In this document: positions 1 to 64,000 of the stretch, in pieces
How the letters are laid out: each line of letters starts with the position of its first letter
Position numbering within the stretch: position 1 is the stretch's first letter
IMG/VR virus record: IMGVR_UViG_3300015244_001400
Location: 26,033-90,032 of that record
From: a virus
Lineage: Duplodnaviria > Caudoviricetes
Direction: 5' to 3' (one strand)
DNA: 64,000 nt
Program-made: the position numbers and the translations under genes
Notes under the pieces: model-generated
Seen by the model: only the letters and a program-made list of their open reading frames with translations
Database searches by the model: none
Told to the model about the DNA's origin: nothing

Positions 1-900
1 AACTTTCCTGTCCTTGAATTAAAAAGACAGTTAGAAATAGTAAAAGCTAAGAATCTCCACATGATTATGGGGACACCAGTTAAGTTATATTATGACTATG
101 ACTCTAAGAAAGTTAAAGCAGAACCTATATTAGATGGTACTGCTAATGTAATTTATAGACAAAAGCCTGACAATACTTCTTTAGAAGGATGTCCTGTTAT
201 ATATGAATACCCACCTGAAGTACCTATGAGAGGGGCTTTTAAAATAGGGTATGACCCTTATAGACAAGATAAAGGAACCTCTCTTGCAGCAGTCTATGTT
301 TATAAAAGTGTTATTATAGGAGACAGAACTAAAAGAATTATTGTTGCAGAATATGTAGGTAGACCAGGAGAAGCAGATGATGTAAACTATATTTGTAGAT
401 TATTTGCTGAACTATACAACACTACTATAATGCATGAGAATGAGGTAACACATGTTAAGGATTACTTCAGAAGAAGAAAACAATTACATTACTTAGCTTA
501 TCAACCTGATGAGGTTATTAAGAAGAATGTAAAAAACTCTAAAGTAAATAGAGTATATGGTTGCCACATGATTGACCAGCTTAAAGATGCAGGTGAAAAA
601 TATATCAAATCTTGGTTATTAGAACCACTAGATTTTGATGATGATGGTATGCCTATTAGAGCTTTAGACCAAATTTATTCTATTGGATTGTTGGAAGAAT
701 TGATTGGGTATAACAGAAAAGGAAACTTTGATAGGGTCATGGCTCTTATGCAGGTTATGTTTCAAGACCAAGAAGATTTACATGGTAAGGAATATCAACC
801 TAAAAGCAAAGGAAATGCTAAAGCAAAACAACTTTTAGAAATGATGAATACTGCCTATATGAAAAATAATGGTAGAAATGCATTACAATCATTAAAATAA
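1..900 (+). CDS. terL: Terminase large subunit, C-terminal nuclease domain (5'-truncated)
   Basis: Frame is open from position 1 (NFPVLELKRQ...), so the gene starts before the window. Motifs GYDPYRQDKGTSLAAVYVYK, HENE and GNFDRVMAL are typical of crAss-like TerL. Lies directly upstream of the portal gene. Confidence 0.9.
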   Translation, partial: NFPVLELKRQLEIVKAKNLHMIMGTPVKLYYDYDSKKVKAEPILDGTANVIYRQKPDNTSLEGCPVIYEYPPEVPMRGAFKIGYDPYRQDKGTSLAAVYVYKSVIIGDRTKRIIVAEYVGRPGEADDVNYICRLFAELYNTTIMHENEVTHVKDYFRRRKQLHYLAYQPDEVIKKNVKNSKVNRVYGCHMIDQLKDAGEKYIKSWLLEPLDFDDDGMPIRALDQIYSIGLLEELIGYNRKGNFDRVMALMQVMFQDQEDLHGKEYQPKSKGNAKAKQLLEMMNTAYMKNNGRNALQSLK

Positions 901-904
901 TTAT

Positions 905-912
905 TACTTTTG
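905..912 (+). promoter_or_regulatory. Bacteroidota-type -7 promoter element TACTTTTG
   Basis: Matches TAnnTTTG in the terL-portal spacer, 22 nt before the ATG. No clear -33 box. Confidence 0.45.
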
Positions 913-934
913 TAGATACTTATCCTTTAAGCAA

Positions 935-3349
935 ATGAATCAACCAGTTACACAACCTAAGTCATATTCTACTGAAAGACTCAGTAGAAAAGAAAAGGAG
1001 TCTCAAGACTTCCTTTGGTACAGAGAAAAGATTGACATGTATGATACTAAAGCCAACTTCTTATCTATTGGATATGGAGGGGTAAATGAGTATAAAAGAA
1101 TGAGAGTTAACTATGACTTGTTTAACAACATCATAGATCTTTCAGACTTTGCTTATGTGGCTAGTCCTTATGGTGCTGACCAAGGAGAGATGCCAGCTCA
1201 AATGGCAAATAGAGATATTTGTTCTTATAGAGTAAAAGCTCTAATTGGTATGGAAATGAAAAGACCTTTTGGGTATAGAGTAATTGCAACTAACAAAGAA
1301 GCTTCAAATAGGAAAGTAGAAGAAGAGACTAAGAGAATTACAGACTTTGTAGTTAACTCTATTATGGCTCCTATTCAACAACAAAAAGAAGCTGAATACC
1401 AAGCTCAAATCAAAGGGAGAAAATTAACTGAACAAGAGAATCAACAACTACAAGAAAAGATGGCTGCTGATATTGAGGCAGCTACTCCAGATAAAGTAAG
1501 AGCTTACATGAGAAGGGACCATAGAGACCCTGCTGAAGTTCAAGGACAACAAATTCTAAACTACCTTATTAAAAAATTAGATGCTAAAAAGAAATTTAAC
1601 AATGGTTGGAAACATGGTTTAATCTCAGCTTATGAAGTTTATTGGTTAGGAATAATCAATGGAGAACCTGCAATGAAAGTTGTAAACCCTGTTAGATTTT
1701 CTTGTGATAAGTCATCAGACCTAGATTATATTGAACAAGGTGAATGGGCTGCAGCTGAATATAGAATGCACCCATCTCAGATAGTTCAGACTTTTGAACT
1801 TACTGACAAAGAAATTGACACTCTTTGGAAAAATTATGGTCACCAAGTTACTCAAAGAATACATGATGATTTGTTTAATTTTGATGAGTATCTTACTCAC
1901 GAAGACAAGAATGCGGTAAGAGTATTACACTGTGTATTTAAAGGACTAAGAAAAATAGGTTGGTTAGATTATATTGACCAAGATGGTGTTCTTCAAACTA
2001 AGTTTATGGTAGATGAAAGCTACAAATTAAACAAAGATAATGGAGATGTAAAAATCAAGTGGGAGTGGATTCCTGAAGTATATGAAGGATACAAAATTGG
2101 TATGGATATCTATAAAGAAATGAGACCTATCCCAGGACAATTTAAAGATATGGATAATATCTATAAGTGTAACTTACCTTATTATGGAGCTATCTATGAT
2201 AATGTTAACTCTCAACCTACTTCTGTAATGGACAGAATGAAAGTATATCAGTACTACTATAATATAGTAATGTACAGATTAGAACTTCTTTTAGCTTCAG
2301 ATAAAGGTAAGAAAATTTTAATGAACATTAATGCTATTCCAACTGACTCTGGAATTGACCTTAAAAAATGGCAGTACTTCTTTGAATCTACTCCTTTCAT
2401 GTGGTACAATCCTGATGAAGAAGGTATGAATCAATCTGATGTAAATACTATTGCTAAGACTTTAGACTTATCTTTGGCATCTGATATTCAGAAGTATGTT
2501 CAACTTGCTGATTACTTAGAACAAAAATGTGGTAAGTCTGTAGGTATTACTGACCCTGTATTAGGGCAGACTTCTGTGTCTGAGAGAGTTGGAAATAACC
2601 AACAGAATCTTGTACAAACTTCTCACATGCTAGAACCTTATTTTGACTTACATAACTGTATTAAAAGAAATGTACTTCAAGGTCTTATTGATTTAGCTAA
2701 GGTAGCATATGCTAGTTCTGATAAGAAGAGTATAGCTTACATATTAGATGATATGTCTGTAGAAATGTTACAGATGGATATCAACTTATTAGATGAAAGC
2801 ACACTAGGTTTATTTATGGAAGACTCTTCTATGTCTGAAGAAATTAAACAGACTATTCAACAGTTGGCACATGCTGCTATGCAGAACCAAAAAATTGAAT
2901 TATCTGATGTTCTTAAAGTTATCAAACAAGACAGTATTCAAGAAGCTGAAGAAGCTTTACTTGTATCTGAAGAACTTAGAGGTAAAAGAGATCAAGCTAA
3001 TGCTCAAGCTCAAGAAAAAGCTAAAGCTGATATGGCTGCTAAACAACAAGAACATGAAAAAGAAATGTGGAGCCATGAAGCTGATATGATTGTTCTTAAA
3101 GAAGAAGAAAGAAGAAAAACTGTTATTCAACAACAAGCTATGCTATCTATGGGATTTGATGTAAACAAAGATCAAGACAATGATGGTATTCCTGATGTTC
3201 TAGAAGTAGCTAAACATGGTGTTGATGCTGAAATAAAAAGAGCACAGGTAGCTAATGAATCTAGAATGATTAGTCATACTATAGAGAATGACAAAGAAAA
3301 AAATAGACTAAAATCTAAAGAAATTGCTCAAAAGGGAGCAGGAAAATAA
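935..3349 (+). CDS. Portal protein
   Basis: 804 aa between terL and the capsid genes. Portal-like core (GLISAYEVY, WIPEVYEGYKIG, KGKKILM) and a coiled-coil C-terminus with a DxDxDGIPD motif. Confidence 0.88.
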   Translation: MNQPVTQPKSYSTERLSRKEKESQDFLWYREKIDMYDTKANFLSIGYGGVNEYKRMRVNYDLFNNIIDLSDFAYVASPYGADQGEMPAQMANRDICSYRVKALIGMEMKRPFGYRVIATNKEASNRKVEEETKRITDFVVNSIMAPIQQQKEAEYQAQIKGRKLTEQENQQLQEKMAADIEAATPDKVRAYMRRDHRDPAEVQGQQILNYLIKKLDAKKKFNNGWKHGLISAYEVYWLGIINGEPAMKVVNPVRFSCDKSSDLDYIEQGEWAAAEYRMHPSQIVQTFELTDKEIDTLWKNYGHQVTQRIHDDLFNFDEYLTHEDKNAVRVLHCVFKGLRKIGWLDYIDQDGVLQTKFMVDESYKLNKDNGDVKIKWEWIPEVYEGYKIGMDIYKEMRPIPGQFKDMDNIYKCNLPYYGAIYDNVNSQPTSVMDRMKVYQYYYNIVMYRLELLLASDKGKKILMNINAIPTDSGIDLKKWQYFFESTPFMWYNPDEEGMNQSDVNTIAKTLDLSLASDIQKYVQLADYLEQKCGKSVGITDPVLGQTSVSERVGNNQQNLVQTSHMLEPYFDLHNCIKRNVLQGLIDLAKVAYASSDKKSIAYILDDMSVEMLQMDINLLDESTLGLFMEDSSMSEEIKQTIQQLAHAAMQNQKIELSDVLKVIKQDSIQEAEEALLVSEELRGKRDQANAQAQEKAKADMAAKQQEHEKEMWSHEADMIVLKEEERRKTVIQQQAMLSMGFDVNKDQDNDGIPDVLEVAKHGVDAEIKRAQVANESRMISHTIENDKEKNRLKSKEIAQKGAGK

Positions 3350-3417
3350 AATAAGGCTATTATAGTTTAAATATAATAACTTCATTTTGAATATGTAATT
3401 AATTAAATAATTAAACT

Positions 3418-3425
3418 TAAATTTG
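3418..3425 (+). promoter_or_regulatory. Bacteroidota-type -7 element TAAATTTG
   Basis: TAnnTTTG match 8 nt before ATG 3434. Confidence 0.4.
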
Positions 3426-3433
3426 TCACAATT

Positions 3434-4600
3434 ATGAGTGGAATAGAGAAAACCATTGACCAATTTGCAGGCTGGGAAGATACATCACAGCAACATGACT
3501 TCTTCGGAGAAACAAATCTAGATGTAGATGTAATAGAAGCAGCTGTTAAAGATGATGTAACAATAGAGCAAGAAGCTGCAAAAGAAAAAGAAGAAAAAGA
3601 AAATCAAGAAGTAATTGATGATCAATTCAAGTCTTTTGAAAAAGATGCACCTAAAGTAGAAACTGATGAAAATGATTCAGAAGATAAAGGAGCACCAGCA
3701 GGTAAGAAAGAACCTGCAACTAATGTAAATAATAAACAGACTCTTGAGTTCTTAAAAGAGAAAGGTCTTGTTGATTATGAAGTAGAAGAAGGAAAAGAAC
3801 TTACTGAAGAAGAAGCTGAGAATTTAATTGAAGACTCTTGGGAGAAAGCATTAGAAGCTGAAGTAGAATCTACAATAAAAGATCTTCCTCAAGATATTAA
3901 AGACTTAATTAAGTTTGCTTCTAAAGGAGGAAATGTAGGAGAGTTATTAGGAAAGATGGTTCAACATGCAACTTCAGGTATTACTAAAAATAGTGATATA
4001 TCAAATGAAGATGTTCAAGTTCTTGCAGTAACTATAGATTTAAAAAATCAAGGTTATGATCAAGAATACATAGATGATCAAATTGAATTCTTAAAAGAAA
4101 AAGAAAAGTTAGAAGGTATAGCTAAAAAATCTTATAATAAGATTATAGCTGAACAAGAAGCTGAAACTGCAGGACAAGTTGAAAGACAAAAAGAAACTGC
4201 AGATTTAAGAAAAAAACAAGCAAGAGAATATAAGAGTAATATTACTACTCATATTAATGGCTTAGCAGAAACAAATGGATTACCTTTATCTAAGCAAGAT
4301 AAAATTAGTCTTCCAACTTATATCTCTGAACCTAATGTAGAATTACAGGATGGTAGATTTGTAAGTGAAATGCAAGCAGATTTGTTTAAGGTTATGGCTG
4401 ACAAAGACAAAATAGTTCTTTTAGCTAAACTATTAAAGACAGACTTTGACTTTAGTGCTATTGAGAGAAAGAAACAATCTCAAGCTGCAAGAGGGGTCAG
4501 AGAAGCTGTTGAAAGAGTAGACAGAAAAGAATTATCAAATTCAGAAAGTGGAGGTCACAAATCCAATAAAAAAGCCCTCTGGGATATGCTAGAGGATTAA
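3434..4600 (+). CDS. Acidic scaffold-like protein upstream of the major capsid protein
   Basis: 388 aa, very Asp/Glu-rich and helical. Occupies the conserved position between portal and MCP in crAss-like phages. Confidence 0.6.
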   Translation: MSGIEKTIDQFAGWEDTSQQHDFFGETNLDVDVIEAAVKDDVTIEQEAAKEKEEKENQEVIDDQFKSFEKDAPKVETDENDSEDKGAPAGKKEPATNVNNKQTLEFLKEKGLVDYEVEEGKELTEEEAENLIEDSWEKALEAEVESTIKDLPQDIKDLIKFASKGGNVGELLGKMVQHATSGITKNSDISNEDVQVLAVTIDLKNQGYDQEYIDDQIEFLKEKEKLEGIAKKSYNKIIAEQEAETAGQVERQKETADLRKKQAREYKSNITTHINGLAETNGLPLSKQDKISLPTYISEPNVELQDGRFVSEMQADLFKVMADKDKIVLLAKLLKTDFDFSAIERKKQSQAARGVREAVERVDRKELSNSESGGHKSNKKALWDMLED

Positions 4601-4631
4601 TCAATTATTACTAACTTTAAATTAAATCAAA

Positions 4632-6089
4632 ATGGCTACATTAGGAAGCAAGCTTCTCGTAAAAGAGATGGAGTGGAATGCCAACATGACTGAGCAATCT
4701 CATTTAGGAGCAGCTCTGATTGCTAAACCACACCGTATTATGGGGGAGATGGACAAATTGTTCTCGGCTCAAAACTATTATTCTGACAATCCAATGTCTT
4801 CTTTGTTAATGGGTAACTCTAAAACAGAAGAAACTATTGGTAATACAGAATGGGAATGGGAATTAAAAGGTGCAAACACTAGACCTCTAGTTGTTGTAGA
4901 AAATGTTGAAGTTGCTAGCAACTTGACTCCTGGAAAATTCAAAAAAACTTTCAAGATTAAACTTGATGAAAACTGGTATTTACCAGGGGATGTTATTATG
5001 CCAGGTACTTCTAACAAGAAATACCAAGTGCGTATTCAAAACCAAGGTGTTAAGCATGGTGATGGTACAGTTTATACTGTAAGAATGAACTCAGATGACC
5101 CACAAGCTTTTATGCCTGTGAAATATTTGAAACCAGGACAACAATGGGGTAAATTATTCTCTCAATATGAGGAAGCTGCTGAGCAATCAGGTTCAACTGT
5201 ATTCAGTTTGCCACTTGCTTTCAGAAACAGAATGTCTAAGTATCGTAAAGAATACAGAATCACTGACTATGCTTCAACTGAAGTATTGGCTGTAGCTATT
5301 CCTGATTCTAAAGGTGCTTACCACAATTCATGGATGCGTTATGCTGAAGTTGAATATTGGCAACAATGGTACAGAGAAGTAGAACGTGGATATTGGTATT
5401 CAAGATCTGCAGATACTGTATTAGGAGCTAATGGAAGACCAGTAAGAATGGGTCCTGGAATTCAAGAGCAATTAGAAGATTCTCATCAACATAGATATTC
5501 TCACTTAACTGCTAAGTTAATTGAAGAGTACTTACAAGATATTTTCTATTCTAGAGTTAAGCCAGGTCAAGGTCGTCAAATTAAAGGTTTCACAGGAGAG
5601 TATGGTATGTTACAATTCCATAGAGCTATCCAAGATTGGCAAAACAAATCAGGTTTCATTAAGAATGTTGAAGTATATACTAATAAAGTAGCTAGTTCAG
5701 TACACACTAATGCACTTGAAGCAGGTTACCAATTTGTGAAATACAACATGGCAAATGGTGCTTCTCTTGAGTTGATTCACAATCCTCTTTATGATGATAG
5801 AGAAATCAACTTTGAAATTGATGAAGTTACAGGTTTCCCAATTGAGTCTCAAAGAATTACATTCTTAGACTTCTCAGGAGAATCTAAAAACTCTAACATC
5901 AAAATCATGAACAAGAAAGATGGTTTTGCTTTCACTTATGTTGAAGGTATGTATGGTCCTTATGGTCCTAAAAATGGTGGTTCTTCTGCACACTCTGGTT
6001 CTTACTATGAAATGCACGTTGAAAAATCATGTGGTATCCATATCCATGACATCACTAAATGTGGAGAATTGATCTTATCTCGTAACTAA
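4632..6089 (+). CDS. Major capsid protein
   Basis: 485 aa with crAss-type MCP features (EWEWEL, G..MGPGIQEQL, LIHNPLYDD). Codon usage looks high-expression (CGT Arg, TTC, AAC). Followed by a terminator-like hairpin. Confidence 0.88.
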   Translation: MATLGSKLLVKEMEWNANMTEQSHLGAALIAKPHRIMGEMDKLFSAQNYYSDNPMSSLLMGNSKTEETIGNTEWEWELKGANTRPLVVVENVEVASNLTPGKFKKTFKIKLDENWYLPGDVIMPGTSNKKYQVRIQNQGVKHGDGTVYTVRMNSDDPQAFMPVKYLKPGQQWGKLFSQYEEAAEQSGSTVFSLPLAFRNRMSKYRKEYRITDYASTEVLAVAIPDSKGAYHNSWMRYAEVEYWQQWYREVERGYWYSRSADTVLGANGRPVRMGPGIQEQLEDSHQHRYSHLTAKLIEEYLQDIFYSRVKPGQGRQIKGFTGEYGMLQFHRAIQDWQNKSGFIKNVEVYTNKVASSVHTNALEAGYQFVKYNMANGASLELIHNPLYDDREINFEIDEVTGFPIESQRITFLDFSGESKNSNIKIMNKKDGFAFTYVEGMYGPYGPKNGGSSAHSGSYYEMHVEKSCGIHIHDITKCGELILSRN

Positions 6090-6108
6090 GATCCTTATAT
6101 AACTACTA

Positions 6109-6134
6109 AAAAGCTCCTGTAACAAGGAGCTTTT
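6109..6134 (+). terminator. Intrinsic terminator after MCP
   Basis: Perfect 10-bp inverted repeat AAAAGCTCCT-gtaaca-AGGAGCTTTT. Confidence 0.7.
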
Positions 6135-6192
6135 GGTGGTAAAGGGAAAAAGGTTTCCTAAAATAAGTTCAATAATTTAAAAAGAAAAAATT

Positions 6193-6996
6193 ATGGCATC
6201 AGTTAAAGTAGAAGTAAGACCTATTGAGTCAAAAAGATGGCACAACAAAGTAGGACAGGAGTCTTTCACAAGACCCAAAAAAATCCAGGCTTTGGTAGAT
6301 GGTAGCACAATGAAGTATGCTACAGGCCTATCAGACCAGGATATTAAAGATTTAGCTAAGAAAGGAATTACTTATGATTTGTCAGCAAATTATAATTCTG
6401 AAGCACCACACCCATTTTGGGATTCAGGTATGGCAATTATTAAATTAGAGAACAATACTATGTTCTTTGACTCAGACAATGCTTTAGACTTTATTAAAGT
6501 AAAAGTAATGAAAGCAAGTAAGTATGTTGCCAATTCAATGGCAGAATATGATTTAGGTATGTGGCCAGAAGCTACTCATGTTATTTTTGATGAAGCAGAA
6601 CAAGCATCAGTAATGGCTAGTAAAGTAGAGCAAAAAAACACAGCTATTATTGAAGCTTCTAAACTATCATTAGATAGAAAAGTACAATTAATACTAGTAT
6701 TAGGTGGTAAAAATATGAAGAATCAATCTGCAGACTTTGTTGCTGTAGAGTTAGATAAAATCATTACTAAAGATGCAAGTGAATTTTTAAGATATTTGAA
6801 TATGGATAAGAAACAAACTGCAGCACATGCACTTGTTTTAGAAGCTCTTCAAAAATCAGTCTTAAGAAAAGAAGGTCAAAGAATTTTCCACATGGATTCT
6901 CCATTAGGTATTGATGAAATTGAAGTTGCTGAGTATCTTTCAAAAGAAGAGAATCAAGATATTAAAATGTTAATATTGTCTAAGATTAATAACTAA
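6193..6996 (+). CDS. Conserved crAss-like virion protein downstream of MCP
   Basis: 267 aa clean ORF in the head module; assignment by position and general resemblance. Confidence 0.55.
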   Translation: MASVKVEVRPIESKRWHNKVGQESFTRPKKIQALVDGSTMKYATGLSDQDIKDLAKKGITYDLSANYNSEAPHPFWDSGMAIIKLENNTMFFDSDNALDFIKVKVMKASKYVANSMAEYDLGMWPEATHVIFDEAEQASVMASKVEQKNTAIIEASKLSLDRKVQLILVLGGKNMKNQSADFVAVELDKIITKDASEFLRYLNMDKKQTAAHALVLEALQKSVLRKEGQRIFHMDSPLGIDEIEVAEYLSKEENQDIKMLILSKINN

Positions 6997-7001
6997 GAGT
7001 T

Positions 7002-7703
7002 ATGACAACCAGGGAAATGCATTATGACTTCAAACAGAAGTTTAACAAGATAGATAGCCAAAAGAATAAAGGACTTTTAGTTCCTGAGATTGATTGGTTA
7101 TTAAATGAGGCAGCTGAACTATTTGTAAAAAGAGTAGCACAGCCTAAAGTTAATAATGGCCTTGGTTTTGAAATGTCTCAAAGAATAATTGATGATATTA
7201 AAAGTATTGTTATTGGAGGCACTTGGACTCCTGTAGTAAATAATGTAATTGCTCTACCTGCAAACTACTTATATTTTGTAAGATGCAGAGTAAAATTATC
7301 AAAAGGAAATTGTAAAGGAAAAGAAGGAGTTCTTGCCATTAATGAACACAATGAACTTTTTGAAGAGAGTGAATTTTATAGCAGCTCTTTTGAATGGAGA
7401 GAAGTTAATGGAGTTTATGAAACTCAAGGTATCCAATGTTTTACAGATGGAACCTTTACAATAGATGAAGCAAAATTGTCTTATATACGCAAAATGGCTT
7501 ATATGCATAATGCCCAAGATTTTGGTGCAGGAACTTATAACCATCCTTCAGGTGTTACCTTAACAGGTACTGTGAATTGTGATCTCCCAGACCACACCCA
7601 TAGGGAAATTGTGGATATAGCAGTTATGCTTGCTGCAAGTGAAGTGCAAACTTCAGACTTACAAAGTAAAATTGGTAAGTTAGGTTTTAATCAGATTGTT
7701 TAA
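7002..7703 (+). CDS. Head-tail ring / tail tubular-type protein
   Basis: 233 aa. N-terminal helix pattern EIDWLLNEAAELFVK and C-terminal LPDHTHREIVDIAV resemble crAss ring proteins. Confidence 0.6.
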   Translation: MTTREMHYDFKQKFNKIDSQKNKGLLVPEIDWLLNEAAELFVKRVAQPKVNNGLGFEMSQRIIDDIKSIVIGGTWTPVVNNVIALPANYLYFVRCRVKLSKGNCKGKEGVLAINEHNELFEESEFYSSSFEWREVNGVYETQGIQCFTDGTFTIDEAKLSYIRKMAYMHNAQDFGAGTYNHPSGVTLTGTVNCDLPDHTHREIVDIAVMLAASEVQTSDLQSKIGKLGFNQIV

Positions 7704-7720
7704 TTAAAAAACTAGAAATT

Positions 7721-8941
7721 ATGAGTAATCGTAACAATGACGTTTTTCAAGTATTACCTACAAGAGGTAATCAAGCTTTGGCTACAACAGGATCTACTGT
7801 AGATGCTTTATTGCCAGGGCAATTAGGAGTTTTTGATGCTAGCACAGGTTTAGCTTATGCTACTGCAGTACCTGCAGGAACTAAAGCAATTACTTTAGCT
7901 GTTGGTGTTGGTAATGGTTCTGTATTAACAGATATCAGAACTTCTGCTGGTCAATTCATCCAAACTAAAGGTATTACAGATTTAACTTTTAAACCTCATA
8001 CTGCAGGTAGACCTATGAAGGTTACTGTTGGTGGTTTTAAAGCTGAGTGTGATACTGAGTATGGAGTAAGAGTTGAATTCCGTAATGCAAAAATCAACAG
8101 AATCCAAGGATTTAACCAATTCAGCAAAGCTTATATGGTTACAACTCCTTGTTGTGATGATTGTGCTGGAGGATGTGGTTCATTAGATGCTAACGTATTA
8201 ACACAGTTATTTATAGCTAGTATTAATGCTGATGAAGCTAATTTAGTTTTAGCTCAAGCTGTTGCAAGACAAGCTTTAGTAGCTGCTACTCATGGAACTT
8301 CTGTAGACTACGCTGCTGGTGCTGTTATGACTGCTGCTGATGTTGCTGCTTTAATTGTGTTCAACAAAACAGCTTTAGAAGCTAATCAAGTATTTGCTGA
8401 TTTCCAATTAGTAAGTCAACCTTTAGCTATTGGTAACTATTGCTCAATCAACTTACATTACTACAAATTGTTAGAAACAGTTTTAATTGTTTCTTTAATT
8501 GAAGGTTTTGGATGTTCAGGAGCAACTACTGTAAATCAATACCCAGTATTTGAAGAAGGTAGTGGAATCAATATCCAACAAAAAGAGTACCATGCATCAG
8601 GATGGGCAGGTTCAGGACCTTACAAATTGTCTCAAGTAACAGGTATGGGGTATGAAAATATCAACTATCTTTCTGTAAAAGGAACTACTTATGATCAATT
8701 TATTGTTCAGTATAACCAAACTTCTGAATCAGGGTGGCAAGAATACAGTAACGTATTGAGTACTGTAATTGCAATCCCAGAAGCTGACACAGTAACTAGA
8801 CAAGCTGTTGCAACAGTTTTCAATTCTTTCTTATCAGGCTTAGGTTTTGATAGTTTAGTTGATGATGCTGCTGCTGCTAGTACTAATGCTGCTGTAGTAG
8901 AGCCAGAAGTGACTTCTACTGCTACTGATGGTATAGCATAA
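7721..8941 (+). CDS. Abundant virion structural protein (auxiliary capsid/decoration-like)
   Basis: 406 aa, Ala/Thr/Gly-rich, contains PCCDDC. MCP-like high-expression codon usage and followed by a strong terminator. Confidence 0.55.
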   Translation: MSNRNNDVFQVLPTRGNQALATTGSTVDALLPGQLGVFDASTGLAYATAVPAGTKAITLAVGVGNGSVLTDIRTSAGQFIQTKGITDLTFKPHTAGRPMKVTVGGFKAECDTEYGVRVEFRNAKINRIQGFNQFSKAYMVTTPCCDDCAGGCGSLDANVLTQLFIASINADEANLVLAQAVARQALVAATHGTSVDYAAGAVMTAADVAALIVFNKTALEANQVFADFQLVSQPLAIGNYCSINLHYYKLLETVLIVSLIEGFGCSGATTVNQYPVFEEGSGINIQQKEYHASGWAGSGPYKLSQVTGMGYENINYLSVKGTTYDQFIVQYNQTSESGWQEYSNVLSTVIAIPEADTVTRQAVATVFNSFLSGLGFDSLVDDAAAASTNAAVVEPEVTSTATDGIA

Positions 8942-8967
8942 GGAAACTTAAAATAAAGCTATTAGAT

Positions 8968-9003
8968 AAAACATCTCTATTTTTATAGAGATGTTTTTTT
9001 TAT
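8968..9003 (+). terminator. Intrinsic terminator ending the capsid transcript
   Basis: 13-bp perfect stem AAAACATCTCTAT-tttt-ATAGAGATGTTTT running into further T residues. Confidence 0.8.
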
Positions 9004-9007
9004 TTTG

Positions 9008-9015
9008 TATATTTG
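9008..9015 (+). promoter_or_regulatory. Bacteroidota-type -7 element TATATTTG
   Basis: TAnnTTTG immediately after the terminator and 19 nt before ATG 9035. Confidence 0.55.
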
Positions 9016-9034
9016 ACACTTAAAACACTTTCCC

Positions 9035-10237
9035 ATGGCCTTGAATTACACATACTTAAAATACAAAGATACATATACACTTGAAAATACAGGTACTGTG
9101 AATCTGACTTACCATGTTAGCAAAGTAACTTGTGAAGCAACTACTGAGATAAAAACAGCTGTAATGGTTCCTGGACAGATAACTACTTTAAGTTTTCCTG
9201 TTGATGGAGATTACTCTGTTTATCTAGAGTCTAGTACTCAAGTAGGAATGCCTTTTATCATCAAACACTATAATCACTTACTTATGTCCTTTATCAGTAT
9301 GGTAGAAGGAATTGTATGTGGATGCAGTAAGTGTGATGAATGTGAGGAGTGTAATAAATGTGAGGATTACCTTGGGACACTTTTAAAAGCACAAGCTTTT
9401 AATACTTTAAACTACCCTGTTTACCAAGACTATGTGAATCAAATAACTCAAGATTCTCTTTGTGTGTTTAGTGAAACAGTTCTATGTGGTTTATTACATG
9501 AAAAAGTGTATGGAAATCCTGAAGTAAAAGAGGCTATGTTGAGACTAATTAGTTTTTACTACCTAGCTTTTTACTATCAAGATAAATTTTTAGCTGTAGA
9601 TGCAGAAGAGAAAGCTTATGTTACAGAGAAATATAAGTTTGATAAGATAGCAGCATGTATGAGAAAGTTAGGTATTATACCTACAGACCCTTTATTCATG
9701 ACTACTACCACTACTACTCTTGCTCCTAGTACTACAAGTACTACGACTACTAGTAGTACAACTACTACAACTACACCTCCTAGTAGCACAACTACAACTG
9801 TGCCTCCTAGCAGTACTACAACAACAAGTAGTACTACAACTCAACCTACTACAAGTACTACAACTACTTTAGCACCTTGTGCTTTAGATGGTACTGCAGT
9901 GGAAGTAACAGGTACAACAACTAGCACAAGCACTAGCACAACTACTGCTCCAAGTACTACTACCTCAAGTTCAACAACTTCAACTACTACCACTACTGCT
10001 CCAACCACAAGTACTAGTACTACAACAAGTACAAGTACAACTACGGAACCTCCTTTAGAGTGTATTAGTTATACTTTAAATGCTCCTGGTGTTTCAGGAG
10101 AATATAATCAAGCAGAGTACATAGATTGTGCAGGACAGCCTCAAGTTATAGAAGCTCATGGATATGTTAATGCAACTTTCTGTGCAACTGAAATACTATT
10201 TGGAATGCCTTTTGCAAATGGTACAGGAGGCTGTTAA
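9035..10237 (+). CDS. Cys-rich structural-type protein with mucin-like Thr/Ser/Pro tracts
   Basis: N-terminal ~220 aa folded region (CGCSKCDECEECNKC). Then two T/S/P tracts (about 9701-9877 and 9908-10054) separated by CALDGTAVEV, and a small Cys-containing end domain. Confidence 0.7.
   Translation: MALNYTYLKYKDTYTLENTGTVNLTYHVSKVTCEATTEIKTAVMVPGQITTLSFPVDGDYSVYLESSTQVGMPFIIKHYNHLLMSFISMVEGIVCGCSKCDECEECNKCEDYLGTLLKAQAFNTLNYPVYQDYVNQITQDSLCVFSETVLCGLLHEKVYGNPEVKEAMLRLISFYYLAFYYQDKFLAVDAEEKAYVTEKYKFDKIAACMRKLGIIPTDPLFMTTTTTTLAPSTTSTTTTSSTTTTTTPPSSTTTTVPPSSTTTTSSTTTQPTTSTTTTLAPCALDGTAVEVTGTTTSTSTSTTTAPSTTTSSSTTSTTTTTAPTTSTSTTTSTSTTTEPPLECISYTLNAPGVSGEYNQAEYIDCAGQPQVIEAHGYVNATFCATEILFGMPFANGTGGC
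9701..10054 (+). repeat. Thr/Ser-rich low-complexity coding repeat
   Basis: Encodes runs such as TTTTTTLAPSTTSTTTTSS using mixed ACT/ACA/ACC/AGT codons. Confidence 0.9.
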
Positions 10238-10239
10238 AA

Positions 10240-10638
10240 ATGGTTGAGTTAATTAAAAAGATTGCTGCTTCTAAAGAAGATGTTGTCTTTGTAGGAAGTT
10301 TATGTTTGTGGCATTTGGGTCTGGTAATAGACCCTAGAGACATAGATATAGTTGTTAATAGTTTAGATGGTTTAGAAGAGTTTGGAGAAATAAAATTTTG
10401 GAATACTAAATCTCCTATGAGTGTGAGTAAAAAAAGAGCTCACATAAAAAGAGAAGACTATGATATAGATATTTTTATTGAAGAGACTTTACCAGAGCAC
10501 ACTATGATAAGTGGCATTAAGTTTCAGACTTTAAAAGATTTAAACAACCATATTAACTTGGTTATTAATACTTCTGAAGGACAGCTTAAAAACATAATGA
10601 TTGAAAAGAAAATAAAATATTTTAAACCAAGAATCTAA
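10240..10638 (+). CDS. Minimal Pol-beta-fold nucleotidyltransferase
   Basis: Signature hGS (G19-S20), DID (D34/D36) and a later IDIF strand (D77). Confidence 0.7.
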   Translation: MVELIKKIAASKEDVVFVGSLCLWHLGLVIDPRDIDIVVNSLDGLEEFGEIKFWNTKSPMSVSKKRAHIKREDYDIDIFIEETLPEHTMISGIKFQTLKDLNNHINLVINTSEGQLKNIMIEKKIKYFKPRI

Positions 10639-10650
10639 AACTTACAAGAT

Positions 10651-11877
10651 ATGATAGTCTTAATAACATTGCCAATAGCAGGACCTTCAACAGGACCTTT
10701 TAGCCTTTACTCTAATGTAGATGGTTATACAACTCCTTTTGAAATACAGGTTCCTAAACCACTTTTAGTAGCTGGCTACACTAGTGTTTCAGTACCTGCA
10801 GGAACTACTATAATTCAAGTAAGATCTTTAGGGACTTGTACTAATAGTATTAACTTACCTATTAACTTATTAGGGACTAGTACAACTACTACATCAACAA
10901 GTACTACTACTGCCCCTACAACCACAACAACAACTGTACCTACTACTACTACAAGTAGCACCACAACTAGCACTAGTACAACTACAGTTCCTACAACAAC
11001 TACTAGCACTACTACTGTAGCTCCTATGGTATTAGAATTATATGGACCTTGTAATGAGACAACTGAATATGTTGCATATAATGCAGCTTTAACATCTTTA
11101 CCTGGAGTTTATACTGCTACAAATGGTTTTCCTTATGAAGTAGTTAGTGCAACTCCTGTGAGTGGTACTGCCACAGTTGTTATTACTGATTTATCAAATT
11201 ATGATAACTTAAACAATTGGCTAACAATTAACTTAGCTTGTCCTGGAGGAACCACTAGTACTAGTACTAGTACAACTAGTACTACTACTACAGTTGCACC
11301 AACAACTACCACAACAACCACTAGTACTACCACAACAACTGAGGCTCCTACCACAACAACTACTACACAAGCCCCAGCTGCTTGTAGTGAATTAGAAATA
11401 TACCCTCCACTTACACCAGGAACTACTCACACAGTAGTGTTCTTGACTTGTGAATGGGGTACTCAAGAAACAATTAATATTCCTTATGGAGGAACTATGG
11501 GTTCTATCTGTGTTCAACCTGGAGGAGTAATTTCAGATAATGGCTCTGCAGTTAATGCAATGACATATCCTACTCAAATGGTTTGTATAGGTAACACTAC
11601 TACAACTACTACAACAACTACTACTCCACCTCCTGCAAATAACTACAGCTTTTTCCGTTGTTCAGGAACTGGTATAGCTAGTGTAGTTGTAAGTGAAGCT
11701 TCTTTAATTAATGCAGGTATGGCACCAGGAGCAATTCTTAGTTCAATGAACACTATAGAAATAACAGGTTCAGGTAATGTAAATAGTTGCTATAGTTTTG
11801 ATGACATGACTTCTGCTTCTCTTACAGGTCCAAGTGTTGTAAGCTTTGATCAATGTGAGTGTTTAAGTCCAGCATAA
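10651..11877 (+). CDS. Mucin-like Thr-rich protein with Cys-paired small domains
   Basis: N-terminal beta domain (GPFSLYSNVDGYTTPF...CTNSINL). Three Thr tracts alternate with small Cys-containing domains. Confidence 0.75.
   Translation: MIVLITLPIAGPSTGPFSLYSNVDGYTTPFEIQVPKPLLVAGYTSVSVPAGTTIIQVRSLGTCTNSINLPINLLGTSTTTTSTSTTTAPTTTTTTVPTTTTSSTTTSTSTTTVPTTTTSTTTVAPMVLELYGPCNETTEYVAYNAALTSLPGVYTATNGFPYEVVSATPVSGTATVVITDLSNYDNLNNWLTINLACPGGTTSTSTSTTSTTTTVAPTTTTTTTSTTTTTEAPTTTTTTQAPAACSELEIYPPLTPGTTHTVVFLTCEWGTQETINIPYGGTMGSICVQPGGVISDNGSAVNAMTYPTQMVCIGNTTTTTTTTTTPPPANNYSFFRCSGTGIASVVVSEASLINAGMAPGAILSSMNTIEITGSGNVNSCYSFDDMTSASLTGPSVVSFDQCECLSPA
10876..11634 (+). repeat. Three Thr/Ser/Pro tracts (about 10876-11025, 11251-11376, 11596-11634)
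   Basis: Direct translation, e.g. TSTTTTSTSTTTAPTTTTTTVPTTTT. Confidence 0.9.
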
Positions 11878-11878
11878 T

Positions 11879-12805
11879 ATGAGATATGTATGTGCACAAC
11901 CTGCTTCAAGTTTTTACACTTGGCAAGTAGAAGTAGTTATAAATAACTTTAAAAAACAGGGTGTCAATCCTAATAAAATTGACATCCTTTGTGCAATAAA
12001 TGATAATGTAGTTCCTGAAGAATGGAGAAAATTACAAAATCATTATAATACAGTTAGGTTCTTTTTTTACAATGATACTAGAGCAGATAAGAGTTATATA
12101 CCTTCTATCTACTTTAATCTAATGAGTAACCACATGAAAGCTAATCCTGACTTAATAGGCCAAAGGTTATTCTTACATGATAGTGATATAATCTTTACTA
12201 GAACTCCAGAAGTGGATTGGGCAATGCCAGGTAAAGTTTGGTACTTAAGTGATACTAACTCTTACATCAACTATGATTACATCCAACAAAAAGGTAATCA
12301 TATTTATGAAGATATGTGTGAGATTGTAGGTATAGATAAGTTGATACCTAAATTAATGAATAGTCATTCAGGAGGAGCCCAGTATATTACTGTTGGAGAA
12401 ACTTCTGAATTTTGGGATAAAATAGAGAGTGATAGTGTCAAACTTTATTCTTACTTTTGTAAAACAGAACATCTCTACAATAAAAAGTTTGAAGGAGATT
12501 TTCCTATCCAAAAATGGACTGCAGGGATGTGGGCCTTTCTTTGGAATATTTGGTTAAAAGGTCATGAAACAAAAGTGGATTCTAGACTTAATTTTGGTTG
12601 GAGTACTGATCATGTTTCTTCAGTAGAAAAGTATTGGATACTACACAATGCAGGTGTGTCTGCAACAGATAAAAACATGTTCTTCAAAGGTAATTACATA
12701 CAGGAGTTACCATATAATAAAGAACTAGTTGTAGATGAAAACAGAGCCAGTTCTTACTATTGGAAGGAAATTCAAGAGACAAGTAAACAAACAATATTAA
12801 TATAG
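11879..12805 (+). CDS. GT-A glycosyltransferase, GT95/GT96 (HPAT/SERGT)-like
   Basis: DxD motif LHDSDII (D101-D103). Ordered motifs FYTWQ, YIPS, SGG and WTAGMW parallel YFDWQ, YPAIN, LDADMII, VGG and WISEMY of plant peptidyl-serine galactosyltransferase as recalled. GT-A call is firmer than the family call. Confidence 0.7.
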   Translation: MRYVCAQPASSFYTWQVEVVINNFKKQGVNPNKIDILCAINDNVVPEEWRKLQNHYNTVRFFFYNDTRADKSYIPSIYFNLMSNHMKANPDLIGQRLFLHDSDIIFTRTPEVDWAMPGKVWYLSDTNSYINYDYIQQKGNHIYEDMCEIVGIDKLIPKLMNSHSGGAQYITVGETSEFWDKIESDSVKLYSYFCKTEHLYNKKFEGDFPIQKWTAGMWAFLWNIWLKGHETKVDSRLNFGWSTDHVSSVEKYWILHNAGVSATDKNMFFKGNYIQELPYNKELVVDENRASSYYWKEIQETSKQTILI

Positions 12806-12810
12806 TAATC

Positions 12811-13338
12811 ATGCAAGAATTACAAAAGATAAGGAGAGACATAGCCTGGCTTATAGAGCAAACTAAATGTCTTACCCAAGAGAGTAACTTAGAGTCTCCT
12901 TTGGTGGCTACTGAGTGGTCTCCTAATCATTCTGTGGCAACAGGTAATCCTTACATCTTAGGTTGTTTTGTTTGGTTTCAAGGTCATGTATATCAAAGTC
13001 TGATGGATGACAATTCCTTTCCTCCTACTAATGATTGTTATTGGACAGACTTAGGAGAAGGACATTTATTGTTAGAAGAGCAATCTGATTGGAATGCTAC
13101 TACAGGTAGACCTTTTATTAGAAACAAGCCTATCATTATTAATGATAAGACTTACATACACAATCAAGTAGTAGCTTCTGCTTCTTGGTTAGTGCAACAT
13201 GATTTAAACAAATATCCTTCAGTTTCCATAGTGGACTCTGGAGACAATGTAGTTATAGGGGACATTCAGTATATTGATTTAAACAATATTTTGATTACCT
13301 TTACATCTACATTTTCAGGAAAAGCATACTTTAACTAA
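12811..13338 (+). CDS. Small fibre/adaptor protein with a CBM5/12-like module
   Basis: EWSPNHS...YILGCFVWFQGHVYQSL...PP...W resembles chitin-binding-type CBM5/12 modules. C-terminal WLVQHDLNKYPSVSIVD domain is common in phage fibres. Confidence 0.5.
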   Translation: MQELQKIRRDIAWLIEQTKCLTQESNLESPLVATEWSPNHSVATGNPYILGCFVWFQGHVYQSLMDDNSFPPTNDCYWTDLGEGHLLLEEQSDWNATTGRPFIRNKPIIINDKTYIHNQVVASASWLVQHDLNKYPSVSIVDSGDNVVIGDIQYIDLNNILITFTSTFSGKAYFN

Positions 13339-13352
13339 AAAACAATAAGATC

Positions 13353-14744
13353 ATGATTTACTTAAGTAATCTCAATTTAAGCAAGAATCAATTACAGAAT
13401 GCTGTAATTCATCCTTTGGGTACAGCCCCAGCTAGTCCAGTAGAAGGACAACTTTACTATAACTCTTCTGCAGGAGTTAAGATGCTATATGTTTATAATG
13501 GGACTGCTTGGGTACCTGTTGGAGATATAACAGCTATCTCTTCTACAGAGTCAAGACTTATTGTAACTAATGGTACAACAGGAGATGTATCTTTATCTCT
13601 AGATATTGCAACAGTTGTTGCTAATGGAGGTACAGGACTTGTTACTGCTGATTTACTATATGACTATGTAGCTGGATTAGATGCTGTCTATTCTATTACT
13701 GCAGGTACAGGTATATCTGTTACAGGTACAAGTACAGACCCTATCATTACAAATACTGACTTAGGTTCTTCTCAAGCTATCTTTAAAAACATAGCAGTAG
13801 CAGGACAAAGTACAGTTGTAGCTGATAGTAACAATGATACTCTTACAATAGCAGCAGGAGGTAATGTAACAATTACAACTAATGCTACTACAGATACTGT
13901 TACAATCTCTTCAACAGATACTAACACTACTTATGATTTAACTAATAGTGCTACTGCAGGAGGTTCTGCAATCTTGTTAACTGGTTCTGATCTTTCTCAA
14001 GATTCTGTGACTATTGTAGGTACTACTAATGAAATTGAGGTGACTCATGCAGCAGGTTCTATCACAGTAGGTTTACCTAACAACGTAACCATAACAGGTA
14101 ACTTAACAGTAATTGGTACTACCACTACAAACAATGTAGAAACTGTATCAACTTCTAATGGAGTTATCTTTGAAGGTAATGCTGCTGATGCTAATGAATT
14201 AACTTTAATAGCAGGTACATTAACTGCTGACCAAGTAATTACTTTACCAGATGCAACAGGTACAATAGCTTTATTAAGTAATATTGGTAATGGTACTCTT
14301 ACAGTTACTGCAGGTACTGCAATGTCAGGAGGAGGTTCTTTTACAGCTAACCAATCAGGTAACAGTTCTGTAACAATTAACCATGCTGCTGTATCAAGAA
14401 CAAATAACACTAGTTCTGCTTCTCCAGGAGTTGGAGGTAGTTTCACAGTTATTGACACTGTAACAACTTCAACTGAAGGACACATCACAGCAGTTAATAC
14501 TAAAACAATTACTTTACCAGCTAATAGTGCTACTTCTTTTGCTACTACAATTTCTGTATCAGGGACTGTTACACATGGTTTAAGTACAAAAGATGTGATA
14601 GTACAATTATATGACACATCAACAAATGAAACAGTTTATGCTGATGTAGTGAGAGTAAATACAGCTCCTTACAACACAATAACAGTTACTTTTGGAAATG
14701 CACCAGCAAATCCAATTAGAGTTTTAGTTTCTAAAATAGGATAA
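13353..14744 (+). CDS. Tail fibre / spike protein
   Basis: 463 aa, T/G/A-rich beta repeats (ITAGTGISVTG, ITGNLTVIGTTTT). C-terminal VTHGLSTKDVIVQLYD domain resembles the end of the previous ORF. Confidence 0.7.
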   Translation: MIYLSNLNLSKNQLQNAVIHPLGTAPASPVEGQLYYNSSAGVKMLYVYNGTAWVPVGDITAISSTESRLIVTNGTTGDVSLSLDIATVVANGGTGLVTADLLYDYVAGLDAVYSITAGTGISVTGTSTDPIITNTDLGSSQAIFKNIAVAGQSTVVADSNNDTLTIAAGGNVTITTNATTDTVTISSTDTNTTYDLTNSATAGGSAILLTGSDLSQDSVTIVGTTNEIEVTHAAGSITVGLPNNVTITGNLTVIGTTTTNNVETVSTSNGVIFEGNAADANELTLIAGTLTADQVITLPDATGTIALLSNIGNGTLTVTAGTAMSGGGSFTANQSGNSSVTINHAAVSRTNNTSSASPGVGGSFTVIDTVTTSTEGHITAVNTKTITLPANSATSFATTISVSGTVTHGLSTKDVIVQLYDTSTNETVYADVVRVNTAPYNTITVTFGNAPANPIRVLVSKIG

Positions 14745-14769
14745 TACATCCTTAAATTAATAGATTGAT

Positions 14770-17700
14770 ATGTCTCAAAAATTTAAAAGTGAAGTAGAAC
14801 TTCAAGCTTTAAATGCTGCTACCACAGATACTGATAAATTCTTAGTATCTGATGGTGGCATCATTAAGTTTAGAACAGGGGCTGAGATGTTATCTGACTT
14901 AGGTGTGGCACCTGGAGTAGCCTCTAATATTCAACATCAAGTAAAAGCAGGAGTAGCAATAAATAAAGGACAAGCAGTGTATGTATCTTCAGCAGATGGT
15001 ACTAATATGATTGTGTCTTTAGCTTCTAATGCTACAGAAGCAACCTCATCAAAAACAATGGGGTTATTGGCAGACACTGTTGCTATAAATGGTTTTTCTA
15101 ATGTTATAGCTGAAGGTTTACTTGCAGGATTAGACACATCTACTGCAGTGGCAGGAGACCCTGTTTGGTTAGGCACAGGTGGAAACCTTATTTATGGTTT
15201 AGCTAATAAACCTTATGCACCAGCTCACTTAGTGTTTATTGGGATTGTAACTAGAGTCAATGTTAATAATGGAGAAATCTTTGTAAAGGTCCAAAATGGA
15301 TTTGAACTTGATGAACTTCATGATGTAGATGTAAAAAGCTTAACTCCTGTTAGTGGACACCTTTTAGGATTTAATGGCAACTTATGGGTAAATAAAACTA
15401 TTGCAGGTTGGTTAGGATATACCCCTGCAAATTCAGTACACAACCATGATGATAGGTATTATACAGAAACAGAATCAGACTCAAGATTTGTAAATGTTAC
15501 TGGAGATACAATGACAGGCACACTTCAAATTAATGGTAGTTGGGCAACAACTATATTAGATGGAGACAATGTTGTTGTAAGAAAACCTAACTATCCTTCA
15601 GGAGGTTGGGCAAGAGCTTTACTTAATTTTCAAGAATATACTGGTACATCTTTGTATCAAATAGGTGCTTATGGTAGTGCCAATACCTATACTTATGGTT
15701 ATTTAGGTGTAGGTTATAATGACACTGTTATAAAATGGTATCCTAATAAAGAAGTAATTTTTGACAACGTTATAAAAGCCCCTACCTTTTCTGACTCAAA
15801 CAATACTGCTTATTATTTAGATCCTGCTGCTATGTCTAACATACATAACATAACAGCAACTTCTTTTATAAAATCAGGAGGCACTTCTGCTCAAATATTA
15901 GCAGCAGATGGGTCTGTAATTACAGCAGGTACAAATATCACTATAAGTGGAGGAGTAATATCCTCTACAGGAGGAGCCTCTTATACCCTTCCTACAGCTA
16001 CAAGTACTGTACTAGGAGGAATTGAACTATTTAGTGACACAGTACAGACAGTTGCAGCAAACACTGTTTCAACAACTGCTTCAAGAACTTATGGTTTACA
16101 ATTAAACGCAGCAGGACAAGCTGTTGTAAATGTGCCTTGGGTTGACACAAACACAGTGTACACTCATCCTGCTTATACAACAAGAAGTATAGATACATCA
16201 GGAGCACAAGTTATTGATATCTTTACTTCAGATGCTATAGGTAGTGTAACAAACATTACTACTAGAACAATGACATTAGGAGATCTTGGATATACAGGAG
16301 CTACTAATGCTAATTACTATGTACTACCTTTTACAGATAACTCTGCTAACTGGAATACAGCATACTCATGGGGTAACCATGCTGGGTTATATGCTTCTTC
16401 TTCACATACACATACCTTTGACTCTTTAACTGCTAAGACATCAGGTACAGGTACTTATCAAACTACAGGAGAGTTTATACAAAATAATGGTAAATATGTT
16501 AGAGACAGTTACTACAGAACTATAAGTGGAAGAAGTGATCTTTATTCTGGAGGTTCTGAAGGATGGTATACTGCTGCTCAAGTAACTTTAACAAGTAATT
16601 GTAGTGGAGCTGTATTATATGGTACACTTAATGACCATAGATATAATGGTGCTGACTCTTATCAAATAGCTGTAGTAGCTAGAGCTGAATGTGATTTTGA
16701 TACTAATAACCAATCTCACTATGTGAATGTTGGTTGTACAATTCTTGGTAGTACAAACTACACTAACTATAGAAGTAAGATAAGAGTAGTTTTAACTACT
16801 TCAACTACTAACAATAGAACTTACCAATTACAATTTTTTGAAACTGCTTGGAATAATGATACTTGGCAATTAGAAACTAATGGTTGGACAATCTATAATT
16901 CTCCACAAACAGCTTCTGCTCAAGTAGGGACACCTTTAGTAAACTATGTGTCTAATCAAAATGCAGATTATCAAAGAGCAAATACAGCTACATACTCACC
17001 TATATTTTATGACAATGATAATACAGCATACTACTTAAATCCAAATGGAACTAGTAATCTTTACATTGTAAATGCTACTTATTATTTAGTTACTCCTACA
17101 ATATATAGTGGTGGAGGTAGTGTGTCTTTTGGAAATGATGTACAACTTAGTGGTAATTATTTAAGATTTGATGAGAATGGAGTTAGATCTTGGAATCAAA
17201 GAGCTACAGGAGGTAATTTAGTTTTAAACAGTGGAGATGGTAATGGAAATCTTGTTGTAAATGGTAATGCAATAATTCATTCAGGTAATATTGGAAGTCA
17301 GTCTGTAAGTTATGCAACTTCAGCTGGAAATGCTGATACATTAGATGGGTTACACGCTTCATCATTTTTGACTAGCTATTCTGAAACTGACACGTTATTA
17401 ACAGTAACTGGAAGAGGAAATACTACTACTACTCAAATAGGAGCTGTTAACTTTTTTGACACAAATGTAGGGACTTATAATGTTAACTTAGGTTCAGGAG
17501 GTTCAGAAGGAAGAGGTTTAGTGGCAGGGTATTCAGGAGGTTCCTATGGAGGTATTGGATATAATGTTAGACATACTACTACAGGAGGAAATTGGATTGC
17601 TCCTGGTACAGATACTTCAACTTATTTATTGTTTACAGCAGGAGGGTTTTCTTTCCTAGGAGCAGGAGCAGGAGCTGCTGGAAGAACTTTATCTTACACC

Positions 17701-18882
17701 ACTTTAGGAAGCCTTAATAGTGGAGGCCTTTATGTACCAATAATGTATGATTCAAATAATACAGGATACTTTTGTGACCCTACTAGTACCTCTAACTTAG
17801 TTGGATTAACAGTAACTAACACAATCAGTGGTAATATAACAGGAAATTCAGGTACTGTATCTAGTATTACAAACATAACAGGATTAATGGTTAACAAGTT
17901 AGCTGCTCCTGCACTGATTGATACACTTACAACTGCTAACTTTAGAAGTACTTTATTTGGGACAACAGCTAATGGTTATCAAATATCAGCAGCTAGATGG
18001 AATACAACACCAGCACCTTTAGGAGGTTTAGGCTCTTATGGTACTATGCTTTCTTGGTCAGGTAGTGATACGCATGGTTTTATAGCTATGGATTATTCTG
18101 CAGCTGCCCTTAGAGTTGGAGGAGGAAATGCAAACAATATTAACTGGACTAGACAAGTAATTATAGAAGACACTTGGGTAAATAGTAAGTATCTTGCATC
18201 AGATGGAAGATTCTATGGTACTATATACTATGATGCAAATGATTCTGCATACTGGGTAGATCCTGCCAGTTCAACAACTTCTGCAAATTTTCTTTCTAAG
18301 ATAACTATACAAGGAGGTTCTAATAGCAATACTACTATAGCACAAGCTGTTAATAGTTATGGAAGTCCTTCTTTAAGTGCTTACTATGGGACTTTATATA
18401 GCTCTAATATATTTTATGCTGGAAATCCTACAGGTACAGCTTATAATGTATATGGAGCTGATGCTCAATTTTATACTTACTATGATAGAAATAATACTGC
18501 TTATTACTTTGATGGTAGTAACACAGGAGATTCTATTAGAGTTGCAGGAGACATTGTAGCTTACTATTCTGATGACAGATTAAAAGATAGAAAAGGAAAT
18601 ATTGAAAATGCAATAGAAAAAGTTTTATCTTTGAATGGTTTTTACTATGAGGCAAATCAAAAAGCTCAAGAGTTAGGATACAAAAAGAAAATGGAAATAG
18701 GGGTATCTGCTCAAGAAGTAGAGGCTATTCTTCCTGAATTAATAAAGGATGCTCCTATAGGACAAGGTTATAAGACTTTAGACTATGGAAGATTAACACC
18801 TTTATTAATTGAAGCTATTAAAGAGCAACAAAAACAAATTGAAGAATTAAAAGAATTAGTAAATAAATTAATCACTAAATAA
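14770..18882 (+). CDS. Long tail fibre with C-terminal intramolecular chaperone (Peptidase_S74)
   Basis: C-terminus YYSDDRLK...GVSAQEVEAILPEL...DYGRLTPLLIEAIKEQQKQIEEL is the S74 signature. Internal YDxNNTAYYxDP repeats. Confidence 0.85.
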   Translation: MSQKFKSEVELQALNAATTDTDKFLVSDGGIIKFRTGAEMLSDLGVAPGVASNIQHQVKAGVAINKGQAVYVSSADGTNMIVSLASNATEATSSKTMGLLADTVAINGFSNVIAEGLLAGLDTSTAVAGDPVWLGTGGNLIYGLANKPYAPAHLVFIGIVTRVNVNNGEIFVKVQNGFELDELHDVDVKSLTPVSGHLLGFNGNLWVNKTIAGWLGYTPANSVHNHDDRYYTETESDSRFVNVTGDTMTGTLQINGSWATTILDGDNVVVRKPNYPSGGWARALLNFQEYTGTSLYQIGAYGSANTYTYGYLGVGYNDTVIKWYPNKEVIFDNVIKAPTFSDSNNTAYYLDPAAMSNIHNITATSFIKSGGTSAQILAADGSVITAGTNITISGGVISSTGGASYTLPTATSTVLGGIELFSDTVQTVAANTVSTTASRTYGLQLNAAGQAVVNVPWVDTNTVYTHPAYTTRSIDTSGAQVIDIFTSDAIGSVTNITTRTMTLGDLGYTGATNANYYVLPFTDNSANWNTAYSWGNHAGLYASSSHTHTFDSLTAKTSGTGTYQTTGEFIQNNGKYVRDSYYRTISGRSDLYSGGSEGWYTAAQVTLTSNCSGAVLYGTLNDHRYNGADSYQIAVVARAECDFDTNNQSHYVNVGCTILGSTNYTNYRSKIRVVLTTSTTNNRTYQLQFFETAWNNDTWQLETNGWTIYNSPQTASAQVGTPLVNYVSNQNADYQRANTATYSPIFYDNDNTAYYLNPNGTSNLYIVNATYYLVTPTIYSGGGSVSFGNDVQLSGNYLRFDENGVRSWNQRATGGNLVLNSGDGNGNLVVNGNAIIHSGNIGSQSVSYATSAGNADTLDGLHASSFLTSYSETDTLLTVTGRGNTTTTQIGAVNFFDTNVGTYNVNLGSGGSEGRGLVAGYSGGSYGGIGYNVRHTTTGGNWIAPGTDTSTYLLFTAGGFSFLGAGAGAAGRTLSYTTLGSLNSGGLYVPIMYDSNNTGYFCDPTSTSNLVGLTVTNTISGNITGNSGTVSSITNITGLMVNKLAAPALIDTLTTANFRSTLFGTTANGYQISAARWNTTPAPLGGLGSYGTMLSWSGSDTHGFIAMDYSAAALRVGGGNANNINWTRQVIIEDTWVNSKYLASDGRFYGTIYYDANDSAYWVDPASSTTSANFLSKITIQGGSNSNTTIAQAVNSYGSPSLSAYYGTLYSSNIFYAGNPTGTAYNVYGADAQFYTYYDRNNTAYYFDGSNTGDSIRVAGDIVAYYSDDRLKDRKGNIENAIEKVLSLNGFYYEANQKAQELGYKKKMEIGVSAQEVEAILPELIKDAPIGQGYKTLDYGRLTPLLIEAIKEQQKQIEELKELVNKLITK

Positions 18883-18890
18883 CAAACAAA

Positions 18891-19262
18891 ATGGAATACA
18901 CTTGGAAAATCACAGGAGTGAAAACAATGGATACTGATAGTGTTGAAAATGCTATTGTCCAAACTTATTGGGAAAAAACTGGTACTGATGCTGAAGGTAA
19001 TGAAGGCAAATTTACAGGGGCTACCCCATTTCCTAAATCTAGTATTGACCCTGATAAATTTGTCTCTTTTGACAAACTAACAGAAGAAGTAGTATTAGGA
19101 TGGATTAAAGATGTTGTAATAGGTTCTTATGAAGAACATGTTAACAGTCAAATTCAAAAACAAATTGATGCTAAAATAATCAAACAACCTTCTTTGCCTT
19201 GGGCACCTGAAGAAGTTGTAGAACCTATTATAGAACCAGTTGTACTAACTACAGAAGAGTAA
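18891..19262 (+). CDS. Tail-fibre-associated small protein
   Basis: 123 aa (YTWKI...LTEEVVLGWIK...LPW), a type often found next to S74 fibres. Confidence 0.5.
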   Translation: MEYTWKITGVKTMDTDSVENAIVQTYWEKTGTDAEGNEGKFTGATPFPKSSIDPDKFVSFDKLTEEVVLGWIKDVVIGSYEEHVNSQIQKQIDAKIIKQPSLPWAPEEVVEPIIEPVVLTTEE

Positions 19263-19268
19263 TAAGTT

Positions 19269-19685
19269 ATGCCTTTACCTGGTAGTGGACAATTAAGCTT
19301 TTCAGCAATAGCAGGTGAGTTAGGTGTATCTCTTAGTAATGTATCTCTAAGAAATATGTCTAGCTCAGCTAGCTTTTCTACACCTGATAGGGTCAGTGAT
19401 TTTTATGGTTACACTTCAGGAGGAAGTGTTACTTATACTTACTTTAATTCTTACTATGCAGGAGACCCTTGTAACTATGATTACTGGGATATTTACTTAG
19501 GGAGTGATGGAGTATACTACAGGTTTGATGGGACATATTATGACCCTATGTATAATTATACAGATTTTTGGTATGAGTTCTTATATTATGAACCAGGTTT
19601 TGGAGCTAATGTTTACAATGTTTGGGAAATAAACATCCCTTCAACAACATTAACAGATCAAGGATATGCTTTAAGCTACTGTTAA
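19269..19685 (+). CDS. Fibre-associated small virion protein
   Basis: N-terminal MPLPGSGQLSFSAIAGEL...SDFYGY motif followed by a Tyr-rich domain. Confidence 0.5.
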   Translation: MPLPGSGQLSFSAIAGELGVSLSNVSLRNMSSSASFSTPDRVSDFYGYTSGGSVTYTYFNSYYAGDPCNYDYWDIYLGSDGVYYRFDGTYYDPMYNYTDFWYEFLYYEPGFGANVYNVWEINIPSTTLTDQGYALSYC

Positions 19686-19695
19686 AAAATAAGAT

Positions 19696-20211
19696 ATGGT
19701 TTATAATATAGAATCTTACTACGTTAATGAAGACTTTGCTACAGAACTGTTGGTAGAATTTCAAGAGAATTTTACAACAGGAGATAGAGCAATGGTCTAT
19801 TATCATTTGAGAAATTTAAATAGTGTGACAGGAGCTTATTTTATGTCTCAAGATTACTATGTAGAATTACCTTATAAAATCTTATTTGAAGATAAGATGA
19901 TTATTACAGGGAACAAGTTTCAAGATTTAATGTCAGGAGCAGTATCTGCATTAGATATAGTTTTAGCAGAAAGACCTGACATAAGATTTAAAAAGAAAAA
20001 AGGAGTTATTCTTTTAGATGCTTGTTTTGGTAGTGAGTTAGGTGTGTTTTATCTAGATGCTCCTTCTTTTCTAGATTCTACTTTTATCTACACAGATGCT
20101 GCACTAACAAAGAAGTTTGAATATTTTGGAATAATCTCAGACAATGAATATTTTAGTGAATACAACTCTAAGAATGGATTGCAAGGATTAAAGCCTTGTG
20201 ATTTTAGATAA
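19696..20211 (+). CDS. Hypothetical protein
   Basis: 171-aa ORF tightly packed in the operon. Confidence 0.6.
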   Translation: MVYNIESYYVNEDFATELLVEFQENFTTGDRAMVYYHLRNLNSVTGAYFMSQDYYVELPYKILFEDKMIITGNKFQDLMSGAVSALDIVLAERPDIRFKKKKGVILLDACFGSELGVFYLDAPSFLDSTFIYTDAALTKKFEYFGIISDNEYFSEYNSKNGLQGLKPCDFR

Positions 20212-20212
20212 T

Positions 20213-20249
20213 TATATTTGTTTTAAATAAAACAAAATTTGTACATTTG
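20213..20249 (+). promoter_or_regulatory. Full Bacteroidota promoter (-33 TTTG / -7 TACATTTG), tandem with a second TATATTTG
   Basis: TTTG at 20217-20220, 21-nt spacer, TACATTTG at 20242-20249. 20213-20220 is itself a TAnnTTTG. Confidence 0.6.
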
Positions 20250-20277
20250 TAAATCATTTAACATAAAAAAAGAAAAT

Positions 20278-20544
20278 ATGGAAAGTCAAGTTCAAGAAGT
20301 AAACAAAATCTCAGAAGAAGAATTGGAAAATGCAAGAGCATTACAAAATGTAATTGCTTCTACTCATCAGAAAATTGGAGATTTAGAATTAGCTAAAATG
20401 GATTTATTGTATGAAGCTAACACTCACAGAGAGAGTTTAAAAAAACTAGGTGCAGACTTAGAAGCTAAGTATGGTAGAATCACTATTAATTTGGGTACAG
20501 GAGAGTACTCTTTAATTCAAGAAGGAGATGGCAGTAAAGTCTAA
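20278..20544 (+). CDS. Small coiled-coil protein (possible fibre chaperone)
   Basis: 88 aa from ATG 20278 (track's TTG start overlaps the promoter). Coiled coil followed by YGRITINLGTGEY. Confidence 0.55.
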   Translation: MESQVQEVNKISEEELENARALQNVIASTHQKIGDLELAKMDLLYEANTHRESLKKLGADLEAKYGRITINLGTGEYSLIQEGDGSKV

Positions 20545-20665
20545 CTCAACAACTTTTGAGCCAAGGCCAAAAGTAAAAAGACCAGGTGTTCACTCTAAAA
20601 GTAAAACCTCTAAATTAAAAACGTCTAAAAGTTATAAAAAACTTTATAAAGGACAAGGAAGATAA
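20528..20665 (+). CDS. 45-aa highly basic protein (not in ORF track)
   Basis: Hand translation MAVKSNSTTFEPRPKVKRPGVHSKSKTSKLKTSKSYKKLYKGQGR*. Fills the gap before the holin. Confidence 0.65.
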   Translation: MAVKSNSTTFEPRPKVKRPGVHSKSKTSKLKTSKSYKKLYKGQGR

Positions 20666-20678
20666 GAATTTTTTTACC

Positions 20679-20686
20679 TATTTTTG
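20679..20686 (+). promoter_or_regulatory. -7 element TATTTTTG before holin
   Basis: TAnnTTTG 14 nt before ATG 20701. Confidence 0.4.
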
Positions 20687-20700
20687 TAAAGACTTAAATC

Positions 20701-21285
20701 ATGGAAAAGTCATTGAAGATTTTATTAATATTAAAAATAAGTGTTATGGAGTGGATAACCCTATACAGTAAGTATTTTTTTAAACTAGGACTTAGTTTAA
20801 AGACAATGGGATCTAGTCCCGCAGGCATTATTACAGGAACTTCTGTAGTAGCCATTTCTGTTTTATCCTCAGTACAAAAAGCACTGTTGTTATTATTACT
20901 ATTCTTCATCCTGGACTTTATCACAGGCATTTTAGCTTCTTGGAAAGAGAAGAGAGAAAATGAAAAGACCAAACCTGAACTTAAAGAAGAGTCTCTTATC
21001 TCTTCAGACAAACTAAAACTTTCTGCTGTAAAAGCTTTTACCTATGCTAGTGCTATATTAGGAGTATGGGGAATAGAGAAAGTGTTTTTCATTAGAACTT
21101 TTAAGTTTGATAATGTAAGTACAGAAGGTCTAACTATCACTTTAATTTTTATTGGCTTTTGTTGTGCTATAGAGTTCTATTCAATTGTGTTTGAGAACTT
21201 TAAAAGAATGGGCTTTGACATAGCTAAGAGGTTTATCCAAGTAGTTAAGAATACAAAAAAGATTATCTTTCAAGTAGAAAAATAA
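20701..21285 (+). CDS. Holin (Phage_holin_4-like)
   Basis: Several TM segments, LDFITGILAS, SSDKLK and EFYSIVFENFKRMG, basic C-terminus. Start uncertain (20701, 20746 or 20806). Confidence 0.75.
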   Translation: MEKSLKILLILKISVMEWITLYSKYFFKLGLSLKTMGSSPAGIITGTSVVAISVLSSVQKALLLLLLFFILDFITGILASWKEKRENEKTKPELKEESLISSDKLKLSAVKAFTYASAILGVWGIEKVFFIRTFKFDNVSTEGLTITLIFIGFCCAIEFYSIVFENFKRMGFDIAKRFIQVVKNTKKIIFQVEK

Positions 21286-21295
21286 AATAATTCCA

Positions 21296-21303
21296 TATCT
21301 TTG
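21296..21303 (+). promoter_or_regulatory. -7 element TATCTTTG
   Basis: TAnnTTTG only 4 nt before ATG 21308. Confidence 0.5.
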
Positions 21304-21307
21304 TGAT

Positions 21308-22018
21308 ATGGAATTATTAAATAAATTGACACAGCCTTTTAGTAACTTGACTTTTGAAGAAAAAAAGCACAAGTACTTTGTAGAGGGACAACCTATAAAG
21401 AGTTCAGTCTCAGGGTTAATATCAAAATTTTATGAGCACTTTGATGCTCAAGCAGTAGCTCCTTTCTCAGCTAGAAAGTTAGGAATCACTACTGAAGAAG
21501 TCTTAAAACAATGGGCTGACATAAATCAAGAATCTAGAGATAGAGGACACAGAGTGCATAACTTTGGAGAACTCTACCAATTTGACAGAAGCTTAAAACC
21601 TTCTTGTCCTCAAGAGGAAGCTATTGTTGCCTTCTGGAAAAGTTTGCCAGAACACATTATTCCAGTAGCTGCTGAACTTAGGATGTACCACTTTCAATAT
21701 CTATTTGCAGGTACAGCAGACATCATTCTATTTGACACTAAAAATCAGACATATATAATTGCAGATTACAAGACTAACAAAGACTTGTTTAAAAATTTTA
21801 AGGGAAAGACTATGTTGGCCCCTTTTACTGCTTTATTAGATTGTCCTTTAAATCACTATGTGGTACAACTTTCTTATTATCAAATACTCTTAGAGCAAAT
21901 AGGAGTAAGGGTAACTAAGAGAGTTATTATATGGTTAGCTTTAAATGGTGAGTTTACCTGTATCAATACAGAAGATGTATCAGGTATTCTAAAAGAAACT
22001 TTAAAACAACAACAATGA
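21308..22018 (+). CDS. PD-(D/E)XK exonuclease (RecB/lambda-exo-like)
   Basis: RGHRVH, ELRM, AGTADII, IADYKT and YVVQLSYY motifs. Confidence 0.85.
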   Translation: MELLNKLTQPFSNLTFEEKKHKYFVEGQPIKSSVSGLISKFYEHFDAQAVAPFSARKLGITTEEVLKQWADINQESRDRGHRVHNFGELYQFDRSLKPSCPQEEAIVAFWKSLPEHIIPVAAELRMYHFQYLFAGTADIILFDTKNQTYIIADYKTNKDLFKNFKGKTMLAPFTALLDCPLNHYVVQLSYYQILLEQIGVRVTKRVIIWLALNGEFTCINTEDVSGILKETLKQQQ

Positions 22019-22701
22019 GAATATCTGAAGTAATAGAAAGAATCCAGTCTCTTTATTCTAGAGGGGTTTCTAGTGATGAGTCTAGGCTATCTGACAGACA
22101 TGTTTATAATAAAGCATTAACTGTAAGAATGCAACTTCTTTCTCAGCAATTGAAAAAGAAACAAAGACTAAGTGATTGGAACTATACAGTAATGCCTTGT
22201 GTAGAATTAATAAAAGTTCCTAATCATGAGTGTCCTTGTCTAGGAGATTTAGGTTGTGATGTATATAGAACTAAATTTAAAATACCAAGAGTATTGACAG
22301 ATTCTAATAGACACTATATTGAATATGTAATGTCTATAGAGAATGGAATGAGAATAGAAGAAATTACAAGACAAGGTGTTCTATATTTAAAAGGAAACAA
22401 GTATACAGGTCTTAAGCCTAAGTATTTATTTGAAAATGGTTATTTGTATTTTCCTTTAAAGAAAAATCCAGGTATAGTAAAGATTAAACTTCTTGCTGAG
22501 GATCCTTTAGAGGCACACCATTATCCTTCTATTTGTGAAGAATGTCCTGAGTGTTTAGATTGTCTTCCAACTTTTGAACATACCTTTGATATTGATGGGG
22601 ATTTAATTGACCCATTAATTGGTATTTGTGTTCAAGAAATTATTAGTATCTTTGGGCAAGAAACAGGAGGTGCTCAAAGACCTGAAGGAAATAATAAATA
22701 A
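22015..22701 (+). CDS. Tail tubular / ring protein
   Basis: 228 aa in the tail module; SDESRLSDRH and CPC features resemble crAss tail tubular proteins. Confidence 0.55.
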   Translation: MRISEVIERIQSLYSRGVSSDESRLSDRHVYNKALTVRMQLLSQQLKKKQRLSDWNYTVMPCVELIKVPNHECPCLGDLGCDVYRTKFKIPRVLTDSNRHYIEYVMSIENGMRIEEITRQGVLYLKGNKYTGLKPKYLFENGYLYFPLKKNPGIVKIKLLAEDPLEAHHYPSICEECPECLDCLPTFEHTFDIDGDLIDPLIGICVQEIISIFGQETGGAQRPEGNNK

Positions 22702-23174
22702 TGCAAAAGACAAACTTAAATATAAGAAGTTCTTACAAAAGGTACTCTAAAGAGATAGAGAATCCTGTAGAGTTGAAACCTTTTCTTGAGATAGCTAATG
22801 GCTATATGAAATTCTTAATGAATAAAGCAGTTGAAGGAGAAGAAGTAACTATGCCAGTAAAGCTAGGTACTCTTTTCATACAAGGAGTAAAGAAAAGTTT
22901 GAAGTTTAATAAAGATGGTATTCCTTTGCTGCCTCCTAATTGGGGAAAAACAAAACAGCTTTGGGATAGGAATCCTGAAGCAAAGGCTACAAAGAAAATA
23001 GTCTATTGCCTTAATGAAGAAACTGATGGAGTAGTTTATAAGCTGCATTGGTCTAAGAATAGAGTCCCAATAGAGAATAAACTTTATTACAATTTTATCT
23101 TAACCAGAGATAATAAAAGGACTATCAACAAGCAAATAAAACAAGGTAAAGAATATTTAATTAAATCCCAATAA
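22701..23174 (+). CDS. IHF/HU-like DNA-binding protein
   Basis: GEEVTMPVKLGTLFI strand pattern of the HU/IHF fold with an inserted arm; conserved tail-module gene in crAss-like phages. Confidence 0.65.
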   Translation: MQKTNLNIRSSYKRYSKEIENPVELKPFLEIANGYMKFLMNKAVEGEEVTMPVKLGTLFIQGVKKSLKFNKDGIPLLPPNWGKTKQLWDRNPEAKATKKIVYCLNEETDGVVYKLHWSKNRVPIENKLYYNFILTRDNKRTINKQIKQGKEYLIKSQ

Positions 23175-23175
23175 T

Positions 23176-23451
23176 ATGGCAACAGAATTATTAAAATCAG
23201 CAAGTCTTGAAAAGAAAAAAGACTTTGTTCTTCCTAAAGGAGGAACTATTATTAGTAAAGAAGTAAGATTAAATGTAGAAGAAATTGAAAATGGTTTCTT
23301 ACTTAGAAAGTCTTATGACATTAAATGGACTAATGCAGAATCTGAAAATAGCAATTATGAATACTTTACAAGAACTTGGTTCTCTAAAGATAATCCAATT
23401 GAAATTAATATGCCTGAAGATTCAAAATCATTAGCAGACAAATTAGACTAA
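23176..23451 (+). CDS. Hypothetical protein
   Basis: 91-aa ORF abutting the previous gene. Confidence 0.6.
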   Translation: MATELLKSASLEKKKDFVLPKGGTIISKEVRLNVEEIENGFLLRKSYDIKWTNAESENSNYEYFTRTWFSKDNPIEINMPEDSKSLADKLD

Positions 23452-23471
23452 CCAATTAAAAATAGAATAAG

Positions 23472-23981
23472 ATGAACCCACAAATATTAGGGGCTATAGA
23501 TAGCCTAGAAAAAAAAGTTGCAGACTTATATCATAAACTTAAGTCAAATACAGGGACAGTACCAACTCAAGCAGGGATTTTAAAAAGTGCTCAAATTACA
23601 ATCACTTCTTCTGAAATCTTAAGTTCTTCAGGTTTTTCAAAACTATTAGTAAGTTCTGTACCTGGTAAAGTGTTAATACCTGTTTCTGTTAATGCTTATA
23701 GAAAAGCAGGAGGGACAGCTTATTCTATTTCAAATTCAGTAAGACTATTTAGTAGTAGTAGTGCTGGCTCTTCATCAATTGGAAATGGGACATTAGATTC
23801 TGTTTTTCAAAGTCCTTCACCACAAACAACTATTGCTCCAGTATCTACTTCTAATTTTTCTCTTATAGTAGGGAATAGTTTGTATGTAGCTTCTAATAGT
23901 CTAGTAATGCCAAGTGTAATAACTGGAGGAACTGGAGATTTAATTGTGTGTGTTACATACACAGAAGTTGATGCTGCTTAA
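23472..23981 (+). CDS. Putative small virion protein (coiled coil plus Ser-rich beta domain)
   Basis: N-terminal heptads IDSLEKKVADLYHKL, then a beta-rich domain. Confidence 0.5.
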   Translation: MNPQILGAIDSLEKKVADLYHKLKSNTGTVPTQAGILKSAQITITSSEILSSSGFSKLLVSSVPGKVLIPVSVNAYRKAGGTAYSISNSVRLFSSSSAGSSSIGNGTLDSVFQSPSPQTTIAPVSTSNFSLIVGNSLYVASNSLVMPSVITGGTGDLIVCVTYTEVDAA

Positions 23982-24022
23982 TTATTTAAGTGTCTTCTTT
24001 ATAATATTTAAACTAAACTAAG

Positions 24023-25045
24023 ATGAACCAAAGATTTCAATATGTTACAGTAGATACTATCCTATCCAAGTATCTAAGAGACTTCAGGGGTGTAGAACTC
24101 AATGAAGATGAAGCTATTGAGTGGATAGGAGAAGCACTGGGATTCATGCAAATGGCATCTGCTTCTGAAGAGGCTATAGCTTTCCTTGAAGTTAAAAACT
24201 ATCAAGCAGCTTTGCCTAATGGTTTACATTACATTATACAGGTTGCTAAAAGTAACTCATGGGCTCCAACACAGCCTGAGACTTGCACACCAGAAGTAAT
24301 TGTTCAGGACTTGGTTCCTGTAACAGACCCAGACCCCCTAGCTTGCTATGGGGGTTGGACTTCTAATTTAGTTGCTGTAGATGCTAAAGGAGATTTAATT
24401 GGAGATCAAGAAATAGCTTACTACAGACCTTACTTTGATTTACAATATGAATACTTAGGTTGGGCTCAATCTAAATTATTTAGAACAAAGTTTACTCCTG
24501 TTAGATTAGCTAACCATACTTTCTTTAATACTTTAGTATGTCAAACAGAAGAAAATTCAGGTTTGTATGGAAACAGTAATGCTACAGGAAAAGATGAGTA
24601 CACTATTGTAGGTGACCAACTTAGATTTAGTTTCCAAGAAGGGTATGTAGCAGTAGCTTATTTAAGACAAAGAGTAGATCATGAAACTGGATATCCTATG
24701 GTTCCAGATGATGAGTCTGCTAAAGCTGCTATTACTTATTACTTAGGTTGGAAAACTAAAGAAAGAGAAGCTTGGAATCACAGAGAAGGTGCTATGCAAT
24801 TAGCTCAAGTAGCTGAAGCAAGATGGTTAAAATATATTAAGCAGTTCAAGAACAAAGCTAAGATGCCTTGGGGAACTGATGATTATGAAGACCTTATGGA
24901 GCAATCCAATTACTTAATACCAAGAACAAAAAGATACTATGGTTTCTTTGGTAAACTTGGTCAAGCTGAAGATAGGTCTTTTAATGACCCTGACTCTACA
25001 AACAAATATAGATATACATCAGGTAACTCAGCTTATATGAGATAA
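24023..25045 (+). CDS. Tail ring / adaptor protein
   Basis: 340 aa directly upstream of the tail stabilisation gene; EWIGEAL and YPMVPDDES resemble crAss ring proteins. Confidence 0.55.
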   Translation: MNQRFQYVTVDTILSKYLRDFRGVELNEDEAIEWIGEALGFMQMASASEEAIAFLEVKNYQAALPNGLHYIIQVAKSNSWAPTQPETCTPEVIVQDLVPVTDPDPLACYGGWTSNLVAVDAKGDLIGDQEIAYYRPYFDLQYEYLGWAQSKLFRTKFTPVRLANHTFFNTLVCQTEENSGLYGNSNATGKDEYTIVGDQLRFSFQEGYVAVAYLRQRVDHETGYPMVPDDESAKAAITYYLGWKTKEREAWNHREGAMQLAQVAEARWLKYIKQFKNKAKMPWGTDDYEDLMEQSNYLIPRTKRYYGFFGKLGQAEDRSFNDPDSTNKYRYTSGNSAYMR

Positions 25046-25047
25046 TT

Positions 25048-28000
25048 ATGGCTCAAGAAAAACAACAAGGAGGAATTAGTGTAAACATTCCTGGAGGATT
25101 AAATACAGACTCTTCTTTAGTAAATCAACCTGAAGGTACAACTAGATTTGTATTTACAGGAGTAAATGAAACTAAAGAAGGTGATTATGGTTTTATTGCA
25201 AATGAGGAGTCTAACCAAGAGTGTTATGATCTTACTGCTGCTAATATACTAGGCTCTGGGTATGTCCCTATTGGCAAAGTTTATATTGGGGATGAAAATA
25301 ATGCAATCTTTTTAGCTAATCCTAATAAAAACTCTGCTATTATTATAGTAGATAAAAACTGTAAGGTAATAGTTTCTTTTAGTGACAAGAATCAAACAGA
25401 AAAAATGGGGTTCAAAATAGGACAACAAATTGATGCAACTTTCAGATTAAGAAGAGGTTGTGAAAGAGTTGTTTATTGGGTTGACCCTAAACCTAGAATG
25501 TTCATCTTTGATAAAGAAGAGGAATTCAAGGACCCTGTAACAGGAGCTTGGGATATTTCTAAGTTTGGATTGTTTAAAACTTACAAAAAGATTCCTGCTG
25601 TACAAGATATAGAAGTTGTAGATGGTGGAGGGGTTTTACCTCCAGGATCTTACAATTTTTCTGTTCAATACCTTGATGAGGATTTTAATCCTACTGAGTT
25701 TGTTACAAGTACTGAAACTGTTGTAATATATAATACTCCTTCTACCTCTACTTATAGAGAAAAGAGAGGGGCAACTATGCAAAAGAATGATTCTTATTTA
25801 AACTTTGAGAATAGTAATAAAGCTATTAAGATAGTTTTTGACCCTACTTCTTTAGATACTACTTTTCCTTTTTATAGGTTAGCTATTACAGAAGCAAATA
25901 CAGGGCAAGGTTTAGTTAGTGATACTAAATATACTTCTGAGATTTCTACAAGAAATACTACTTTCTATTATACAGGTCTTAACTTTGAAAGCACAGGAAC
26001 TCAAGCTGAGGTAACTATGTTCAATAGTATTATTGAAAAAGCTGAGAGTATAGAACAAATTGAAAATAGATTAATTCTTGGAAATGTAAAAGGTAAAGAA
26101 ATAAACTTTTGTAGACTGCAAAAGTATGCAAGTAAAATCAATACGGATTTAATTACTAAAACAGTTGTAGTCTCTACTACTGATAAGAGTAATGCTAAAG
26201 ATCCTGCTGCCCATTTTAATGGTATAGGGTATATGCCAGGAGAGATTTACTCTCTAGCTATTGTATATATTTTTGCAGATAACACAACTTCTCCTGCTTT
26301 TCATATACCAGGAAAAAGTCACAATGTTACTAACAACCACATGTTTACAGCAGGACCTACTGTGTACCCTATGAGTAATGTAAACAATGCTTGTACAGAT
26401 ACAAGATACATTGATAATAACACTTGTGGTACAGATCTTTTTTGGGGAATAGATTCTCAAGGAGATTCATTAACTAATGAAGCTGTAAGACATCACAGAT
26501 TTCCTTTAAGAACAGATTATAATATTCCTTTTGTTACTAAGGTTCCTGCAGCTGCTGCACTTACCTTTGTAAAGAATCTTGCTATAAATGTAAGTAAGAC
26601 AGGAGCAATATGCCCTACAGAATGTCCTACTACAGAGCCTCCAGCAGGATGTACACCTACATTAGGTAACTTTGGTTCTCCTGTAGAATTTGGTGCTTAT
26701 ACATATAGTGTAAACTATACTGAAGACTCTACCCCTGGAATTCTTTCTAGTGTTATTGACCCTCAACAATATGTAGTAACTGTAGGAGATAATACAACTC
26801 AAAATGTTAGTTATAATGCTAACTCTGGAAACTTGTATGGTGCTTCCATTGTAATTACAGACATTGAAGAAACTTTTGATTATCCTACTGCTCCTAATAC
26901 AGTATCTATGACAGGACCTACTTTAGATCCTATTACAGGCATGTATAAATATACAGGGACATCTACTGCAACAAGTATGACTTACTCTATTACAATAGGC
27001 ATAGGAACTCAAGATGCTTCAGACCCTTTATATTCTGCAGAAATTTTTGGACTTAACTTTTCTAATATCCACAGACCTTCTTTATTAGATACTAATGGAG
27101 AAGAAATTGTTGGATACTATATTGTAAGACAAGAAAGAAAAGAATCAGACAGAACTATTGTAGATAGTGCTGTACTTACTTCAACTACTAAAGAGAAAAA
27201 CTTTGTAGCTCAAGGTTTATTGTTTCCACAATATGCTAATCCTGGAGAACAAGCTGCAAAAATTAAAAAAGATACTTTAGGTTTAATTTATCCTGAACAT
27301 AAGTTTAATGATAGAAAATATTCTACTTTTAGTAAAATAGTTCAACAAGGTAAATTTACCAAAATAAATGCTATTGCAAGTAGAACTAAGATTAGAGATG
27401 TAGCTGATGGTAGTGGATATGTAGATGGAAAACATAAAGATGGAGAAAGAGATGATGATGGTTTTACTATTCAAATTAAGACTAGAGACAATATTACTAA
27501 CTTTGCTAATCAAAATAAATTTACTTTAGATAGTACTAATATTAAAGAGTTGTATTACTTATCTGCATTAGAAGATAAGTTAACTCAAGATAGTGCAAAC
27601 ACAGGAGTAGATGTATTTAATTTAGCATGTGATAACAAAGTAGGTATTATCCAATTAAAACAAAACTACACTTTTAATACTGTATCAAGTTTACCTTATG
27701 TTTATTTGTACAGAGATATTTTAGAACCTTATTCTAATTTTAGATTGACACCTTACTATAAGGAAAGTAGAAACCCTGAAACTTTTGACCCTATTACAAA
27801 TACAAGTACTGTTGCTATTTGGAATGGAGACAGTTACATCAGTTCTATTAGATATGTAAACAGTGTTTACTTTGATACTAGAATGAAAAAGAGAGCAGGT
27901 AAAACTTCTGTTTGGAATTATATTATTGCTGCTATATTAGTAGTAGTAGCTGTAGTAGTAACTATTTTTTCATTTGGAGCAGCTACTGCTGTTGGAATAG

Positions 28001-30897
28001 CTTTAGTAAGTTTAGCTGTAGGTCTTGTGGGTGTTGCAACTGCTTTAACAATTTCAGGTATCCAACAAGATGCTTGGAATAAAGCTTACAACATATTATA
28101 TAATCAAGGCTTGAGAGAAACTATTACAGACTCTTATATGCAAGATGATGTTGATCCTATAAGTGGAGAAGCAAGAGGGTTTAGAAAAAATCCTCAAGAT
28201 GATGAGATTCAGTGGTTAGGAGATTGTGCAAATCTTTGGTTTGAATCTACAGTTAATATGGGACTAAGACATGGTGCCACTGACAATACTCCAGACTTTT
28301 TAAATGCTCCTGGGTTAGTTGAATCAGGAACTACTGCTGGAGAATGGGATAGAGAATATTTTGGAATACATTCAGTTGGTTCTAATGAAGTCCCTCCTAC
28401 TACAGCTTTAGATTTTCACATGCTTAAGAAATTAACTTACTTAGATGCAAATAGAAAAGGTGGTAGAGCTTATATTGGCTTAGCTGCTGCTGAAATCTAC
28501 TTATTTAATCCTGATTATACAAGAAGAAATAAACAAAAAGCTTATGAGCATTTAGGTTTAGAGTATGACTGTTGTACAGATTGTGTTGAAACTTTTCCAC
28601 ACAGATTTCATTGGTCAGAACAAGCCTTCCAAGAAGAAGTTACAGACAACTTCAGAATGTTTTTACCTAATAACTACAAAGATCTTGAAGCTGAGACAGG
28701 TAAGTTAACAGATTTGTTTAGAATTCAAAACAATCTTTATGTTCACACTGCAGAAGGTCTTTGGCATTGTCCTCAAACTTTCCAAGAAAGGGTGACTAGT
28801 GATATTATCTCTTTCATAGGTACTGGAGAATATTTTTCTGTGCCTCCTAGAAAGATAGTAGATGATGCAAACTCTTCAGCAGGTAATGTACATAAGTGGG
28901 CAAGAACCAAAACTAAGCATGGTGTCTTATTTCCATCTTGGAAAGAAAAGAAATGGTACTTATTTGATGGTCAACAATTAAAACCTATTAGTGATAATGG
29001 TAACAGTAACTACTTTAAAACTCACATGGACTTTTTAGTAGAACAACAATACTATGACACTAATTCTGTAGAGTATCCATATAGAAATAACCCTTCTAGT
29101 CCTTTAGGAGTGGGGTTCTTATCTACTTATGATAGTAACAAGGAGAGACTTATCATTACTAAGAAAGATATGAAGATTACAAATCTTCCTACTACTCCTT
29201 ATCAGATTTGTGCTGAAGGACCTCAACCTATTATATTCCCTAACATGGCTCAAGTTATTTCAACAAGACTTGCAGCAGGTTGGAAGTATATAGGTATAGA
29301 AAATTGTAAGATGAAGTTTGAAAAAACAACTTATGAAAATATTACTACTACAGCTAATCAATATGTTTCTGTAGCTAATGATATGGATATCTGGGCTTTC
29401 TTTGATACTTCAGGTTCTTTCTCAGGGGCAGATTTAGCTCAGATAGAAAGTAGTTTAGATACTTGGATTGCAAATGATTTAGTTCCAACAGGTTGGACAG
29501 GTAGTGTACATAAAGTAAATAGTCCAACAGAAAAATGGTTAAACTTTGCTAGTGAAATTCCTTTGGCAAGTAGAGGTAAAGTATTACTAATCTCTTTTGT
29601 AAATGAGGCAGAAGGAAGTCAAGGAGGAGGTCCTTATCATAATTCAAGTTTAAATTACTCTGGTCAAATTAGTGGCTTATATAATGCTCACTATAATGCT
29701 TTTACAGCTGTAGGAGGAATACACTCTACTTTCACAAACTTTGTAGGAATTAATTATCCTATTGCTACAATACCAACTTCTAAAGCTTTTATTCTTCATT
29801 CTTTAGCTGCTGTTAAAGGAAACAATTATACTTTAGAAGAAGTAAATGACTTACCTGTTAATACTTATTTCTCATCAGGAGAATGGTCTTCAGTAAAATC
29901 TCAATTACTAAACAATCCTTATGCTGGACTTGTAGATCCTAATGGAGAACCAGGACTAGAACAATACAATTGGTTTGTAAAACCTGATAGAAGTAATCAA
30001 GGAAGTCCTGCTACTGAAGAATGTGCAGCTAGTGGTCTTATTATTTCTCCTTGTCAATTTGCTTTAGACATGAATGTTATTTTAGCTTCTTTGACTACTG
30101 TAGTTCCTGTAGAGATAACTAATGTGTATCCTGTGACTCAAGTAGCTTATGAAGAAGGACAAGTATTTGTACCTCAGACTTTGAACAATGGTTACACTAT
30201 GTCTTACTCTTTAAAAAGAAATGAGTGGGTAGGATGGCATCCTTACATTCCTAGTTTCTATATGCATGTTCAAGAGAAGTTTTATTCTTGGCCACAAGGG
30301 TCTAGCTACTTGTACAAACATAATAGACCTGATCATTATCAAACTTTCTATGGTGTAAGATATCCTTTCATTGTAGAGTATGTTGATAATCCAAGTGCTA
30401 TGACAAGTAAAGTATGGGATAGTATTTTATTCCAAACTGAAGCTAAGAAGTTTGATGCAGTGAATGAAGAGTACCTAGACCAAAGATATGTTACTTTTAA
30501 CAAAGCTTTATTCTACAACACTCAACAAACAAGTGGTATTATTACTTTGGCACCTAAACAAGATAGTAATGCTAATTACTTATTTCAACAAACTAGTAAT
30601 ACTTTAGGAGTAGCAACTATAGATAGAAATGAAAGAGATTGGACTATGAACTCTATGAGAGACATTAGAATAGATTACACTATCCCTATGTTCTTAAAAG
30701 ATTTACCTTCTCTTCAAAACAGTTATTATATAGATAAAGTTGTTAACCCAGCTGCTATTGACTATAATAAGGACTGGACACAGCTTGAAAGTTTTAGAGA
30801 TAAGTTCTTGGTAGTAAGGTTAATATTTGATAACTTTGCTGATACAAGATTAATCTTTAACTTTTCAGCTTTACAGAGATATGAATCAGAGAGGTAA
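25048..30897 (+). CDS. Tail stabilisation / muzzle protein with inserted domains
   Basis: GGLNTD N-terminus, GVLPPGSYNFSVQY, NRLILGNV, YSEQ-type (WSEQAF), LFRIQNNLYVHT and WVGWHPYIP motifs typical of crAss Tstab/P22 gp10-like proteins. Confidence 0.75.
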   Translation: MAQEKQQGGISVNIPGGLNTDSSLVNQPEGTTRFVFTGVNETKEGDYGFIANEESNQECYDLTAANILGSGYVPIGKVYIGDENNAIFLANPNKNSAIIIVDKNCKVIVSFSDKNQTEKMGFKIGQQIDATFRLRRGCERVVYWVDPKPRMFIFDKEEEFKDPVTGAWDISKFGLFKTYKKIPAVQDIEVVDGGGVLPPGSYNFSVQYLDEDFNPTEFVTSTETVVIYNTPSTSTYREKRGATMQKNDSYLNFENSNKAIKIVFDPTSLDTTFPFYRLAITEANTGQGLVSDTKYTSEISTRNTTFYYTGLNFESTGTQAEVTMFNSIIEKAESIEQIENRLILGNVKGKEINFCRLQKYASKINTDLITKTVVVSTTDKSNAKDPAAHFNGIGYMPGEIYSLAIVYIFADNTTSPAFHIPGKSHNVTNNHMFTAGPTVYPMSNVNNACTDTRYIDNNTCGTDLFWGIDSQGDSLTNEAVRHHRFPLRTDYNIPFVTKVPAAAALTFVKNLAINVSKTGAICPTECPTTEPPAGCTPTLGNFGSPVEFGAYTYSVNYTEDSTPGILSSVIDPQQYVVTVGDNTTQNVSYNANSGNLYGASIVITDIEETFDYPTAPNTVSMTGPTLDPITGMYKYTGTSTATSMTYSITIGIGTQDASDPLYSAEIFGLNFSNIHRPSLLDTNGEEIVGYYIVRQERKESDRTIVDSAVLTSTTKEKNFVAQGLLFPQYANPGEQAAKIKKDTLGLIYPEHKFNDRKYSTFSKIVQQGKFTKINAIASRTKIRDVADGSGYVDGKHKDGERDDDGFTIQIKTRDNITNFANQNKFTLDSTNIKELYYLSALEDKLTQDSANTGVDVFNLACDNKVGIIQLKQNYTFNTVSSLPYVYLYRDILEPYSNFRLTPYYKESRNPETFDPITNTSTVAIWNGDSYISSIRYVNSVYFDTRMKKRAGKTSVWNYIIAAILVVVAVVVTIFSFGAATAVGIALVSLAVGLVGVATALTISGIQQDAWNKAYNILYNQGLRETITDSYMQDDVDPISGEARGFRKNPQDDEIQWLGDCANLWFESTVNMGLRHGATDNTPDFLNAPGLVESGTTAGEWDREYFGIHSVGSNEVPPTTALDFHMLKKLTYLDANRKGGRAYIGLAAAEIYLFNPDYTRRNKQKAYEHLGLEYDCCTDCVETFPHRFHWSEQAFQEEVTDNFRMFLPNNYKDLEAETGKLTDLFRIQNNLYVHTAEGLWHCPQTFQERVTSDIISFIGTGEYFSVPPRKIVDDANSSAGNVHKWARTKTKHGVLFPSWKEKKWYLFDGQQLKPISDNGNSNYFKTHMDFLVEQQYYDTNSVEYPYRNNPSSPLGVGFLSTYDSNKERLIITKKDMKITNLPTTPYQICAEGPQPIIFPNMAQVISTRLAAGWKYIGIENCKMKFEKTTYENITTTANQYVSVANDMDIWAFFDTSGSFSGADLAQIESSLDTWIANDLVPTGWTGSVHKVNSPTEKWLNFASEIPLASRGKVLLISFVNEAEGSQGGGPYHNSSLNYSGQISGLYNAHYNAFTAVGGIHSTFTNFVGINYPIATIPTSKAFILHSLAAVKGNNYTLEEVNDLPVNTYFSSGEWSSVKSQLLNNPYAGLVDPNGEPGLEQYNWFVKPDRSNQGSPATEECAASGLIISPCQFALDMNVILASLTTVVPVEITNVYPVTQVAYEEGQVFVPQTLNNGYTMSYSLKRNEWVGWHPYIPSFYMHVQEKFYSWPQGSSYLYKHNRPDHYQTFYGVRYPFIVEYVDNPSAMTSKVWDSILFQTEAKKFDAVNEEYLDQRYVTFNKALFYNTQQTSGIITLAPKQDSNANYLFQQTSNTLGVATIDRNERDWTMNSMRDIRIDYTIPMFLKDLPSLQNSYYIDKVVNPAAIDYNKDWTQLESFRDKFLVVRLIFDNFADTRLIFNFSALQRYESER

Positions 30898-30925
30898 AGT
30901 TTAATCTTTAATAAACTAAATAAAA

Positions 30926-33430
30926 ATGTTACAACCTAAAAAAAATAAAGTCAACAAAGCTTTAAATACTGCTGTAAAAACAACAGAGGCAACTATGTTT
31001 GGATTAGCTTTAAATGAAGTACCTGGAGTAGAAACTCTGTATGACATAGGTAATATTTTTAAAAGTTTATCAGAAGGAGATTATAAAAAACTTGCTTCTA
31101 ATACTATAGGGGCTCTTTTACCTGGTGTATCAGGTAAAGCAATTGAAGCTGTTGCTGAAGATTGGTTACCTCCTACTCCTGAAATAGAAAAAAAGAAAAT
31201 GCAGTTTAATCTTCAAAGTTCACCTGCAGACAGACAAAAATATTTAAAAAAATATGGCCCAGGCTATTTAAACAATCCACAATTCATAAAGGACCAAAAA
31301 TTGGCTTATGGAACTAGCTCTCAAGGAATTATGAAAAAATCAATGAACCCTAGAAAAAAATATGCCAATGGTACTAATACTGCTGGTGTTGGACCTAATA
31401 ATTATATTCAAACTCCTAATGAAGTATTGAATGATTATAATATTATGTTAGCTAAAGCAGACTTAGAGGTTGCTAATAACAAGTTAGTTCCTATTGTTTC
31501 TATGATAGGGGGATTAGCCCAAGAGACTTTAAAATTTGCAGGAGCAGGAGGGTTTAGTAAAGCTCCAGCAACAACTCCAACAGCTGCTAATGGAATGAAT
31601 AATGTAGAAGAGGATGTAGAAGTAGAGGGAGGAGAAATGTATGAAACACCTCAAGGAGAAGTAGGAGAATTTGAAGGGCCTAGCCATGAAGAAGGAGGAA
31701 TTCCTTTAGAAGTTGGAGAAGATGTAGAAGAAGGTACTAAAGTTTACTCAGACAGACTTAAAGTAGGTAAAGAAACTTTAGCTGAAAGAAAAGAAAAAAG
31801 AGAAAAACAGATAGCTAATCTTGAAAAGATTGCTTCTGAACCCTTAGTTGATTCTGCTGTTAAGAATGCTACCAAAAGAAAAATGGAAGCTATTCAAAAA
31901 GAAGAAATGGCTGACTTACAATTTCAAGAGCAAATAAACAATATGCAAGCAATGGCTGACAATGTCATTAAAGCTTTTGGTACAAGTGTTGAAGGAATTC
32001 AAAAAATGGTTGCAGGAGGCGTAGTAGGAGATCCTCCTACAGGTTTTGGGTTAAGAGCTAGAGGTTCAAAAGGAATAAAAGGAGTTGAAGATATAGCTGA
32101 TCAATACTATGCTCCTGAAGATTTCAAAGCAAGTAACAATTATTGGCAAGCTAAACTTAGAGAATCAGAAGGAGATAAATATAGACAAAGAGATTTAAAT
32201 ACTCTTGAAGATAGAAAAGAATTTCAAAGTTTCCTTTATAAAGACAATCCTTTAGCAGGTAAAAAAGGTGTTGAAAAAAGTGCTATGGGAGACCGTAACT
32301 ATGATTACACTATTGATGGAGTATTAGGAAATACTGCTCATTATACAAATAACACACTTAGTTTAGGGTCAGATATGAATAATTATGTAGACCCTATTAC
32401 TGGAGACCCTATAGTTAAAACAGACACACCAGCTTCACCTCCTTTAGAAATGAGTTATGAAACCCCAGGTTTTGCAGAAGGTTTTGGAGTTAACTCAGAA
32501 GGTTATACTGGAGATGAGTACACAGGAGATCCTGTAACTATTGCTGCTCAAGAAGATATGAATTTTTATACTCCAGGTGGAGTAGGTACTCCTATTGATA
32601 ATCCTGAAGGTACTATGTTAAGTAGAGCACTTGGTAAGGCAGGTAAAGGTCTTGGTAATGCTGCCACTAAAGTAGGCACTGCTATAGATAAAGCAGGGGG
32701 ACTTCCAGGAATGGGAGATCTTGTAGGTATGTTTGGAAACTACTTAGGGGCTAATGCAGGTCTTAAGACTGCTGCTGAACAAAGAAGTTCTGACATTACT
32801 CATAGAAATGTTTATGCTAATGCAGGTAAAGAGTCTCAAAAGCTATTAGATAATGCTATGGGGGCTATTGAAAATAATAAAGCTCAAGCAATTGTAAAAG
32901 CCACTACTACAACTCAAGGAGGTAAAAAATCTGGTAGAAATTCTGCTAGAGGTATAAATGCTAAGAGAGGTATGGATTGGTTATATGATACAGCTTTAGG
33001 AGAACAGATAACAGCTATCAGTACTAATGCTGCTACTCAAGCAGCAGAAATCTATAAAGCTAAATCTGGAGTTGCTTTGAATGCAGATCAAATGAAAGGA
33101 CAAGGAGAATACCAAGCTAATATGGCTAATGAAGCTTCTAAAGATGCTTACTTTACTGCTAAAGCTTTGGGCCGCAAGGATCAAGCTCTAGCTGTACAAC
33201 ACATGGGTAAAGATTTAAACTCTATGAAACAGAATAAGATGATTGAAAATCTTATGAAAGGTTATGGTAAATATGTTGCTTTAGATAAGTCAGGTAACAT
33301 GACTAATAAAACTAAAGCTGCAAAAACTAAAACTTCTAATGTAGAGATACCTGATGGTAAAGGAGGAACAATTTCAATGACTCCTACAGAATTTCAAGAA
33401 TTAATGAACAAAGTTACTAAAACAAAATAA
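30926..33430 (+). CDS. Cargo / ejection protein
   Basis: Contains VEVEGGEM...GPSHEEGG, a motif typical of crAss-like cargo proteins. Ala/Gly/Gln-rich helical C-terminus. Confidence 0.65.
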   Translation: MLQPKKNKVNKALNTAVKTTEATMFGLALNEVPGVETLYDIGNIFKSLSEGDYKKLASNTIGALLPGVSGKAIEAVAEDWLPPTPEIEKKKMQFNLQSSPADRQKYLKKYGPGYLNNPQFIKDQKLAYGTSSQGIMKKSMNPRKKYANGTNTAGVGPNNYIQTPNEVLNDYNIMLAKADLEVANNKLVPIVSMIGGLAQETLKFAGAGGFSKAPATTPTAANGMNNVEEDVEVEGGEMYETPQGEVGEFEGPSHEEGGIPLEVGEDVEEGTKVYSDRLKVGKETLAERKEKREKQIANLEKIASEPLVDSAVKNATKRKMEAIQKEEMADLQFQEQINNMQAMADNVIKAFGTSVEGIQKMVAGGVVGDPPTGFGLRARGSKGIKGVEDIADQYYAPEDFKASNNYWQAKLRESEGDKYRQRDLNTLEDRKEFQSFLYKDNPLAGKKGVEKSAMGDRNYDYTIDGVLGNTAHYTNNTLSLGSDMNNYVDPITGDPIVKTDTPASPPLEMSYETPGFAEGFGVNSEGYTGDEYTGDPVTIAAQEDMNFYTPGGVGTPIDNPEGTMLSRALGKAGKGLGNAATKVGTAIDKAGGLPGMGDLVGMFGNYLGANAGLKTAAEQRSSDITHRNVYANAGKESQKLLDNAMGAIENNKAQAIVKATTTTQGGKKSGRNSARGINAKRGMDWLYDTALGEQITAISTNAATQAAEIYKAKSGVALNADQMKGQGEYQANMANEASKDAYFTAKALGRKDQALAVQHMGKDLNSMKQNKMIENLMKGYGKYVALDKSGNMTNKTKAAKTKTSNVEIPDGKGGTISMTPTEFQELMNKVTKTK

Positions 33431-33432
33431 TC

Positions 33433-35580
33433 ATGGGACAATTTTATAGAGGTACACCAGCAGAGTTTCTTGATGACAAGATGTACAAAGCTCCTTATGA
33501 GTTAATGGCTAGTGTCATTGACAAAAAAGATAAAGCTATTGATGACACTATTGGTGAATATCAAGCATACTTAGATAAGCTAAAAGCTGATGTACTAGAA
33601 CAGGATTCTCCTGAACTAAAAGCTACTATACAACAATATCAAACTAGAATTGATAATGCTGTACAAGGTATTGTTAGTGACCCTATGAATTATCAAAAAT
33701 TTACTCCAGACTTAAATACTCTTGGAAGAGATATTACTAATACTTGGAGTACTTCAGGTAAGGTAGGTACTATGGAAGCTAATAAGAAAAAAGTATTAGC
33801 TGAATATGATGCTTTAGATAAATTAGCTAAAGAGAAAGGATTTGAAGGAGAGTATCTTGCTGCAGAGAAAAAGAAAATTTTAAATAAATATAAAGGAGTA
33901 GAATGGGATGAAGAAAGAAGTAAAGCTATGGGAGCTCCTGAAATTGCAGATGCTTACCATAAGTTAGACTTTGATGATAGCTTCTTAAATCATTTAAAAG
34001 CTCAGAAAATTTCAAGAACTAAAGACACACCTGGAGGCCCTTGGGTTTATAGACATGAAGGTAGCAGTGAAGTATTGAGCCCTAATGATATTATGAGTGC
34101 CTATATGTTACAAGCTAATGCTGACCCAGCTACTAAAGCTGCTTTGGAAAGAAGAAATGCTTTAGGTCAAGCTGGATTTGAAAGTGTAGGACTTAATGAA
34201 GTTTATGTTCAAGTACCTGAAACTGATGCTAATGGAAAACCTATTATGGAAAATGGTCAACCTAAGATGAGAGAAGTTCTTAACCCTAATAACTATTGGG
34301 CTAAGAAAATGGGAGCAGCTTCAGAAACTTACAAAGTAAATAACCAAGAGACTAAAGATACTTTAAGTGAAAATTCAGGTTATTACAAAGAAATGGGTTG
34401 GGCAAGAGAAGATGATAAAGAAGCTAAAGAAAATGTTACTGCTGAAGTTATAGATGAAACTACTATTGAAACTAGGGATTCTACAGTAGATAATCTTGCA
34501 AATAACTACACTAATTCAAGCACTAAAGTTTTTAATAATGTTCAAAAAGCTTTAACTATAGCTAAAACACTAGGTATAAAACAAGGTACAGCTGCTTTTA
34601 ATCAAATAAAAAGTGGTAACTTTACAGCATTAAGAACAGCAGGAAAAAACAAAGAAGGCTTTGCAGCAACTGTAGATCAATTAGAAAAAGAATACAAAAG
34701 AGCTGCAGCAGAAAAAGGTATGGCTTCTGCAAGTATGGATGCTTTTACAAATAGTCTTCCAGCTGATCTTAAGAAAATTATGTATACTACTAAGTGGAGA
34801 TCTAATCCTAAAATTAGAGAGGCTTACAAAACTTATACAGAAAAAGCTCATGCTGAGAAGAAATTTAATGCTGTGAATGTGGAAAATCAAGTTACTAGTT
34901 TAAATGATATGGACTTATCTAAAGGGACTAAAGAATCTTTTAAAAAGGTTATAAATGATGACTTAGATAAATTCCGTTTTAAATTAGGAGGTGCACAAGG
35001 TGATGAACAAATCATGGAAACTGCAAAAGGAACTAAGATTGCTTTCACAACCAAAAAATTATTAGATGGAAAAGTAGGGACTAGAAATGGTCAAACTGTA
35101 ACTTATGTTTATAATCCTACTGGAGATCACTCTTTAGCTGAACTTCAAAAATTAGGAATAGTTAGTTCATCAGTTGTTACTGATGGTAAAGGAACTAAGA
35201 AAAAATATACTTACTTTGAGAATGGTAAAGAAGTAGGGATGGATGTAGCAGAAGATACTTTTGGAGTTGTAAAAGCTTTTGACACTAAAGGACAATCTAA
35301 TATGGGAGTTCATATTCAAATGGGTAAAAATGTTGTTAGAGCTACTCTAGGAAGTAATCAAGTAAGTAGTCCTGAAATAAGAAATTGGTTTAATGAAAAT
35401 GATGAAAGACTTTATTTTGAAAATCAAAATTCCAAAACTAACTGGCAAATGATTAAAAAAGAGGTTAAAGATGGTGGTAACACTTATCTTATGGATCAGG
35501 GAAAAGCTTACATAAATGGGGTAGAAAGAACAGATGCTTTAGGTATAAAAGCTATCAAAAAAGTTGTAATGGGTCTTTAA
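33433..35580 (+). CDS. Cargo / ejection protein
   Basis: 715 aa helical protein immediately before the virion RNAP. Confidence 0.55.
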   Translation: MGQFYRGTPAEFLDDKMYKAPYELMASVIDKKDKAIDDTIGEYQAYLDKLKADVLEQDSPELKATIQQYQTRIDNAVQGIVSDPMNYQKFTPDLNTLGRDITNTWSTSGKVGTMEANKKKVLAEYDALDKLAKEKGFEGEYLAAEKKKILNKYKGVEWDEERSKAMGAPEIADAYHKLDFDDSFLNHLKAQKISRTKDTPGGPWVYRHEGSSEVLSPNDIMSAYMLQANADPATKAALERRNALGQAGFESVGLNEVYVQVPETDANGKPIMENGQPKMREVLNPNNYWAKKMGAASETYKVNNQETKDTLSENSGYYKEMGWAREDDKEAKENVTAEVIDETTIETRDSTVDNLANNYTNSSTKVFNNVQKALTIAKTLGIKQGTAAFNQIKSGNFTALRTAGKNKEGFAATVDQLEKEYKRAAAEKGMASASMDAFTNSLPADLKKIMYTTKWRSNPKIREAYKTYTEKAHAEKKFNAVNVENQVTSLNDMDLSKGTKESFKKVINDDLDKFRFKLGGAQGDEQIMETAKGTKIAFTTKKLLDGKVGTRNGQTVTYVYNPTGDHSLAELQKLGIVSSSVVTDGKGTKKKYTYFENGKEVGMDVAEDTFGVVKAFDTKGQSNMGVHIQMGKNVVRATLGSNQVSSPEIRNWFNENDERLYFENQNSKTNWQMIKKEVKDGGNTYLMDQGKAYINGVERTDALGIKAIKKVVMGL

Positions 35581-35622
35581 TCTTCATATTAAAATTTAAT
35601 AAACTTTAATCTTAATTAGAAT

Positions 35623-38600
35623 ATGTTTCCACCAAAAAAAAATCTAAGCAAATTTGCTCAAGCAAAACAAGAGTTACAACAAGGAGATGAAGGTATTGCT
35701 GCTGGAGCAGGAACTGAAACAGGTGTAGGACTAAGTTTTGAAGAGTTAAGATCTCAAAGTACTTCTCAAAATAATGTTAGTACTCAGTTGCTTTCTACTT
35801 TTGTAGATAAAGGAGAAAGAGATAAGATTGAGTACGAAAATTCTCAGGCTAGAAAAGAAATGGAAAGACTTGCTAAAGAGCAAGCTGTACAAAAAGACAG
35901 AGTCTATTCTAAAGTTGCTGAAAAAAATGGTATAGATAAAGCTATAGGCTTAATGGATACAGCTTCAAAACTTAGAGAGTTAGAAGAAAAAGATTTTTTT
36001 ACTTCTTACTCTAAATATGCAGATGACTTTATCAGTTCAAAAGGTATAAATGTTGCAAAACCACTAATAGCTGTTGGAGGTTTTATTGCTCATGCTTACA
36101 ATGATATGTTCAATGATACTAGATTAGGTCTTACTAAAGCAGAACAAAAAGAGTATGATAATCTTTCTAGTCAACAAAGAAAAGAATTACAACCTGCTTT
36201 AACAGAACTTAAGACTCAATATGAACAAGAGTTAAAAAAAGCTGAAGCAAGAAGAAAACAAGCTGTGGTAGCTAATACTAAATCTGCTGACTATATAAAA
36301 TGGCAAAATGATCAAGCAAAGGCTTTAAGAAAAGATTTAGTTTCTGGTCCTGGGCCTTCTAAAGATGAGCTTCTTGCTACTAGAACTGCTATAAAGTATG
36401 AAGATTTAATTGCTCAGATTGATGATTATGCTTCAGGTAATGCTGGTTTTTGGGATGGATTTGGTTCTCAGAAAAAAGATGTTCTCACACTGGGTTTATA
36501 CAGTATGGGAGATGCTCTAACTGTTGCTGATATTAAAGATAAGGCAGACAGAATCTACAAGGAAAAAGCTCTTAATAGTAAAAACATAAACTACAGACCT
36601 AAAGAAAGTCTAACAGAAAATGAACAATCTTTATTAGAAGCTGAAGGTCATGTTCAAGAATTGTCTGCTAAAAATTTATTTGAAAACAAATTAGGTTATA
36701 CTTGGGGAACAGGTGTAGCTCAATCTACTGTTTTTATGGAAGCTACTTTACTTACAGGAGGTTTTGGAGGAGCTGTAGAATCCACAGTAGCTAATGCTAT
36801 TGTAAAAGAATCTGCTAAAGCTACTTTAAGACAAGCTTGGAAACAAGGGGGAACTAAATTATTATTATCTAACTTAGGTGCTAAATCTGTTGGAGGTCTT
36901 GCTAATGTAGGAGTGACTTCTTTATTGGCACCAGGTACTTACACTATGGCTGCTAAAGCTAAAACAGGTAATATGGAATTTATTACTGATGAAAATGGTA
37001 AACAAAAACTTTTAGTAGGGCAAGAAAGATATGATCATTATAAGAAAGATTTTAGTAAAAAATCAGACCTTATAAAATATGATATTGATGAATTAGAGAA
37101 AAAAGAAAAAAGATCTGACAAAGAAGAAGAAAGATTAGAAGGTCTTAAATCAAGTTTACAGAATATTACTGATGAATTTGACACTTTGTATAAACCAAAC
37201 AATTGGGGAGAGTCTTTATGGTATGGGTATAGTGAGACAGTAAAGGAAAACTTTTCTGAGAAATATGTAGGGGCTGCTTTACCAGGTCTTTCTAACAATA
37301 TGCTAATGAGAAACTTAGCTAAAACACAAATAGGAGGCAAAATTGCTAAAGGAATTACAGCTACTACTAATGATTTTGCTCAGAGTAGTTTAGGTAAAAC
37401 TTTAAGTGCTCCTATCAAAGGGTACAACTACACTAGAAATCTTGTAAACAACTTGTCTTTAGGAAAGCTTTCAGGTAATGCTGTTGCTCATACAGGTAAG
37501 GCTAGTTTAATTCATAGTCTTCCTGGGGAGATTGCTGAAGAGATTTGGAACCAATTCATGCCTACTTATAAACAAGACTATGCAGAACAATTAGAAACTC
37601 TGAAAGATAGTTCTTTCTATAGAGATACTATTGCTCAAACTTTAATTCAAGGGGTTGCTTTTGGAGGAATTGGTATGGTAGGTAGAGGAAGAAACTACAT
37701 GAATGATAAAGCTAGATTAAGAGAAATGTACAAAGCTCTTGATGCTTCTATCACAGATGATGATGTTGCTAATAACATTCTTATGAATACTGGAGGAACT
37801 ATCTATAGCCCTTTAGATTATGACCATAAGATTATGCAATTAAGAAAAGAAAACACTACAGATTCTCATACTAAAGCTGATAGACTTGAACAAAACAAGT
37901 TTACTAATTTAGCTGCTATGGCAATTAGAACAGGTACTGTAGATTCTTTTAAAAAGAATCTAGAGTCTATTCAAAATAAGCCTGATGTAAGTCTTACTAC
38001 CAAACAAAACATTGCTTTAGCTACTGCTAGAATTGATGGTTTAATGGAAGTGTATAACAAACACTCTGAAAAAGATAATTTTGCAACTATCTTTAATTTA
38101 TCAGAAAGAAAATTAGCTAATGATCAAACTGTAAAGGTTATTGATGAAGAGTTAATGAAACAAAAAGAAGGGGCTAAAGAAGATATTGATGCTTTTATCT
38201 TAAGAAAAGGACTAAAGATTGATTATGATATTGACACTCTTTTAACTAAAGAAGAATTTGAATCTCCTGAGCAAGAAAAAGAATACACTAATTTTATTCA
38301 AGCCTTAAGTGAAGAGAATCTTACAAGAGTAAACTTGTTTGGAGGACTTCTTATGGAAAAAGCTGGTTTCCAAATGGATAACAGTGAATTGAATAAACAA
38401 ATAAATGATCAGACTAGTCCTGAGTATGAAGAGAGAGTAGAAAATAAAAAAGGTATTGAACAAGTTTATGAAAAAACTTTACAAGATTACCAAAAATCTA
38501 TAATCACTTCTGAGACTTCAGTCTTTAATTACAACAATCAATTGGAAGAAACTCCTGAATTGGTTGATGAAGCTATGGACAGAGTTAAGAAACAATACAA

Positions 38601-41600
38601 AGGTAGAGTTGCAGATTCTTTCTTTGAAGAAGTTGCAAATAAAAGAAAAAGCTTAATTGAATTAGAGCAAATTAAAAACAAACAAAAACTTGAATCAGAT
38701 AATTTACAAGTTCTCTTAGCTAAGAGAGCCCAAATTATGGAAGACAAAGACGAGTTTAATTCTATTGCTGTAGTTCCTGACACAGCTACTGTTATTGTAT
38801 TGGATGATGTAGCTCAATCAGCTCACCAAAGTTTTGTACAAGCTAGTGTAGATAGTCTTTTAGACATCTTCCCTGTACCTGCTACCTTGCCTAATCCTGT
38901 TTCACTTCCTTCTGTAAGTGACATTGATTTAAATTCTTTTGATACTCCAGATAGCTTAGTTGTTGCAGATAGTCCAAATGGATTTATAGTTTTCAATAAA
39001 AACACTAATACTCCTATTGAAGTAATTAACTCTGGGGACAATAAAGGAATTGCTAAACCTTATGCAACTCAAGAAGATGCAGAAAAAAGAATTCAAGAAT
39101 TAAAAACTAATAGTAACAGTATAGTTGTTTCTGATAGTGAGTTTGACTTATCTATTGATACTAGAGCTACTTACTCTCCTCAACAATTAGAAGCTGCTAA
39201 AGCTTTTACTAAAGAGTCTGTAGAAAGAATTGAAGAAAGATTGGGTAGAAAACCTACTTTCAGAGAATTTGCTGAGCAAACTTATAAGTATTCTCCAGAT
39301 AAAAAAGCTTTAAGAAATTTGTTTCCTCACATGTATAGAGGATGGCAAGAAAATGGATATGAAGCTACAGATTTCCAAGAAGTCTTCAATGATTTATTCA
39401 ATCCTTATGAAGCTGCTGTAACTGATTATGTTGCTAATATGCAAAATATTTTTGAACAGTCTTTACCTATTGAAGAAGTTAGTCCTTACACAGAGTTTCA
39501 AGAACAATCTCAAAAAGTTACAGAGCAAGTTCTTAATAACAATGTTACTACTATTGGTTATGATGAAGAAAACATGGCCGTAGTTCAGACAGCTGAATCT
39601 GAAGAAGAGTTAAGAAAAAATATTAACATTACTCCTAGAATAGGTTATTCTGCTATGAGCTCTACTACAGTAAATGATGCTGGAGGTATTGAAACTGTGA
39701 CTGTAGGTACAGAATTAGCTCACAAAGAGGGAGACTTAATAGACCCAAGAGATTTAATCAATCCTAACTTATTTCCTACAGGAACTAAAGTTTCTATTGA
39801 GATAGCTGATGCTTCTTTATGGGACAGAGTTGTAGCCACTAATGGAAGAGATGCACAAGGTAACTTGATGTTTACTACATTTGATAAATGGGTTGCAGAA
39901 AGAGAAAAGAATAATCCTAACTTTAGAGAAACTCAAGAGTTTAGAGATAAAGTACCTATGTTCTATACTGATGGTTCAGGTAAAAGATTAGGTTATGTAC
40001 AAGAAGTAGATAAGTTTAATGCTTATACTGTTAAGAATCCAGCAGGTAGTTCTAAAAATCCTGCAACAGCTGTTCAAGATCCTGTATGGTCAAACCATAT
40101 TCAAAAAGGTATTGACAATGCTAGAGCATTGAGAGACAGTATTCATAATGGTTTAAGAGAAGTTACTTTGACTAGAAGTGCTGAAGCTTCTCCTATTAAA
40201 ATTCCAGATACTCAACCTAAGATTACTATTAGAGAAGCTAATCCTCAATCTACTTTAGTAGTTCAAAGGGGTACAGATTTACATACTACTTTTGATAGTA
40301 AGTTTGAAGGTAAGATAATTGACAGACAATTGTTTAAAGCAGGAGCAGGTGGAACTAATGGACACACTTGGATGGTATCTCAAATAGGTACTACTACAAA
40401 TAATAAAGGTGAAGTAGTCCCTCAATACAGAGCATACCCTATTCAAAGAGTTGTTTCTGAAGATCAAATTGAAACTGCTAGATGGGCCTTAGCTGCTTAC
40501 ATGACTTTAGAAGGAAGAACTGAAATTATCAAAGGTTCTCAGTTTGAGATGACTAGAGAAATTGCAGAAAAAATTCAAGCAGACATTAATAAAAATATGG
40601 GTTACAATATTGGTAACCACTTAGAATTAGTTTCTTTTATCAAAACTTTCTTTCAGACTTCTGTTCAAGGAGATAAAATAGATTCTTATAAGTCTGTTTT
40701 ATTTGATGAAGAGAATTATCCTGATGTTAGACAACACACTAACTTAAAATTATTTGGAAATAAAAAAGCTAAAATAGTTTCTATTGTGAATGGAAAAGTA
40801 ATTTCTAGTGATAAGAACTATGAAGATTATTTGAAAGATACTTTAGAGACAAATCTTAAAGCTGTCAATGTAGGTACAGAAGAAAAACCTGTCTATGCTA
40901 TAGTAGCTCAACCTACTTTTACAATTTCTTATGCTCCAGTAGCTCAAATATCTGGTCCTGAACAAGTTGAAACTCAACAAGTTGAGACTGTAGAATTGGC
41001 TAAAGAGATAGTTGCAGAACCTTTGAACATAGATAAACATGTTGAATTGTTAAACAATTTAGGAATTAGTTTAGATGAGTTTGAAGTAAGTGATGATATG
41101 ATTGAAGACACTGCTAAGTTAGCTAACTTGTTTAAAACAGTTGGTAACTTAAATATTCTTCAAGAAAAAGCTATCAGACAATTTATTGTACACAACATTG
41201 GAGAAAGAGTAAGTCTAGAGTATAAATCTAGTGTGTCTAAAGTTAAATTAAAAGAGGACATTAAAAAAGATTTAGACTCTGTTTTAGCAGGTCTTGAAAC
41301 TCAATTAAAAACTTTACTTACTGAATTAGGCAATTCTAATTCTACAGATAGTAGAGTAGCTTTATTGAAAGAAGCTTATGCAACTACTCTTACCAATATA
41401 AAAGACATTAAAGCAAACTTTGCTTCTTTGTTTGATAAATCTTTTACTGATATTCAAAAACAAACTCAGTTAGTTGAAAAGGAAACAGAAGAGACTACTA
41501 ACACAGATGAAGAAACTCAAAATGTAAAAGACTACAATAAAGAATCAATTGAAGAGTCAGGAAAAGCCAAAGCTTCTTACAGACTTAGAAGATTCTTACA

Positions 41601-44600
41601 TAAAATCAACAAGTATGATGCTAAAGGAGTTGCACAAACAACTTATTTAGGCCTTCCTTCTTACATGAGTTTCAATGATGTTTACAATGAGTTAAGTAAA
41701 GTTCTTAGTATGGGTTCTGAAGTAGAGTCTAACTATGACAAACTAATTGAAAAATTAAAACAAAGTGAGGCTCCTTTTGTAAAAGATATTCTTGCTAAAT
41801 TAGAGGGAGCTGATCAACAAATCAAAAATGAGTTTGTATACAATTTTGTAAGACATACTTTATCTTCTAAGTTTGGTATGTATGAAAGTGGACCTAATGG
41901 GGTTACTCTTAAAATGTACAACACTAATGCTAATGAAGCTTCTAGAATCATTAATAACAAGTGGAAGAATGACAATATGGTTTCAGGTCTTTACAAAAAA
42001 GATGGAACTGTAGACACAGCTTTTGCAGATAGAATGATAGAAGAGTTTAATTCTTGGGACAAAGATCACACTAAAGTAGCTCAAGCTGATTTAAGAAACT
42101 GGTTAGGTAAATTAGGTTTTACTTTCCAGGATGCAGCTTGGAATCAAATATATGAAAAAGGTATCTTTAATGCTCAAAGAGATGTACCTTTCAAAGACTT
42201 GTATAATATTAATGCAGGAGGATTGTTTGTGCCTATTGTAGATTTCTTAACTAAAGCTAAGAATGACCCTACAGGAATGAAGTTTGATGTGAATGCAAAT
42301 GTATTCTCAAACTTAGGAGGAGTTACTAAAGCATTGAGTGCTATTGAAACTAAATACAATCCTAACTTAATTGCTTTATCTTTTAGAGACACTGGTAAAA
42401 ACATCTCTACTCTTGTACCTACAAAGTACATTACAGATATGGTACAGAACTTAAAGAGAGCTTCTGTTGATCAAAGTAATACTCTAATAGAAGATTTACA
42501 ATCATTATCTTTCTCAGAGGATTCTATTATTCTTGACTTACTACAAAATGTACCAGCATTTAAAAATATGTTTCAGGTACACCATGTAGCATTAACAGCT
42601 ATCAAAGAAAAAGGAGATACACCTACTAAGTCTAGTTTGACTGATTTGAGTGATATTGATTTTGATATGAACTCTTTAGCTGGATTCCAAGATAGAAAGA
42701 CAGATAAGTTACCTGCAGGTACTAAAATAGATGGTATAACTATGAGAATGGCACACATGCTTTCTCCAACTATGTCAGATAAGAGTACTGGTCTTTATAT
42801 GGAAACAGCTGTATTTGATTTTATGACTGATAAATCTCTTCTTTTCAAAGTAGAAGAGGATGGAGCTATCTCAGGATTCAAGATTCAATTAAAAGAAATG
42901 TTATTTGAAAGATTAGTTTTACCTGAACTTAAAAGAATTATAAAATTCCATAGAGAAGTAGGTACAACTAATATCAAAAATTATGATAAAGGAGCTCAAT
43001 TGTTTCACTTACTTCCTATAATGAATACATTAAAGGCTGAAGATGGAGTGAGAATTATAGAGAAATTGGCTAGTCCTACTTTAAATTATACTCTAGAAGA
43101 AGCAGTAGAAGAGTTTGGAGAAACTTTCCAAAATGCTATTGAAGATGTAGTACAACAAGAGGTTAATCATAAGAAAGAATCTTGGTCTGGTTATAGTGAA
43201 ACTAAGGGAGGTAAGACTACTTCTAAAATGTTTGATAAAAACTACTTTACAGAAGTAGGAAGAGATGCTGCAGTTGACTATGACTTAGCTGTGAATGATT
43301 TTGTATTAAATAACTTATTATTTAATGCAGAAATGTTCAAAGTATTTGCTGGAGATATTGCATCTTACAGTCAAGATAAATTATTCACTGAGCAAAGACT
43401 TAATAAAGAGACTAACAAAGAAGAGAAAACTAAGATTAATGCTTGGGACTTCTCTAAAGATGAGTCTTACATTTCTATCAATAAGCAAATTGGTACCAAC
43501 CTAGGAAAAAGATTAGCATTGCTAATTGCTCCTGGAAACAAAATTGCTAATTCTAGAGATGAAGAGTACAATCAAATATTCTTAAATGACTCAATTGATA
43601 TTACTGAGAATGCAGAATACTTAATTAAAAACTACTATGGAAAAGAGGCTTTAGTTAAAGCTAACCCTTTACTTACTAAACATGCTATAGCTGCTAAAAT
43701 AGTGGATAGATATGAGCAAGGAATTGTTGATATTAGCCCTGAATTGTATGTTAAAGCTAAGAGTGACATGAAAGAAGCTAGAGAATCTTTATCTAAAGAA
43801 TATGCAGATCTTTCAGCTTACTTTGATATTGAATCTACTGATGCTCAAGAGTATTCTACAGCTGCAGAACACATTTCTATCTTACATAGAATGGGAAGAC
43901 TATCTGACAAAGAGCTTAAGACTATTAATGACAAGTTAGAAAAAGGAGAAGACCTTACTAAAGAAGAACTTAATGTTGTATTCCAACCTATTAAACCTGT
44001 ACACACAGGAACTTATATCAATAAAGAGCAAGATGTAAACAGAGTTGTTTACATTAAGTCTTCAGCATTCCCATTATTACCTCAGCTTACTGCAGGTACA
44101 AGATTGGAAGGATTAAGAAATAAAATGGAAGAACTGGAAAAAAATACTGGTAGATTTACCAGAGCATCTTTCCAGACAGCAAACAAAGTGGGAGCTACAG
44201 TGAATGCTGTAAATCCTTTTGACACTAACTCTTTGAATGATATTAAAGAGTATGCTCCTAATGATGCAGCAAGTAAAGTGTTGACTCTTAAAAGAGATAA
44301 TTTCAGAATACAACAAGATGTCCCTTTCAAATCTGACAAAGCTCAAGATGATAAAGTTTCTATGGGTACTCAGTTCTTTAAACTTTTGTTTGGAGATGGA
44401 ATGGTAGATGCAGACAATTTTGAAATTGATGGTAAAAAATTAACAGGTAAAGAATTGTACCAACATTACAATACAGCTTTTAAAGATATTGTGGATAGCA
44501 AGAAAGCTGATTTGTTTTTTGAATTGGGCCTTGATGAAAGAGGAAAAGTAATTGACCAAAATCAATTCATGGTTAAGTTACAAGACTTATTAATCAAGGA

Positions 44601-47600
44601 AGCAACTAGTAGAGGATATAGTGTGAAATCTTTGGCAGGATTAAAGTTAGAACAACTTCAAGCTAAGGCAGGAATCTACTATGAGTTTAAAACTCCTCTA
44701 TGGTTATCTTCAGATAGTAATAGATATGAGTCTTTATTGAATGCTATTATCACTAATAGAATTATGAAACACAAAATGCCAGGTAATGGTTTTGTGGCTG
44801 GTTCTGAAGCAGGATTTAGCTTCAAAGAAAACTTAGAAGGAATTGACAGATCTAGAGTTATCTATTTAGATAACTGGAATGGGAAAGAATTACAAGGAAC
44901 TCACACTGAAGAAGTGGATGGTACTCCTGTATTCAAAAAAGCTCAAGTTTTTGTACCTTCTAAATTTAAAGGGGCTGATAAAAAACTTATTGATTTGTTT
45001 GAAGGATTCAATGGTAAAGAAGGTAAGTACATTGTAAAGAGAGAGAATGGAACTTTAGGATTAAAAGAAGGCATGATAGATCCTGCTTTGTTTAATAATT
45101 TTAGTTTTAGAACTCCTACTTCTTCACATGTATCTGGTTCTTCTATTGAAATAGCTGGTATACTTCCTCCTGAAGTAGGTGACTTAATGATAGTACCTAA
45201 AAACTTTACTAAGCAAAAAGGTCTTGACTATGATATTGATAAGGAATCTGCTTACCAATTAAATCATGTAACTACTATTGATGGTAAAATACAAGTTCTT
45301 ACAAAAGAATATGCTGATGCTAAGATTAATGAATTAAAAGATAAAATTGAAAAAGCTAACTTACAAAATCTATCAGCTTCTGCTAAGAGTAATTTTGCAC
45401 AAGAACTTTTCAGAAGTTTTGTACAGGGTTCAGGGTCTCTTTTAAATGAAGAGTCTTTAGAAACTTTACTATTACCTCAATTGAGTATTGCAAGTAAATT
45501 AAGCAGAGTAGAAACAGAATTGAAAAGAAAACTAGCTGAAAATGAGTTCATTAAGACTCACTTAGCAGTATTCAACAATCCTGATAGTGCTGTACAAAAT
45601 AAAATTAACAAAGTTCTTTCTATAGATTTTGCCTCTAAACAAGCAGATTTAATAGAAGAGTTGACTGCAGAAGGTATTAAAAATGCTGCTATCACTAAGA
45701 ACAGAGAAATTAATCCTAACCTTTCATTAAAAGAGGCAACTGAAATGTATCAAAAAAGTTTAATGAACTTTACTATGCTTACAAACAGTTACCAAAAAAT
45801 GAAAATGGATTTAGGTTCTATTGGTAAAACTGCTATTGGAGTGTATGCAAACTACACTACTTTCAATGGTTTACTTCAACAAAACATTTCTGGTAAGGAT
45901 GTGTTTATAATGGATGAGAATGGTGACCCTAAAATAACTACTGTTGGTAATTTTATTTCTAATGGTTTTTTAGGTACTCAAAAAACTCTTTTACCTGCAA
46001 CAAATGCTTCTGCTTGGGCTTCTAAATATCAAAGAACAACTGCTGAGGTATTTGCAGAAAAAGAAAATACAGCTACAGATAATGAGAAAGAACAAATCTT
46101 AGGTAGAGTAGGTGTTAATGAAGACACTATTAATGTAGATGCATACCTTTCTTTATTAGGATTTGATAGAGATGAGTTAGGTAATTCTATTTCTTATATG
46201 TTATTATCTCAACCAGCTATTAGACAATTCAATGGTCAGAAAAAAGCAAGTAAAGGTATCTTAGGAGAATTCTTAAAACAAGATGAACTTATTGCAGAGA
46301 CTGTTTCTAGGTTATCTGAAGGTGCAATTAGCTATAAACAAGTAGGAGAAGGTTCTAGTCTTAAGTATCATTTTGTTGATACAACTACAGGACAGATTGC
46401 TCAACCTGATGGTAGATTATTGACAGGTGCCAACTTATTAGAAGGAGTTAAGTATAGTGGAGAAGATGCTAAAGTGCAACTGAACTCTTTCATGACTTAC
46501 ATTCAAATAGAAAAAGAAGCTAGAGCTGTTTCTACTGTTCAAAAAACTATCAATGCTAATACTTTAGGTAAATCTATGATTGAATCTCAATTGAAATTTG
46601 AAGCTCTTAAAAACTTACCTAACAATGGTACTGTAAAAGGAGTAGAAAATCTTATTGGAGAATTTACAAAGGTTCAAGAAGGTAGACAAGATGGAGAATG
46701 GATGGGAGAATACTATGTAACTCCTACAACTCCTCAAGGTCAAATTGTGATCAATGGTTTGAGACTAGGTAATACTATGTACCAAGACTTTTTCCCTTAC
46801 CAAGAGCAAAGTATTGTGGATACAGTGAAAGAAATTTTAGCTGTACAAGGTAAAGGAGAAGTATCTGATGCAGTTGTTATTGAGAACTTTGAAGAAATTG
46901 TAGAAAGTATTAAAAAATACATCTATTCAAGACAAGGTAATAATGTATTTGAAATGGACCCTAGAGCTAAGAGATTTGAATTGTTTAAAGACACAGACAC
47001 TAATACTTCTTTGTCTACTTACATGAAAGATTTAGTAGGAACTAAAAACCCAGAGTTTGCTAAAGGAATAAGAGTGCTATCTCAAAATCCATTAGTAAGA
47101 AGCTTTACCTATGAGTCTTCATTAGGTGAAACTGACTTCTCTGTGATTAAATATAACAATGCAGCTACAGATAATCTTGATGAAGAAGAGTTATACAACT
47201 CTATTCCTGAATTAATTTTAATGGATGCTCCTTTACCTCCTAAAAATGGCAAAGAATATTCAACTAAGATGTTAGCTGAAGATTTAGTTTCTTACTCTTT
47301 CTTACAAGGTGGAGTTCAAAAAGCCACAGAGTTTGTAAAATATGTACCTGTAGAATACTTAGAAACTGTTGGAACTTATGAAACTCAGAAAGAGTTTGTA
47401 AATGGAGAAGTAGTTGAAAAACAAGTATTTGTACCAGCAAATAAAAAACTTCAAGGATTTAATTCTAAGAAAAACAAAGATATTGATATTTTTGGTATTG
47501 CTCTTGGAGTTAATTCTGAAGGACCTAGTACTTTTACAAAACAGTATTTCCAACACAATCCTAATAAGGCACCTAAAGTTCCTTATAAAGAAAGAAACAA

Positions 47601-48810
47601 AGAAGTAAATGGTTTATTCAAGTACACAGACAATGCTGGAAAAAGTCCTTCTTTTGTATCTATCAAGAACAAAAAAGGAGATGCTCAAGCTTACTCTTTA
47701 TATGAGAACATTGGAAATGGGATGTACCAAAAAATTGACACTTTAGGTAATAAAGGAGTTAATGAATATGAGTACAGAAACTCTAATGTTTCAGCTATGA
47801 ATTCTACAACTGTAAACAACACTCCTAAAGTAAGTGAGGCTCAAGTTAAAGAAAGTAATGGTGTACCTTTCAATATTGTAGAAGGAACTACTACTGTAAG
47901 AGAATTGACTCAGAATATTGCAGATGCTGTATTAAGCCCTGAATATGCTCACTTATCAGAAGCAGCTAATTGGTTACTGCCTATCATTAAGAATGGTACT
48001 CAGAAAGTAATTGTAGATAAAACTTTAAGTGCAGCTGGAAGAGCTTCAAGACAGTCTTTGAATATTAGTATCAATCCTATTCATACTACAGAGGTGTCTG
48101 CTGATAAAACTGCTTTAGTGTTTATCCATGAATTAATTCACACTGTGAGTGCTAAAGAAGTGACTAACTACTATCAAGCTGATGGAGTAACTTTAAGAAC
48201 AGATGTTCCTATCCCTGCTCATGTTGAAAAGCTAGACAAAGTGTTTAGAAAATTCACAGAAGCTTACAAAGATGAAATTACACAGTTACAAAATAAAAGA
48301 AACTCTACAGATGAATCATTAGGGGCTGGGTATACAGAGAGAGAAAAAGAAGTTATTTATGCTGGTATTAATATCAGAGAATTTATGACAGTAGCAATGA
48401 CCTCTCCTACATTCCAAAAAGAATTAAGTGAAATCTCTAGTGGAGAAAGTAACTTATGGGAAGATATCAAAGCTATCTTTATGGATATTATTGAGTCAAT
48501 TTACCCTGGAATTAAAAATAATAGTTTAGCTAAAGATGCTATTATAGCTTCTATGAACTTTATTAATGAAGAGTCTAAAGGTAGAAGAGTGGTAACACAA
48601 GATGTGATACCAGCTGATGTACACTTGATCTTACAGCAAGAAGAAGCTAACAAATTGATGTATGGTAATCCTACAGGTATTGATTTGAGTAGTCCTGATA
48701 ATGATGTAAGAGATGAAAATACTGTAGACCTGAGTATTTCAGATACAGAAAAAAATGATACCTTTGTCAAAGAAGATAAATCTGCCTGTGAAGGAGGCCT
48801 AGCAATTTAA
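35623..48810 (+). CDS. Virion-packaged single-chain RNA polymerase with C-terminal zincin-like domain
   Basis: Catalytic FRTP...LPPEVGDLMIVP...GLDYDIDK (aa 3202-3206, nt 45226-45240). Beta-like motifs GKRL, TDAQEY, IKPV, NKVG, QQDVP, MGTQFFKL. HELIH at aa 4169. Confidence 0.88.
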   Translation: MFPPKKNLSKFAQAKQELQQGDEGIAAGAGTETGVGLSFEELRSQSTSQNNVSTQLLSTFVDKGERDKIEYENSQARKEMERLAKEQAVQKDRVYSKVAEKNGIDKAIGLMDTASKLRELEEKDFFTSYSKYADDFISSKGINVAKPLIAVGGFIAHAYNDMFNDTRLGLTKAEQKEYDNLSSQQRKELQPALTELKTQYEQELKKAEARRKQAVVANTKSADYIKWQNDQAKALRKDLVSGPGPSKDELLATRTAIKYEDLIAQIDDYASGNAGFWDGFGSQKKDVLTLGLYSMGDALTVADIKDKADRIYKEKALNSKNINYRPKESLTENEQSLLEAEGHVQELSAKNLFENKLGYTWGTGVAQSTVFMEATLLTGGFGGAVESTVANAIVKESAKATLRQAWKQGGTKLLLSNLGAKSVGGLANVGVTSLLAPGTYTMAAKAKTGNMEFITDENGKQKLLVGQERYDHYKKDFSKKSDLIKYDIDELEKKEKRSDKEEERLEGLKSSLQNITDEFDTLYKPNNWGESLWYGYSETVKENFSEKYVGAALPGLSNNMLMRNLAKTQIGGKIAKGITATTNDFAQSSLGKTLSAPIKGYNYTRNLVNNLSLGKLSGNAVAHTGKASLIHSLPGEIAEEIWNQFMPTYKQDYAEQLETLKDSSFYRDTIAQTLIQGVAFGGIGMVGRGRNYMNDKARLREMYKALDASITDDDVANNILMNTGGTIYSPLDYDHKIMQLRKENTTDSHTKADRLEQNKFTNLAAMAIRTGTVDSFKKNLESIQNKPDVSLTTKQNIALATARIDGLMEVYNKHSEKDNFATIFNLSERKLANDQTVKVIDEELMKQKEGAKEDIDAFILRKGLKIDYDIDTLLTKEEFESPEQEKEYTNFIQALSEENLTRVNLFGGLLMEKAGFQMDNSELNKQINDQTSPEYEERVENKKGIEQVYEKTLQDYQKSIITSETSVFNYNNQLEETPELVDEAMDRVKKQYKGRVADSFFEEVANKRKSLIELEQIKNKQKLESDNLQVLLAKRAQIMEDKDEFNSIAVVPDTATVIVLDDVAQSAHQSFVQASVDSLLDIFPVPATLPNPVSLPSVSDIDLNSFDTPDSLVVADSPNGFIVFNKNTNTPIEVINSGDNKGIAKPYATQEDAEKRIQELKTNSNSIVVSDSEFDLSIDTRATYSPQQLEAAKAFTKESVERIEERLGRKPTFREFAEQTYKYSPDKKALRNLFPHMYRGWQENGYEATDFQEVFNDLFNPYEAAVTDYVANMQNIFEQSLPIEEVSPYTEFQEQSQKVTEQVLNNNVTTIGYDEENMAVVQTAESEEELRKNINITPRIGYSAMSSTTVNDAGGIETVTVGTELAHKEGDLIDPRDLINPNLFPTGTKVSIEIADASLWDRVVATNGRDAQGNLMFTTFDKWVAEREKNNPNFRETQEFRDKVPMFYTDGSGKRLGYVQEVDKFNAYTVKNPAGSSKNPATAVQDPVWSNHIQKGIDNARALRDSIHNGLREVTLTRSAEASPIKIPDTQPKITIREANPQSTLVVQRGTDLHTTFDSKFEGKIIDRQLFKAGAGGTNGHTWMVSQIGTTTNNKGEVVPQYRAYPIQRVVSEDQIETARWALAAYMTLEGRTEIIKGSQFEMTREIAEKIQADINKNMGYNIGNHLELVSFIKTFFQTSVQGDKIDSYKSVLFDEENYPDVRQHTNLKLFGNKKAKIVSIVNGKVISSDKNYEDYLKDTLETNLKAVNVGTEEKPVYAIVAQPTFTISYAPVAQISGPEQVETQQVETVELAKEIVAEPLNIDKHVELLNNLGISLDEFEVSDDMIEDTAKLANLFKTVGNLNILQEKAIRQFIVHNIGERVSLEYKSSVSKVKLKEDIKKDLDSVLAGLETQLKTLLTELGNSNSTDSRVALLKEAYATTLTNIKDIKANFASLFDKSFTDIQKQTQLVEKETEETTNTDEETQNVKDYNKESIEESGKAKASYRLRRFLHKINKYDAKGVAQTTYLGLPSYMSFNDVYNELSKVLSMGSEVESNYDKLIEKLKQSEAPFVKDILAKLEGADQQIKNEFVYNFVRHTLSSKFGMYESGPNGVTLKMYNTNANEASRIINNKWKNDNMVSGLYKKDGTVDTAFADRMIEEFNSWDKDHTKVAQADLRNWLGKLGFTFQDAAWNQIYEKGIFNAQRDVPFKDLYNINAGGLFVPIVDFLTKAKNDPTGMKFDVNANVFSNLGGVTKALSAIETKYNPNLIALSFRDTGKNISTLVPTKYITDMVQNLKRASVDQSNTLIEDLQSLSFSEDSIILDLLQNVPAFKNMFQVHHVALTAIKEKGDTPTKSSLTDLSDIDFDMNSLAGFQDRKTDKLPAGTKIDGITMRMAHMLSPTMSDKSTGLYMETAVFDFMTDKSLLFKVEEDGAISGFKIQLKEMLFERLVLPELKRIIKFHREVGTTNIKNYDKGAQLFHLLPIMNTLKAEDGVRIIEKLASPTLNYTLEEAVEEFGETFQNAIEDVVQQEVNHKKESWSGYSETKGGKTTSKMFDKNYFTEVGRDAAVDYDLAVNDFVLNNLLFNAEMFKVFAGDIASYSQDKLFTEQRLNKETNKEEKTKINAWDFSKDESYISINKQIGTNLGKRLALLIAPGNKIANSRDEEYNQIFLNDSIDITENAEYLIKNYYGKEALVKANPLLTKHAIAAKIVDRYEQGIVDISPELYVKAKSDMKEARESLSKEYADLSAYFDIESTDAQEYSTAAEHISILHRMGRLSDKELKTINDKLEKGEDLTKEELNVVFQPIKPVHTGTYINKEQDVNRVVYIKSSAFPLLPQLTAGTRLEGLRNKMEELEKNTGRFTRASFQTANKVGATVNAVNPFDTNSLNDIKEYAPNDAASKVLTLKRDNFRIQQDVPFKSDKAQDDKVSMGTQFFKLLFGDGMVDADNFEIDGKKLTGKELYQHYNTAFKDIVDSKKADLFFELGLDERGKVIDQNQFMVKLQDLLIKEATSRGYSVKSLAGLKLEQLQAKAGIYYEFKTPLWLSSDSNRYESLLNAIITNRIMKHKMPGNGFVAGSEAGFSFKENLEGIDRSRVIYLDNWNGKELQGTHTEEVDGTPVFKKAQVFVPSKFKGADKKLIDLFEGFNGKEGKYIVKRENGTLGLKEGMIDPALFNNFSFRTPTSSHVSGSSIEIAGILPPEVGDLMIVPKNFTKQKGLDYDIDKESAYQLNHVTTIDGKIQVLTKEYADAKINELKDKIEKANLQNLSASAKSNFAQELFRSFVQGSGSLLNEESLETLLLPQLSIASKLSRVETELKRKLAENEFIKTHLAVFNNPDSAVQNKINKVLSIDFASKQADLIEELTAEGIKNAAITKNREINPNLSLKEATEMYQKSLMNFTMLTNSYQKMKMDLGSIGKTAIGVYANYTTFNGLLQQNISGKDVFIMDENGDPKITTVGNFISNGFLGTQKTLLPATNASAWASKYQRTTAEVFAEKENTATDNEKEQILGRVGVNEDTINVDAYLSLLGFDRDELGNSISYMLLSQPAIRQFNGQKKASKGILGEFLKQDELIAETVSRLSEGAISYKQVGEGSSLKYHFVDTTTGQIAQPDGRLLTGANLLEGVKYSGEDAKVQLNSFMTYIQIEKEARAVSTVQKTINANTLGKSMIESQLKFEALKNLPNNGTVKGVENLIGEFTKVQEGRQDGEWMGEYYVTPTTPQGQIVINGLRLGNTMYQDFFPYQEQSIVDTVKEILAVQGKGEVSDAVVIENFEEIVESIKKYIYSRQGNNVFEMDPRAKRFELFKDTDTNTSLSTYMKDLVGTKNPEFAKGIRVLSQNPLVRSFTYESSLGETDFSVIKYNNAATDNLDEEELYNSIPELILMDAPLPPKNGKEYSTKMLAEDLVSYSFLQGGVQKATEFVKYVPVEYLETVGTYETQKEFVNGEVVEKQVFVPANKKLQGFNSKKNKDIDIFGIALGVNSEGPSTFTKQYFQHNPNKAPKVPYKERNKEVNGLFKYTDNAGKSPSFVSIKNKKGDAQAYSLYENIGNGMYQKIDTLGNKGVNEYEYRNSNVSAMNSTTVNNTPKVSEAQVKESNGVPFNIVEGTTTVRELTQNIADAVLSPEYAHLSEAANWLLPIIKNGTQKVIVDKTLSAAGRASRQSLNISINPIHTTEVSADKTALVFIHELIHTVSAKEVTNYYQADGVTLRTDVPIPAHVEKLDKVFRKFTEAYKDEITQLQNKRNSTDESLGAGYTEREKEVIYAGINIREFMTVAMTSPTFQKELSEISSGESNLWEDIKAIFMDIIESIYPGIKNNSLAKDAIIASMNFINEESKGRRVVTQDVIPADVHLILQQEEANKLMYGNPTGIDLSSPDNDVRDENTVDLSISDTEKNDTFVKEDKSACEGGLAI

Positions 48811-48820
48811 AAGAAAAACT

Positions 48821-51800
48821 ATGGGATGTTTAACACACAAAGAGTCTAAAAAGAATGCTCTTTTAGATATTGAAAAAAATAATTTTTTTGCAATTGAGGA
48901 TGGTAAGCCTAATTCTAGGAAAATAGATTTATCAAAAGATTCTGAATTCAAAGCATATCATGCTGAGGTTTTAAAAGCTGCCAATCAAAACTATGGTTTA
49001 AATTTAACTGCTTTATTTGAAACAGAACTTAAAGTTTACAATGAAGAAGTTGATACAAAGTTTGGTAGAGAAACAATTATTAGATTCACTCCTATTGATT
49101 CTGCTTTTGAAGCTATTGACAATAGAAGAAAAGAATTAGGAATCTATGAAGACAAAGTCTCTATTGGAGAGTACAATGCTCAGATAGCTATTGAAGAAGA
49201 TTTAAAGCAAGAACAAACTTTAAAAGTTCTTGCTGAAATCAGAGAGACTAATAGACAATCAGGCTTTATTACAGAAGAGGGAGATGTTTTTCCCTCTGCT
49301 GAAGAAGCTATGTTGTCCCAAGAAGAAGATGCAGATGAAAGTATTAGTGTTGTAAGAGGCCCTAATACAACTGTAATGCAACCTACTTATGAAGACTATT
49401 TAGAGCAAAAGAAAAACTTGCTTAAGAAAATAGAAATGAATATTGAAAAGCTGTATAATGAGAAAAGATTAAAACCTCAATCAGATACTACAGCTAAGAT
49501 ATCTAGATTAAACTTAGTAAAAGACAGTCTTGAAAAAGAGATTAGCAACTTTACTAAAAACACAGATAAGGTAAGTTTAATGAGAGATTTTTTTAATAGA
49601 GATTTTGATTTGATTAAAGAATTTCTTGCTAATCCTACCTTAGACAATATATTTTTAGCTAAAGAAGTATTCAAGTACATTGAGACTTCAGCTAACACAA
49701 GTATTGACAATAAAGGAAACACCCTATTTACCCCTAAGAGTAATACTTATTATGAGGCAGATGTCAAAAGAGTTATTGATGATGTAGCTGCACAAATAAA
49801 TGATACAAGAGACAAAATAGACAGAGCTTTAGACAATGTCTTCTTAGATCTTTTAGAAAAACATGCACCTAATTTAGCATCTTTGTACCCTCAATTTACT
49901 TCTATAGACCCTATAACAGGAGACCAGTCTTTAGATATGGAAGGAGTAAAGAATGAATTACTAAAAAATCTTCAAGATATTACTTGGGGAGAGTCTTTCT
50001 TTTTTGGATTAGGTCAAAATGTTTCAAGTAAAAACAATATTCTGGATGACTTAATGGTTCTGGAATATGAAAAAGCTTCTATTAGACAATCAGCTAAATC
50101 TCAAAAGATTATTGCAGATATTGATGCTGCTATTGAAGAAGCTGAAAAAGAATTACAAAGATTAGGTAAAAAAATAACTGCTAGAGCAGGTAGAATTGTT
50201 TACTCAGGTTATGACTATAATTTATTCTATCAAAAAGATGAGAATGGAAATATTAAACCTAACTTAGTAGGAAAGTTTTCTAGAAAATGGAATACTACCT
50301 TAACTAATTTAGTACAAAAATCTAGAAAATCTGTATTTGAAGCTAGAGAAAATAAAGATTGGGCAGAAGTAGAAAGACTCTTAACAGAAAAATATACTGA
50401 CCTGGATGCTATATCTGAGTTTGTAGACTTTACTTTGTTGCATGATATCTTTACAGACCCTGTGTATGACAAATTCAGAAATCCTGATAATACAGCAGCT
50501 CAATCTTACAAAGATTCTCTTATTTCTAAAATAGGGGAAGATGAGTACAATCATATAGTTGAGCAACAAAGAAACTTTCTTGACAACTATATGGAAGAAA
50601 TGAGAGTTCTTACTGAGTTTAAAATGGCTGAAGAAAATGTCACTAATTATAATAGTCTTTCTCCAGCAGCAAAAACAAATTTAGAAATTACAGATAAAAG
50701 ACTAAATCCTTTAGAGTTTCTTAAAGTTCATCAAGCAAATAATAGCAACTTAATTCAATTTCAAATAGGTACTCAATCAAATGAGAAACCTTCTTTCTTG
50801 AAATATAACACTGTAATGCCAAGAACTATTTCTAAAGCAGGAGTAGATACAAATTTCTATGACAAAGATTTTGATGTTATAGAAAATAGTCCAGCTCTTA
50901 AGAATCTTTGGAATGCTATGAAAGTAGGTTCAAGAACTATTGCTGAAAACCTTATTGACTCTGATTTAAAAGTAAGTGCTAACTCTATATTCTATATGGA
51001 AAAGCAGATAGCTGAAGAGTTAATGGATAAAAGTATTCCTGCTCTTGTAAAAAGAGGATTAGGTAAGCTTTTAAACTTGAAAGGTTTTATCAAAAATGTA
51101 ATTAGTGCTAAAAGACCAAACTATAATGGTCAAAATGATACTGTTGTTTTAGCAGGAGAAATTAAGACTGTAGCAAATGAAGTAAAAAGAGATTTTGACA
51201 TTGTAAAAACAGAAATTGCTAACCTTTTAGGTAAACAAGTTACAGATAAAACAGAAATAAACATTTCTAACTTATCTCCAGAACAACAAAAAAGTCTTTT
51301 AGATGCTGTAGGAGTAGAAACAGCTCAAGACTTCCTTACAGAAACAGGAAAATACATTTTTAAAGTGGGAGAATTAAAAGTCTTTTCAGAAAAAAGAGTA
51401 ATGCAATCTCAAACTTTAAACTTACCTGTACTTATTAAAACCTTGTTAGAAGTTTCTGCTGAGCATAAAGCAAGAACAGAAGCTAAGAATGAGATGAGTG
51501 TCTACATGTCAAAAAGTAATACTATTAAAAATGAGAAAAACTCTGTATTTAATAAAGAAGGCCAAGCTAGAAAAAGTGAAATAGAAAGACAAGAGTTTTG
51601 GAATGAGAAAGTTATTCTAAACAAGAATCAAAAAGATGTAGGAGGAAGTGTAAGTGATGTTTTAATTAAAGCTTTTGGTAAAGCTGATTTTAATCCTATG
51701 CTTTTAGGTCAACATTTCTATAAAAACTTTACTAAAGAAGAGAAAATTATCTACAACTCTGCTATTAAAAGACTAAAAACTTTAGAAACAGAGATAGCAA

Positions 51801-53776
51801 GTAATACTGACCCTAAAAAATCTGAAGAGCTAAACTCTGAAAAACAAGATCTTGAACAAAGATTGAGATTATTAGGTAAAGACTATATGTTTGGAGCTCT
51901 TTTTGACAAGGTTGTAAATCAATTAGCTGTAAAAGTAGGTTTAGGTTATAACTTCCTTGCTAACTTTAGAAACAGAACTCAAGGATTTACTGCTCTGCTA
52001 TCCAGAGATGGAGAATTCTGGAGCAATGGTAATATTTACCCAGTGAATCATTTTGTAGGCTTAAACAAGCTTAGATTTATTAAGCCAGGTTATGCAAAAG
52101 AATGGCATAAAAGTGAGTTGTTTATTAAACAATTAGGAAGGTTACAAGATGGTACTAATGAACTTCAGAAAGCTGAAAGTAAATTACAAAAAAGAGCTAG
52201 ATGGTTCTCTCCTATGTATGGAACTCAAGTAGTTGAGTACTATAACCAGACTTCAGGTATCTTGGCTATGGCCATGGACATGATGGTTACAGATAAGAAT
52301 GGTAATCAAGAGCCTTTATTTGATGGAGCAGGTTTTAATGTTTATGAAGATCCTGATACTACAGGAGGAAAACTTAAATTAAAAGATGAGTTTAGAACTC
52401 CTGAGAATATAGCTAAGTTTGAAGAAATGGATACTGAAGAAATGGTAACCTGGAAAGCAGACATAGACAATATGACTAAGAGTATTGCTGGGGATTACAG
52501 TAAAACAGGTATAACTAGAGTAAAAGGAAGTATTTATACTAAACCTTTTATGGTATTTAAAACTTGGATTCCTAGATTTATTTCTTCTAGATATAGATAT
52601 GAACAAAAGAATATTAGAACAGGTCAAACTGAAACAGGGTACTTACTATCTACATTTTTAAATAAGAAAACTTCTGTTGCAGGAGGACTTATGTTAGGAG
52701 TAACAGGGTTAATGGGTATAGCTGCTTCTTCTCCTGTTTTAGTAGGAGGTTTCTTAACTGCAGGTTCTGTTGCAGCAGGTATGGCAATGTACAAAAGAGC
52801 TAAAGGTCAAGGACCAATCTTAGACCCTACAGAGTTAATTAACATTAGAGAACAAGCTTTATTTGTACTTAAGAGTTTAGCTTATACTCCTGCTGAAATT
52901 GCCAATGTAGCTACTGGTAGACAATTATTAAAACAACCTACTTTTAGTGATAAAGCTAAATTGACCCCTCAAGAAATGAGAGATGTCAGATTAATGGCTA
53001 GAAACATGCAGACTACTGCTGCTTTCATATTAGCTAAACTTGCTATTCAAGCTTTCTTTCAAGCAAATGATGATGATGAACCTAAGCCTGAAGATGAAGA
53101 AGCAATAGCAGCATGGGAAAAAGCTAAAAAAGAAAGAGAAGAAGATAAATACTGGTATAACTTTGTAGAAAATCAAGTTACAGGTATGTATCAAGAGATA
53201 GCTTTAGCTATGGACCCTTATGCAATGATGAGTACTTTAGGTAGTAAAAATGGTCTTCAAAATAGTATGGACAAGATAGTAAAAATTTGTACTAACTTAA
53301 TGGGCCTTACTAAAGGTACAGATGAAATATCTAAAGGAGTAAGACAAGGGCAATCTAAGTTAGGTAATACACTTAGAAAACAATTTTTACCTGCATTTAT
53401 TAGAGATATTGGACATGATACCTGGAGAGGTGGGTTAGAGTCTTCTATGGAAACTGAGTGGGACAAAGATGAGTGGATAGATGGTATATTTGATTCTGAC
53501 TATAAAAAAGATAAGACTACTGCTGAAAAAGCTAGAAAAGTTCAAAGACTACAACTTGTAGAAGACTATGAAGTATCTACAGATGAAGATATTAAAGAGA
53601 TGTCAGAAGATGAAAAGAAAGCTCTAGCTAAAGAAGAGGCATTAGACATGATACCTAATCCTGAAAGAGAAGATTATAATCAAAAACAAAAAAGGAATCC
53701 AGGGGTATCTGAAGTAACTGGGGAGCCTATTCCTCAAGAAGCAGAAGAAGTAGACCCTAATGCTCCAATGTATTAA
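48821..53776 (+). CDS. Large cargo / ejection protein
   Basis: 1651 aa helical protein after the RNAP; hydrophobic hairpin near 52675-52790; FKTWIP motif. Confidence 0.6.
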   Translation: MGCLTHKESKKNALLDIEKNNFFAIEDGKPNSRKIDLSKDSEFKAYHAEVLKAANQNYGLNLTALFETELKVYNEEVDTKFGRETIIRFTPIDSAFEAIDNRRKELGIYEDKVSIGEYNAQIAIEEDLKQEQTLKVLAEIRETNRQSGFITEEGDVFPSAEEAMLSQEEDADESISVVRGPNTTVMQPTYEDYLEQKKNLLKKIEMNIEKLYNEKRLKPQSDTTAKISRLNLVKDSLEKEISNFTKNTDKVSLMRDFFNRDFDLIKEFLANPTLDNIFLAKEVFKYIETSANTSIDNKGNTLFTPKSNTYYEADVKRVIDDVAAQINDTRDKIDRALDNVFLDLLEKHAPNLASLYPQFTSIDPITGDQSLDMEGVKNELLKNLQDITWGESFFFGLGQNVSSKNNILDDLMVLEYEKASIRQSAKSQKIIADIDAAIEEAEKELQRLGKKITARAGRIVYSGYDYNLFYQKDENGNIKPNLVGKFSRKWNTTLTNLVQKSRKSVFEARENKDWAEVERLLTEKYTDLDAISEFVDFTLLHDIFTDPVYDKFRNPDNTAAQSYKDSLISKIGEDEYNHIVEQQRNFLDNYMEEMRVLTEFKMAEENVTNYNSLSPAAKTNLEITDKRLNPLEFLKVHQANNSNLIQFQIGTQSNEKPSFLKYNTVMPRTISKAGVDTNFYDKDFDVIENSPALKNLWNAMKVGSRTIAENLIDSDLKVSANSIFYMEKQIAEELMDKSIPALVKRGLGKLLNLKGFIKNVISAKRPNYNGQNDTVVLAGEIKTVANEVKRDFDIVKTEIANLLGKQVTDKTEINISNLSPEQQKSLLDAVGVETAQDFLTETGKYIFKVGELKVFSEKRVMQSQTLNLPVLIKTLLEVSAEHKARTEAKNEMSVYMSKSNTIKNEKNSVFNKEGQARKSEIERQEFWNEKVILNKNQKDVGGSVSDVLIKAFGKADFNPMLLGQHFYKNFTKEEKIIYNSAIKRLKTLETEIASNTDPKKSEELNSEKQDLEQRLRLLGKDYMFGALFDKVVNQLAVKVGLGYNFLANFRNRTQGFTALLSRDGEFWSNGNIYPVNHFVGLNKLRFIKPGYAKEWHKSELFIKQLGRLQDGTNELQKAESKLQKRARWFSPMYGTQVVEYYNQTSGILAMAMDMMVTDKNGNQEPLFDGAGFNVYEDPDTTGGKLKLKDEFRTPENIAKFEEMDTEEMVTWKADIDNMTKSIAGDYSKTGITRVKGSIYTKPFMVFKTWIPRFISSRYRYEQKNIRTGQTETGYLLSTFLNKKTSVAGGLMLGVTGLMGIAASSPVLVGGFLTAGSVAAGMAMYKRAKGQGPILDPTELINIREQALFVLKSLAYTPAEIANVATGRQLLKQPTFSDKAKLTPQEMRDVRLMARNMQTTAAFILAKLAIQAFFQANDDDEPKPEDEEAIAAWEKAKKEREEDKYWYNFVENQVTGMYQEIALAMDPYAMMSTLGSKNGLQNSMDKIVKICTNLMGLTKGTDEISKGVRQGQSKLGNTLRKQFLPAFIRDIGHDTWRGGLESSMETEWDKDEWIDGIFDSDYKKDKTTAEKARKVQRLQLVEDYEVSTDEDIKEMSEDEKKALAKEEALDMIPNPEREDYNQKQKRNPGVSEVTGEPIPQEAEEVDPNAPMY

Positions 53777-53796
53777 TTTAATATAATCCACCTATT

Positions 53797-54690
53797 ATGA
53801 ACAAACCTCTTAGATTAAAGCCACATGAAATTAAGGCTTTAGACCTCCCTGTCCATATCCACAACAGATATAGATTAAAAGGAGAAAAATTAGAACAACT
53901 CTTAGCTTTAAGAGAAGATCAAAATGACATCAAAAGACTATTCTTTGATATTGAGACTTCTCCTAACATTGTTTACACTTGGAGGGCTGGTTGGAATATT
54001 ACTGTCACACCTGAGAGTATCATAGAAGAAAGAAGAATTATTTGTATCTCCTATAAATGGGAAAACAAAGATAAAGTTCATAGAATTGCTTGGGATAAAA
54101 ACATGTGTGACAAGCAAATGCTTATTGATTTTTTAAAAGTAGCTAACCAAGCTGATGAATTAATTGCTCATAATGGAGATAGATTTGACATCAAATGGAT
54201 AAGAACAAGGTGTATTTTCCACAGAATTCCAATGTTCCCTGCTTATAGAACTTTAGACACTCTTAAAAAAGCAAAATCAGGGTTCTATTTCAACTCTAAC
54301 AAATTAGATTACATAGCTAGATTCCTAAAGGTAGGAGCCAAGATGGAAACAGGAGGCTATGATTTATGGAAAGAAGTTATGAAGAATAACTTAGAAGCTT
54401 TAGAAACTATGGGTCAGTACTGTGACCAAGACGTAATTGTTTTAGAAGCTGTCTACCAAGAAATGAAAAACTACTTTAAACAAAATACTCATCAAGGAGT
54501 CTTAGATAGTAAAAGTAAATATAGTTGCCCTTCTTGTGGCTCTGAAAAGATTGACTATTTAAAAATGGTATCTACACCAGCAGGAACTGTGAAAAGAGTT
54601 ATGAAATGTAAACCTTGTAGTCATGTTTATGAGATCAGCAATGCATCTTATATTCTTATGCTAAAATTTCAATCAAAGAACTTCTTATAA
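53797..54690 (+). CDS. DEDD 3'-5' exonuclease (RNase_H_2/YprB-like) with C-terminal Zn ribbon
   Basis: FFDIETSP (ExoI), HNGDRFD (ExoII), YCDQDV (ExoIII); CPSC...CKPC. Confidence 0.8.
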   Translation: MNKPLRLKPHEIKALDLPVHIHNRYRLKGEKLEQLLALREDQNDIKRLFFDIETSPNIVYTWRAGWNITVTPESIIEERRIICISYKWENKDKVHRIAWDKNMCDKQMLIDFLKVANQADELIAHNGDRFDIKWIRTRCIFHRIPMFPAYRTLDTLKKAKSGFYFNSNKLDYIARFLKVGAKMETGGYDLWKEVMKNNLEALETMGQYCDQDVIVLEAVYQEMKNYFKQNTHQGVLDSKSKYSCPSCGSEKIDYLKMVSTPAGTVKRVMKCKPCSHVYEISNASYILMLKFQSKNFL

Positions 54691-54742
54691 TGGAAAAAAA
54701 AGACCTCAAGTGAGGATTTTAACAATTATAATGGAAAAAAAG

Positions 54743-54775
54743 AAAGAGTAAGGAATTAACCTTACTCTTTTTTTT
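54743..54775. terminator. Bidirectional terminator at the convergence of the two gene blocks
   Basis: AAAGAGTAAGG-aattaa-CCTTACTCTTT (11-bp stem) with an A-run upstream and a T-run downstream. Confidence 0.85.
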
Positions 54776-55103
54776 ATGGGTATGTGTAATGTAATATATG
54801 AGTAAAATCTGGGTCTTTTTTATCCAGTCTAGCTACACAAGGTAACCACTCTCTAAAATCAGAAGTTATTTCTGCATACTTAGATATTATTAAACAATGT
54901 TTTAAGTGCTGTTCTAAGAACATTTCTTTAGTTACTCCTTTACAAGTAATGTGCATGTTTTTAACAGGTTGTAATAATACTTCCACATAATCTCCTACAT
55001 CATAGTGCACATAAACTGCACTAGAGTGGACTATTTCATTACCATTAGTTTCTACCAAATATTTTGGGTAGATAGGTAAAGCTAAGATTTCTTCTTTTAT
55101 CAT
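54774..55103 (-). CDS. Hypothetical protein
   Basis: 109-aa ORF ending at the terminator. Confidence 0.6.
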   Translation of the reverse strand: MIKEEILALPIYPKYLVETNGNEIVHSSAVYVHYDVGDYVEVLLQPVKNMHITCKGVTKEMFLEQHLKHCLIISKYAEITSDFREWLPCVARLDKKDPDFTHILHYTYP

Positions 55104-55270
55104 CTCTTTTTTTTAATTATTGCTTTGAATTCTTCATCCGTTTTAAATCTTTCATTATGACATCTGTCACAAAGTAAAACATTTGTAGCTTTACCTATAG
55201 AGATTATTGTTCTGCAAATATTGCATAACATAGCTCCATTGCCATTATTAAATTTATGGATTGGTTTCAT
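55100..55270 (-). CDS. 56-aa Zn-finger protein (not in ORF track)
   Basis: MKPIHKFNNGNGAMLCNICRTIISIGKATNVLLCDRCHNE...; two CxxC pairs; ATGA overlap with the next gene. Confidence 0.65.
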   Translation of the reverse strand: MKPIHKFNNGNGAMLCNICRTIISIGKATNVLLCDRCHNERFKTDEEFKAIIKKKR

Positions 55271-55394
55271 AAGACTGATTTAAAATCTTACAATATAGGT
55301 TATTAACTCTTTCAGAATTAATTCCTCTGTCTCTATAAAAACTCATTACTTTCTTAATTCTTGTAATAGGTTTAAAATAATTTGGTTTTGCCAT
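55254..55394 (-). CDS. 46-aa basic hypothetical protein (not in ORF track)
   Basis: MAKPNYFKPITRIKKVMSFYRDRGINSERVNNLYCKILNQSYETNP*. Confidence 0.5.
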   Translation of the reverse strand: MAKPNYFKPITRIKKVMSFYRDRGINSERVNNLYCKILNQSYETNP

Positions 55395-55432
55395 AATAGT
55401 GAAATGTATTTAATTTAAGTGAAAAAAGCTTA

Positions 55433-55467
55433 TTTTGTAACAAATATGATACATTCTTGTTACAAAA
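55433..55467. repeat. 11-bp inverted repeat
   Basis: TTTTGTAACAA-N13-TTGTTACAAAA in an intergenic gap. Confidence 0.7.
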
Positions 55468-55468
55468 A

Positions 55469-55642
55469 CTAATCTTCTCTTTCTTCTGCAAACTCTCTAA
55501 AATGTCTAAGAATAGCTTTTGGATTATAAGTTGTTTGAACTAGTAATCCATAAATCATTTCTATAACATCATCTAAATCATGATCATCTAAGTCAGTTTC
55601 AATAGACATTTTTCTTCCATGACTTGTAATTTCTATTTTCAT
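55469..55642 (-). CDS. 57-aa acidic hypothetical protein (not in ORF track)
   Basis: MKIEITSHGRKMSIETDLDDHDLDDVIEMIYGLLVQTTYNPKAILRHFREFAEERED* (TAG stop). Confidence 0.6.
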   Translation of the reverse strand: MKIEITSHGRKMSIETDLDDHDLDDVIEMIYGLLVQTTYNPKAILRHFREFAEERED

Positions 55643-55646
55643 AATT

Positions 55647-56405
55647 TTAAAATTTAATTATATTCCAATTAACTCCTATACCTATAAATACTCCTGGAAT
55701 AAAACCAGGTCCAACTCCATAAGCTACTACAGGTCCAACACCAAATCTTTTAGCAGGAGCAGGTTTAGTACTATAAGCTCTAAGAGTACTTACTGTATTG
55801 AAAGGGTTGTGAAGAGTTACTTCAGCAAAAGGTCTTCCTTTTCCTAAACCTAAGAAACCTGTTTTTTCAGTTCCTATAGCTACATCAATCTCTTCTTTAA
55901 ACCTCATTCCTATTGTAGTACTATCTTTGGTAGCAGAGACTGTCCCCCAAACCCAACCTTTAATATTAAAGTCAGATTTATAGTCAGCATAGATTGTGTC
56001 ATGCACTGTGGTGAAACCAGTTACCTGGCTGGGGCCCACAATATCTATCTTTGCATCAGTATTAATAACTGCTACACTACCTCTTTCTTTAATCTTACCT
56101 TCATATTGCTTTACAAGCTTCTGTAACTTAGCTACAGTGCTATCTGCACTAGTCCAATTAGTAAAGTACTGTGAATTCTGATTCTCAAGAAGAGTAATAT
56201 TAGCTTTAAAGTTACCCTCTTTATCTCTCCAAGTTTTCATACTATCTTTCAAAGCTGTATTCATAGTATCATTTGAGGCTAGCTGTCTTTCAGCTTGACA
56301 ACCTCTCATTAAAAGGAAAATGATTACAATCACTCCTATTACTAATAAGACATTCTTGAACTTATTCCAAGTGTCTATTACTTCTTGTTTGTCTAATTCA
56401 GTCAT
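55647..56405 (-). CDS. Membrane-anchored spanin-like / envelope protein
   Basis: Likely start 56405. N-terminal TM helix ending in RGC, coiled coil, beta region, and C-terminal FGVG...GIGVNWNIIKF strands. Confidence 0.5.
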   Translation of the reverse strand: MTELDKQEVIDTWNKFKNVLLVIGVIVIIFLLMRGCQAERQLASNDTMNTALKDSMKTWRDKEGNFKANITLLENQNSQYFTNWTSADSTVAKLQKLVKQYEGKIKERGSVAVINTDAKIDIVGPSQVTGFTTVHDTIYADYKSDFNIKGWVWGTVSATKDSTTIGMRFKEEIDVAIGTEKTGFLGLGKGRPFAEVTLHNPFNTVSTLRAYSTKPAPAKRFGVGPVVAYGVGPGFIPGVFIGIGVNWNIIKF

Positions 56406-56418
56406 GATAGATTGATTT

Positions 56419-56456
56419 AAAATGTCAAGTTTTCTGTGTAAAAAACTTGACATTTT
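56419..56456. repeat. 15-bp perfect inverted repeat (terminator or operator)
   Basis: AAAATGTCAAGTTTT-ctgtgtaa-AAAACTTGACATTTT between mazG and the spanin-like gene. Confidence 0.8.
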
Positions 56457-56462
56457 GGTTAA

Positions 56463-57044
56463 TTATTTCTTTTCTAATTCAGCTCTTTCAGCTTTCAAAT
56501 CTCTGTTTTGAGCAGCTTCTTCAGTGAATTTTTCAGGGTATCTTACTTTTAACTTTTCAATGTTATTAGTAAGACATTGGAAGAAGTCCAAATCAAACCA
56601 AGAAGCAACATGATATAACATAGCTAATTGGACAATTGGTGCACTAAACATGTTACTTACAGGAGCACAATAAGGAGCTAATAGCATAGTCAATACAGCT
56701 TCTGCTTTAAGTTCATTAGGTAAGTTCTCTTGTGTAAACATTCTATTGTCTATCAATTCTTTGGTGTCAGCAAGCACTTCATCAAAGTCCTCATCTAAAA
56801 GGAGGTCTTCAAATCTACATTTGTTTACAATATACCAAGTCATATCAGCAAGTTCTTCACCTAAATTCACCAAGTCCATTGGTTTATTGTAAGCTAAATA
56901 TTTTTTAAAAATATCAAGAGCTTCTCCAATTTCAGTAATGACACCTAGATTCATGTGTCTTTCATTTGCTCCTTCTTCTTCTAATGTTGGGCAGGTTCTG
57001 GCTGCCAATCCTTGATACTCAAGGATGTTTTTGATTTTACTCAT
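56463..57044 (-). CDS. mazG: MazG-like NTP pyrophosphohydrolase
   Basis: LGVITEIGEALDIFKK, EELADMTWY and NIEKLKVRYPEKF motifs. Confidence 0.85.
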   Translation of the reverse strand: MSKIKNILEYQGLAARTCPTLEEEGANERHMNLGVITEIGEALDIFKKYLAYNKPMDLVNLGEELADMTWYIVNKCRFEDLLLDEDFDEVLADTKELIDNRMFTQENLPNELKAEAVLTMLLAPYCAPVSNMFSAPIVQLAMLYHVASWFDLDFFQCLTNNIEKLKVRYPEKFTEEAAQNRDLKAERAELEKK

Positions 57045-57048
57045 AATA

Positions 57049-57056
57049 CAAATTTA
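57049..57056 (-). promoter_or_regulatory. -7 element TAAATTTG before mazG
   Basis: TAnnTTTG on the - strand, 4 nt before ATG 57044. Confidence 0.5.
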
Positions 57057-57058
57057 AG

Positions 57059-58135
57059 TTATTTATCTAATCTAAATCCTACACACACAGGAAATCTTGG
57101 GATTCCCCCATCAGTGTACTCAAAGAATCTTACTTCAGCAGTCTGGCCAATGTATTCTCCTTTCATAGCTAACATCATCTTTCTTTCAAAATGACTAAAC
57201 TTCATACCACAGTTGAAAGTTTGCTCAACTCCTTTAATAGTAATTTTACAAACTATTACACCTTGTTCAGGTCTGCTTTCAGAAGGCACAATATCAGCTA
57301 CTCTAAACGTAGCATCAATGAAGTCTTTATACTTAAGTAATTGAGAGCTTCTTTTATTTACAGCATAACTTTCATCAGAGTGTCTTATCATAGTTCCTTC
57401 ATATCCTTTAGATATAAAAGTTTCATGCCAAGTTTTAATCTGATCTTCATCATATACCTTATAAGTAGGTACCAACTCTATTTGAGCATCATTTAAACCA
57501 AATCTTAAGTTTTCTAAAACTGCCATTCTTGCACTAAAAGGAGCATCCATAACTACATCATAGACATGATATTTAACTGTTTCTGTGTCTCCTTTTCTGT
57601 ACTTTTTAATAAGCTTCATGTTTTCCTGAAAAGAAATTCCATGGGCATAAAGCTCTCCATCTAAGACAAGGTCCTCAAAAGAAGATAAGTCTATATGTCC
57701 AAGAGTATCAATCATCTTTCCTGTTCTAGACATAAATCCTTCTTCAGTAGCTAAAGATCTCATACCATCTAATTTAGGTTGTACATAACAAGGAAAAGTA
57801 ACCTTCTTAAGTTCTTTCTTATAATCCTTTGCTAACATAGGGAGTAAAAAATCTTTCCCTCCTTTTTCCTGGGCATCTGCTATTGTAGTGAAATAACCTA
57901 ATCTCATCTTTTCAGTGATTTTAGCTTGTGCTTCAATTATAGCTTGACTTTCAGGTGTTGTAGCATTGATTTTACCTACATTTTTTGCTTCACAAACACT
58001 TCTGTTAATCACAGGGCTATTGGTTCCAACAACCCCTGATTCTTGTACTACAAAATGTCCTTCATTACTTATTTCTAAGTATCTGATTTTACCTGATGAA
58101 TCTTTTTTATAGATTCTTCTAGAAATTCCTGACAT
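57059..58135 (-). CDS. ATP-dependent DNA ligase
   Basis: Motif I QPKLDGMR, LDGELY, YHVYD, EGTMIR, LLKYK and C-terminal PRFPV; WGR-like N-terminus. Confidence 0.93.
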   Translation of the reverse strand: MSGISRRIYKKDSSGKIRYLEISNEGHFVVQESGVVGTNSPVINRSVCEAKNVGKINATTPESQAIIEAQAKITEKMRLGYFTTIADAQEKGGKDFLLPMLAKDYKKELKKVTFPCYVQPKLDGMRSLATEEGFMSRTGKMIDTLGHIDLSSFEDLVLDGELYAHGISFQENMKLIKKYRKGDTETVKYHVYDVVMDAPFSARMAVLENLRFGLNDAQIELVPTYKVYDEDQIKTWHETFISKGYEGTMIRHSDESYAVNKRSSQLLKYKDFIDATFRVADIVPSESRPEQGVIVCKITIKGVEQTFNCGMKFSHFERKMMLAMKGEYIGQTAEVRFFEYTDGGIPRFPVCVGFRLDK

Positions 58136-58137
58136 AA

Positions 58138-58446
58138 TTAGTCGTTTTCTGTAGCTATAATGTCATCACAGTAAACAATAGTATGGGCTATAAGCTTAAG
58201 AACTTCCCCATTAGGAGCTTTTTCTACACTTATAGTCTTATGACCACTAAAATTTACATGTTCACTAAAGACAGGAATATCTCCTACTCTTACATAACCT
58301 TCTCCTGTTGGACATTCATTTCCTAACTGAAGAACTTTAAAGGTAATTATTAAATCAGACCCTTTATTCTTTTCAGTAAGGATAATTTTTGTCTCTTTTT
58401 TAGTACTAGTTTGTTCTACAAGTACTCTGTTTCCAATGATTCTCAT
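58138..58446 (-). CDS. groES: GroES/Cpn10-like co-chaperonin
   Basis: IGNRVLV, mobile-loop IIL, KVLQLG, VRVGD and DDIIA match the Cpn10 pattern. Confidence 0.75.
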   Translation of the reverse strand: MRIIGNRVLVEQTSTKKETKIILTEKNKGSDLIITFKVLQLGNECPTGEGYVRVGDIPVFSEHVNFSGHKTISVEKAPNGEVLKLIAHTIVYCDDIIATEND

Positions 58447-58467
58447 TTTTTTAAATTTAATTATTTA

Positions 58468-58475
58468 CAAATATA
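58468..58475 (-). promoter_or_regulatory. -7 element TATATTTG before groES
   Basis: TAnnTTTG on the - strand in a short intergenic gap. Confidence 0.5.
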
Positions 58476-58491
58476 AAGATTTTTCTTTACT

Positions 58492-59337
58492 TTAAAAAAT
58501 ATATCTAATATTTTCAATAGGAAAATATTTTACATACAAAGCCACAAATTGATTAATCAAGCCTTGTTTAAAGTGTCTTTCATACCTAATATTGTCAGCT
58601 GCATACTCAGAGTCTTTAGACTCTTGAATACTAGGCTGCCACAGATAATAATTGACATCTCCCCCATTTCTTGAAAATTGATTTACATTGTAAGTCATAA
58701 AAATACATTCTGACTTAAAATCAAGTCCTTGAAGTTGTTGAAATAACTCTTCATAGTCTTCTAGCCAAGTAGGGTAGTAAACTATAGGACTAAAATTTAT
58801 GTGCACCTCCATTTTTGTTTGGAGTACAGGTATCATAGCAATTCTATCAGCTATACTGTCAGTATTGGGTTCTAAGATACTTGAGATCATTTGAGGCATA
58901 AGGCTTACCCTTATCCTGTGTTTACCTGGAGCTAAGTTATACTCATCTACCTTAAATCTAGTAGGGTATTTAGTAGCAAAAGTTGATTTTACTTTGTATT
59001 GGGTATTAAAGAAATCAAATACCTGTTGCCAATTGTAATGCTTACTGTGTAAAGCAACATCAGTACTGCATCCTATATCAACACAATAGTAAGTATCATC
59101 TACTTGATTGGGCTCTTTGGGCCAAGGTTTAGTATCAACCCAAGCATAGATAGAAGCTAAAATTTGCTCTGTATTCTCATTGATATATACTTTATCATGA
59201 TTATACCTACCTACATAACAATAGGACTTCATACAGCCTCCTAGACAGCCATAGATAAAATTAGGAGCAATAGCATCACTGCTCCTACTATTATCTCTGG
59301 TTTTAAGGGTCTTAGTCTTTTGCTTCTTTATCTCCAT
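58492..59337 (-). CDS. splB: Spore photoproduct lyase-like radical SAM protein
   Basis: GCLGGCMKSYCY cluster motif, PNQ, FATK, RIRVSLMP, EVHINFSP, LWQPSIQE and terminal IRYIF match the SPL family. Confidence 0.85.
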   Translation of the reverse strand: MEIKKQKTKTLKTRDNSRSSDAIAPNFIYGCLGGCMKSYCYVGRYNHDKVYINENTEQILASIYAWVDTKPWPKEPNQVDDTYYCVDIGCSTDVALHSKHYNWQQVFDFFNTQYKVKSTFATKYPTRFKVDEYNLAPGKHRIRVSLMPQMISSILEPNTDSIADRIAMIPVLQTKMEVHINFSPIVYYPTWLEDYEELFQQLQGLDFKSECIFMTYNVNQFSRNGGDVNYYLWQPSIQESKDSEYAADNIRYERHFKQGLINQFVALYVKYFPIENIRYIF

Positions 59338-59554
59338 AAGGTAAATATAAAGCTACAATCTGTTGTCTAGCTTTTTGTTTATCAAAAGGACAAATAACAG
59401 ATGCTTCAAATTCTACTATAATGTCAGGTTTAATACTGTTTCCAGACCATTCCTCTATTAGAGTAAAATCATAACTGTTGTTACCATATTCATACACACC
59501 TTTATAAAAAGTGTGTTTTGCAAAAGGTGTTCTTTTAAGGTTTACTTGTGTCAT
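59312..59554 (-). CDS. Hypothetical protein
   Basis: 80 aa, overlapping its neighbours in operon fashion. Confidence 0.55.
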   Translation of the reverse strand: MTQVNLKRTPFAKHTFYKGVYEYGNNSYDFTLIEEWSGNSIKPDIIVEFEASVICPFDKQKARQQIVALYLPYGDKEAKD

Positions 59555-59754
59555 AATAATGATTTCTTTTTAGGTACTAAATTCAATTCTCTACTTCTTT
59601 CATCCCACTTAGATAAGATTTCTTGTATTTTATGCCTTATAAAAGCAATTTCATCTTCCTCATCTAAGGTTAACCCTTCTCTAGGAAAGTTAGAGCCCAT
59701 TAGCCTATATTTAGACCAATTTCTTTTTTTGGCTAATCTAGCTAACTCACTCAT
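59551..59754 (-). CDS. Hypothetical protein
   Basis: 67 aa with overlapping start/stop codons. Confidence 0.55.
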   Translation of the reverse strand: MSELARLAKKRNWSKYRLMGSNFPREGLTLDEEDEIAFIRHKIQEILSKWDERSRELNLVPKKKSLL

Positions 59755-59944
59755 CTATACCTACTAATTGAAGAATACTTGACTTACAAAGTTCTATTTC
59801 ATGGGTTTGAGAACCTCCTTCTTCTATCTCATCTTGACATAGAGAAATAAAGTCCCAAATTTCCCACTTATGCTTAGGGTGATCTTTAGCAATTCCTTTA
59901 GCCCATTGAACTAATTGGTCTATACTAGTCATCTTCTTCAGCAC
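59747..59944 (-). CDS. Hypothetical protein
   Basis: 65 aa, packed in the operon. Confidence 0.55.
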   Translation of the reverse strand: MLKKMTSIDQLVQWAKGIAKDHPKHKWEIWDFISLCQDEIEEGGSQTHEIELCKSSILQLVGIDE

Positions 59945-60158
59945 TTATAACATTAAACATACCTGTGATTTCAATATCAGCAGTCTCATGTTTATAGAAT
60001 TCTCCAAAGTCAGTATCATCAAGACCTCTGTCAATAGCCATTCTATCTTGTCTAGTTAGTTCATGACCAGGAATTTGCTTTCTAGTCTTAAGATTCTTGT
60101 CATACTCATTGAAAAAACAATCAACAGTAAGGTTTCCAATTTTAATTTTTTGATTCAT
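59925..60158 (-). CDS. Hypothetical protein
   Basis: 77 aa, packed in the operon. Confidence 0.55.
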   Translation of the reverse strand: MNQKIKIGNLTVDCFFNEYDKNLKTRKQIPGHELTRQDRMAIDRGLDDTDFGEFYKHETADIEITGMFNVISAEEDD

Positions 60159-60328
60159 ATCACTAAAGGTTTTAAATATTCTAATAAGTACTTTGCATAA
60201 GATGTTAAGAGAACTTCTCCATAAAAATTGAATTGTTCTTTGCCTTCTTCTATAGCTTTATCATAGCTATCTTGTAACTCTTGATATTTTTCTTTATCAA
60301 AAGTAGTTTTGATAGTATCATTTGCCAT
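60155..60328 (-). CDS. 57-aa hypothetical protein (not in ORF track)
   Basis: MANDTIKTTFDKEKYQELQDSYDKAIEEGKEQFNFYGEVLLTSYAKYLLEYLKPLVI*; TAATG and ATGA overlaps on either side. Confidence 0.65.
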   Translation of the reverse strand: MANDTIKTTFDKEKYQELQDSYDKAIEEGKEQFNFYGEVLLTSYAKYLLEYLKPLVI

Positions 60329-60933
60329 TACTTAGGTGGAAATAAGTCTGTAATATGAAGGTCTAAAGCTTCTGCAATAGCTTCCAAAGAACTTAGAATA
60401 GGGTTTGTAAGAGCACTTTCAATTTGACTAATACTATTTCCTGAAATTTTGTTGTTAGTCATAATTGCAAGTTGAGCTTGAGAAACTCCTTTAGCTTTTC
60501 TTGTAGCATATATTACACCTCCAACATACTCATTAAGAGAAACTTCTTTCTCTTCAATAACAGTAGTTACTACAGGAGTTTTGATTACATACTTTCTACC
60601 TCTTTTCTCTATTGTAGATTCAACAACAGGAGATTCTGCTGCTACCTCTTCAGTTCTCTCTTTAATAGGAGTACCTTTCCATGTATAGTAGAAAAGAAAA
60701 TAGGTATTCCCTGGTTTAAATTGATCAGGGTGAGGTCCACTTGTTGGCACTGAAGTTGTTAAGTCACTCACACTTAAGATACACTCTTCTCCAGGAAAAT
60801 CTGTACAAGTTACTCTAATAGGGCAATTGTATAATTTTACTGCTGTTTCTACTAATGTATTAGACAATGCTATTCTTCCGTCTCTAGACACTGTACAGTG
60901 TTTTTCTAGAATTTTTATTTTATGTTCTGACAT
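60328..60933 (-). CDS. Protein with C-terminal XRE-family HTH
   Basis: IYATRKAKGVSQAQLA...ISQIESALTNPILSSLEAIAEALD is a canonical HTH_3 pattern. Confidence 0.8.
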   Translation of the reverse strand: MSEHKIKILEKHCTVSRDGRIALSNTLVETAVKLYNCPIRVTCTDFPGEECILSVSDLTTSVPTSGPHPDQFKPGNTYFLFYYTWKGTPIKERTEEVAAESPVVESTIEKRGRKYVIKTPVVTTVIEEKEVSLNEYVGGVIYATRKAKGVSQAQLAIMTNNKISGNSISQIESALTNPILSSLEAIAEALDLHITDLFPPK

Positions 60934-60941
60934 AGTTATAA

Positions 60942-61289
60942 TTATTTATTATTTATTTTTTCCTTGATACTTGCTTCACAAAGAATAAGATAGTTTATCA
61001 AGTCACCTATCTTTTCATCTACAACTTCTTCTTTAGGTAAATTACCTGCTTCTATATCATTAAGAATATCTAAAAAAGATATATAATGTTTTAAAGCAAA
61101 TCCCCAAAGCACTTTTTCTTCAGTACTATTAGAAACTCTTGCACCTACTCTAAAATTATGTAGAGGGTCATTGTTTCTTCTATACTCTTTACCTTTGACA
61201 ACTAGTGTCTGTTGTACTTTTTGTACACGTTGTTGTACAAGAATATCAAATTCTTGTGCAGTCATGAAAGCTTTAGTCTTTCCTCCCAT
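60942..61289 (-). CDS. All-alpha NTP-pyrophosphatase-like / nucleotide-modification-associated (DUF1599-like) protein
   Basis: KGKEY...HNF...KH...EKIGDLINYLIL pattern. Confidence 0.6.
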   Translation of the reverse strand: MGGKTKAFMTAQEFDILVQQRVQKVQQTLVVKGKEYRRNNDPLHNFRVGARVSNSTEEKVLWGFALKHYISFLDILNDIEAGNLPKEEVVDEKIGDLINYLILCEASIKEKINNK

Positions 61290-61302
61290 AATACCAATAA
61301 AT

Positions 61303-61326
61303 TAAAAAAAAACCTTTAGAGAGGTT
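61303..61326 (-). terminator. Weak intrinsic terminator
   Basis: On the - strand AACCT-ctctaa-AGGTT followed by a T-run, overlapping the stop of the 211-aa gene. Confidence 0.4.
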
Positions 61327-61960
61327 AACTCTCCAAAGGTTTCCATGTATTAAAAAATTCTTCCTCCTGATTAGGGGGAAGATCATACTCCCAAGACCCT
61401 TCTAAAAAGTCTTGTTCTTCTAATTGAGTTCCAAATGTTGCTTTAACTAAAGAAATAAATCTTTGTCTAGCATGTATTGTTTTAACTAATACTTGTCTAG
61501 ACTCCATTTTGCTTTCTTCAGCAAAGTAAGTTGAAATCTCTTTTTTAGTGTACATCTTGCTATACTTACCCAATAAGAATTTATCATAGCAATCCCCCAT
61601 TGAAGGAGGATATGCTAGCACAATCATGTGCTTTCTACTATGAGATTCCATTATTGCATCATAGGTATAGTCAGTAACAAAATACTCTTGATGTTTTACC
61701 CAATCCATAAAGTTTTGGAATAATTCAGGTCTCACAAGTTTGTCCACAAGAATAAAAATATTCTTCTGTCCTTCTAAGTGAGAACCTTCTAACAGAGTAT
61801 CATGTATGCCAAAAGCCAACTTAAAGACCAAGTTTAACTTAGTCTTTAAAGTAGGCCCATAGAAGCTGAGACCAGGAACTAAGTATCTAACAGTTCTGTT
61901 AGAGTATAGTTTTCCAACCTCAATTTCCATACCTTTATCTACAACTTTAGATAACACCAT
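61325..61960 (-). CDS. Hypothetical protein
   Basis: 211-aa clean ORF. Confidence 0.6.
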   Translation of the reverse strand: MVLSKVVDKGMEIEVGKLYSNRTVRYLVPGLSFYGPTLKTKLNLVFKLAFGIHDTLLEGSHLEGQKNIFILVDKLVRPELFQNFMDWVKHQEYFVTDYTYDAIMESHSRKHMIVLAYPPSMGDCYDKFLLGKYSKMYTKKEISTYFAEESKMESRQVLVKTIHARQRFISLVKATFGTQLEEQDFLEGSWEYDLPPNQEEEFFNTWKPLES

Positions 61961-63113
61961 CCCAGTTGATTACCAATGGAGTTAAACCAGCTTCTTGGAT
62001 TTGTCTTTCTTCTGTAAAACCATTCTCAGAATGATAAATATAAAGTTCTAACAAATCTTCAAATCCTTGTATACTATATTGTAAGGTAGTGTTTTCTGCT
62101 CCTTCAGTAAATAGGTTAGTATCTACATAAGTAACAGCTTTTCTACCATATCTACCCATGTTTAAGAGAGATTTGTCAACAACAAAGTTTAAAGGTTTTC
62201 CTTGAAATGAAGTAGATTCTACTACAAATTGGAAAGGTTTAACTACATCTGAATCTTCAGGGACTGCAAAATGTTTGTGAAGAGCTAAAGTATACCAAGC
62301 AGCTTGGATATCATATCTTCTTGCTCTTACACTACTAGGAAAATAGAAAGTATTTCCATTCATAGTTTTTAGGTCTACTCCAAGAATAGATAAGATTCTT
62401 CCTTCTTCATTTCTATGAATAACAACCATATCTAACAGTGCTTTACAATTTACTCCTTTATACTCAAAGTAAATAGGAAATTGATAATACACTGTAATAT
62501 CAGGTTGGTCTTCAAAGAAAATTCTATCAAAGAATCCAGCTGTTCTTGGATTAGTCATTAAGGATTCAACAATTCTCATGATGGTTGCATTCTGAGTTTG
62601 ACTTATAATAGTCTTCCCAAAAGCTTGACACATATCCATAAAATACTCAGAACCTTGCTCTGTAATATTCTTTAGTTTAGCATCAGCACCCCATCTAGGT
62701 TGCCATCCTGTTTTTTCACAAGCATCTAAAATGTAAGCTCCCCAATTTGCAAGTTCTCCTACAAACTCATGAAATGGGGTAACAGGTTCAGGGTTATCCT
62801 GGCCTGTAATTACTTCTAAATGCTCAGCATAGTCTTGTAATACATCTTCATGAACTAAATTTAAGATTTCTACTACTGCTTCAGAAGGTAGTTTTTCTAC
62901 TTCTGAAATGTAATATTCCTCATCAAAGGCAGTTCTTGAGTTAGTTAAAATACAATCTACTGCAGAACCTATCATAAAGTGTTCTGCTGAAGAGTCAAAC
63001 TCTTTGTGAAAGGAACCTAAGTCCCCTAATAATAATTTTAATTTGGACTGACCTAAAGCATCAGACCCATAGTACTCTTGTACTTCTTCTTTTGTGGCTA
63101 CAATTACGGACAT
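61947..63113 (-). CDS. PD-(D/E)XK exonuclease (RecE/DUF3799-like)
   Basis: LGQSKLK, GSAVDCILT, CKALLDMVVI, VDLKT and YDIQAAWY motifs. Confidence 0.8.
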   Translation of the reverse strand: MSVIVATKEEVQEYYGSDALGQSKLKLLLGDLGSFHKEFDSSAEHFMIGSAVDCILTNSRTAFDEEYYISEVEKLPSEAVVEILNLVHEDVLQDYAEHLEVITGQDNPEPVTPFHEFVGELANWGAYILDACEKTGWQPRWGADAKLKNITEQGSEYFMDMCQAFGKTIISQTQNATIMRIVESLMTNPRTAGFFDRIFFEDQPDITVYYQFPIYFEYKGVNCKALLDMVVIHRNEEGRILSILGVDLKTMNGNTFYFPSSVRARRYDIQAAWYTLALHKHFAVPEDSDVVKPFQFVVESTSFQGKPLNFVVDKSLLNMGRYGRKAVTYVDTNLFTEGAENTTLQYSIQGFEDLLELYIYHSENGFTEERQIQEAGLTPLVINWDGVI

Positions 63114-63616
63114 GTTACATATTGTTTTAAGATTACTTCACTTTTAAAATGGTCAAGTGTCATACCTACAATAGTTTTAAACTCAGAATCTAAGTCAAAT
63201 TTGAATTCTTTCAATGAAAGAACAGTTAATTCAGGACTTTTTTCTTGAAAAGCTAAAAACTGTATCATAGACATATACACCATCTCCATATCTGGAGTCC
63301 TTCTGGACCCAGGTTTTCCTTGCTTGTAATGAAACAAGATACAAGGTCTATTATGAACATCATCTTCAAGGGGAAACATGCTTGCAATAGAGGTAGCCAT
63401 CATAAATAATTCCTTCCCAGGATTCATATTCTTTTGGATACCTGCCTTAATTTGTAGATTAAAAGGAATATACATCAAGTCTATCTTAGCATTGTCATGC
63501 TTTTTGCTTACAAATCTAGAGGTCTCACAGAAAGTAAAGCCTAATTCTCTAAAGAACTTGGCATAATATCTCTCTGCAGTGCTCCCCTTTCTTTTGTTTG
63601 TTGCTCCAATTCCCAT
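63104..63616 (-). CDS. Holliday junction resolvase-like PD-(D/E)XK nuclease
   Basis: NKRKGSTAER...ELGF...KIDL...LQIK. Confidence 0.7.
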   Translation of the reverse strand: MGIGATNKRKGSTAERYYAKFFRELGFTFCETSRFVSKKHDNAKIDLMYIPFNLQIKAGIQKNMNPGKELFMMATSIASMFPLEDDVHNRPCILFHYKQGKPGSRRTPDMEMVYMSMIQFLAFQEKSPELTVLSLKEFKFDLDSEFKTIVGMTLDHFKSEVILKQYVTCP

Positions 63617-63664
63617 ATAAGATTTTTAAGGATTAATAAATAAAAAACTTAAATACCTTTGGAA

Positions 63665-64000
63665 CTATTCCGTATCATCAACTAACTCTATAACTGATTG
63701 CCATGTGCTACCTGTAGTAGTTATACTAATACCAGTAAAAACTGCAGTAGTATGACTTACAACAATATTTTGATTAGAAAAAGAGTCAGAAGGTAAATAA
63801 ACAGAACCTGTATGGGCAGCTTCTTCATGTCTTTGCATCTCTTCTTCATCTTCATCTTGCTCATCATTCTCCCAATCTTCATTGTACTCTTCATCAGTAT
63901 AATCTTCTTCATCAGAAGACGCTGAGGGAGGATCAAATTGGGCAGCTTCAGCTTCTAACTCAGCCATTTCTATCACTTCTTCTAAAGTAAGTTGTCTGTT
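63665..64000 (-). CDS. C-terminal acidic end of a gene that starts beyond the window
   Basis: Frame is open to position 64000 (NRQLTLEEVIEMAE...); Asp/Glu-rich tract. Confidence 0.55.
   Translation of the reverse strand, partial: NRQLTLEEVIEMAELEAEAAQFDPPSASSDEEDYTDEEYNEDWENDEQDEDEEEMQRHEEAAHTGSVYLPSDSFSNQNIVVSHTTAVFTGISITTTGSTWQSVIELVDDTE

Follow-up and report, generated by a model that had tools for sequence, protein, structure and literature searches.

A phage glycosyltransferase gene adjoining genes for threonine-tract proteins: a candidate system for O-glycosylation of phage proteins

Introduction

What would a phage modify with a glycosyltransferase whose gene is packed against genes for proteins with long threonine-rich tracts? 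The stretch of DNA analyzed here (the window; 64,000 nucleotides of the viral genome IMGVR_UViG_3300015244_001400, positions 26033-90032), which belongs to a freshwater crAss-like phage, raises this question at 9035-12805, counted from its first letter. An initial annotation had proposed that this cassette of four genes encodes two mucin-like proteins, a minimal nucleotidyltransferase and a protein O-glycosyltransferase, by which the phage would glycosylate its own virion stalks in the cytoplasm. We compared the cassette with related loci in phages and bacteria, and modeled its proteins.

Results

Organization of the cassette

The region comprises four plus-strand ORFs separated by gaps of 1-12 nt, as originally annotated. 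With their surroundings, they are as follows.

4632-6089, Crass_capsid gene, on the capsid-proximal side of the cassette
7002-7703, ring-3/4-like gene (weak match), on the capsid-proximal side of the cassette
8968-8997, plus strand, terminator-like hairpin (13-bp stem, 4-nt loop, followed by a T run)
9009-9016, plus strand, TATATTTG, putative promoter element (consensus match only, read directly from the sequence)
9035-10237, plus strand, T1, Thr-tract protein (400 aa)
10240-10638, plus strand, predicted nucleotidyltransferase (132 aa)
10651-11877, plus strand, T2, multi-tract Thr protein (408 aa)
11879-12805, plus strand, predicted glycosyltransferase (308 aa)
12811-18882, plus strand, fibre genes (175 aa, 463 aa and 1370 aa), downstream of the cassette

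The hairpin agrees with the terminator that had been called at this place, and probably forms the intrinsic-terminator-like end of an upstream, capsid-proximal operon. RNA-library contigs break off at 8922 and 8939 and restart at 9122, and DNA contigs span the hairpin region; this break is weak evidence, as both RNA runs come from one study. The promoter-like motif reported next to it survives as a consensus match only, TATATTTG fitting the Bacteroidota −7 element TAnnTTTG. A scan for sigma-70 sites gave no excess over shuffled sequence.

Downstream, the 1370-aa fibre protein (14770-18882) contains a Peptidase_S74 chaperone domain (E 3.7e-8), the genes in 12811-18882 have PHROG matches to fibre-type C-terminal domains, and in relatives the matching interval is taken up by a fibre module that varies and contains collagen-like repeats. 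The cassette is thus indeed situated between capsid and fibre modules, and the fibre genes would put it within the appendage module. It was also found in metatranscriptome contigs, and one RNA-library contig (11208-11947) joins T2 into the glycosyltransferase gene; its transcription stays unproven, since RNA libraries may carry DNA.

The Thr-tract proteins T1 and T2

Both proteins described as mucin-like do contain Thr/Ser/Pro tracts: T1 has two, at residues 223-279 and 291-341 (nt 9701-9871 and 9905-10057), and T2 has three, at residues 74-125, 198-239 and 314-330 (nt 10870-11025, 11242-11367 and 11590-11640). No other ORF in the whole 90,032-bp genome has such tracts. Minus-strand poly-Val ORFs opposite the Thr tracts were rejected as mirror artefacts of tract coding.

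In the model of T1 (pLDDT 85.5), residues 1-222 form an Ig/FN3-like sandwich and a Cys-rich helical bundle, and the tracts are followed by a small, Cys-containing C-terminal domain. T1 matches phrog_15330 (E 1.8e-11), and its structural matches are generic Ig-like domains only (Z up to 9.6). T2 consists of four small globular domains with the tracts between them; its look-alikes are viral hypothetical proteins only, and 18 of the 83 loci that made up the locus set at that stage contain its N-terminal domain. Since neither T1 nor T2 displays detectable similarity to any solved virion protein, we can only infer that these proposed glycosylation substrates are part of the virion, from their position in a variable fibre module and from the capsid and tail-tube Thr-tract partners in relatives.

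The glycosyltransferase

The enzyme encoded at 11879-12805 matches phrog_4417 with an E-value of 2.8e-68. Its AlphaFold model (pLDDT 95.8) is a single Rossmann-like α/β/α domain of the GT-A type. A Foldseek search returned 268 PDB chains at E ≤ 0.001, of which the top ones are all GT-A enzymes, with E-values between 5e-7 and 1e-5 for LARGE1, XXYLT1, UGGT, glycogenin and LgtC. Structural comparison with VIA yielded Z-scores of 14.5 for glycogenin (rmsd 3.7 for 224 aligned residues), 14.5 for Skp1 α-GalT, 14.3 for LgtC and 13.6 for GlyE; the chlorovirus capsid enzyme A64R (PDB 2p6w) is more distant, with a Z-score of 11.5.

A DxD motif (L-H-D101-S-D103; nt 12179-12187) comes straight after the strand formed by residues 97-100. 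Both aspartates are invariant in 40 close homologues; in 50 distant homologues, D103 is invariant and D101 at least 90% conserved, and D103, H256, G259 and K270 are all invariant among relatives sharing 30-55% identity. The invariant H256, in the sequence I-L-H-N-A-G, is a putative counterpart of His244 in LgtC and His212 in glycogenin. Modeled fold and conserved DxD together allow us to assign the protein confidently to the metal-dependent glycosyltransferases, in line with the initial call of a DxD enzyme. Reading of the sequence reveals neither a signal peptide nor a membrane segment.

By sequence, the enzyme belongs to no named family, and its closest modeled fold is that of the retaining GT8-type enzymes. 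It has no Pfam match at E ≤ 1 and no match among PDB sequences, even with a family profile, which retrieved no GT8 chain. PF01501 (Glyco_transf_8) detects nothing in the genome and does detect matches in control genomes; the rest of the genome, which is 96% complete, has no Pfam match to GT2, GT1/4 or GT8. The resemblance to GT95 that had been suggested has only faint support: the fold search led to GT8-like GT-A enzymes, and the sequence comparison with the GT95 model HPAT (PF23452) gave no match for the window protein and weak ones for two of 50 PHROG 4417 relatives (best E 1.3e-4). PHROG 4417 numbers at least 959 clusters at 50% identity, carries no functional annotation, and includes members fused to GT2, GT6, sugar-binding DXD, methyltransferase and radical-SAM domains; our literature search found no paper that describes this enzyme family.

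The nucleotidyltransferase

The view of the 132-aa ORF as a minimal pol-beta-type nucleotidyltransferase is supported by its catalytic pattern (hG[GS]...DxD...D), which 23 homologues share without exception at G19-S20, D34-I-D36 and D77, and by structural leads from the Atlas to AbiEii, ANT(2'') and poly(A) polymerase (TM 0.70-0.76); it has no sequence match in Pfam, NCBIfam or the PDB. Its membership of a conserved system was not borne out, as the gene occurs in only four of 80 glycosyltransferase loci and is absent even from glycosyltransferase-bearing relatives with a 98% identical capsid protein, as well as from all Bacillota cases. Thr-tract ORFs are adjacent in six of eight loci with a nucleotidyltransferase homologue; five of these six are on contigs in which no glycosyltransferase was detected, and which are fragmentary (6-65% complete). 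Judging from this distribution, the nucleotidyltransferase is an accessory gene with a Thr-tract association of its own and not a core member of the cassette.

Glycosyltransferase and Thr tracts occur together

A Thr-tract ORF is present in 72 of 80 IMG/VR loci encoding the glycosyltransferase, only about 12 of which come from relatives of this phage, so that an enzyme mostly found without such partners is not what we observe. In 53 of the 75 loci with upstream sequence, a same-strand Thr-tract ORF ends at most 120 nt before the glycosyltransferase start; overall, 98 tract ORFs lie within 4 kb upstream of the enzyme gene versus 7 within 10 kb downstream. The density of Thr-tract ORFs is about 3 per Mb without the glycosyltransferase and about 140-170 per Mb with it. 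There are counter-cases, namely five viral loci that have upstream sequence and no Thr tracts.

Two groups of phages offer natural experiments, in which raw two-by-two counts overstate independence because the sequences within each comparison are related. Among 29 close Crassvirales relatives, Thr tracts are present in all four that carry the glycosyltransferase and in none of the 25 that do not, a comparison amounting to just two label changes on the tree. A homologue of the T1 N-domain is retained, tract-less, in 20 of these 25; in Crassvirales relatives, this domain holds a fixed position flanked by fibre genes. In a tail-tube family of Bacillota siphophages, a poly-Thr C-terminal tail is found in 17 of 17 members with an adjacent glycosyltransferase and in 0 of 57 without. 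Here, enzyme and tail always switch together; the core tree has 10 label changes, and supported branches force at least four of them as independent gains or losses. Glycosyltransferase and Thr tracts are tightly coupled in evolution.

Cultured phages show the same pairing. In phiFL1A, iLp84, RQ1, TPWB06 and Semele, a capsid, tail-tube or other protein encoded beside the glycosyltransferase carries a poly-Thr tail, the partner in Semele being a 117-aa FN3-like protein and the glycosyltransferase gene lying near replication genes. In phiCTP1, the poly-Thr tail is encoded about 3.4 kb upstream of the enzyme, in Planchet the tail-tube tail is weakly Thr-rich only, and in MA9V-3 both ORFs upstream of the glycosyltransferase have internal Thr tracts. 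The partners in Bacillota phages are annotated as capsid and tail-tube proteins. On the chromosomes of Chitinophagaceae and Sphingobacteriaceae (Chitinophaga, Pedobacter, Mucilaginibacter), the family is located in lanthipeptide clusters. Four bacterial loci have small Thr-rich ORFs, and GG-type leader motifs are seen in the three of them that are also among the examined clusters; about 30 bacterial glycosyltransferase loci have no long Thr tracts nearby. That enzyme and putative substrates are encoded as neighbours is strongly supported by this co-occurrence in unrelated phage lineages and bacterial RiPP clusters. Because the family tracks Thr stretches across hundreds of unrelated phages, it most likely sugar-coats proteins of the phage particle.

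Discussion

Proposed mechanism and alternatives

We consider it probable that the cassette encodes a soluble, cytoplasmic, DxD-containing GT-A enzyme that O-glycosylates T1 and T2 on their poly-Thr/Ser tracts. In the cytoplasm of the infected cell, it would transfer sugar from a nucleotide-sugar to the hydroxyl groups of these tracts, presumably the acceptor, which would become mucin-like, stiff, protease-resistant and glycan-covered linkers between the small globular appendage domains; the benefit may be shielding, spacing or adhesion. Judging by the GT8-like fold, the reaction may be a retaining one that forms an α-linkage from a UDP-sugar. The nucleotidyltransferase may add a second modification, and the pair of glycosyltransferase and Thr-tract protein would not need it. 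The core of the initial annotation, glycosylation of the phage's own proteins in the cytoplasm, thereby gains strong support from co-occurrence, whereas its description of T1 and T2 as virion stalks is something that we only infer.

Indeed, T1 and T2 might be glycosylated without being virion proteins, as abundant late products freed at lysis or otherwise displayed, for example as soluble mucin-like decoys or matrix-binding factors. Their dissimilarity to solved virion proteins and the Semele partner encoded among replication genes would fit this, but the cassette's place between ring/capsid-proximal and fibre genes, the fixed, fibre-flanked position of the T1 N-domain and the capsid and tail-tube annotations of the Bacillota partners make it unlikely. 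Less probable than this is a scheme in which the Thr tracts are modified chiefly by the nucleotidyltransferase, through O-nucleotidylylation or through a phospho-group passed on from an activated donor, with the glycosyltransferase acting second or on another target. The nucleotidyltransferase does have an intact catalytic triad, some of its structural leads are enzymes known to adenylylate hydroxyl groups of sugars, and Thr-tract ORFs directly adjoin it in loci where no glycosyltransferase was found; against this, the gene is missing from 76 of 80 glycosyltransferase loci and every Bacillota case, and the incompleteness of those contigs means that a glycosyltransferase may lie elsewhere in the same genomes.

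Two further explanations, each with a slightly smaller chance again, concern the reaction of the glycosyltransferase itself. DNA or host O-antigen is a common target of phage glycosyltransferases (reviewed in PMC12619734), and the tracts could be plain flexible linkers that share a variable accessory region with an enzyme acting on phage DNA or a host envelope glycan or lipid, to which the location near replication genes in Semele would be congenial. This would leave it unexplained why otherwise tract-less homologues from at least three unrelated protein families carry tracts only where the enzyme is present, why the two genes adjoin each other in the same orientation, and why peptide-maturation clusters with Thr-rich precursors should contain the family as well; nor is a membrane segment evident in the enzyme. 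Alternatively, the glycosyltransferase could only elongate a sugar placed by the host, or prime itself like glycogenin, as its closest folds include the elongating GT8 enzymes GlyE, XXYLT1 and LARGE1 in addition to self-glucosylating glycogenin. However, the pairing persists in hosts of different phyla, which argues against reliance on one host initiator, and the general O-glycosylation of Bacteroidota is periplasmic, beyond the reach of cytoplasmic phage proteins. As no other GT2, GT1/4 or GT8 Pfam match exists in this nearly complete genome, the enzyme is probably the initiating one.

Wider significance

A broader reading, to which we give even chances, is that PHROG 4417 consists of dedicated poly-Thr O-glycosyltransferases with which phages of at least three bacterial phyla grow glycan brushes, enzyme and Thr tracts being acquired and lost jointly as a two-part module, that a GT2-fused form acts on lanthipeptides in Chitinophagaceae and Sphingobacteriaceae, and that the nucleotidyltransferase family is a separate, second modifier of these tracts. 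If so, mucin-like glycan brushes would occur on phage capsids, tail tubes and fibres. To our knowledge, glycosylation of phage particles has so far been documented only in actinobacteriophages, in which it affects antibody recognition. Should the family act as the comparative data indicate, sugar-coated virions would be common, extending to freshwater Crassvirales, Herelleviridae and phages of enterococci, staphylococci, lactobacilli and clostridia. There would be consequences for phage therapy, where immunogenicity, clearance and adherence to mucus are at stake, for the ecology of phages in dairies and the gut, and for cryo-EM maps, where tails of this kind stay invisible. A simple sequence rule would follow, by which a poly-Thr tract and a PHROG 4417 enzyme together predict a glycosylated phage protein, and the enzyme, being compact and soluble, could be used to produce mucin-like glycoproteins in bacterial cells. 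Since several cultured phages carry the pair, the idea is directly testable.

Comparison with known systems

With CAZy GT8 (glycogenin, LgtC), GT24 UGGT and GT6, the enzyme shares the GT-A fold and a DxD that follows the fourth strand, and its conserved His towards the C-terminus is a putative further parallel; GT8 and related retaining families align over 215-246 residues with Z-scores of 13.5-14.5, yet at only 6-13% identity and with no PF01501 match. Plant GT95 hydroxyproline O-arabinosyltransferases start peptide O-glycosylation on Pro/Ser-rich, extensin-type tracts; beyond the missing HPAT match, they use another acceptor residue and another sugar, and are bound to Golgi membranes. Chlorovirus PBCV-1 resembles the present case in that a virus-encoded GT-A enzyme, A64R, serves cytoplasmic glycosylation of the virus's own capsid protein, but its host is a eukaryotic alga, its capsid glycans are N-linked at atypical sites, and Thr tracts are lacking there.

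Another known system is that of the serine-rich repeat adhesins of Gram-positive cocci, whose long Ser/Thr-rich repeats are O-glycosylated in the cytoplasm before export by GtfA/B and GT8 enzymes; GlyE (PDB 5gvv), which acts on such adhesins, aligns over 216 residues at the Z-score of 13.6 given above. In that system, a GT-B enzyme pair adds the first sugar and the role of the GT8 enzymes is confined to elongation, whereas no second enzyme is recognizable in the phage genome and its putative substrates are dominated by Thr rather than Ser.

Mycobacteriophage glycosyltransferases modify the phages' own structural proteins (Freeman et al. 2023, Cell Host Microbe 31:1216, as cited in PMC12619734 and PMC13313380), and PMC12619734 describes capsid and tail-tube subunits as bearing the glycans at their C-termini. 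The Bacillota members of PHROG 4417, with poly-Thr tails on capsid and tail-tube proteins, look alike in this respect, on the evidence of their genes. The enzyme family is different, with no Mycobacterium phage among 77 phage hits at E ≤ 1e-5 in a tblastn search for the PHROG 4417 enzyme, and the hosts are of Bacteroidota type (Crassvirales) and Bacillota. Common to mycobacteriophage-type systems and the present cassette would be a phage glycosyltransferase encoded together with Ser/Thr-rich tracts on structural proteins, here T1 and T2 in the fibre module; but where the mycobacteriophage proteins have short C-terminal tails, this phage encodes long internal linker tracts in what are probably multi-domain appendage proteins.

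Layout of the cassette

The window comes from a 90,032-bp IMG/VR virus record that is estimated to be 96% complete, and sequence matches to a Crassvirus major capsid protein and to a tail ring protein place the phage in the Crassvirales. The runs that bear the sequence are mostly freshwater metagenomes. The initial annotation described the cassette accurately: downstream of a terminator lie four closely packed genes on the plus strand, two of them with Thr/Ser/Pro tracts, followed on the 3′ side by fibre genes. One of these fibre genes encodes a protein of 1370 aa that contains an endosialidase-chaperone domain.

Features of the window
4632-6089, ORF, Crassvirus major capsid protein (match E 4e-162)
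8968-8997, hairpin terminator, 13-bp stem
9035-10237, + strand, T1, Thr-tract protein, 400 aa
10240-10638, + strand, nucleotidyltransferase, 132 aa
10651-11877, + strand, T2, Thr-tract protein, 408 aa
11879-12805, + strand, glycosyltransferase (the enzyme), 308 aa
24023-25045, tail ring protein 1 (sequence match)

The four ORFs are separated by gaps of 1–12 nt. Five tracts of 17–57 residues each are distributed over T1 and T2, which are the sole tract-bearing ORFs in the whole 90,032-bp genome. Neither the cassette (blastn) nor the N-terminal domain of T1 (tblastn) matched any of 50,697 phage records, and a sigma-70 promoter scan gave sites that were not enriched relative to shuffled sequences. 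Elsewhere in the window, positions 35623-48810 form one 4395-aa ORF, which probably encodes the giant protein that crAss-like phages typically package in their virions.

In the model of the T1 N-terminal domain (pLDDT 85.5), an Ig/FN3-like sandwich precedes a Cys-rich helical bundle. A fold search returned only generic Ig/FN3 matches for residues 1–80 and none for the bundle, and since the matches are only generic, this search is neutral on virion membership. T2 comprises four small domains, the first of which recurs in 18 of 83 loci; its model is poor, and an Atlas search returned viral hypothetical proteins only. We infer that T1 and T2 are virion proteins from their genome position, from the fibre genes that occupy the same interval in relatives, and from the structural nature of the tract partners elsewhere. 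The cassette interval is a hypervariable appendage module between conserved genes. In four relatives without the enzyme (L096, L112, L126, and L130), other fibre-like genes lie in this interval, some 3–9 kb past the capsid gene, and several of them carry collagen-like GPQGP repeats.

Fold and family of the enzyme

The enzyme matched nothing in Pfam, NCBIfam (where no cassette protein had a match), or the PDB sequences, for which phmmer and family-profile searches gave only chance VirA matches with E about 0.4. It falls in PHROG 4417 (E 2.8e-68), which carries no assigned function. The family is large: one search gave at least 1,894 clusters at 90% identity, and at 50% identity there are at least 959 representatives; the contigs encoding two distant representatives are 2–3 kb long, too short for gene context.

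An AlphaFold model computed with 40 homologues (pLDDT 95.8, pTM 0.91) identifies the enzyme, by predicted fold, as a GT-A glycosyltransferase. Foldseek matched it to LARGE1, XXYLT1, UGGT, glycogenin, LgtC, and alpha-1,3-galactosyltransferase with E values of 5e-7 to 1e-5. VIA-align superimposed it on glycogenin with a Z of 14.5 (rmsd 3.7, 224 residues aligned), on Skp1 alpha-galactosyltransferase (Z 14.5), on LgtC (Z 14.3), on pneumococcal GlyE, which glycosylates a serine-rich repeat adhesin (Z 13.6), and on the chlorovirus capsid glycosyltransferase A64R (Z 11.5). The D101-x-D103 motif comes directly after a beta strand, and D103, H256, G259, and K270 are invariant among relatives down to 30% identity. 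The GT8-like fold of the model suggests retaining chemistry and a UDP-sugar donor.

The resemblance to GT95/GT96 proposed in the initial annotation turned out to be faint: a weak match to the Pfam HPAT (GT95) model was found in 2 of 50 relatives, with a best E of 1.3e-4, and the window enzyme had none. The HPAT and DUF6492 models also had no match in the window's genome, where the HPAT test has little power, as its control was equally matchless. Because the whole genome has no match to a GT2, GT1/4, or GT8 model, the enzyme appears to be its only glycosyltransferase.

Relatives of the enzyme are fused to GT2, GT6, sugar-binding DXD, methyltransferase, and radical-SAM/SPASM domains, as would be expected for a glycan-building enzyme. 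Individual fusions include radical SAM plus SPASM (P0121, 658 aa), SAM methyltransferases (P0007, 481 aa; P0136, 779 aa), GT2 with sugar-binding DXD (P0154, 1161 aa), and GT6 (P0203, 992 aa); such fusions hint that the glycans of other phages are more elaborate and possibly methylated.

Pairing of the enzyme with Thr tracts

The co-occurrence of enzyme and Thr tracts, suggested at the outset as a test, was assessed in four ways with at most 80 loci sampled per query, and the two go together in all four. Among 80 viral loci retrieved through the enzyme (57–88% identity), 72 have a Thr-tract ORF. At least 600 nt of upstream sequence is available in 75 loci, and in 53 of these a same-strand tract ORF stops no more than 120 nt before the enzyme start. 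Across the 80 loci, the first to fourth upstream kilobases hold 46, 25, 14, and 13 tract ORFs, and the entire 10 kb downstream holds 7. Only about 12 of the 80 loci have any further gene in common with the window. Some of the partners resemble tail-tube proteins, and others are large and resemble baseplate or fibre proteins; a masked all-against-all comparison sorted them into 18 clusters, two of them large, with many joined through common small domains, so that the 80 loci are not fully independent.

We compared relatives with and without the enzyme in two unrelated groups. Among 29 Crassvirales relatives collected through the capsid protein (78–99% identity, at least 6 kb downstream), Thr-tract ORFs occur in all four that have the enzyme and in none of the 25 that lack it, although 20 of these 25 encode a homologue of the T1 N-terminal domain (228–364 aa) at the same position. 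On trees of the capsid and a neighbouring gene this distribution amounts to two label changes, and the case therefore counts as two events rather than 29. In an unrelated tail-tube family of Bacillota siphophages, a poly-Thr C-terminal tail is found in 17 of 17 proteins with the enzyme and in 0 of 57 without it, where the protein instead finishes with a short tail (for example ...YPxxxPEGA). Mapped on a core tree of the tube protein, the enzyme label shows 10 changes, of which at least four are required by branches with good support; in all 10 cases the tract label switches too. As a background rate, loci without the enzyme hold 4 tract ORFs in 1.47 Mb; loci that have the enzyme hold 39 in 0.27 Mb.

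The arrangement recurs in cultured phages. In Enterococcus phage phiFL1A, poly-Thr tails are present on gp45 (putative capsid protein) and gp50 (major tail protein), and the enzyme is gp51, directly after gp50. In Lactobacillus phage iLp84, capsid and tail proteins are poly-Thr-tailed and a Thr-tract ORF stands right before the enzyme. Pairing was also seen in Staphylococcus RQ1, Arcanobacterium TPWB06, Clostridium phiCTP1 (with the Thr-tailed ORF not adjacent to the enzyme but about 3.4 kb upstream), Lactobacillus Semele, and Chryseobacterium MA9V-3. The tail-tube tail of Enterococcus Planchet is only weakly Thr-rich.

In RQ1 (L085:5229-5931) and TPWB06 (L088:5164-5926), a short poly-Thr run closes the major tail protein. 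A second ORF overlaps it in a different frame and continues with a Thr tract of about 70 residues in RQ1 and about 45 in TPWB06, just before the enzyme gene. This overlap could be a programmed frameshift through which the tail-tube protein is made in a short and a long form, both open to glycosylation, or it could be slippage or an assembly error in the ACn repeat. In both phages, head maturation protease or scaffold-region proteins contain internal poly-Thr tracts (L085:3-500; L088:918-2039), and tracts are thus not limited to surface-exposed subunits.

Bacterial chromosomes and prophages

A prokaryote scan with one genome per species gave at least 80 enzyme-family loci. In Bacillota prophages the phage layout recurs, with a capsid protein, a small protein (about 105 aa), and a tail-tube protein that each bear a poly-Thr tail. 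About 30 loci without long tracts lie in chromosomes of Chitinophaga, Pedobacter, Mucilaginibacter, and Sphingobacterium.

Chromosomal loci
L183:3787-10940
L188:4179-4373
L190:3508-12525
L227:3948-4175
L229:4497-9728

Five chromosomal loci were examined closely; in them the enzyme makes up the N-terminal half of a roughly 575-aa protein, whose GT2-type C-terminal half was confirmed in L190. Its neighbours in three scanned loci are genes for a LanB-type dehydratase, a LanC-like protein, a radical-SAM protein, a C39-peptidase ABC exporter, and HlyD, and this predicted gene content marks the scanned clusters as lanthipeptide/RiPP clusters. Small Thr-rich ORFs lie near the enzyme in four chromosomal loci; those of L183, L188, and L190, loci with the cluster type examined, combine GG-type leader motifs with C-terminal tails rich in Thr and Pro and are candidate O-glycosylated lanthipeptides. 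The peptide-maturation setting agrees with a peptide O-glycosyltransferase role.

The nucleotidyltransferase

The nucleotidyltransferase has an invariant G..DxD..D triad, and its Atlas model resembles the catalytic domains of AbiEii, ANT(2''), and poly(A) polymerase (TM 0.70–0.76, leads only). It does not belong to the core of the cassette: it is present in 4 of the 80 enzyme loci and is absent from relatives with a 98% identical capsid protein. An exact-pattern scan for it found none, and an alignment-based scan found eight viral loci, in six of which Thr-tract ORFs directly adjoin the homologue; five of these six are contigs without a detected glycosyltransferase, but the contigs are only 6–65% complete. 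In these IMG/VR contigs (L332-L336, nucleotidyltransferase at 6001-6390), the homologue closes an array of up to four Thr-tract genes. We read it from this gene context as a putative accessory enzyme having its own link to Thr tracts. A role as sugar-activating enzyme was rejected: the protein is a pol-beta-type domain, and sugar-1-phosphate nucleotidyltransferases differ in fold, theirs being GT-A-like.

Expression and strain variation

In two metatranscriptome runs from the source study, T1 and T2 are covered by contigs, and the junction of T2 with the enzyme gene is bridged at 11208-11947. Near the terminator, RNA contigs stop at 8922/8939 and start again at 9122, while DNA contigs run on. 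Summed RNA contig depth, a poor measure, is 150–330 over the 406-aa gene at 7721-8941 and 0–90 past the terminator. The pattern fits a strongly expressed upstream gene with partial termination (7721-9135) and a cassette that is a separate transcription unit, but as RNA libraries can contain DNA, it proves nothing.

Tract length differs between strains. In a related strain, mostly 90–95% identical and from a 2017 aquatic metagenome of another study, a 15-nt in-frame insertion at 10030 adds five Thr/Ser residues to a T1 tract, and 3 nt are deleted from a T2 tract at 10940.

Proposed mechanism and relation to known systems

In the proposed mechanism, the enzyme would act in the cytoplasm, transferring sugar from a nucleotide-sugar to the Thr (and Ser) hydroxyls of the tracts in a DxD/metal-dependent reaction, and the glycosylated tracts would then serve as mucin-like, stiffened linkers on appendage proteins. 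We consider this O-glycosylation the most likely reading, with reasonable though not high confidence.

A literature search that was thin on subscription journals found no description of the enzyme family, of poly-Thr tails in Bacillota phages, or of glycosylation in Crassvirales. The closest established system, as represented in PMC12619734 and PMC13313380, is mycobacteriophage virion glycosylation (Freeman 2023). The enzyme family, the hosts, and the internal-linker architecture all differ here from the mycobacteriophage system.

Follow-up and report, generated by a model that had tools for sequence, protein, structure and literature searches.

A candidate glycosyltransferase gene beside poly-Thr/Ser tracts in a crAss-like phage

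The DNA analysed here, referred to below as the window, is a 64 kb stretch of a 90,032-base IMG/VR phage record that is judged 96% complete. The source phage belongs to the crAss-like phages. Its capsid protein shares 82% identity with the capsid protein of the Flavobacterium psychrophilum phage FpV4 group, and is a more remote relative of the capsids of crAss-like phages of Bacteroides. The gene studied lies in the late structural block, with the large terminase, portal and major head protein genes upstream, and genes for a tail-fibre protein (1370 aa) and a virion protein (1949 aa) downstream. Its start codon is located one base past the stop of the preceding gene. Poly-Ser/Thr tracts are found in only two ORFs of the whole 64 kb, both less than 3 kb upstream of the enzyme gene, and we refer to the products of these ORFs as candidate acceptors A and B. 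The features of this region are:

9035–10237, plus strand: candidate acceptor A, 400 aa, 31% Ser+Thr, with a match to phrog_15330 at residues 75–214
9722–9799, 9803–9868 and 9905–10051, plus strand: tracts of acceptor A, following an N-terminal domain homologous to a 248 aa protein of FpV4
10240–10638, plus strand: ORF of 132 aa between the two tract genes
10651–11877, plus strand: candidate acceptor B, 408 aa, 36% Ser+Thr, with three poly-Thr/Ser tracts
10870–11016, 11245–11346 and 11590–11631, plus strand: tracts of acceptor B, spaced by short non-repetitive segments
11879–12805, plus strand: glycosyltransferase gene, 308 aa, ATG start, GT-A fold, PHROG 4417, no Pfam family
11912–11926, plus strand: FYTWQ block, residues 12–16, with W15 and Q16 conserved, in the N-terminal Rossmann-type nucleotide-binding region
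12095–12106, plus strand: YIPS block, residues 73–76, Y73 invariant
12173–12193, plus strand: LHDSDII block, residues 99–105, containing the DxD motif D101-S-D103 after strand E96-100
12365–12385, plus strand: HSGGAQY block, residues 163–169, G166 and Q168 invariant
12515–12538, plus strand: WTAGMWAF block, residues 213–220, W213, M217 and W218 invariant
12635–12649, plus strand: WILHN block, residues 253–257, H256 invariant and on strand E254-256, N257 conserved

That 11879–12805 is a real gene follows from a full-length match of its product to PHROG 4417 (E 2.8e-68; annotated as 'unknown function'), from 1894 homologs at E ≤ 1e-3 in a collection of 5.8 billion proteins, and from a confident AlphaFold2 model. 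An exhaustive search gives 824 cluster representatives for the family, and the single-domain homologs listed are called hypothetical wherever a source names them. An earlier note on this DNA had listed six motifs, and all six are present in the order claimed. Two alignments, one of 67 metagenomic relatives and one of 79 bacterial-genome copies, place invariant or near-invariant columns inside them, so that the motifs are conserved blocks of a real protein family and not chance strings. D101, D103 and H256 are invariant in the 79-sequence alignment, which spans two phyla; among the 67 metagenomic relatives D103 and H256 are likewise invariant and D101 is at least 90% conserved.

Two further observations concern the surroundings of the gene. 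The 132 aa ORF at 10240–10638 has a minimal nucleotidyltransferase fold, with TM-scores of 0.70–0.79 by query and 0.41–0.73 by target to AbiEii and aminoglycoside-adenylyltransferase-like clusters of the Atlas. This ORF and the two genes downstream of the enzyme were considered as parts of a cassette and rejected, as they are present in 1, 2 and 1 of 80 related loci, and a relative of the ORF was found at none of 80 bacterial-genome loci. At ~54000–56000 of the window, GC skew and AT skew both change sign, which suggests a coding-strand switch between two gene blocks.

The enzyme is a soluble GT-A protein of the GT8-like structural type

The AlphaFold2 model of the enzyme (mean pLDDT 97.1, pTM 0.93) shows a single Rossmann-like alpha/beta/alpha GT-A fold of the GT8-type retaining kind, with the DxD following a central strand and a histidine late in the chain, as is the pattern in GT-A enzymes. 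By analogy with such enzymes, the DxD of the LHDSDII block is presumed to form the metal and nucleotide-sugar site, and H256 presumably provides a third metal ligand in the manner of GT8. The nearest solved folds are those of LARGE1, XXYLT1, GlyE, Skp1 alpha-GalT and UGGT, with TM-scores to GT8/GT24-type structures of only about 0.45–0.53. The enzyme nevertheless differs from the GT8 and GT24 proteins (LgtC, glycogenin, GlyE, the LARGE1 xylosyltransferase domain and the UGGT catalytic domain), with which it shares 7–12% sequence identity and whose Glyco_transf_8 profile it does not match. No Pfam family is matched at E ≤ 1, and searches of the PDB with the single sequence and with a profile returned chance matches only (VirA, geminin). 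A hydrophobic segment is absent from the protein (the highest Kyte-Doolittle mean over 19 residues is 0.65) and the modelled fold starts with strand 1 at residue 2, so that the enzyme is soluble and cytoplasmic.

Relatives in which the family domain is fused to other domains provide a further line of evidence. Among 95 representatives, the added domains are Glyco_transf_7C (8), GT2 (7), GT6 (3) and GT32-type DXD (2), together with GT29 sialyltransferase, formyltransferase, radical SAM/SPASM and methyltransferase domains. Where match positions are listed, the family domain usually comes first (exceptions include P0129, P0135, P0145 and P0264), an arrangement expected of a glycan starter whose product is extended or decorated by the other domains. 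The GT-A fold, the invariant DxD and His and the fusions to other glycosyltransferase domains together bear out the assignment as a glycosyltransferase made in the earlier note; the product of 11879–12805 is, on the modelled structure, a GT-A glycosyltransferase of the GT8-like structural type, predicted to be active, metal-dependent and retaining, so that an alpha linkage would be expected from the fold.

Some of the fusions bear on the kind of glycan that may be made. Among the fused relatives (P0123, P0007, P0293, P0294, P0315, P0316 and others), those close to the window enzyme have radical SAM/SPASM or SAM-dependent methyltransferase domains, and fusions to GT29 sialyltransferase or formyltransferase occur in more distant ones. 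Such domain combinations hint at elaborate or modified glycans.

Enzyme genes lie directly downstream of poly-Thr tracts in unrelated phages

The arrangement seen in the window recurs elsewhere in the family. Across 80 IMG/VR viral loci, which are related to one another, a tract is present on the immediate same-strand upstream ORF in 52 of 73 cases and on the downstream ORF in none of 70. At these loci the first upstream kb has a tract density of 1.1 per kb; between -6 and -10 kb the density is about 0.05 per kb, and downstream almost no tracts occur. The same one-sidedness is apparent for 80 copies of the enzyme from bacterial genomes (Bacteroidota and Bacillota), which are more divergent (30–50% identity): strict tracts within 3 kb number 62 upstream vs. 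2 downstream, and runs under a relaxed definition 146 vs. 8. In a tree of 150 enzyme domains, the 3 kb upstream contain a run for 103 of the 117 unfused enzymes and none for the other 14, and the linkage holds in two deep clades, one of Bacillota phages (40/43) and one of environmental phages that includes the window enzyme (67/79). With the tracts masked, the 99 upstream proteins that bear them group into 27 clusters without BLAST similarity to one another, indicating that the enzyme follows the tract and not a particular neighbour. The converse does not hold to the same extent. The enzyme is found near 6 of 36 arbitrary viral loci that have a run of at least 10 Thr and enough downstream room, so tracts do not generally need the enzyme; at all seven poly-Thr loci with a match, whatever the downstream room, the enzyme gene follows directly downstream on the same strand.

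Enzyme neighbours that carry poly-Thr are also found in six cultured phages from unrelated lineages, and most of them are annotated as tail tube or capsid proteins. C-terminal poly-Thr tails are present on annotated major tail or tail tube proteins of Enterococcus phage phiFL1A, Staphylococcus phage RQ1, Clostridium phage phiCTP1 and Lactobacillus phage iLp84, and in iLp84 the major head protein has such a tail as well. Poly-Thr repeats occur on small proteins in Semele and iLp84, and Chryseobacterium phage MA9V-3 has an internal poly-Thr tract in an unannotated protein. The RQ1 major tail protein (L083, 4229–4931) ends in seven Thr, while an overlapping ORF in another frame (4620–4931) encodes about 60 further residues of poly-Thr repeats; a programmed frameshift might append this ORF to the tail tube protein, or the ORF might stem from a sequencing or annotation error.

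The candidate acceptors and comparison with FpV4

Neither candidate acceptor has an annotated function, and their presence in the virion of the source phage is suggested by gene position only. In acceptor B, the first ~70 residues (10651–10860) alone are conserved in counterparts from other phages (42–56% identity), whereas beyond the first tract length and sequence vary. The conserved N-terminal part may be a virion-anchoring or enzyme-docking domain. Searches with acceptor B gave no PHROG match, no meaningful Pfam match and no relative in cultured phages.

For acceptor A, FpV4 offers a comparison. This close relative has structural genes collinear with those of the source phage but no homolog of the enzyme, and the 25.5 kb of FpV4 used for the comparison are free of S/T runs. 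The FpV4 homolog of acceptor A (248 aa), itself devoid of such runs, aligns with residues 79–184 only. The alignment ends before the tracts, implying that a tract region of ~110 residues was added in the enzyme-bearing phage. Collinearity is broken at 8941–20701 of the window, corresponding to 15260–20179 of the FpV4 locus (L168). The window segment holds the tract proteins, the enzyme and the 1370 aa tail-fibre gene, and the FpV4 counterpart holds unrelated genes, for a 663 aa protein and a peptidase; the segment looks like a swappable host-interaction region.

A cellular branch in RiPP-like gene clusters

One clade of the enzyme tree (27 rows, SH-aLRT 97) is made up of genes on the chromosomes of Chitinophaga, Pedobacter, Mucilaginibacter and Sphingobacterium. 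Here the family domain is fused to Glyco_transf_7C, and no tract is present nearby for 26 of the 27 rows. The neighbouring genes encode a LanC-like protein, a C39-peptidase ABC exporter, a radical SAM/SPASM enzyme and GT11- and GT4-like proteins. The clusters are:

L097, 2577–10104, and L102, 5125–12190: RiPP-like clusters on Chitinophaga chromosomes
L095, L103, L106, L111, L114 and L119: further RiPP-like clusters

Judging from their gene content, the chromosomal clusters may make a modified, probably glycosylated, ribosomal peptide. Their make-up provides a second, independent tie of the family to peptide substrates.

Proposed function of the phage enzyme

Building on the fold, the conserved DxD...H, the fusions to sugar-handling enzymes and the one-sided tract linkage across unrelated phages, all observed here, we propose that the enzyme is a cytoplasmic peptide O-glycosyltransferase for the poly-Thr tracts of virion proteins, with a probability of roughly 0.7. 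The activity, its stereochemistry, the sugar donor, the tract as acceptor and the location of the acceptors in the virion are all predicted parts of this proposal. Late in infection, in the host cytoplasm, the enzyme would draw on a nucleotide sugar of the host (the probable donor being a UDP-hexose or UDP-HexNAc) and would pass the sugar to Thr and Ser hydroxyls in the poly-Thr/Ser tracts of the products of 10651–11877 and 9035–10237. The outcome would be mucin-like, glycan-coated tails or linkers on the virion. Of the earlier claim of a peptide O-glycosyltransferase, the part concerning acceptors thus gains support from genomic context, which points to Ser/Thr-rich peptides, while the activity itself stays a prediction.

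GT8-like enzymes often lengthen existing glycans instead of starting them. The window enzyme might accordingly be a chain-extending transferase that acts on a glycan started on the tract by the host, or it might act on another feature of the same proteins. The nearest solved folds (those of LARGE1 and the other proteins named above) mostly belong to enzymes that extend existing glycans, in keeping with this alternative, which we nonetheless consider quite unlikely. Genes of the three other glycosyltransferase families searched (GT2, GT8 and GT1) were not found in the 96%-complete phage genome, with positive controls, and the genome contains one copy of the enzyme family; short of a contribution by a host enzyme, the substrate must therefore be the protein itself. 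A host-started glycan is in turn difficult to reconcile with the location of general O-glycosylation in Bacteroidota, which is periplasmic, whereas phage proteins fold in the cytoplasm. In addition, the family domain is N-terminal in fused relatives, with typical extending glycosyltransferases placed behind it.

A less likely explanation is that the target is not a protein at all but host envelope polysaccharide or teichoic acid, resulting in receptor masking, or phage DNA, and that the adjacency to poly-Thr is a historical accident. Phage glycosyltransferases are indeed best known for DNA glucosylation and serotype conversion (PMC12619734). However, the gene is in a late structural block, between capsid and tail-fibre genes, and an accident of history would have to account for one-sided tract linkage over 27 unrelated acceptor clusters and two deep clades. 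The enzyme is also soluble, without a membrane segment, and the cellular branch resides in peptide-maturation clusters and not in polysaccharide loci. It is very improbable that the tracts receive a sugar-phosphate or another non-glycosidic group, as in the reactions of Stealth or GlcNAc-1-phosphotransferases. An inactive GT-fold protein serving as chaperone or structural partner of the tract proteins is barely credible: nothing specific speaks for it, the DxD and His show strict conservation across phyla, and fusions of the domain to other glycan-synthesis enzymes recur.

Relationship to plant GT95 and GT96 enzymes

The earlier note had likened the enzyme to the plant and algal glycosyltransferases HPAT (GT95) and SGT1 (GT96). 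There is a likeness in that these plant enzymes act, as the proposed O-glycosyltransferase would, directly on repetitive hydroxy-amino-acid peptide motifs. The acceptors differ, being Hyp, or Ser in Ser-Hyp4, for HPAT and SGT1, whereas the window enzyme would use Thr or Ser in poly-Thr. GT95 and GT96 are related families whose plant members are membrane-anchored in the Golgi (PMC8012813), while the window enzyme is soluble and lacks the membrane-anchored Golgi/ER character of those families. For GT95 a GT-A-type fold has been predicted, and for GT96 a novel fold, by a 2021 classifier (PMC8476585).

Profile searches lend this kinship little weight. The window enzyme has no match to the HPAT profile PF23452, which has no match at E ≤ 0.001 in the record of the phage itself, nor at E ≤ 10 in five cultured-phage records; in five bacterial genomes bearing the family, its sole match scores 11.4 bits (E 0.51). 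At E ≤ 1, 2 of about 240 relatives scanned match. None of a first set of ten relatives did so, and a second set of ten yielded P0196, which is 36% identical to the window enzyme and scores 21.9 bits (E 1.3e-4), below the curated cut-off of 23.9. The P0196 alignment is collinear over profile positions 9–230 of 307 and represents the best Pfam E-value among the relatives scanned. Precomputed PF23452 annotation is absent from the best 120 matches of a search with the family profile. In the ESM Atlas, PF23452 is assigned to about 10% of the members of neighbouring clusters, a figure that is suggestive only, and the nearest named clusters carry just one other named Pfam family.

GT8 fares no better as a sequence family. 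The comparison with a GT8 profile that the earlier note had called for gave no match of the window enzyme to PF01501 (Glyco_transf_8), and PF01501 detects nothing in the phage genome at E ≤ 0.1, with positive controls. The Pfam GT8 model is also absent from all domain tallies of relatives, so that by sequence HPAT scores better than GT8. The earlier note had regarded best structural matches to families such as GT8, together with a lack of GT95/GT96 affinity, as evidence against its idea. A GT8-like fold is what is seen, but its meaning is ambiguous since HPATs have themselves been described as GT8-related (PMC4908140), making such a fold compatible with the idea and not a refutation of it. Based on these sequence comparisons we regard the kinship with plant GT95/GT96 as weak and do not claim membership.

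A much broader picture would combine several of these threads: a portable tag-and-glycosylate system in which any protein or peptide given poly-Thr receives O-linked sugar in the cytoplasm, phages from two or more phyla build mucin-like coats, Bacteroidota make glycosylated ribosomal peptides, and the family is the prokaryotic and viral sister group of the GT95/GT96 extensin enzymes. Taken as a whole, this picture is doubtful.

Comparison with known virion glycosylation

The best precedent for the proposed function comes from mycobacteriophages. In Che8, Corndog and Myrna, phage glycosyltransferases modify the phages' own capsid and tail tube proteins, as Freeman et al. 2023 is cited in PMC12363180 and PMC12619734, and the latter describes the glycosylation as being at the C-termini of these proteins. 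The cultured carriers of the present family resemble these phages in having extra C-terminal poly-Thr tails on annotated capsid and tail tube proteins. However, the mycobacteriophage glycosyltransferases are not BLAST-level homologs of the window enzyme: tblastn of the latter against 50,697 phage records gave 77 matching records at E ≤ 1e-5, none of them from a Mycobacterium phage. The present system also differs in its recognisable poly-Thr acceptor tract and in its hosts, which are Bacteroidota and Bacillota, and it is a prediction from sequence. The enzymes that glycosylate giant-virus capsids (PBCV-1 A064R; mimivirus R699) are a weaker structural match than GT8/GT24 proteins, have eukaryotic hosts and use other acceptor sites. 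Among the papers found, experimental demonstration of phage particle self-glycosylation is confined to mycobacteriophages, and our literature search returned no description of the enzyme family and none of phage glycosylation at poly-Thr tracts.

Carrier phages probably sugar-coat their own particles, judging from the genomic evidence. If this is true, virion self-glycosylation extends to crAss-like and other Bacteroidota phages, and also to many phages of lactic acid bacteria, enterococci, staphylococci and clostridia, by means of another enzyme and an acceptor signal that is both simple and recognisable. A function would then be available for a family with thousands of members now labelled hypothetical, and the modified virion proteins would become predictable, which bears on how stable particles are, how they adsorb and bind mucus, and how the immune system recognises them in phage therapy. 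The enzyme could serve as a small soluble tool to O-glycosylate poly-Thr tags, and the link to RiPP-like clusters suggests an unexplored class of glycosylated peptides.

Outlying copies of the family

A few copies of the enzyme gene stand apart from the rest. The copy in Lactiplantibacillus fabifermentans (L162, 6001–6894) has an in-frame stop codon and may be a decaying prophage gene. Others are present on contigs binned far from Bacteroidota and Bacillota, namely in a Cyanobium MAG (L087), a Woesearchaeota MAG (L110) and proteobacterial MAGs (L096 and L098); these may be viral contigs that were mis-binned into the MAGs, or may reflect a wider host range of the carriers.
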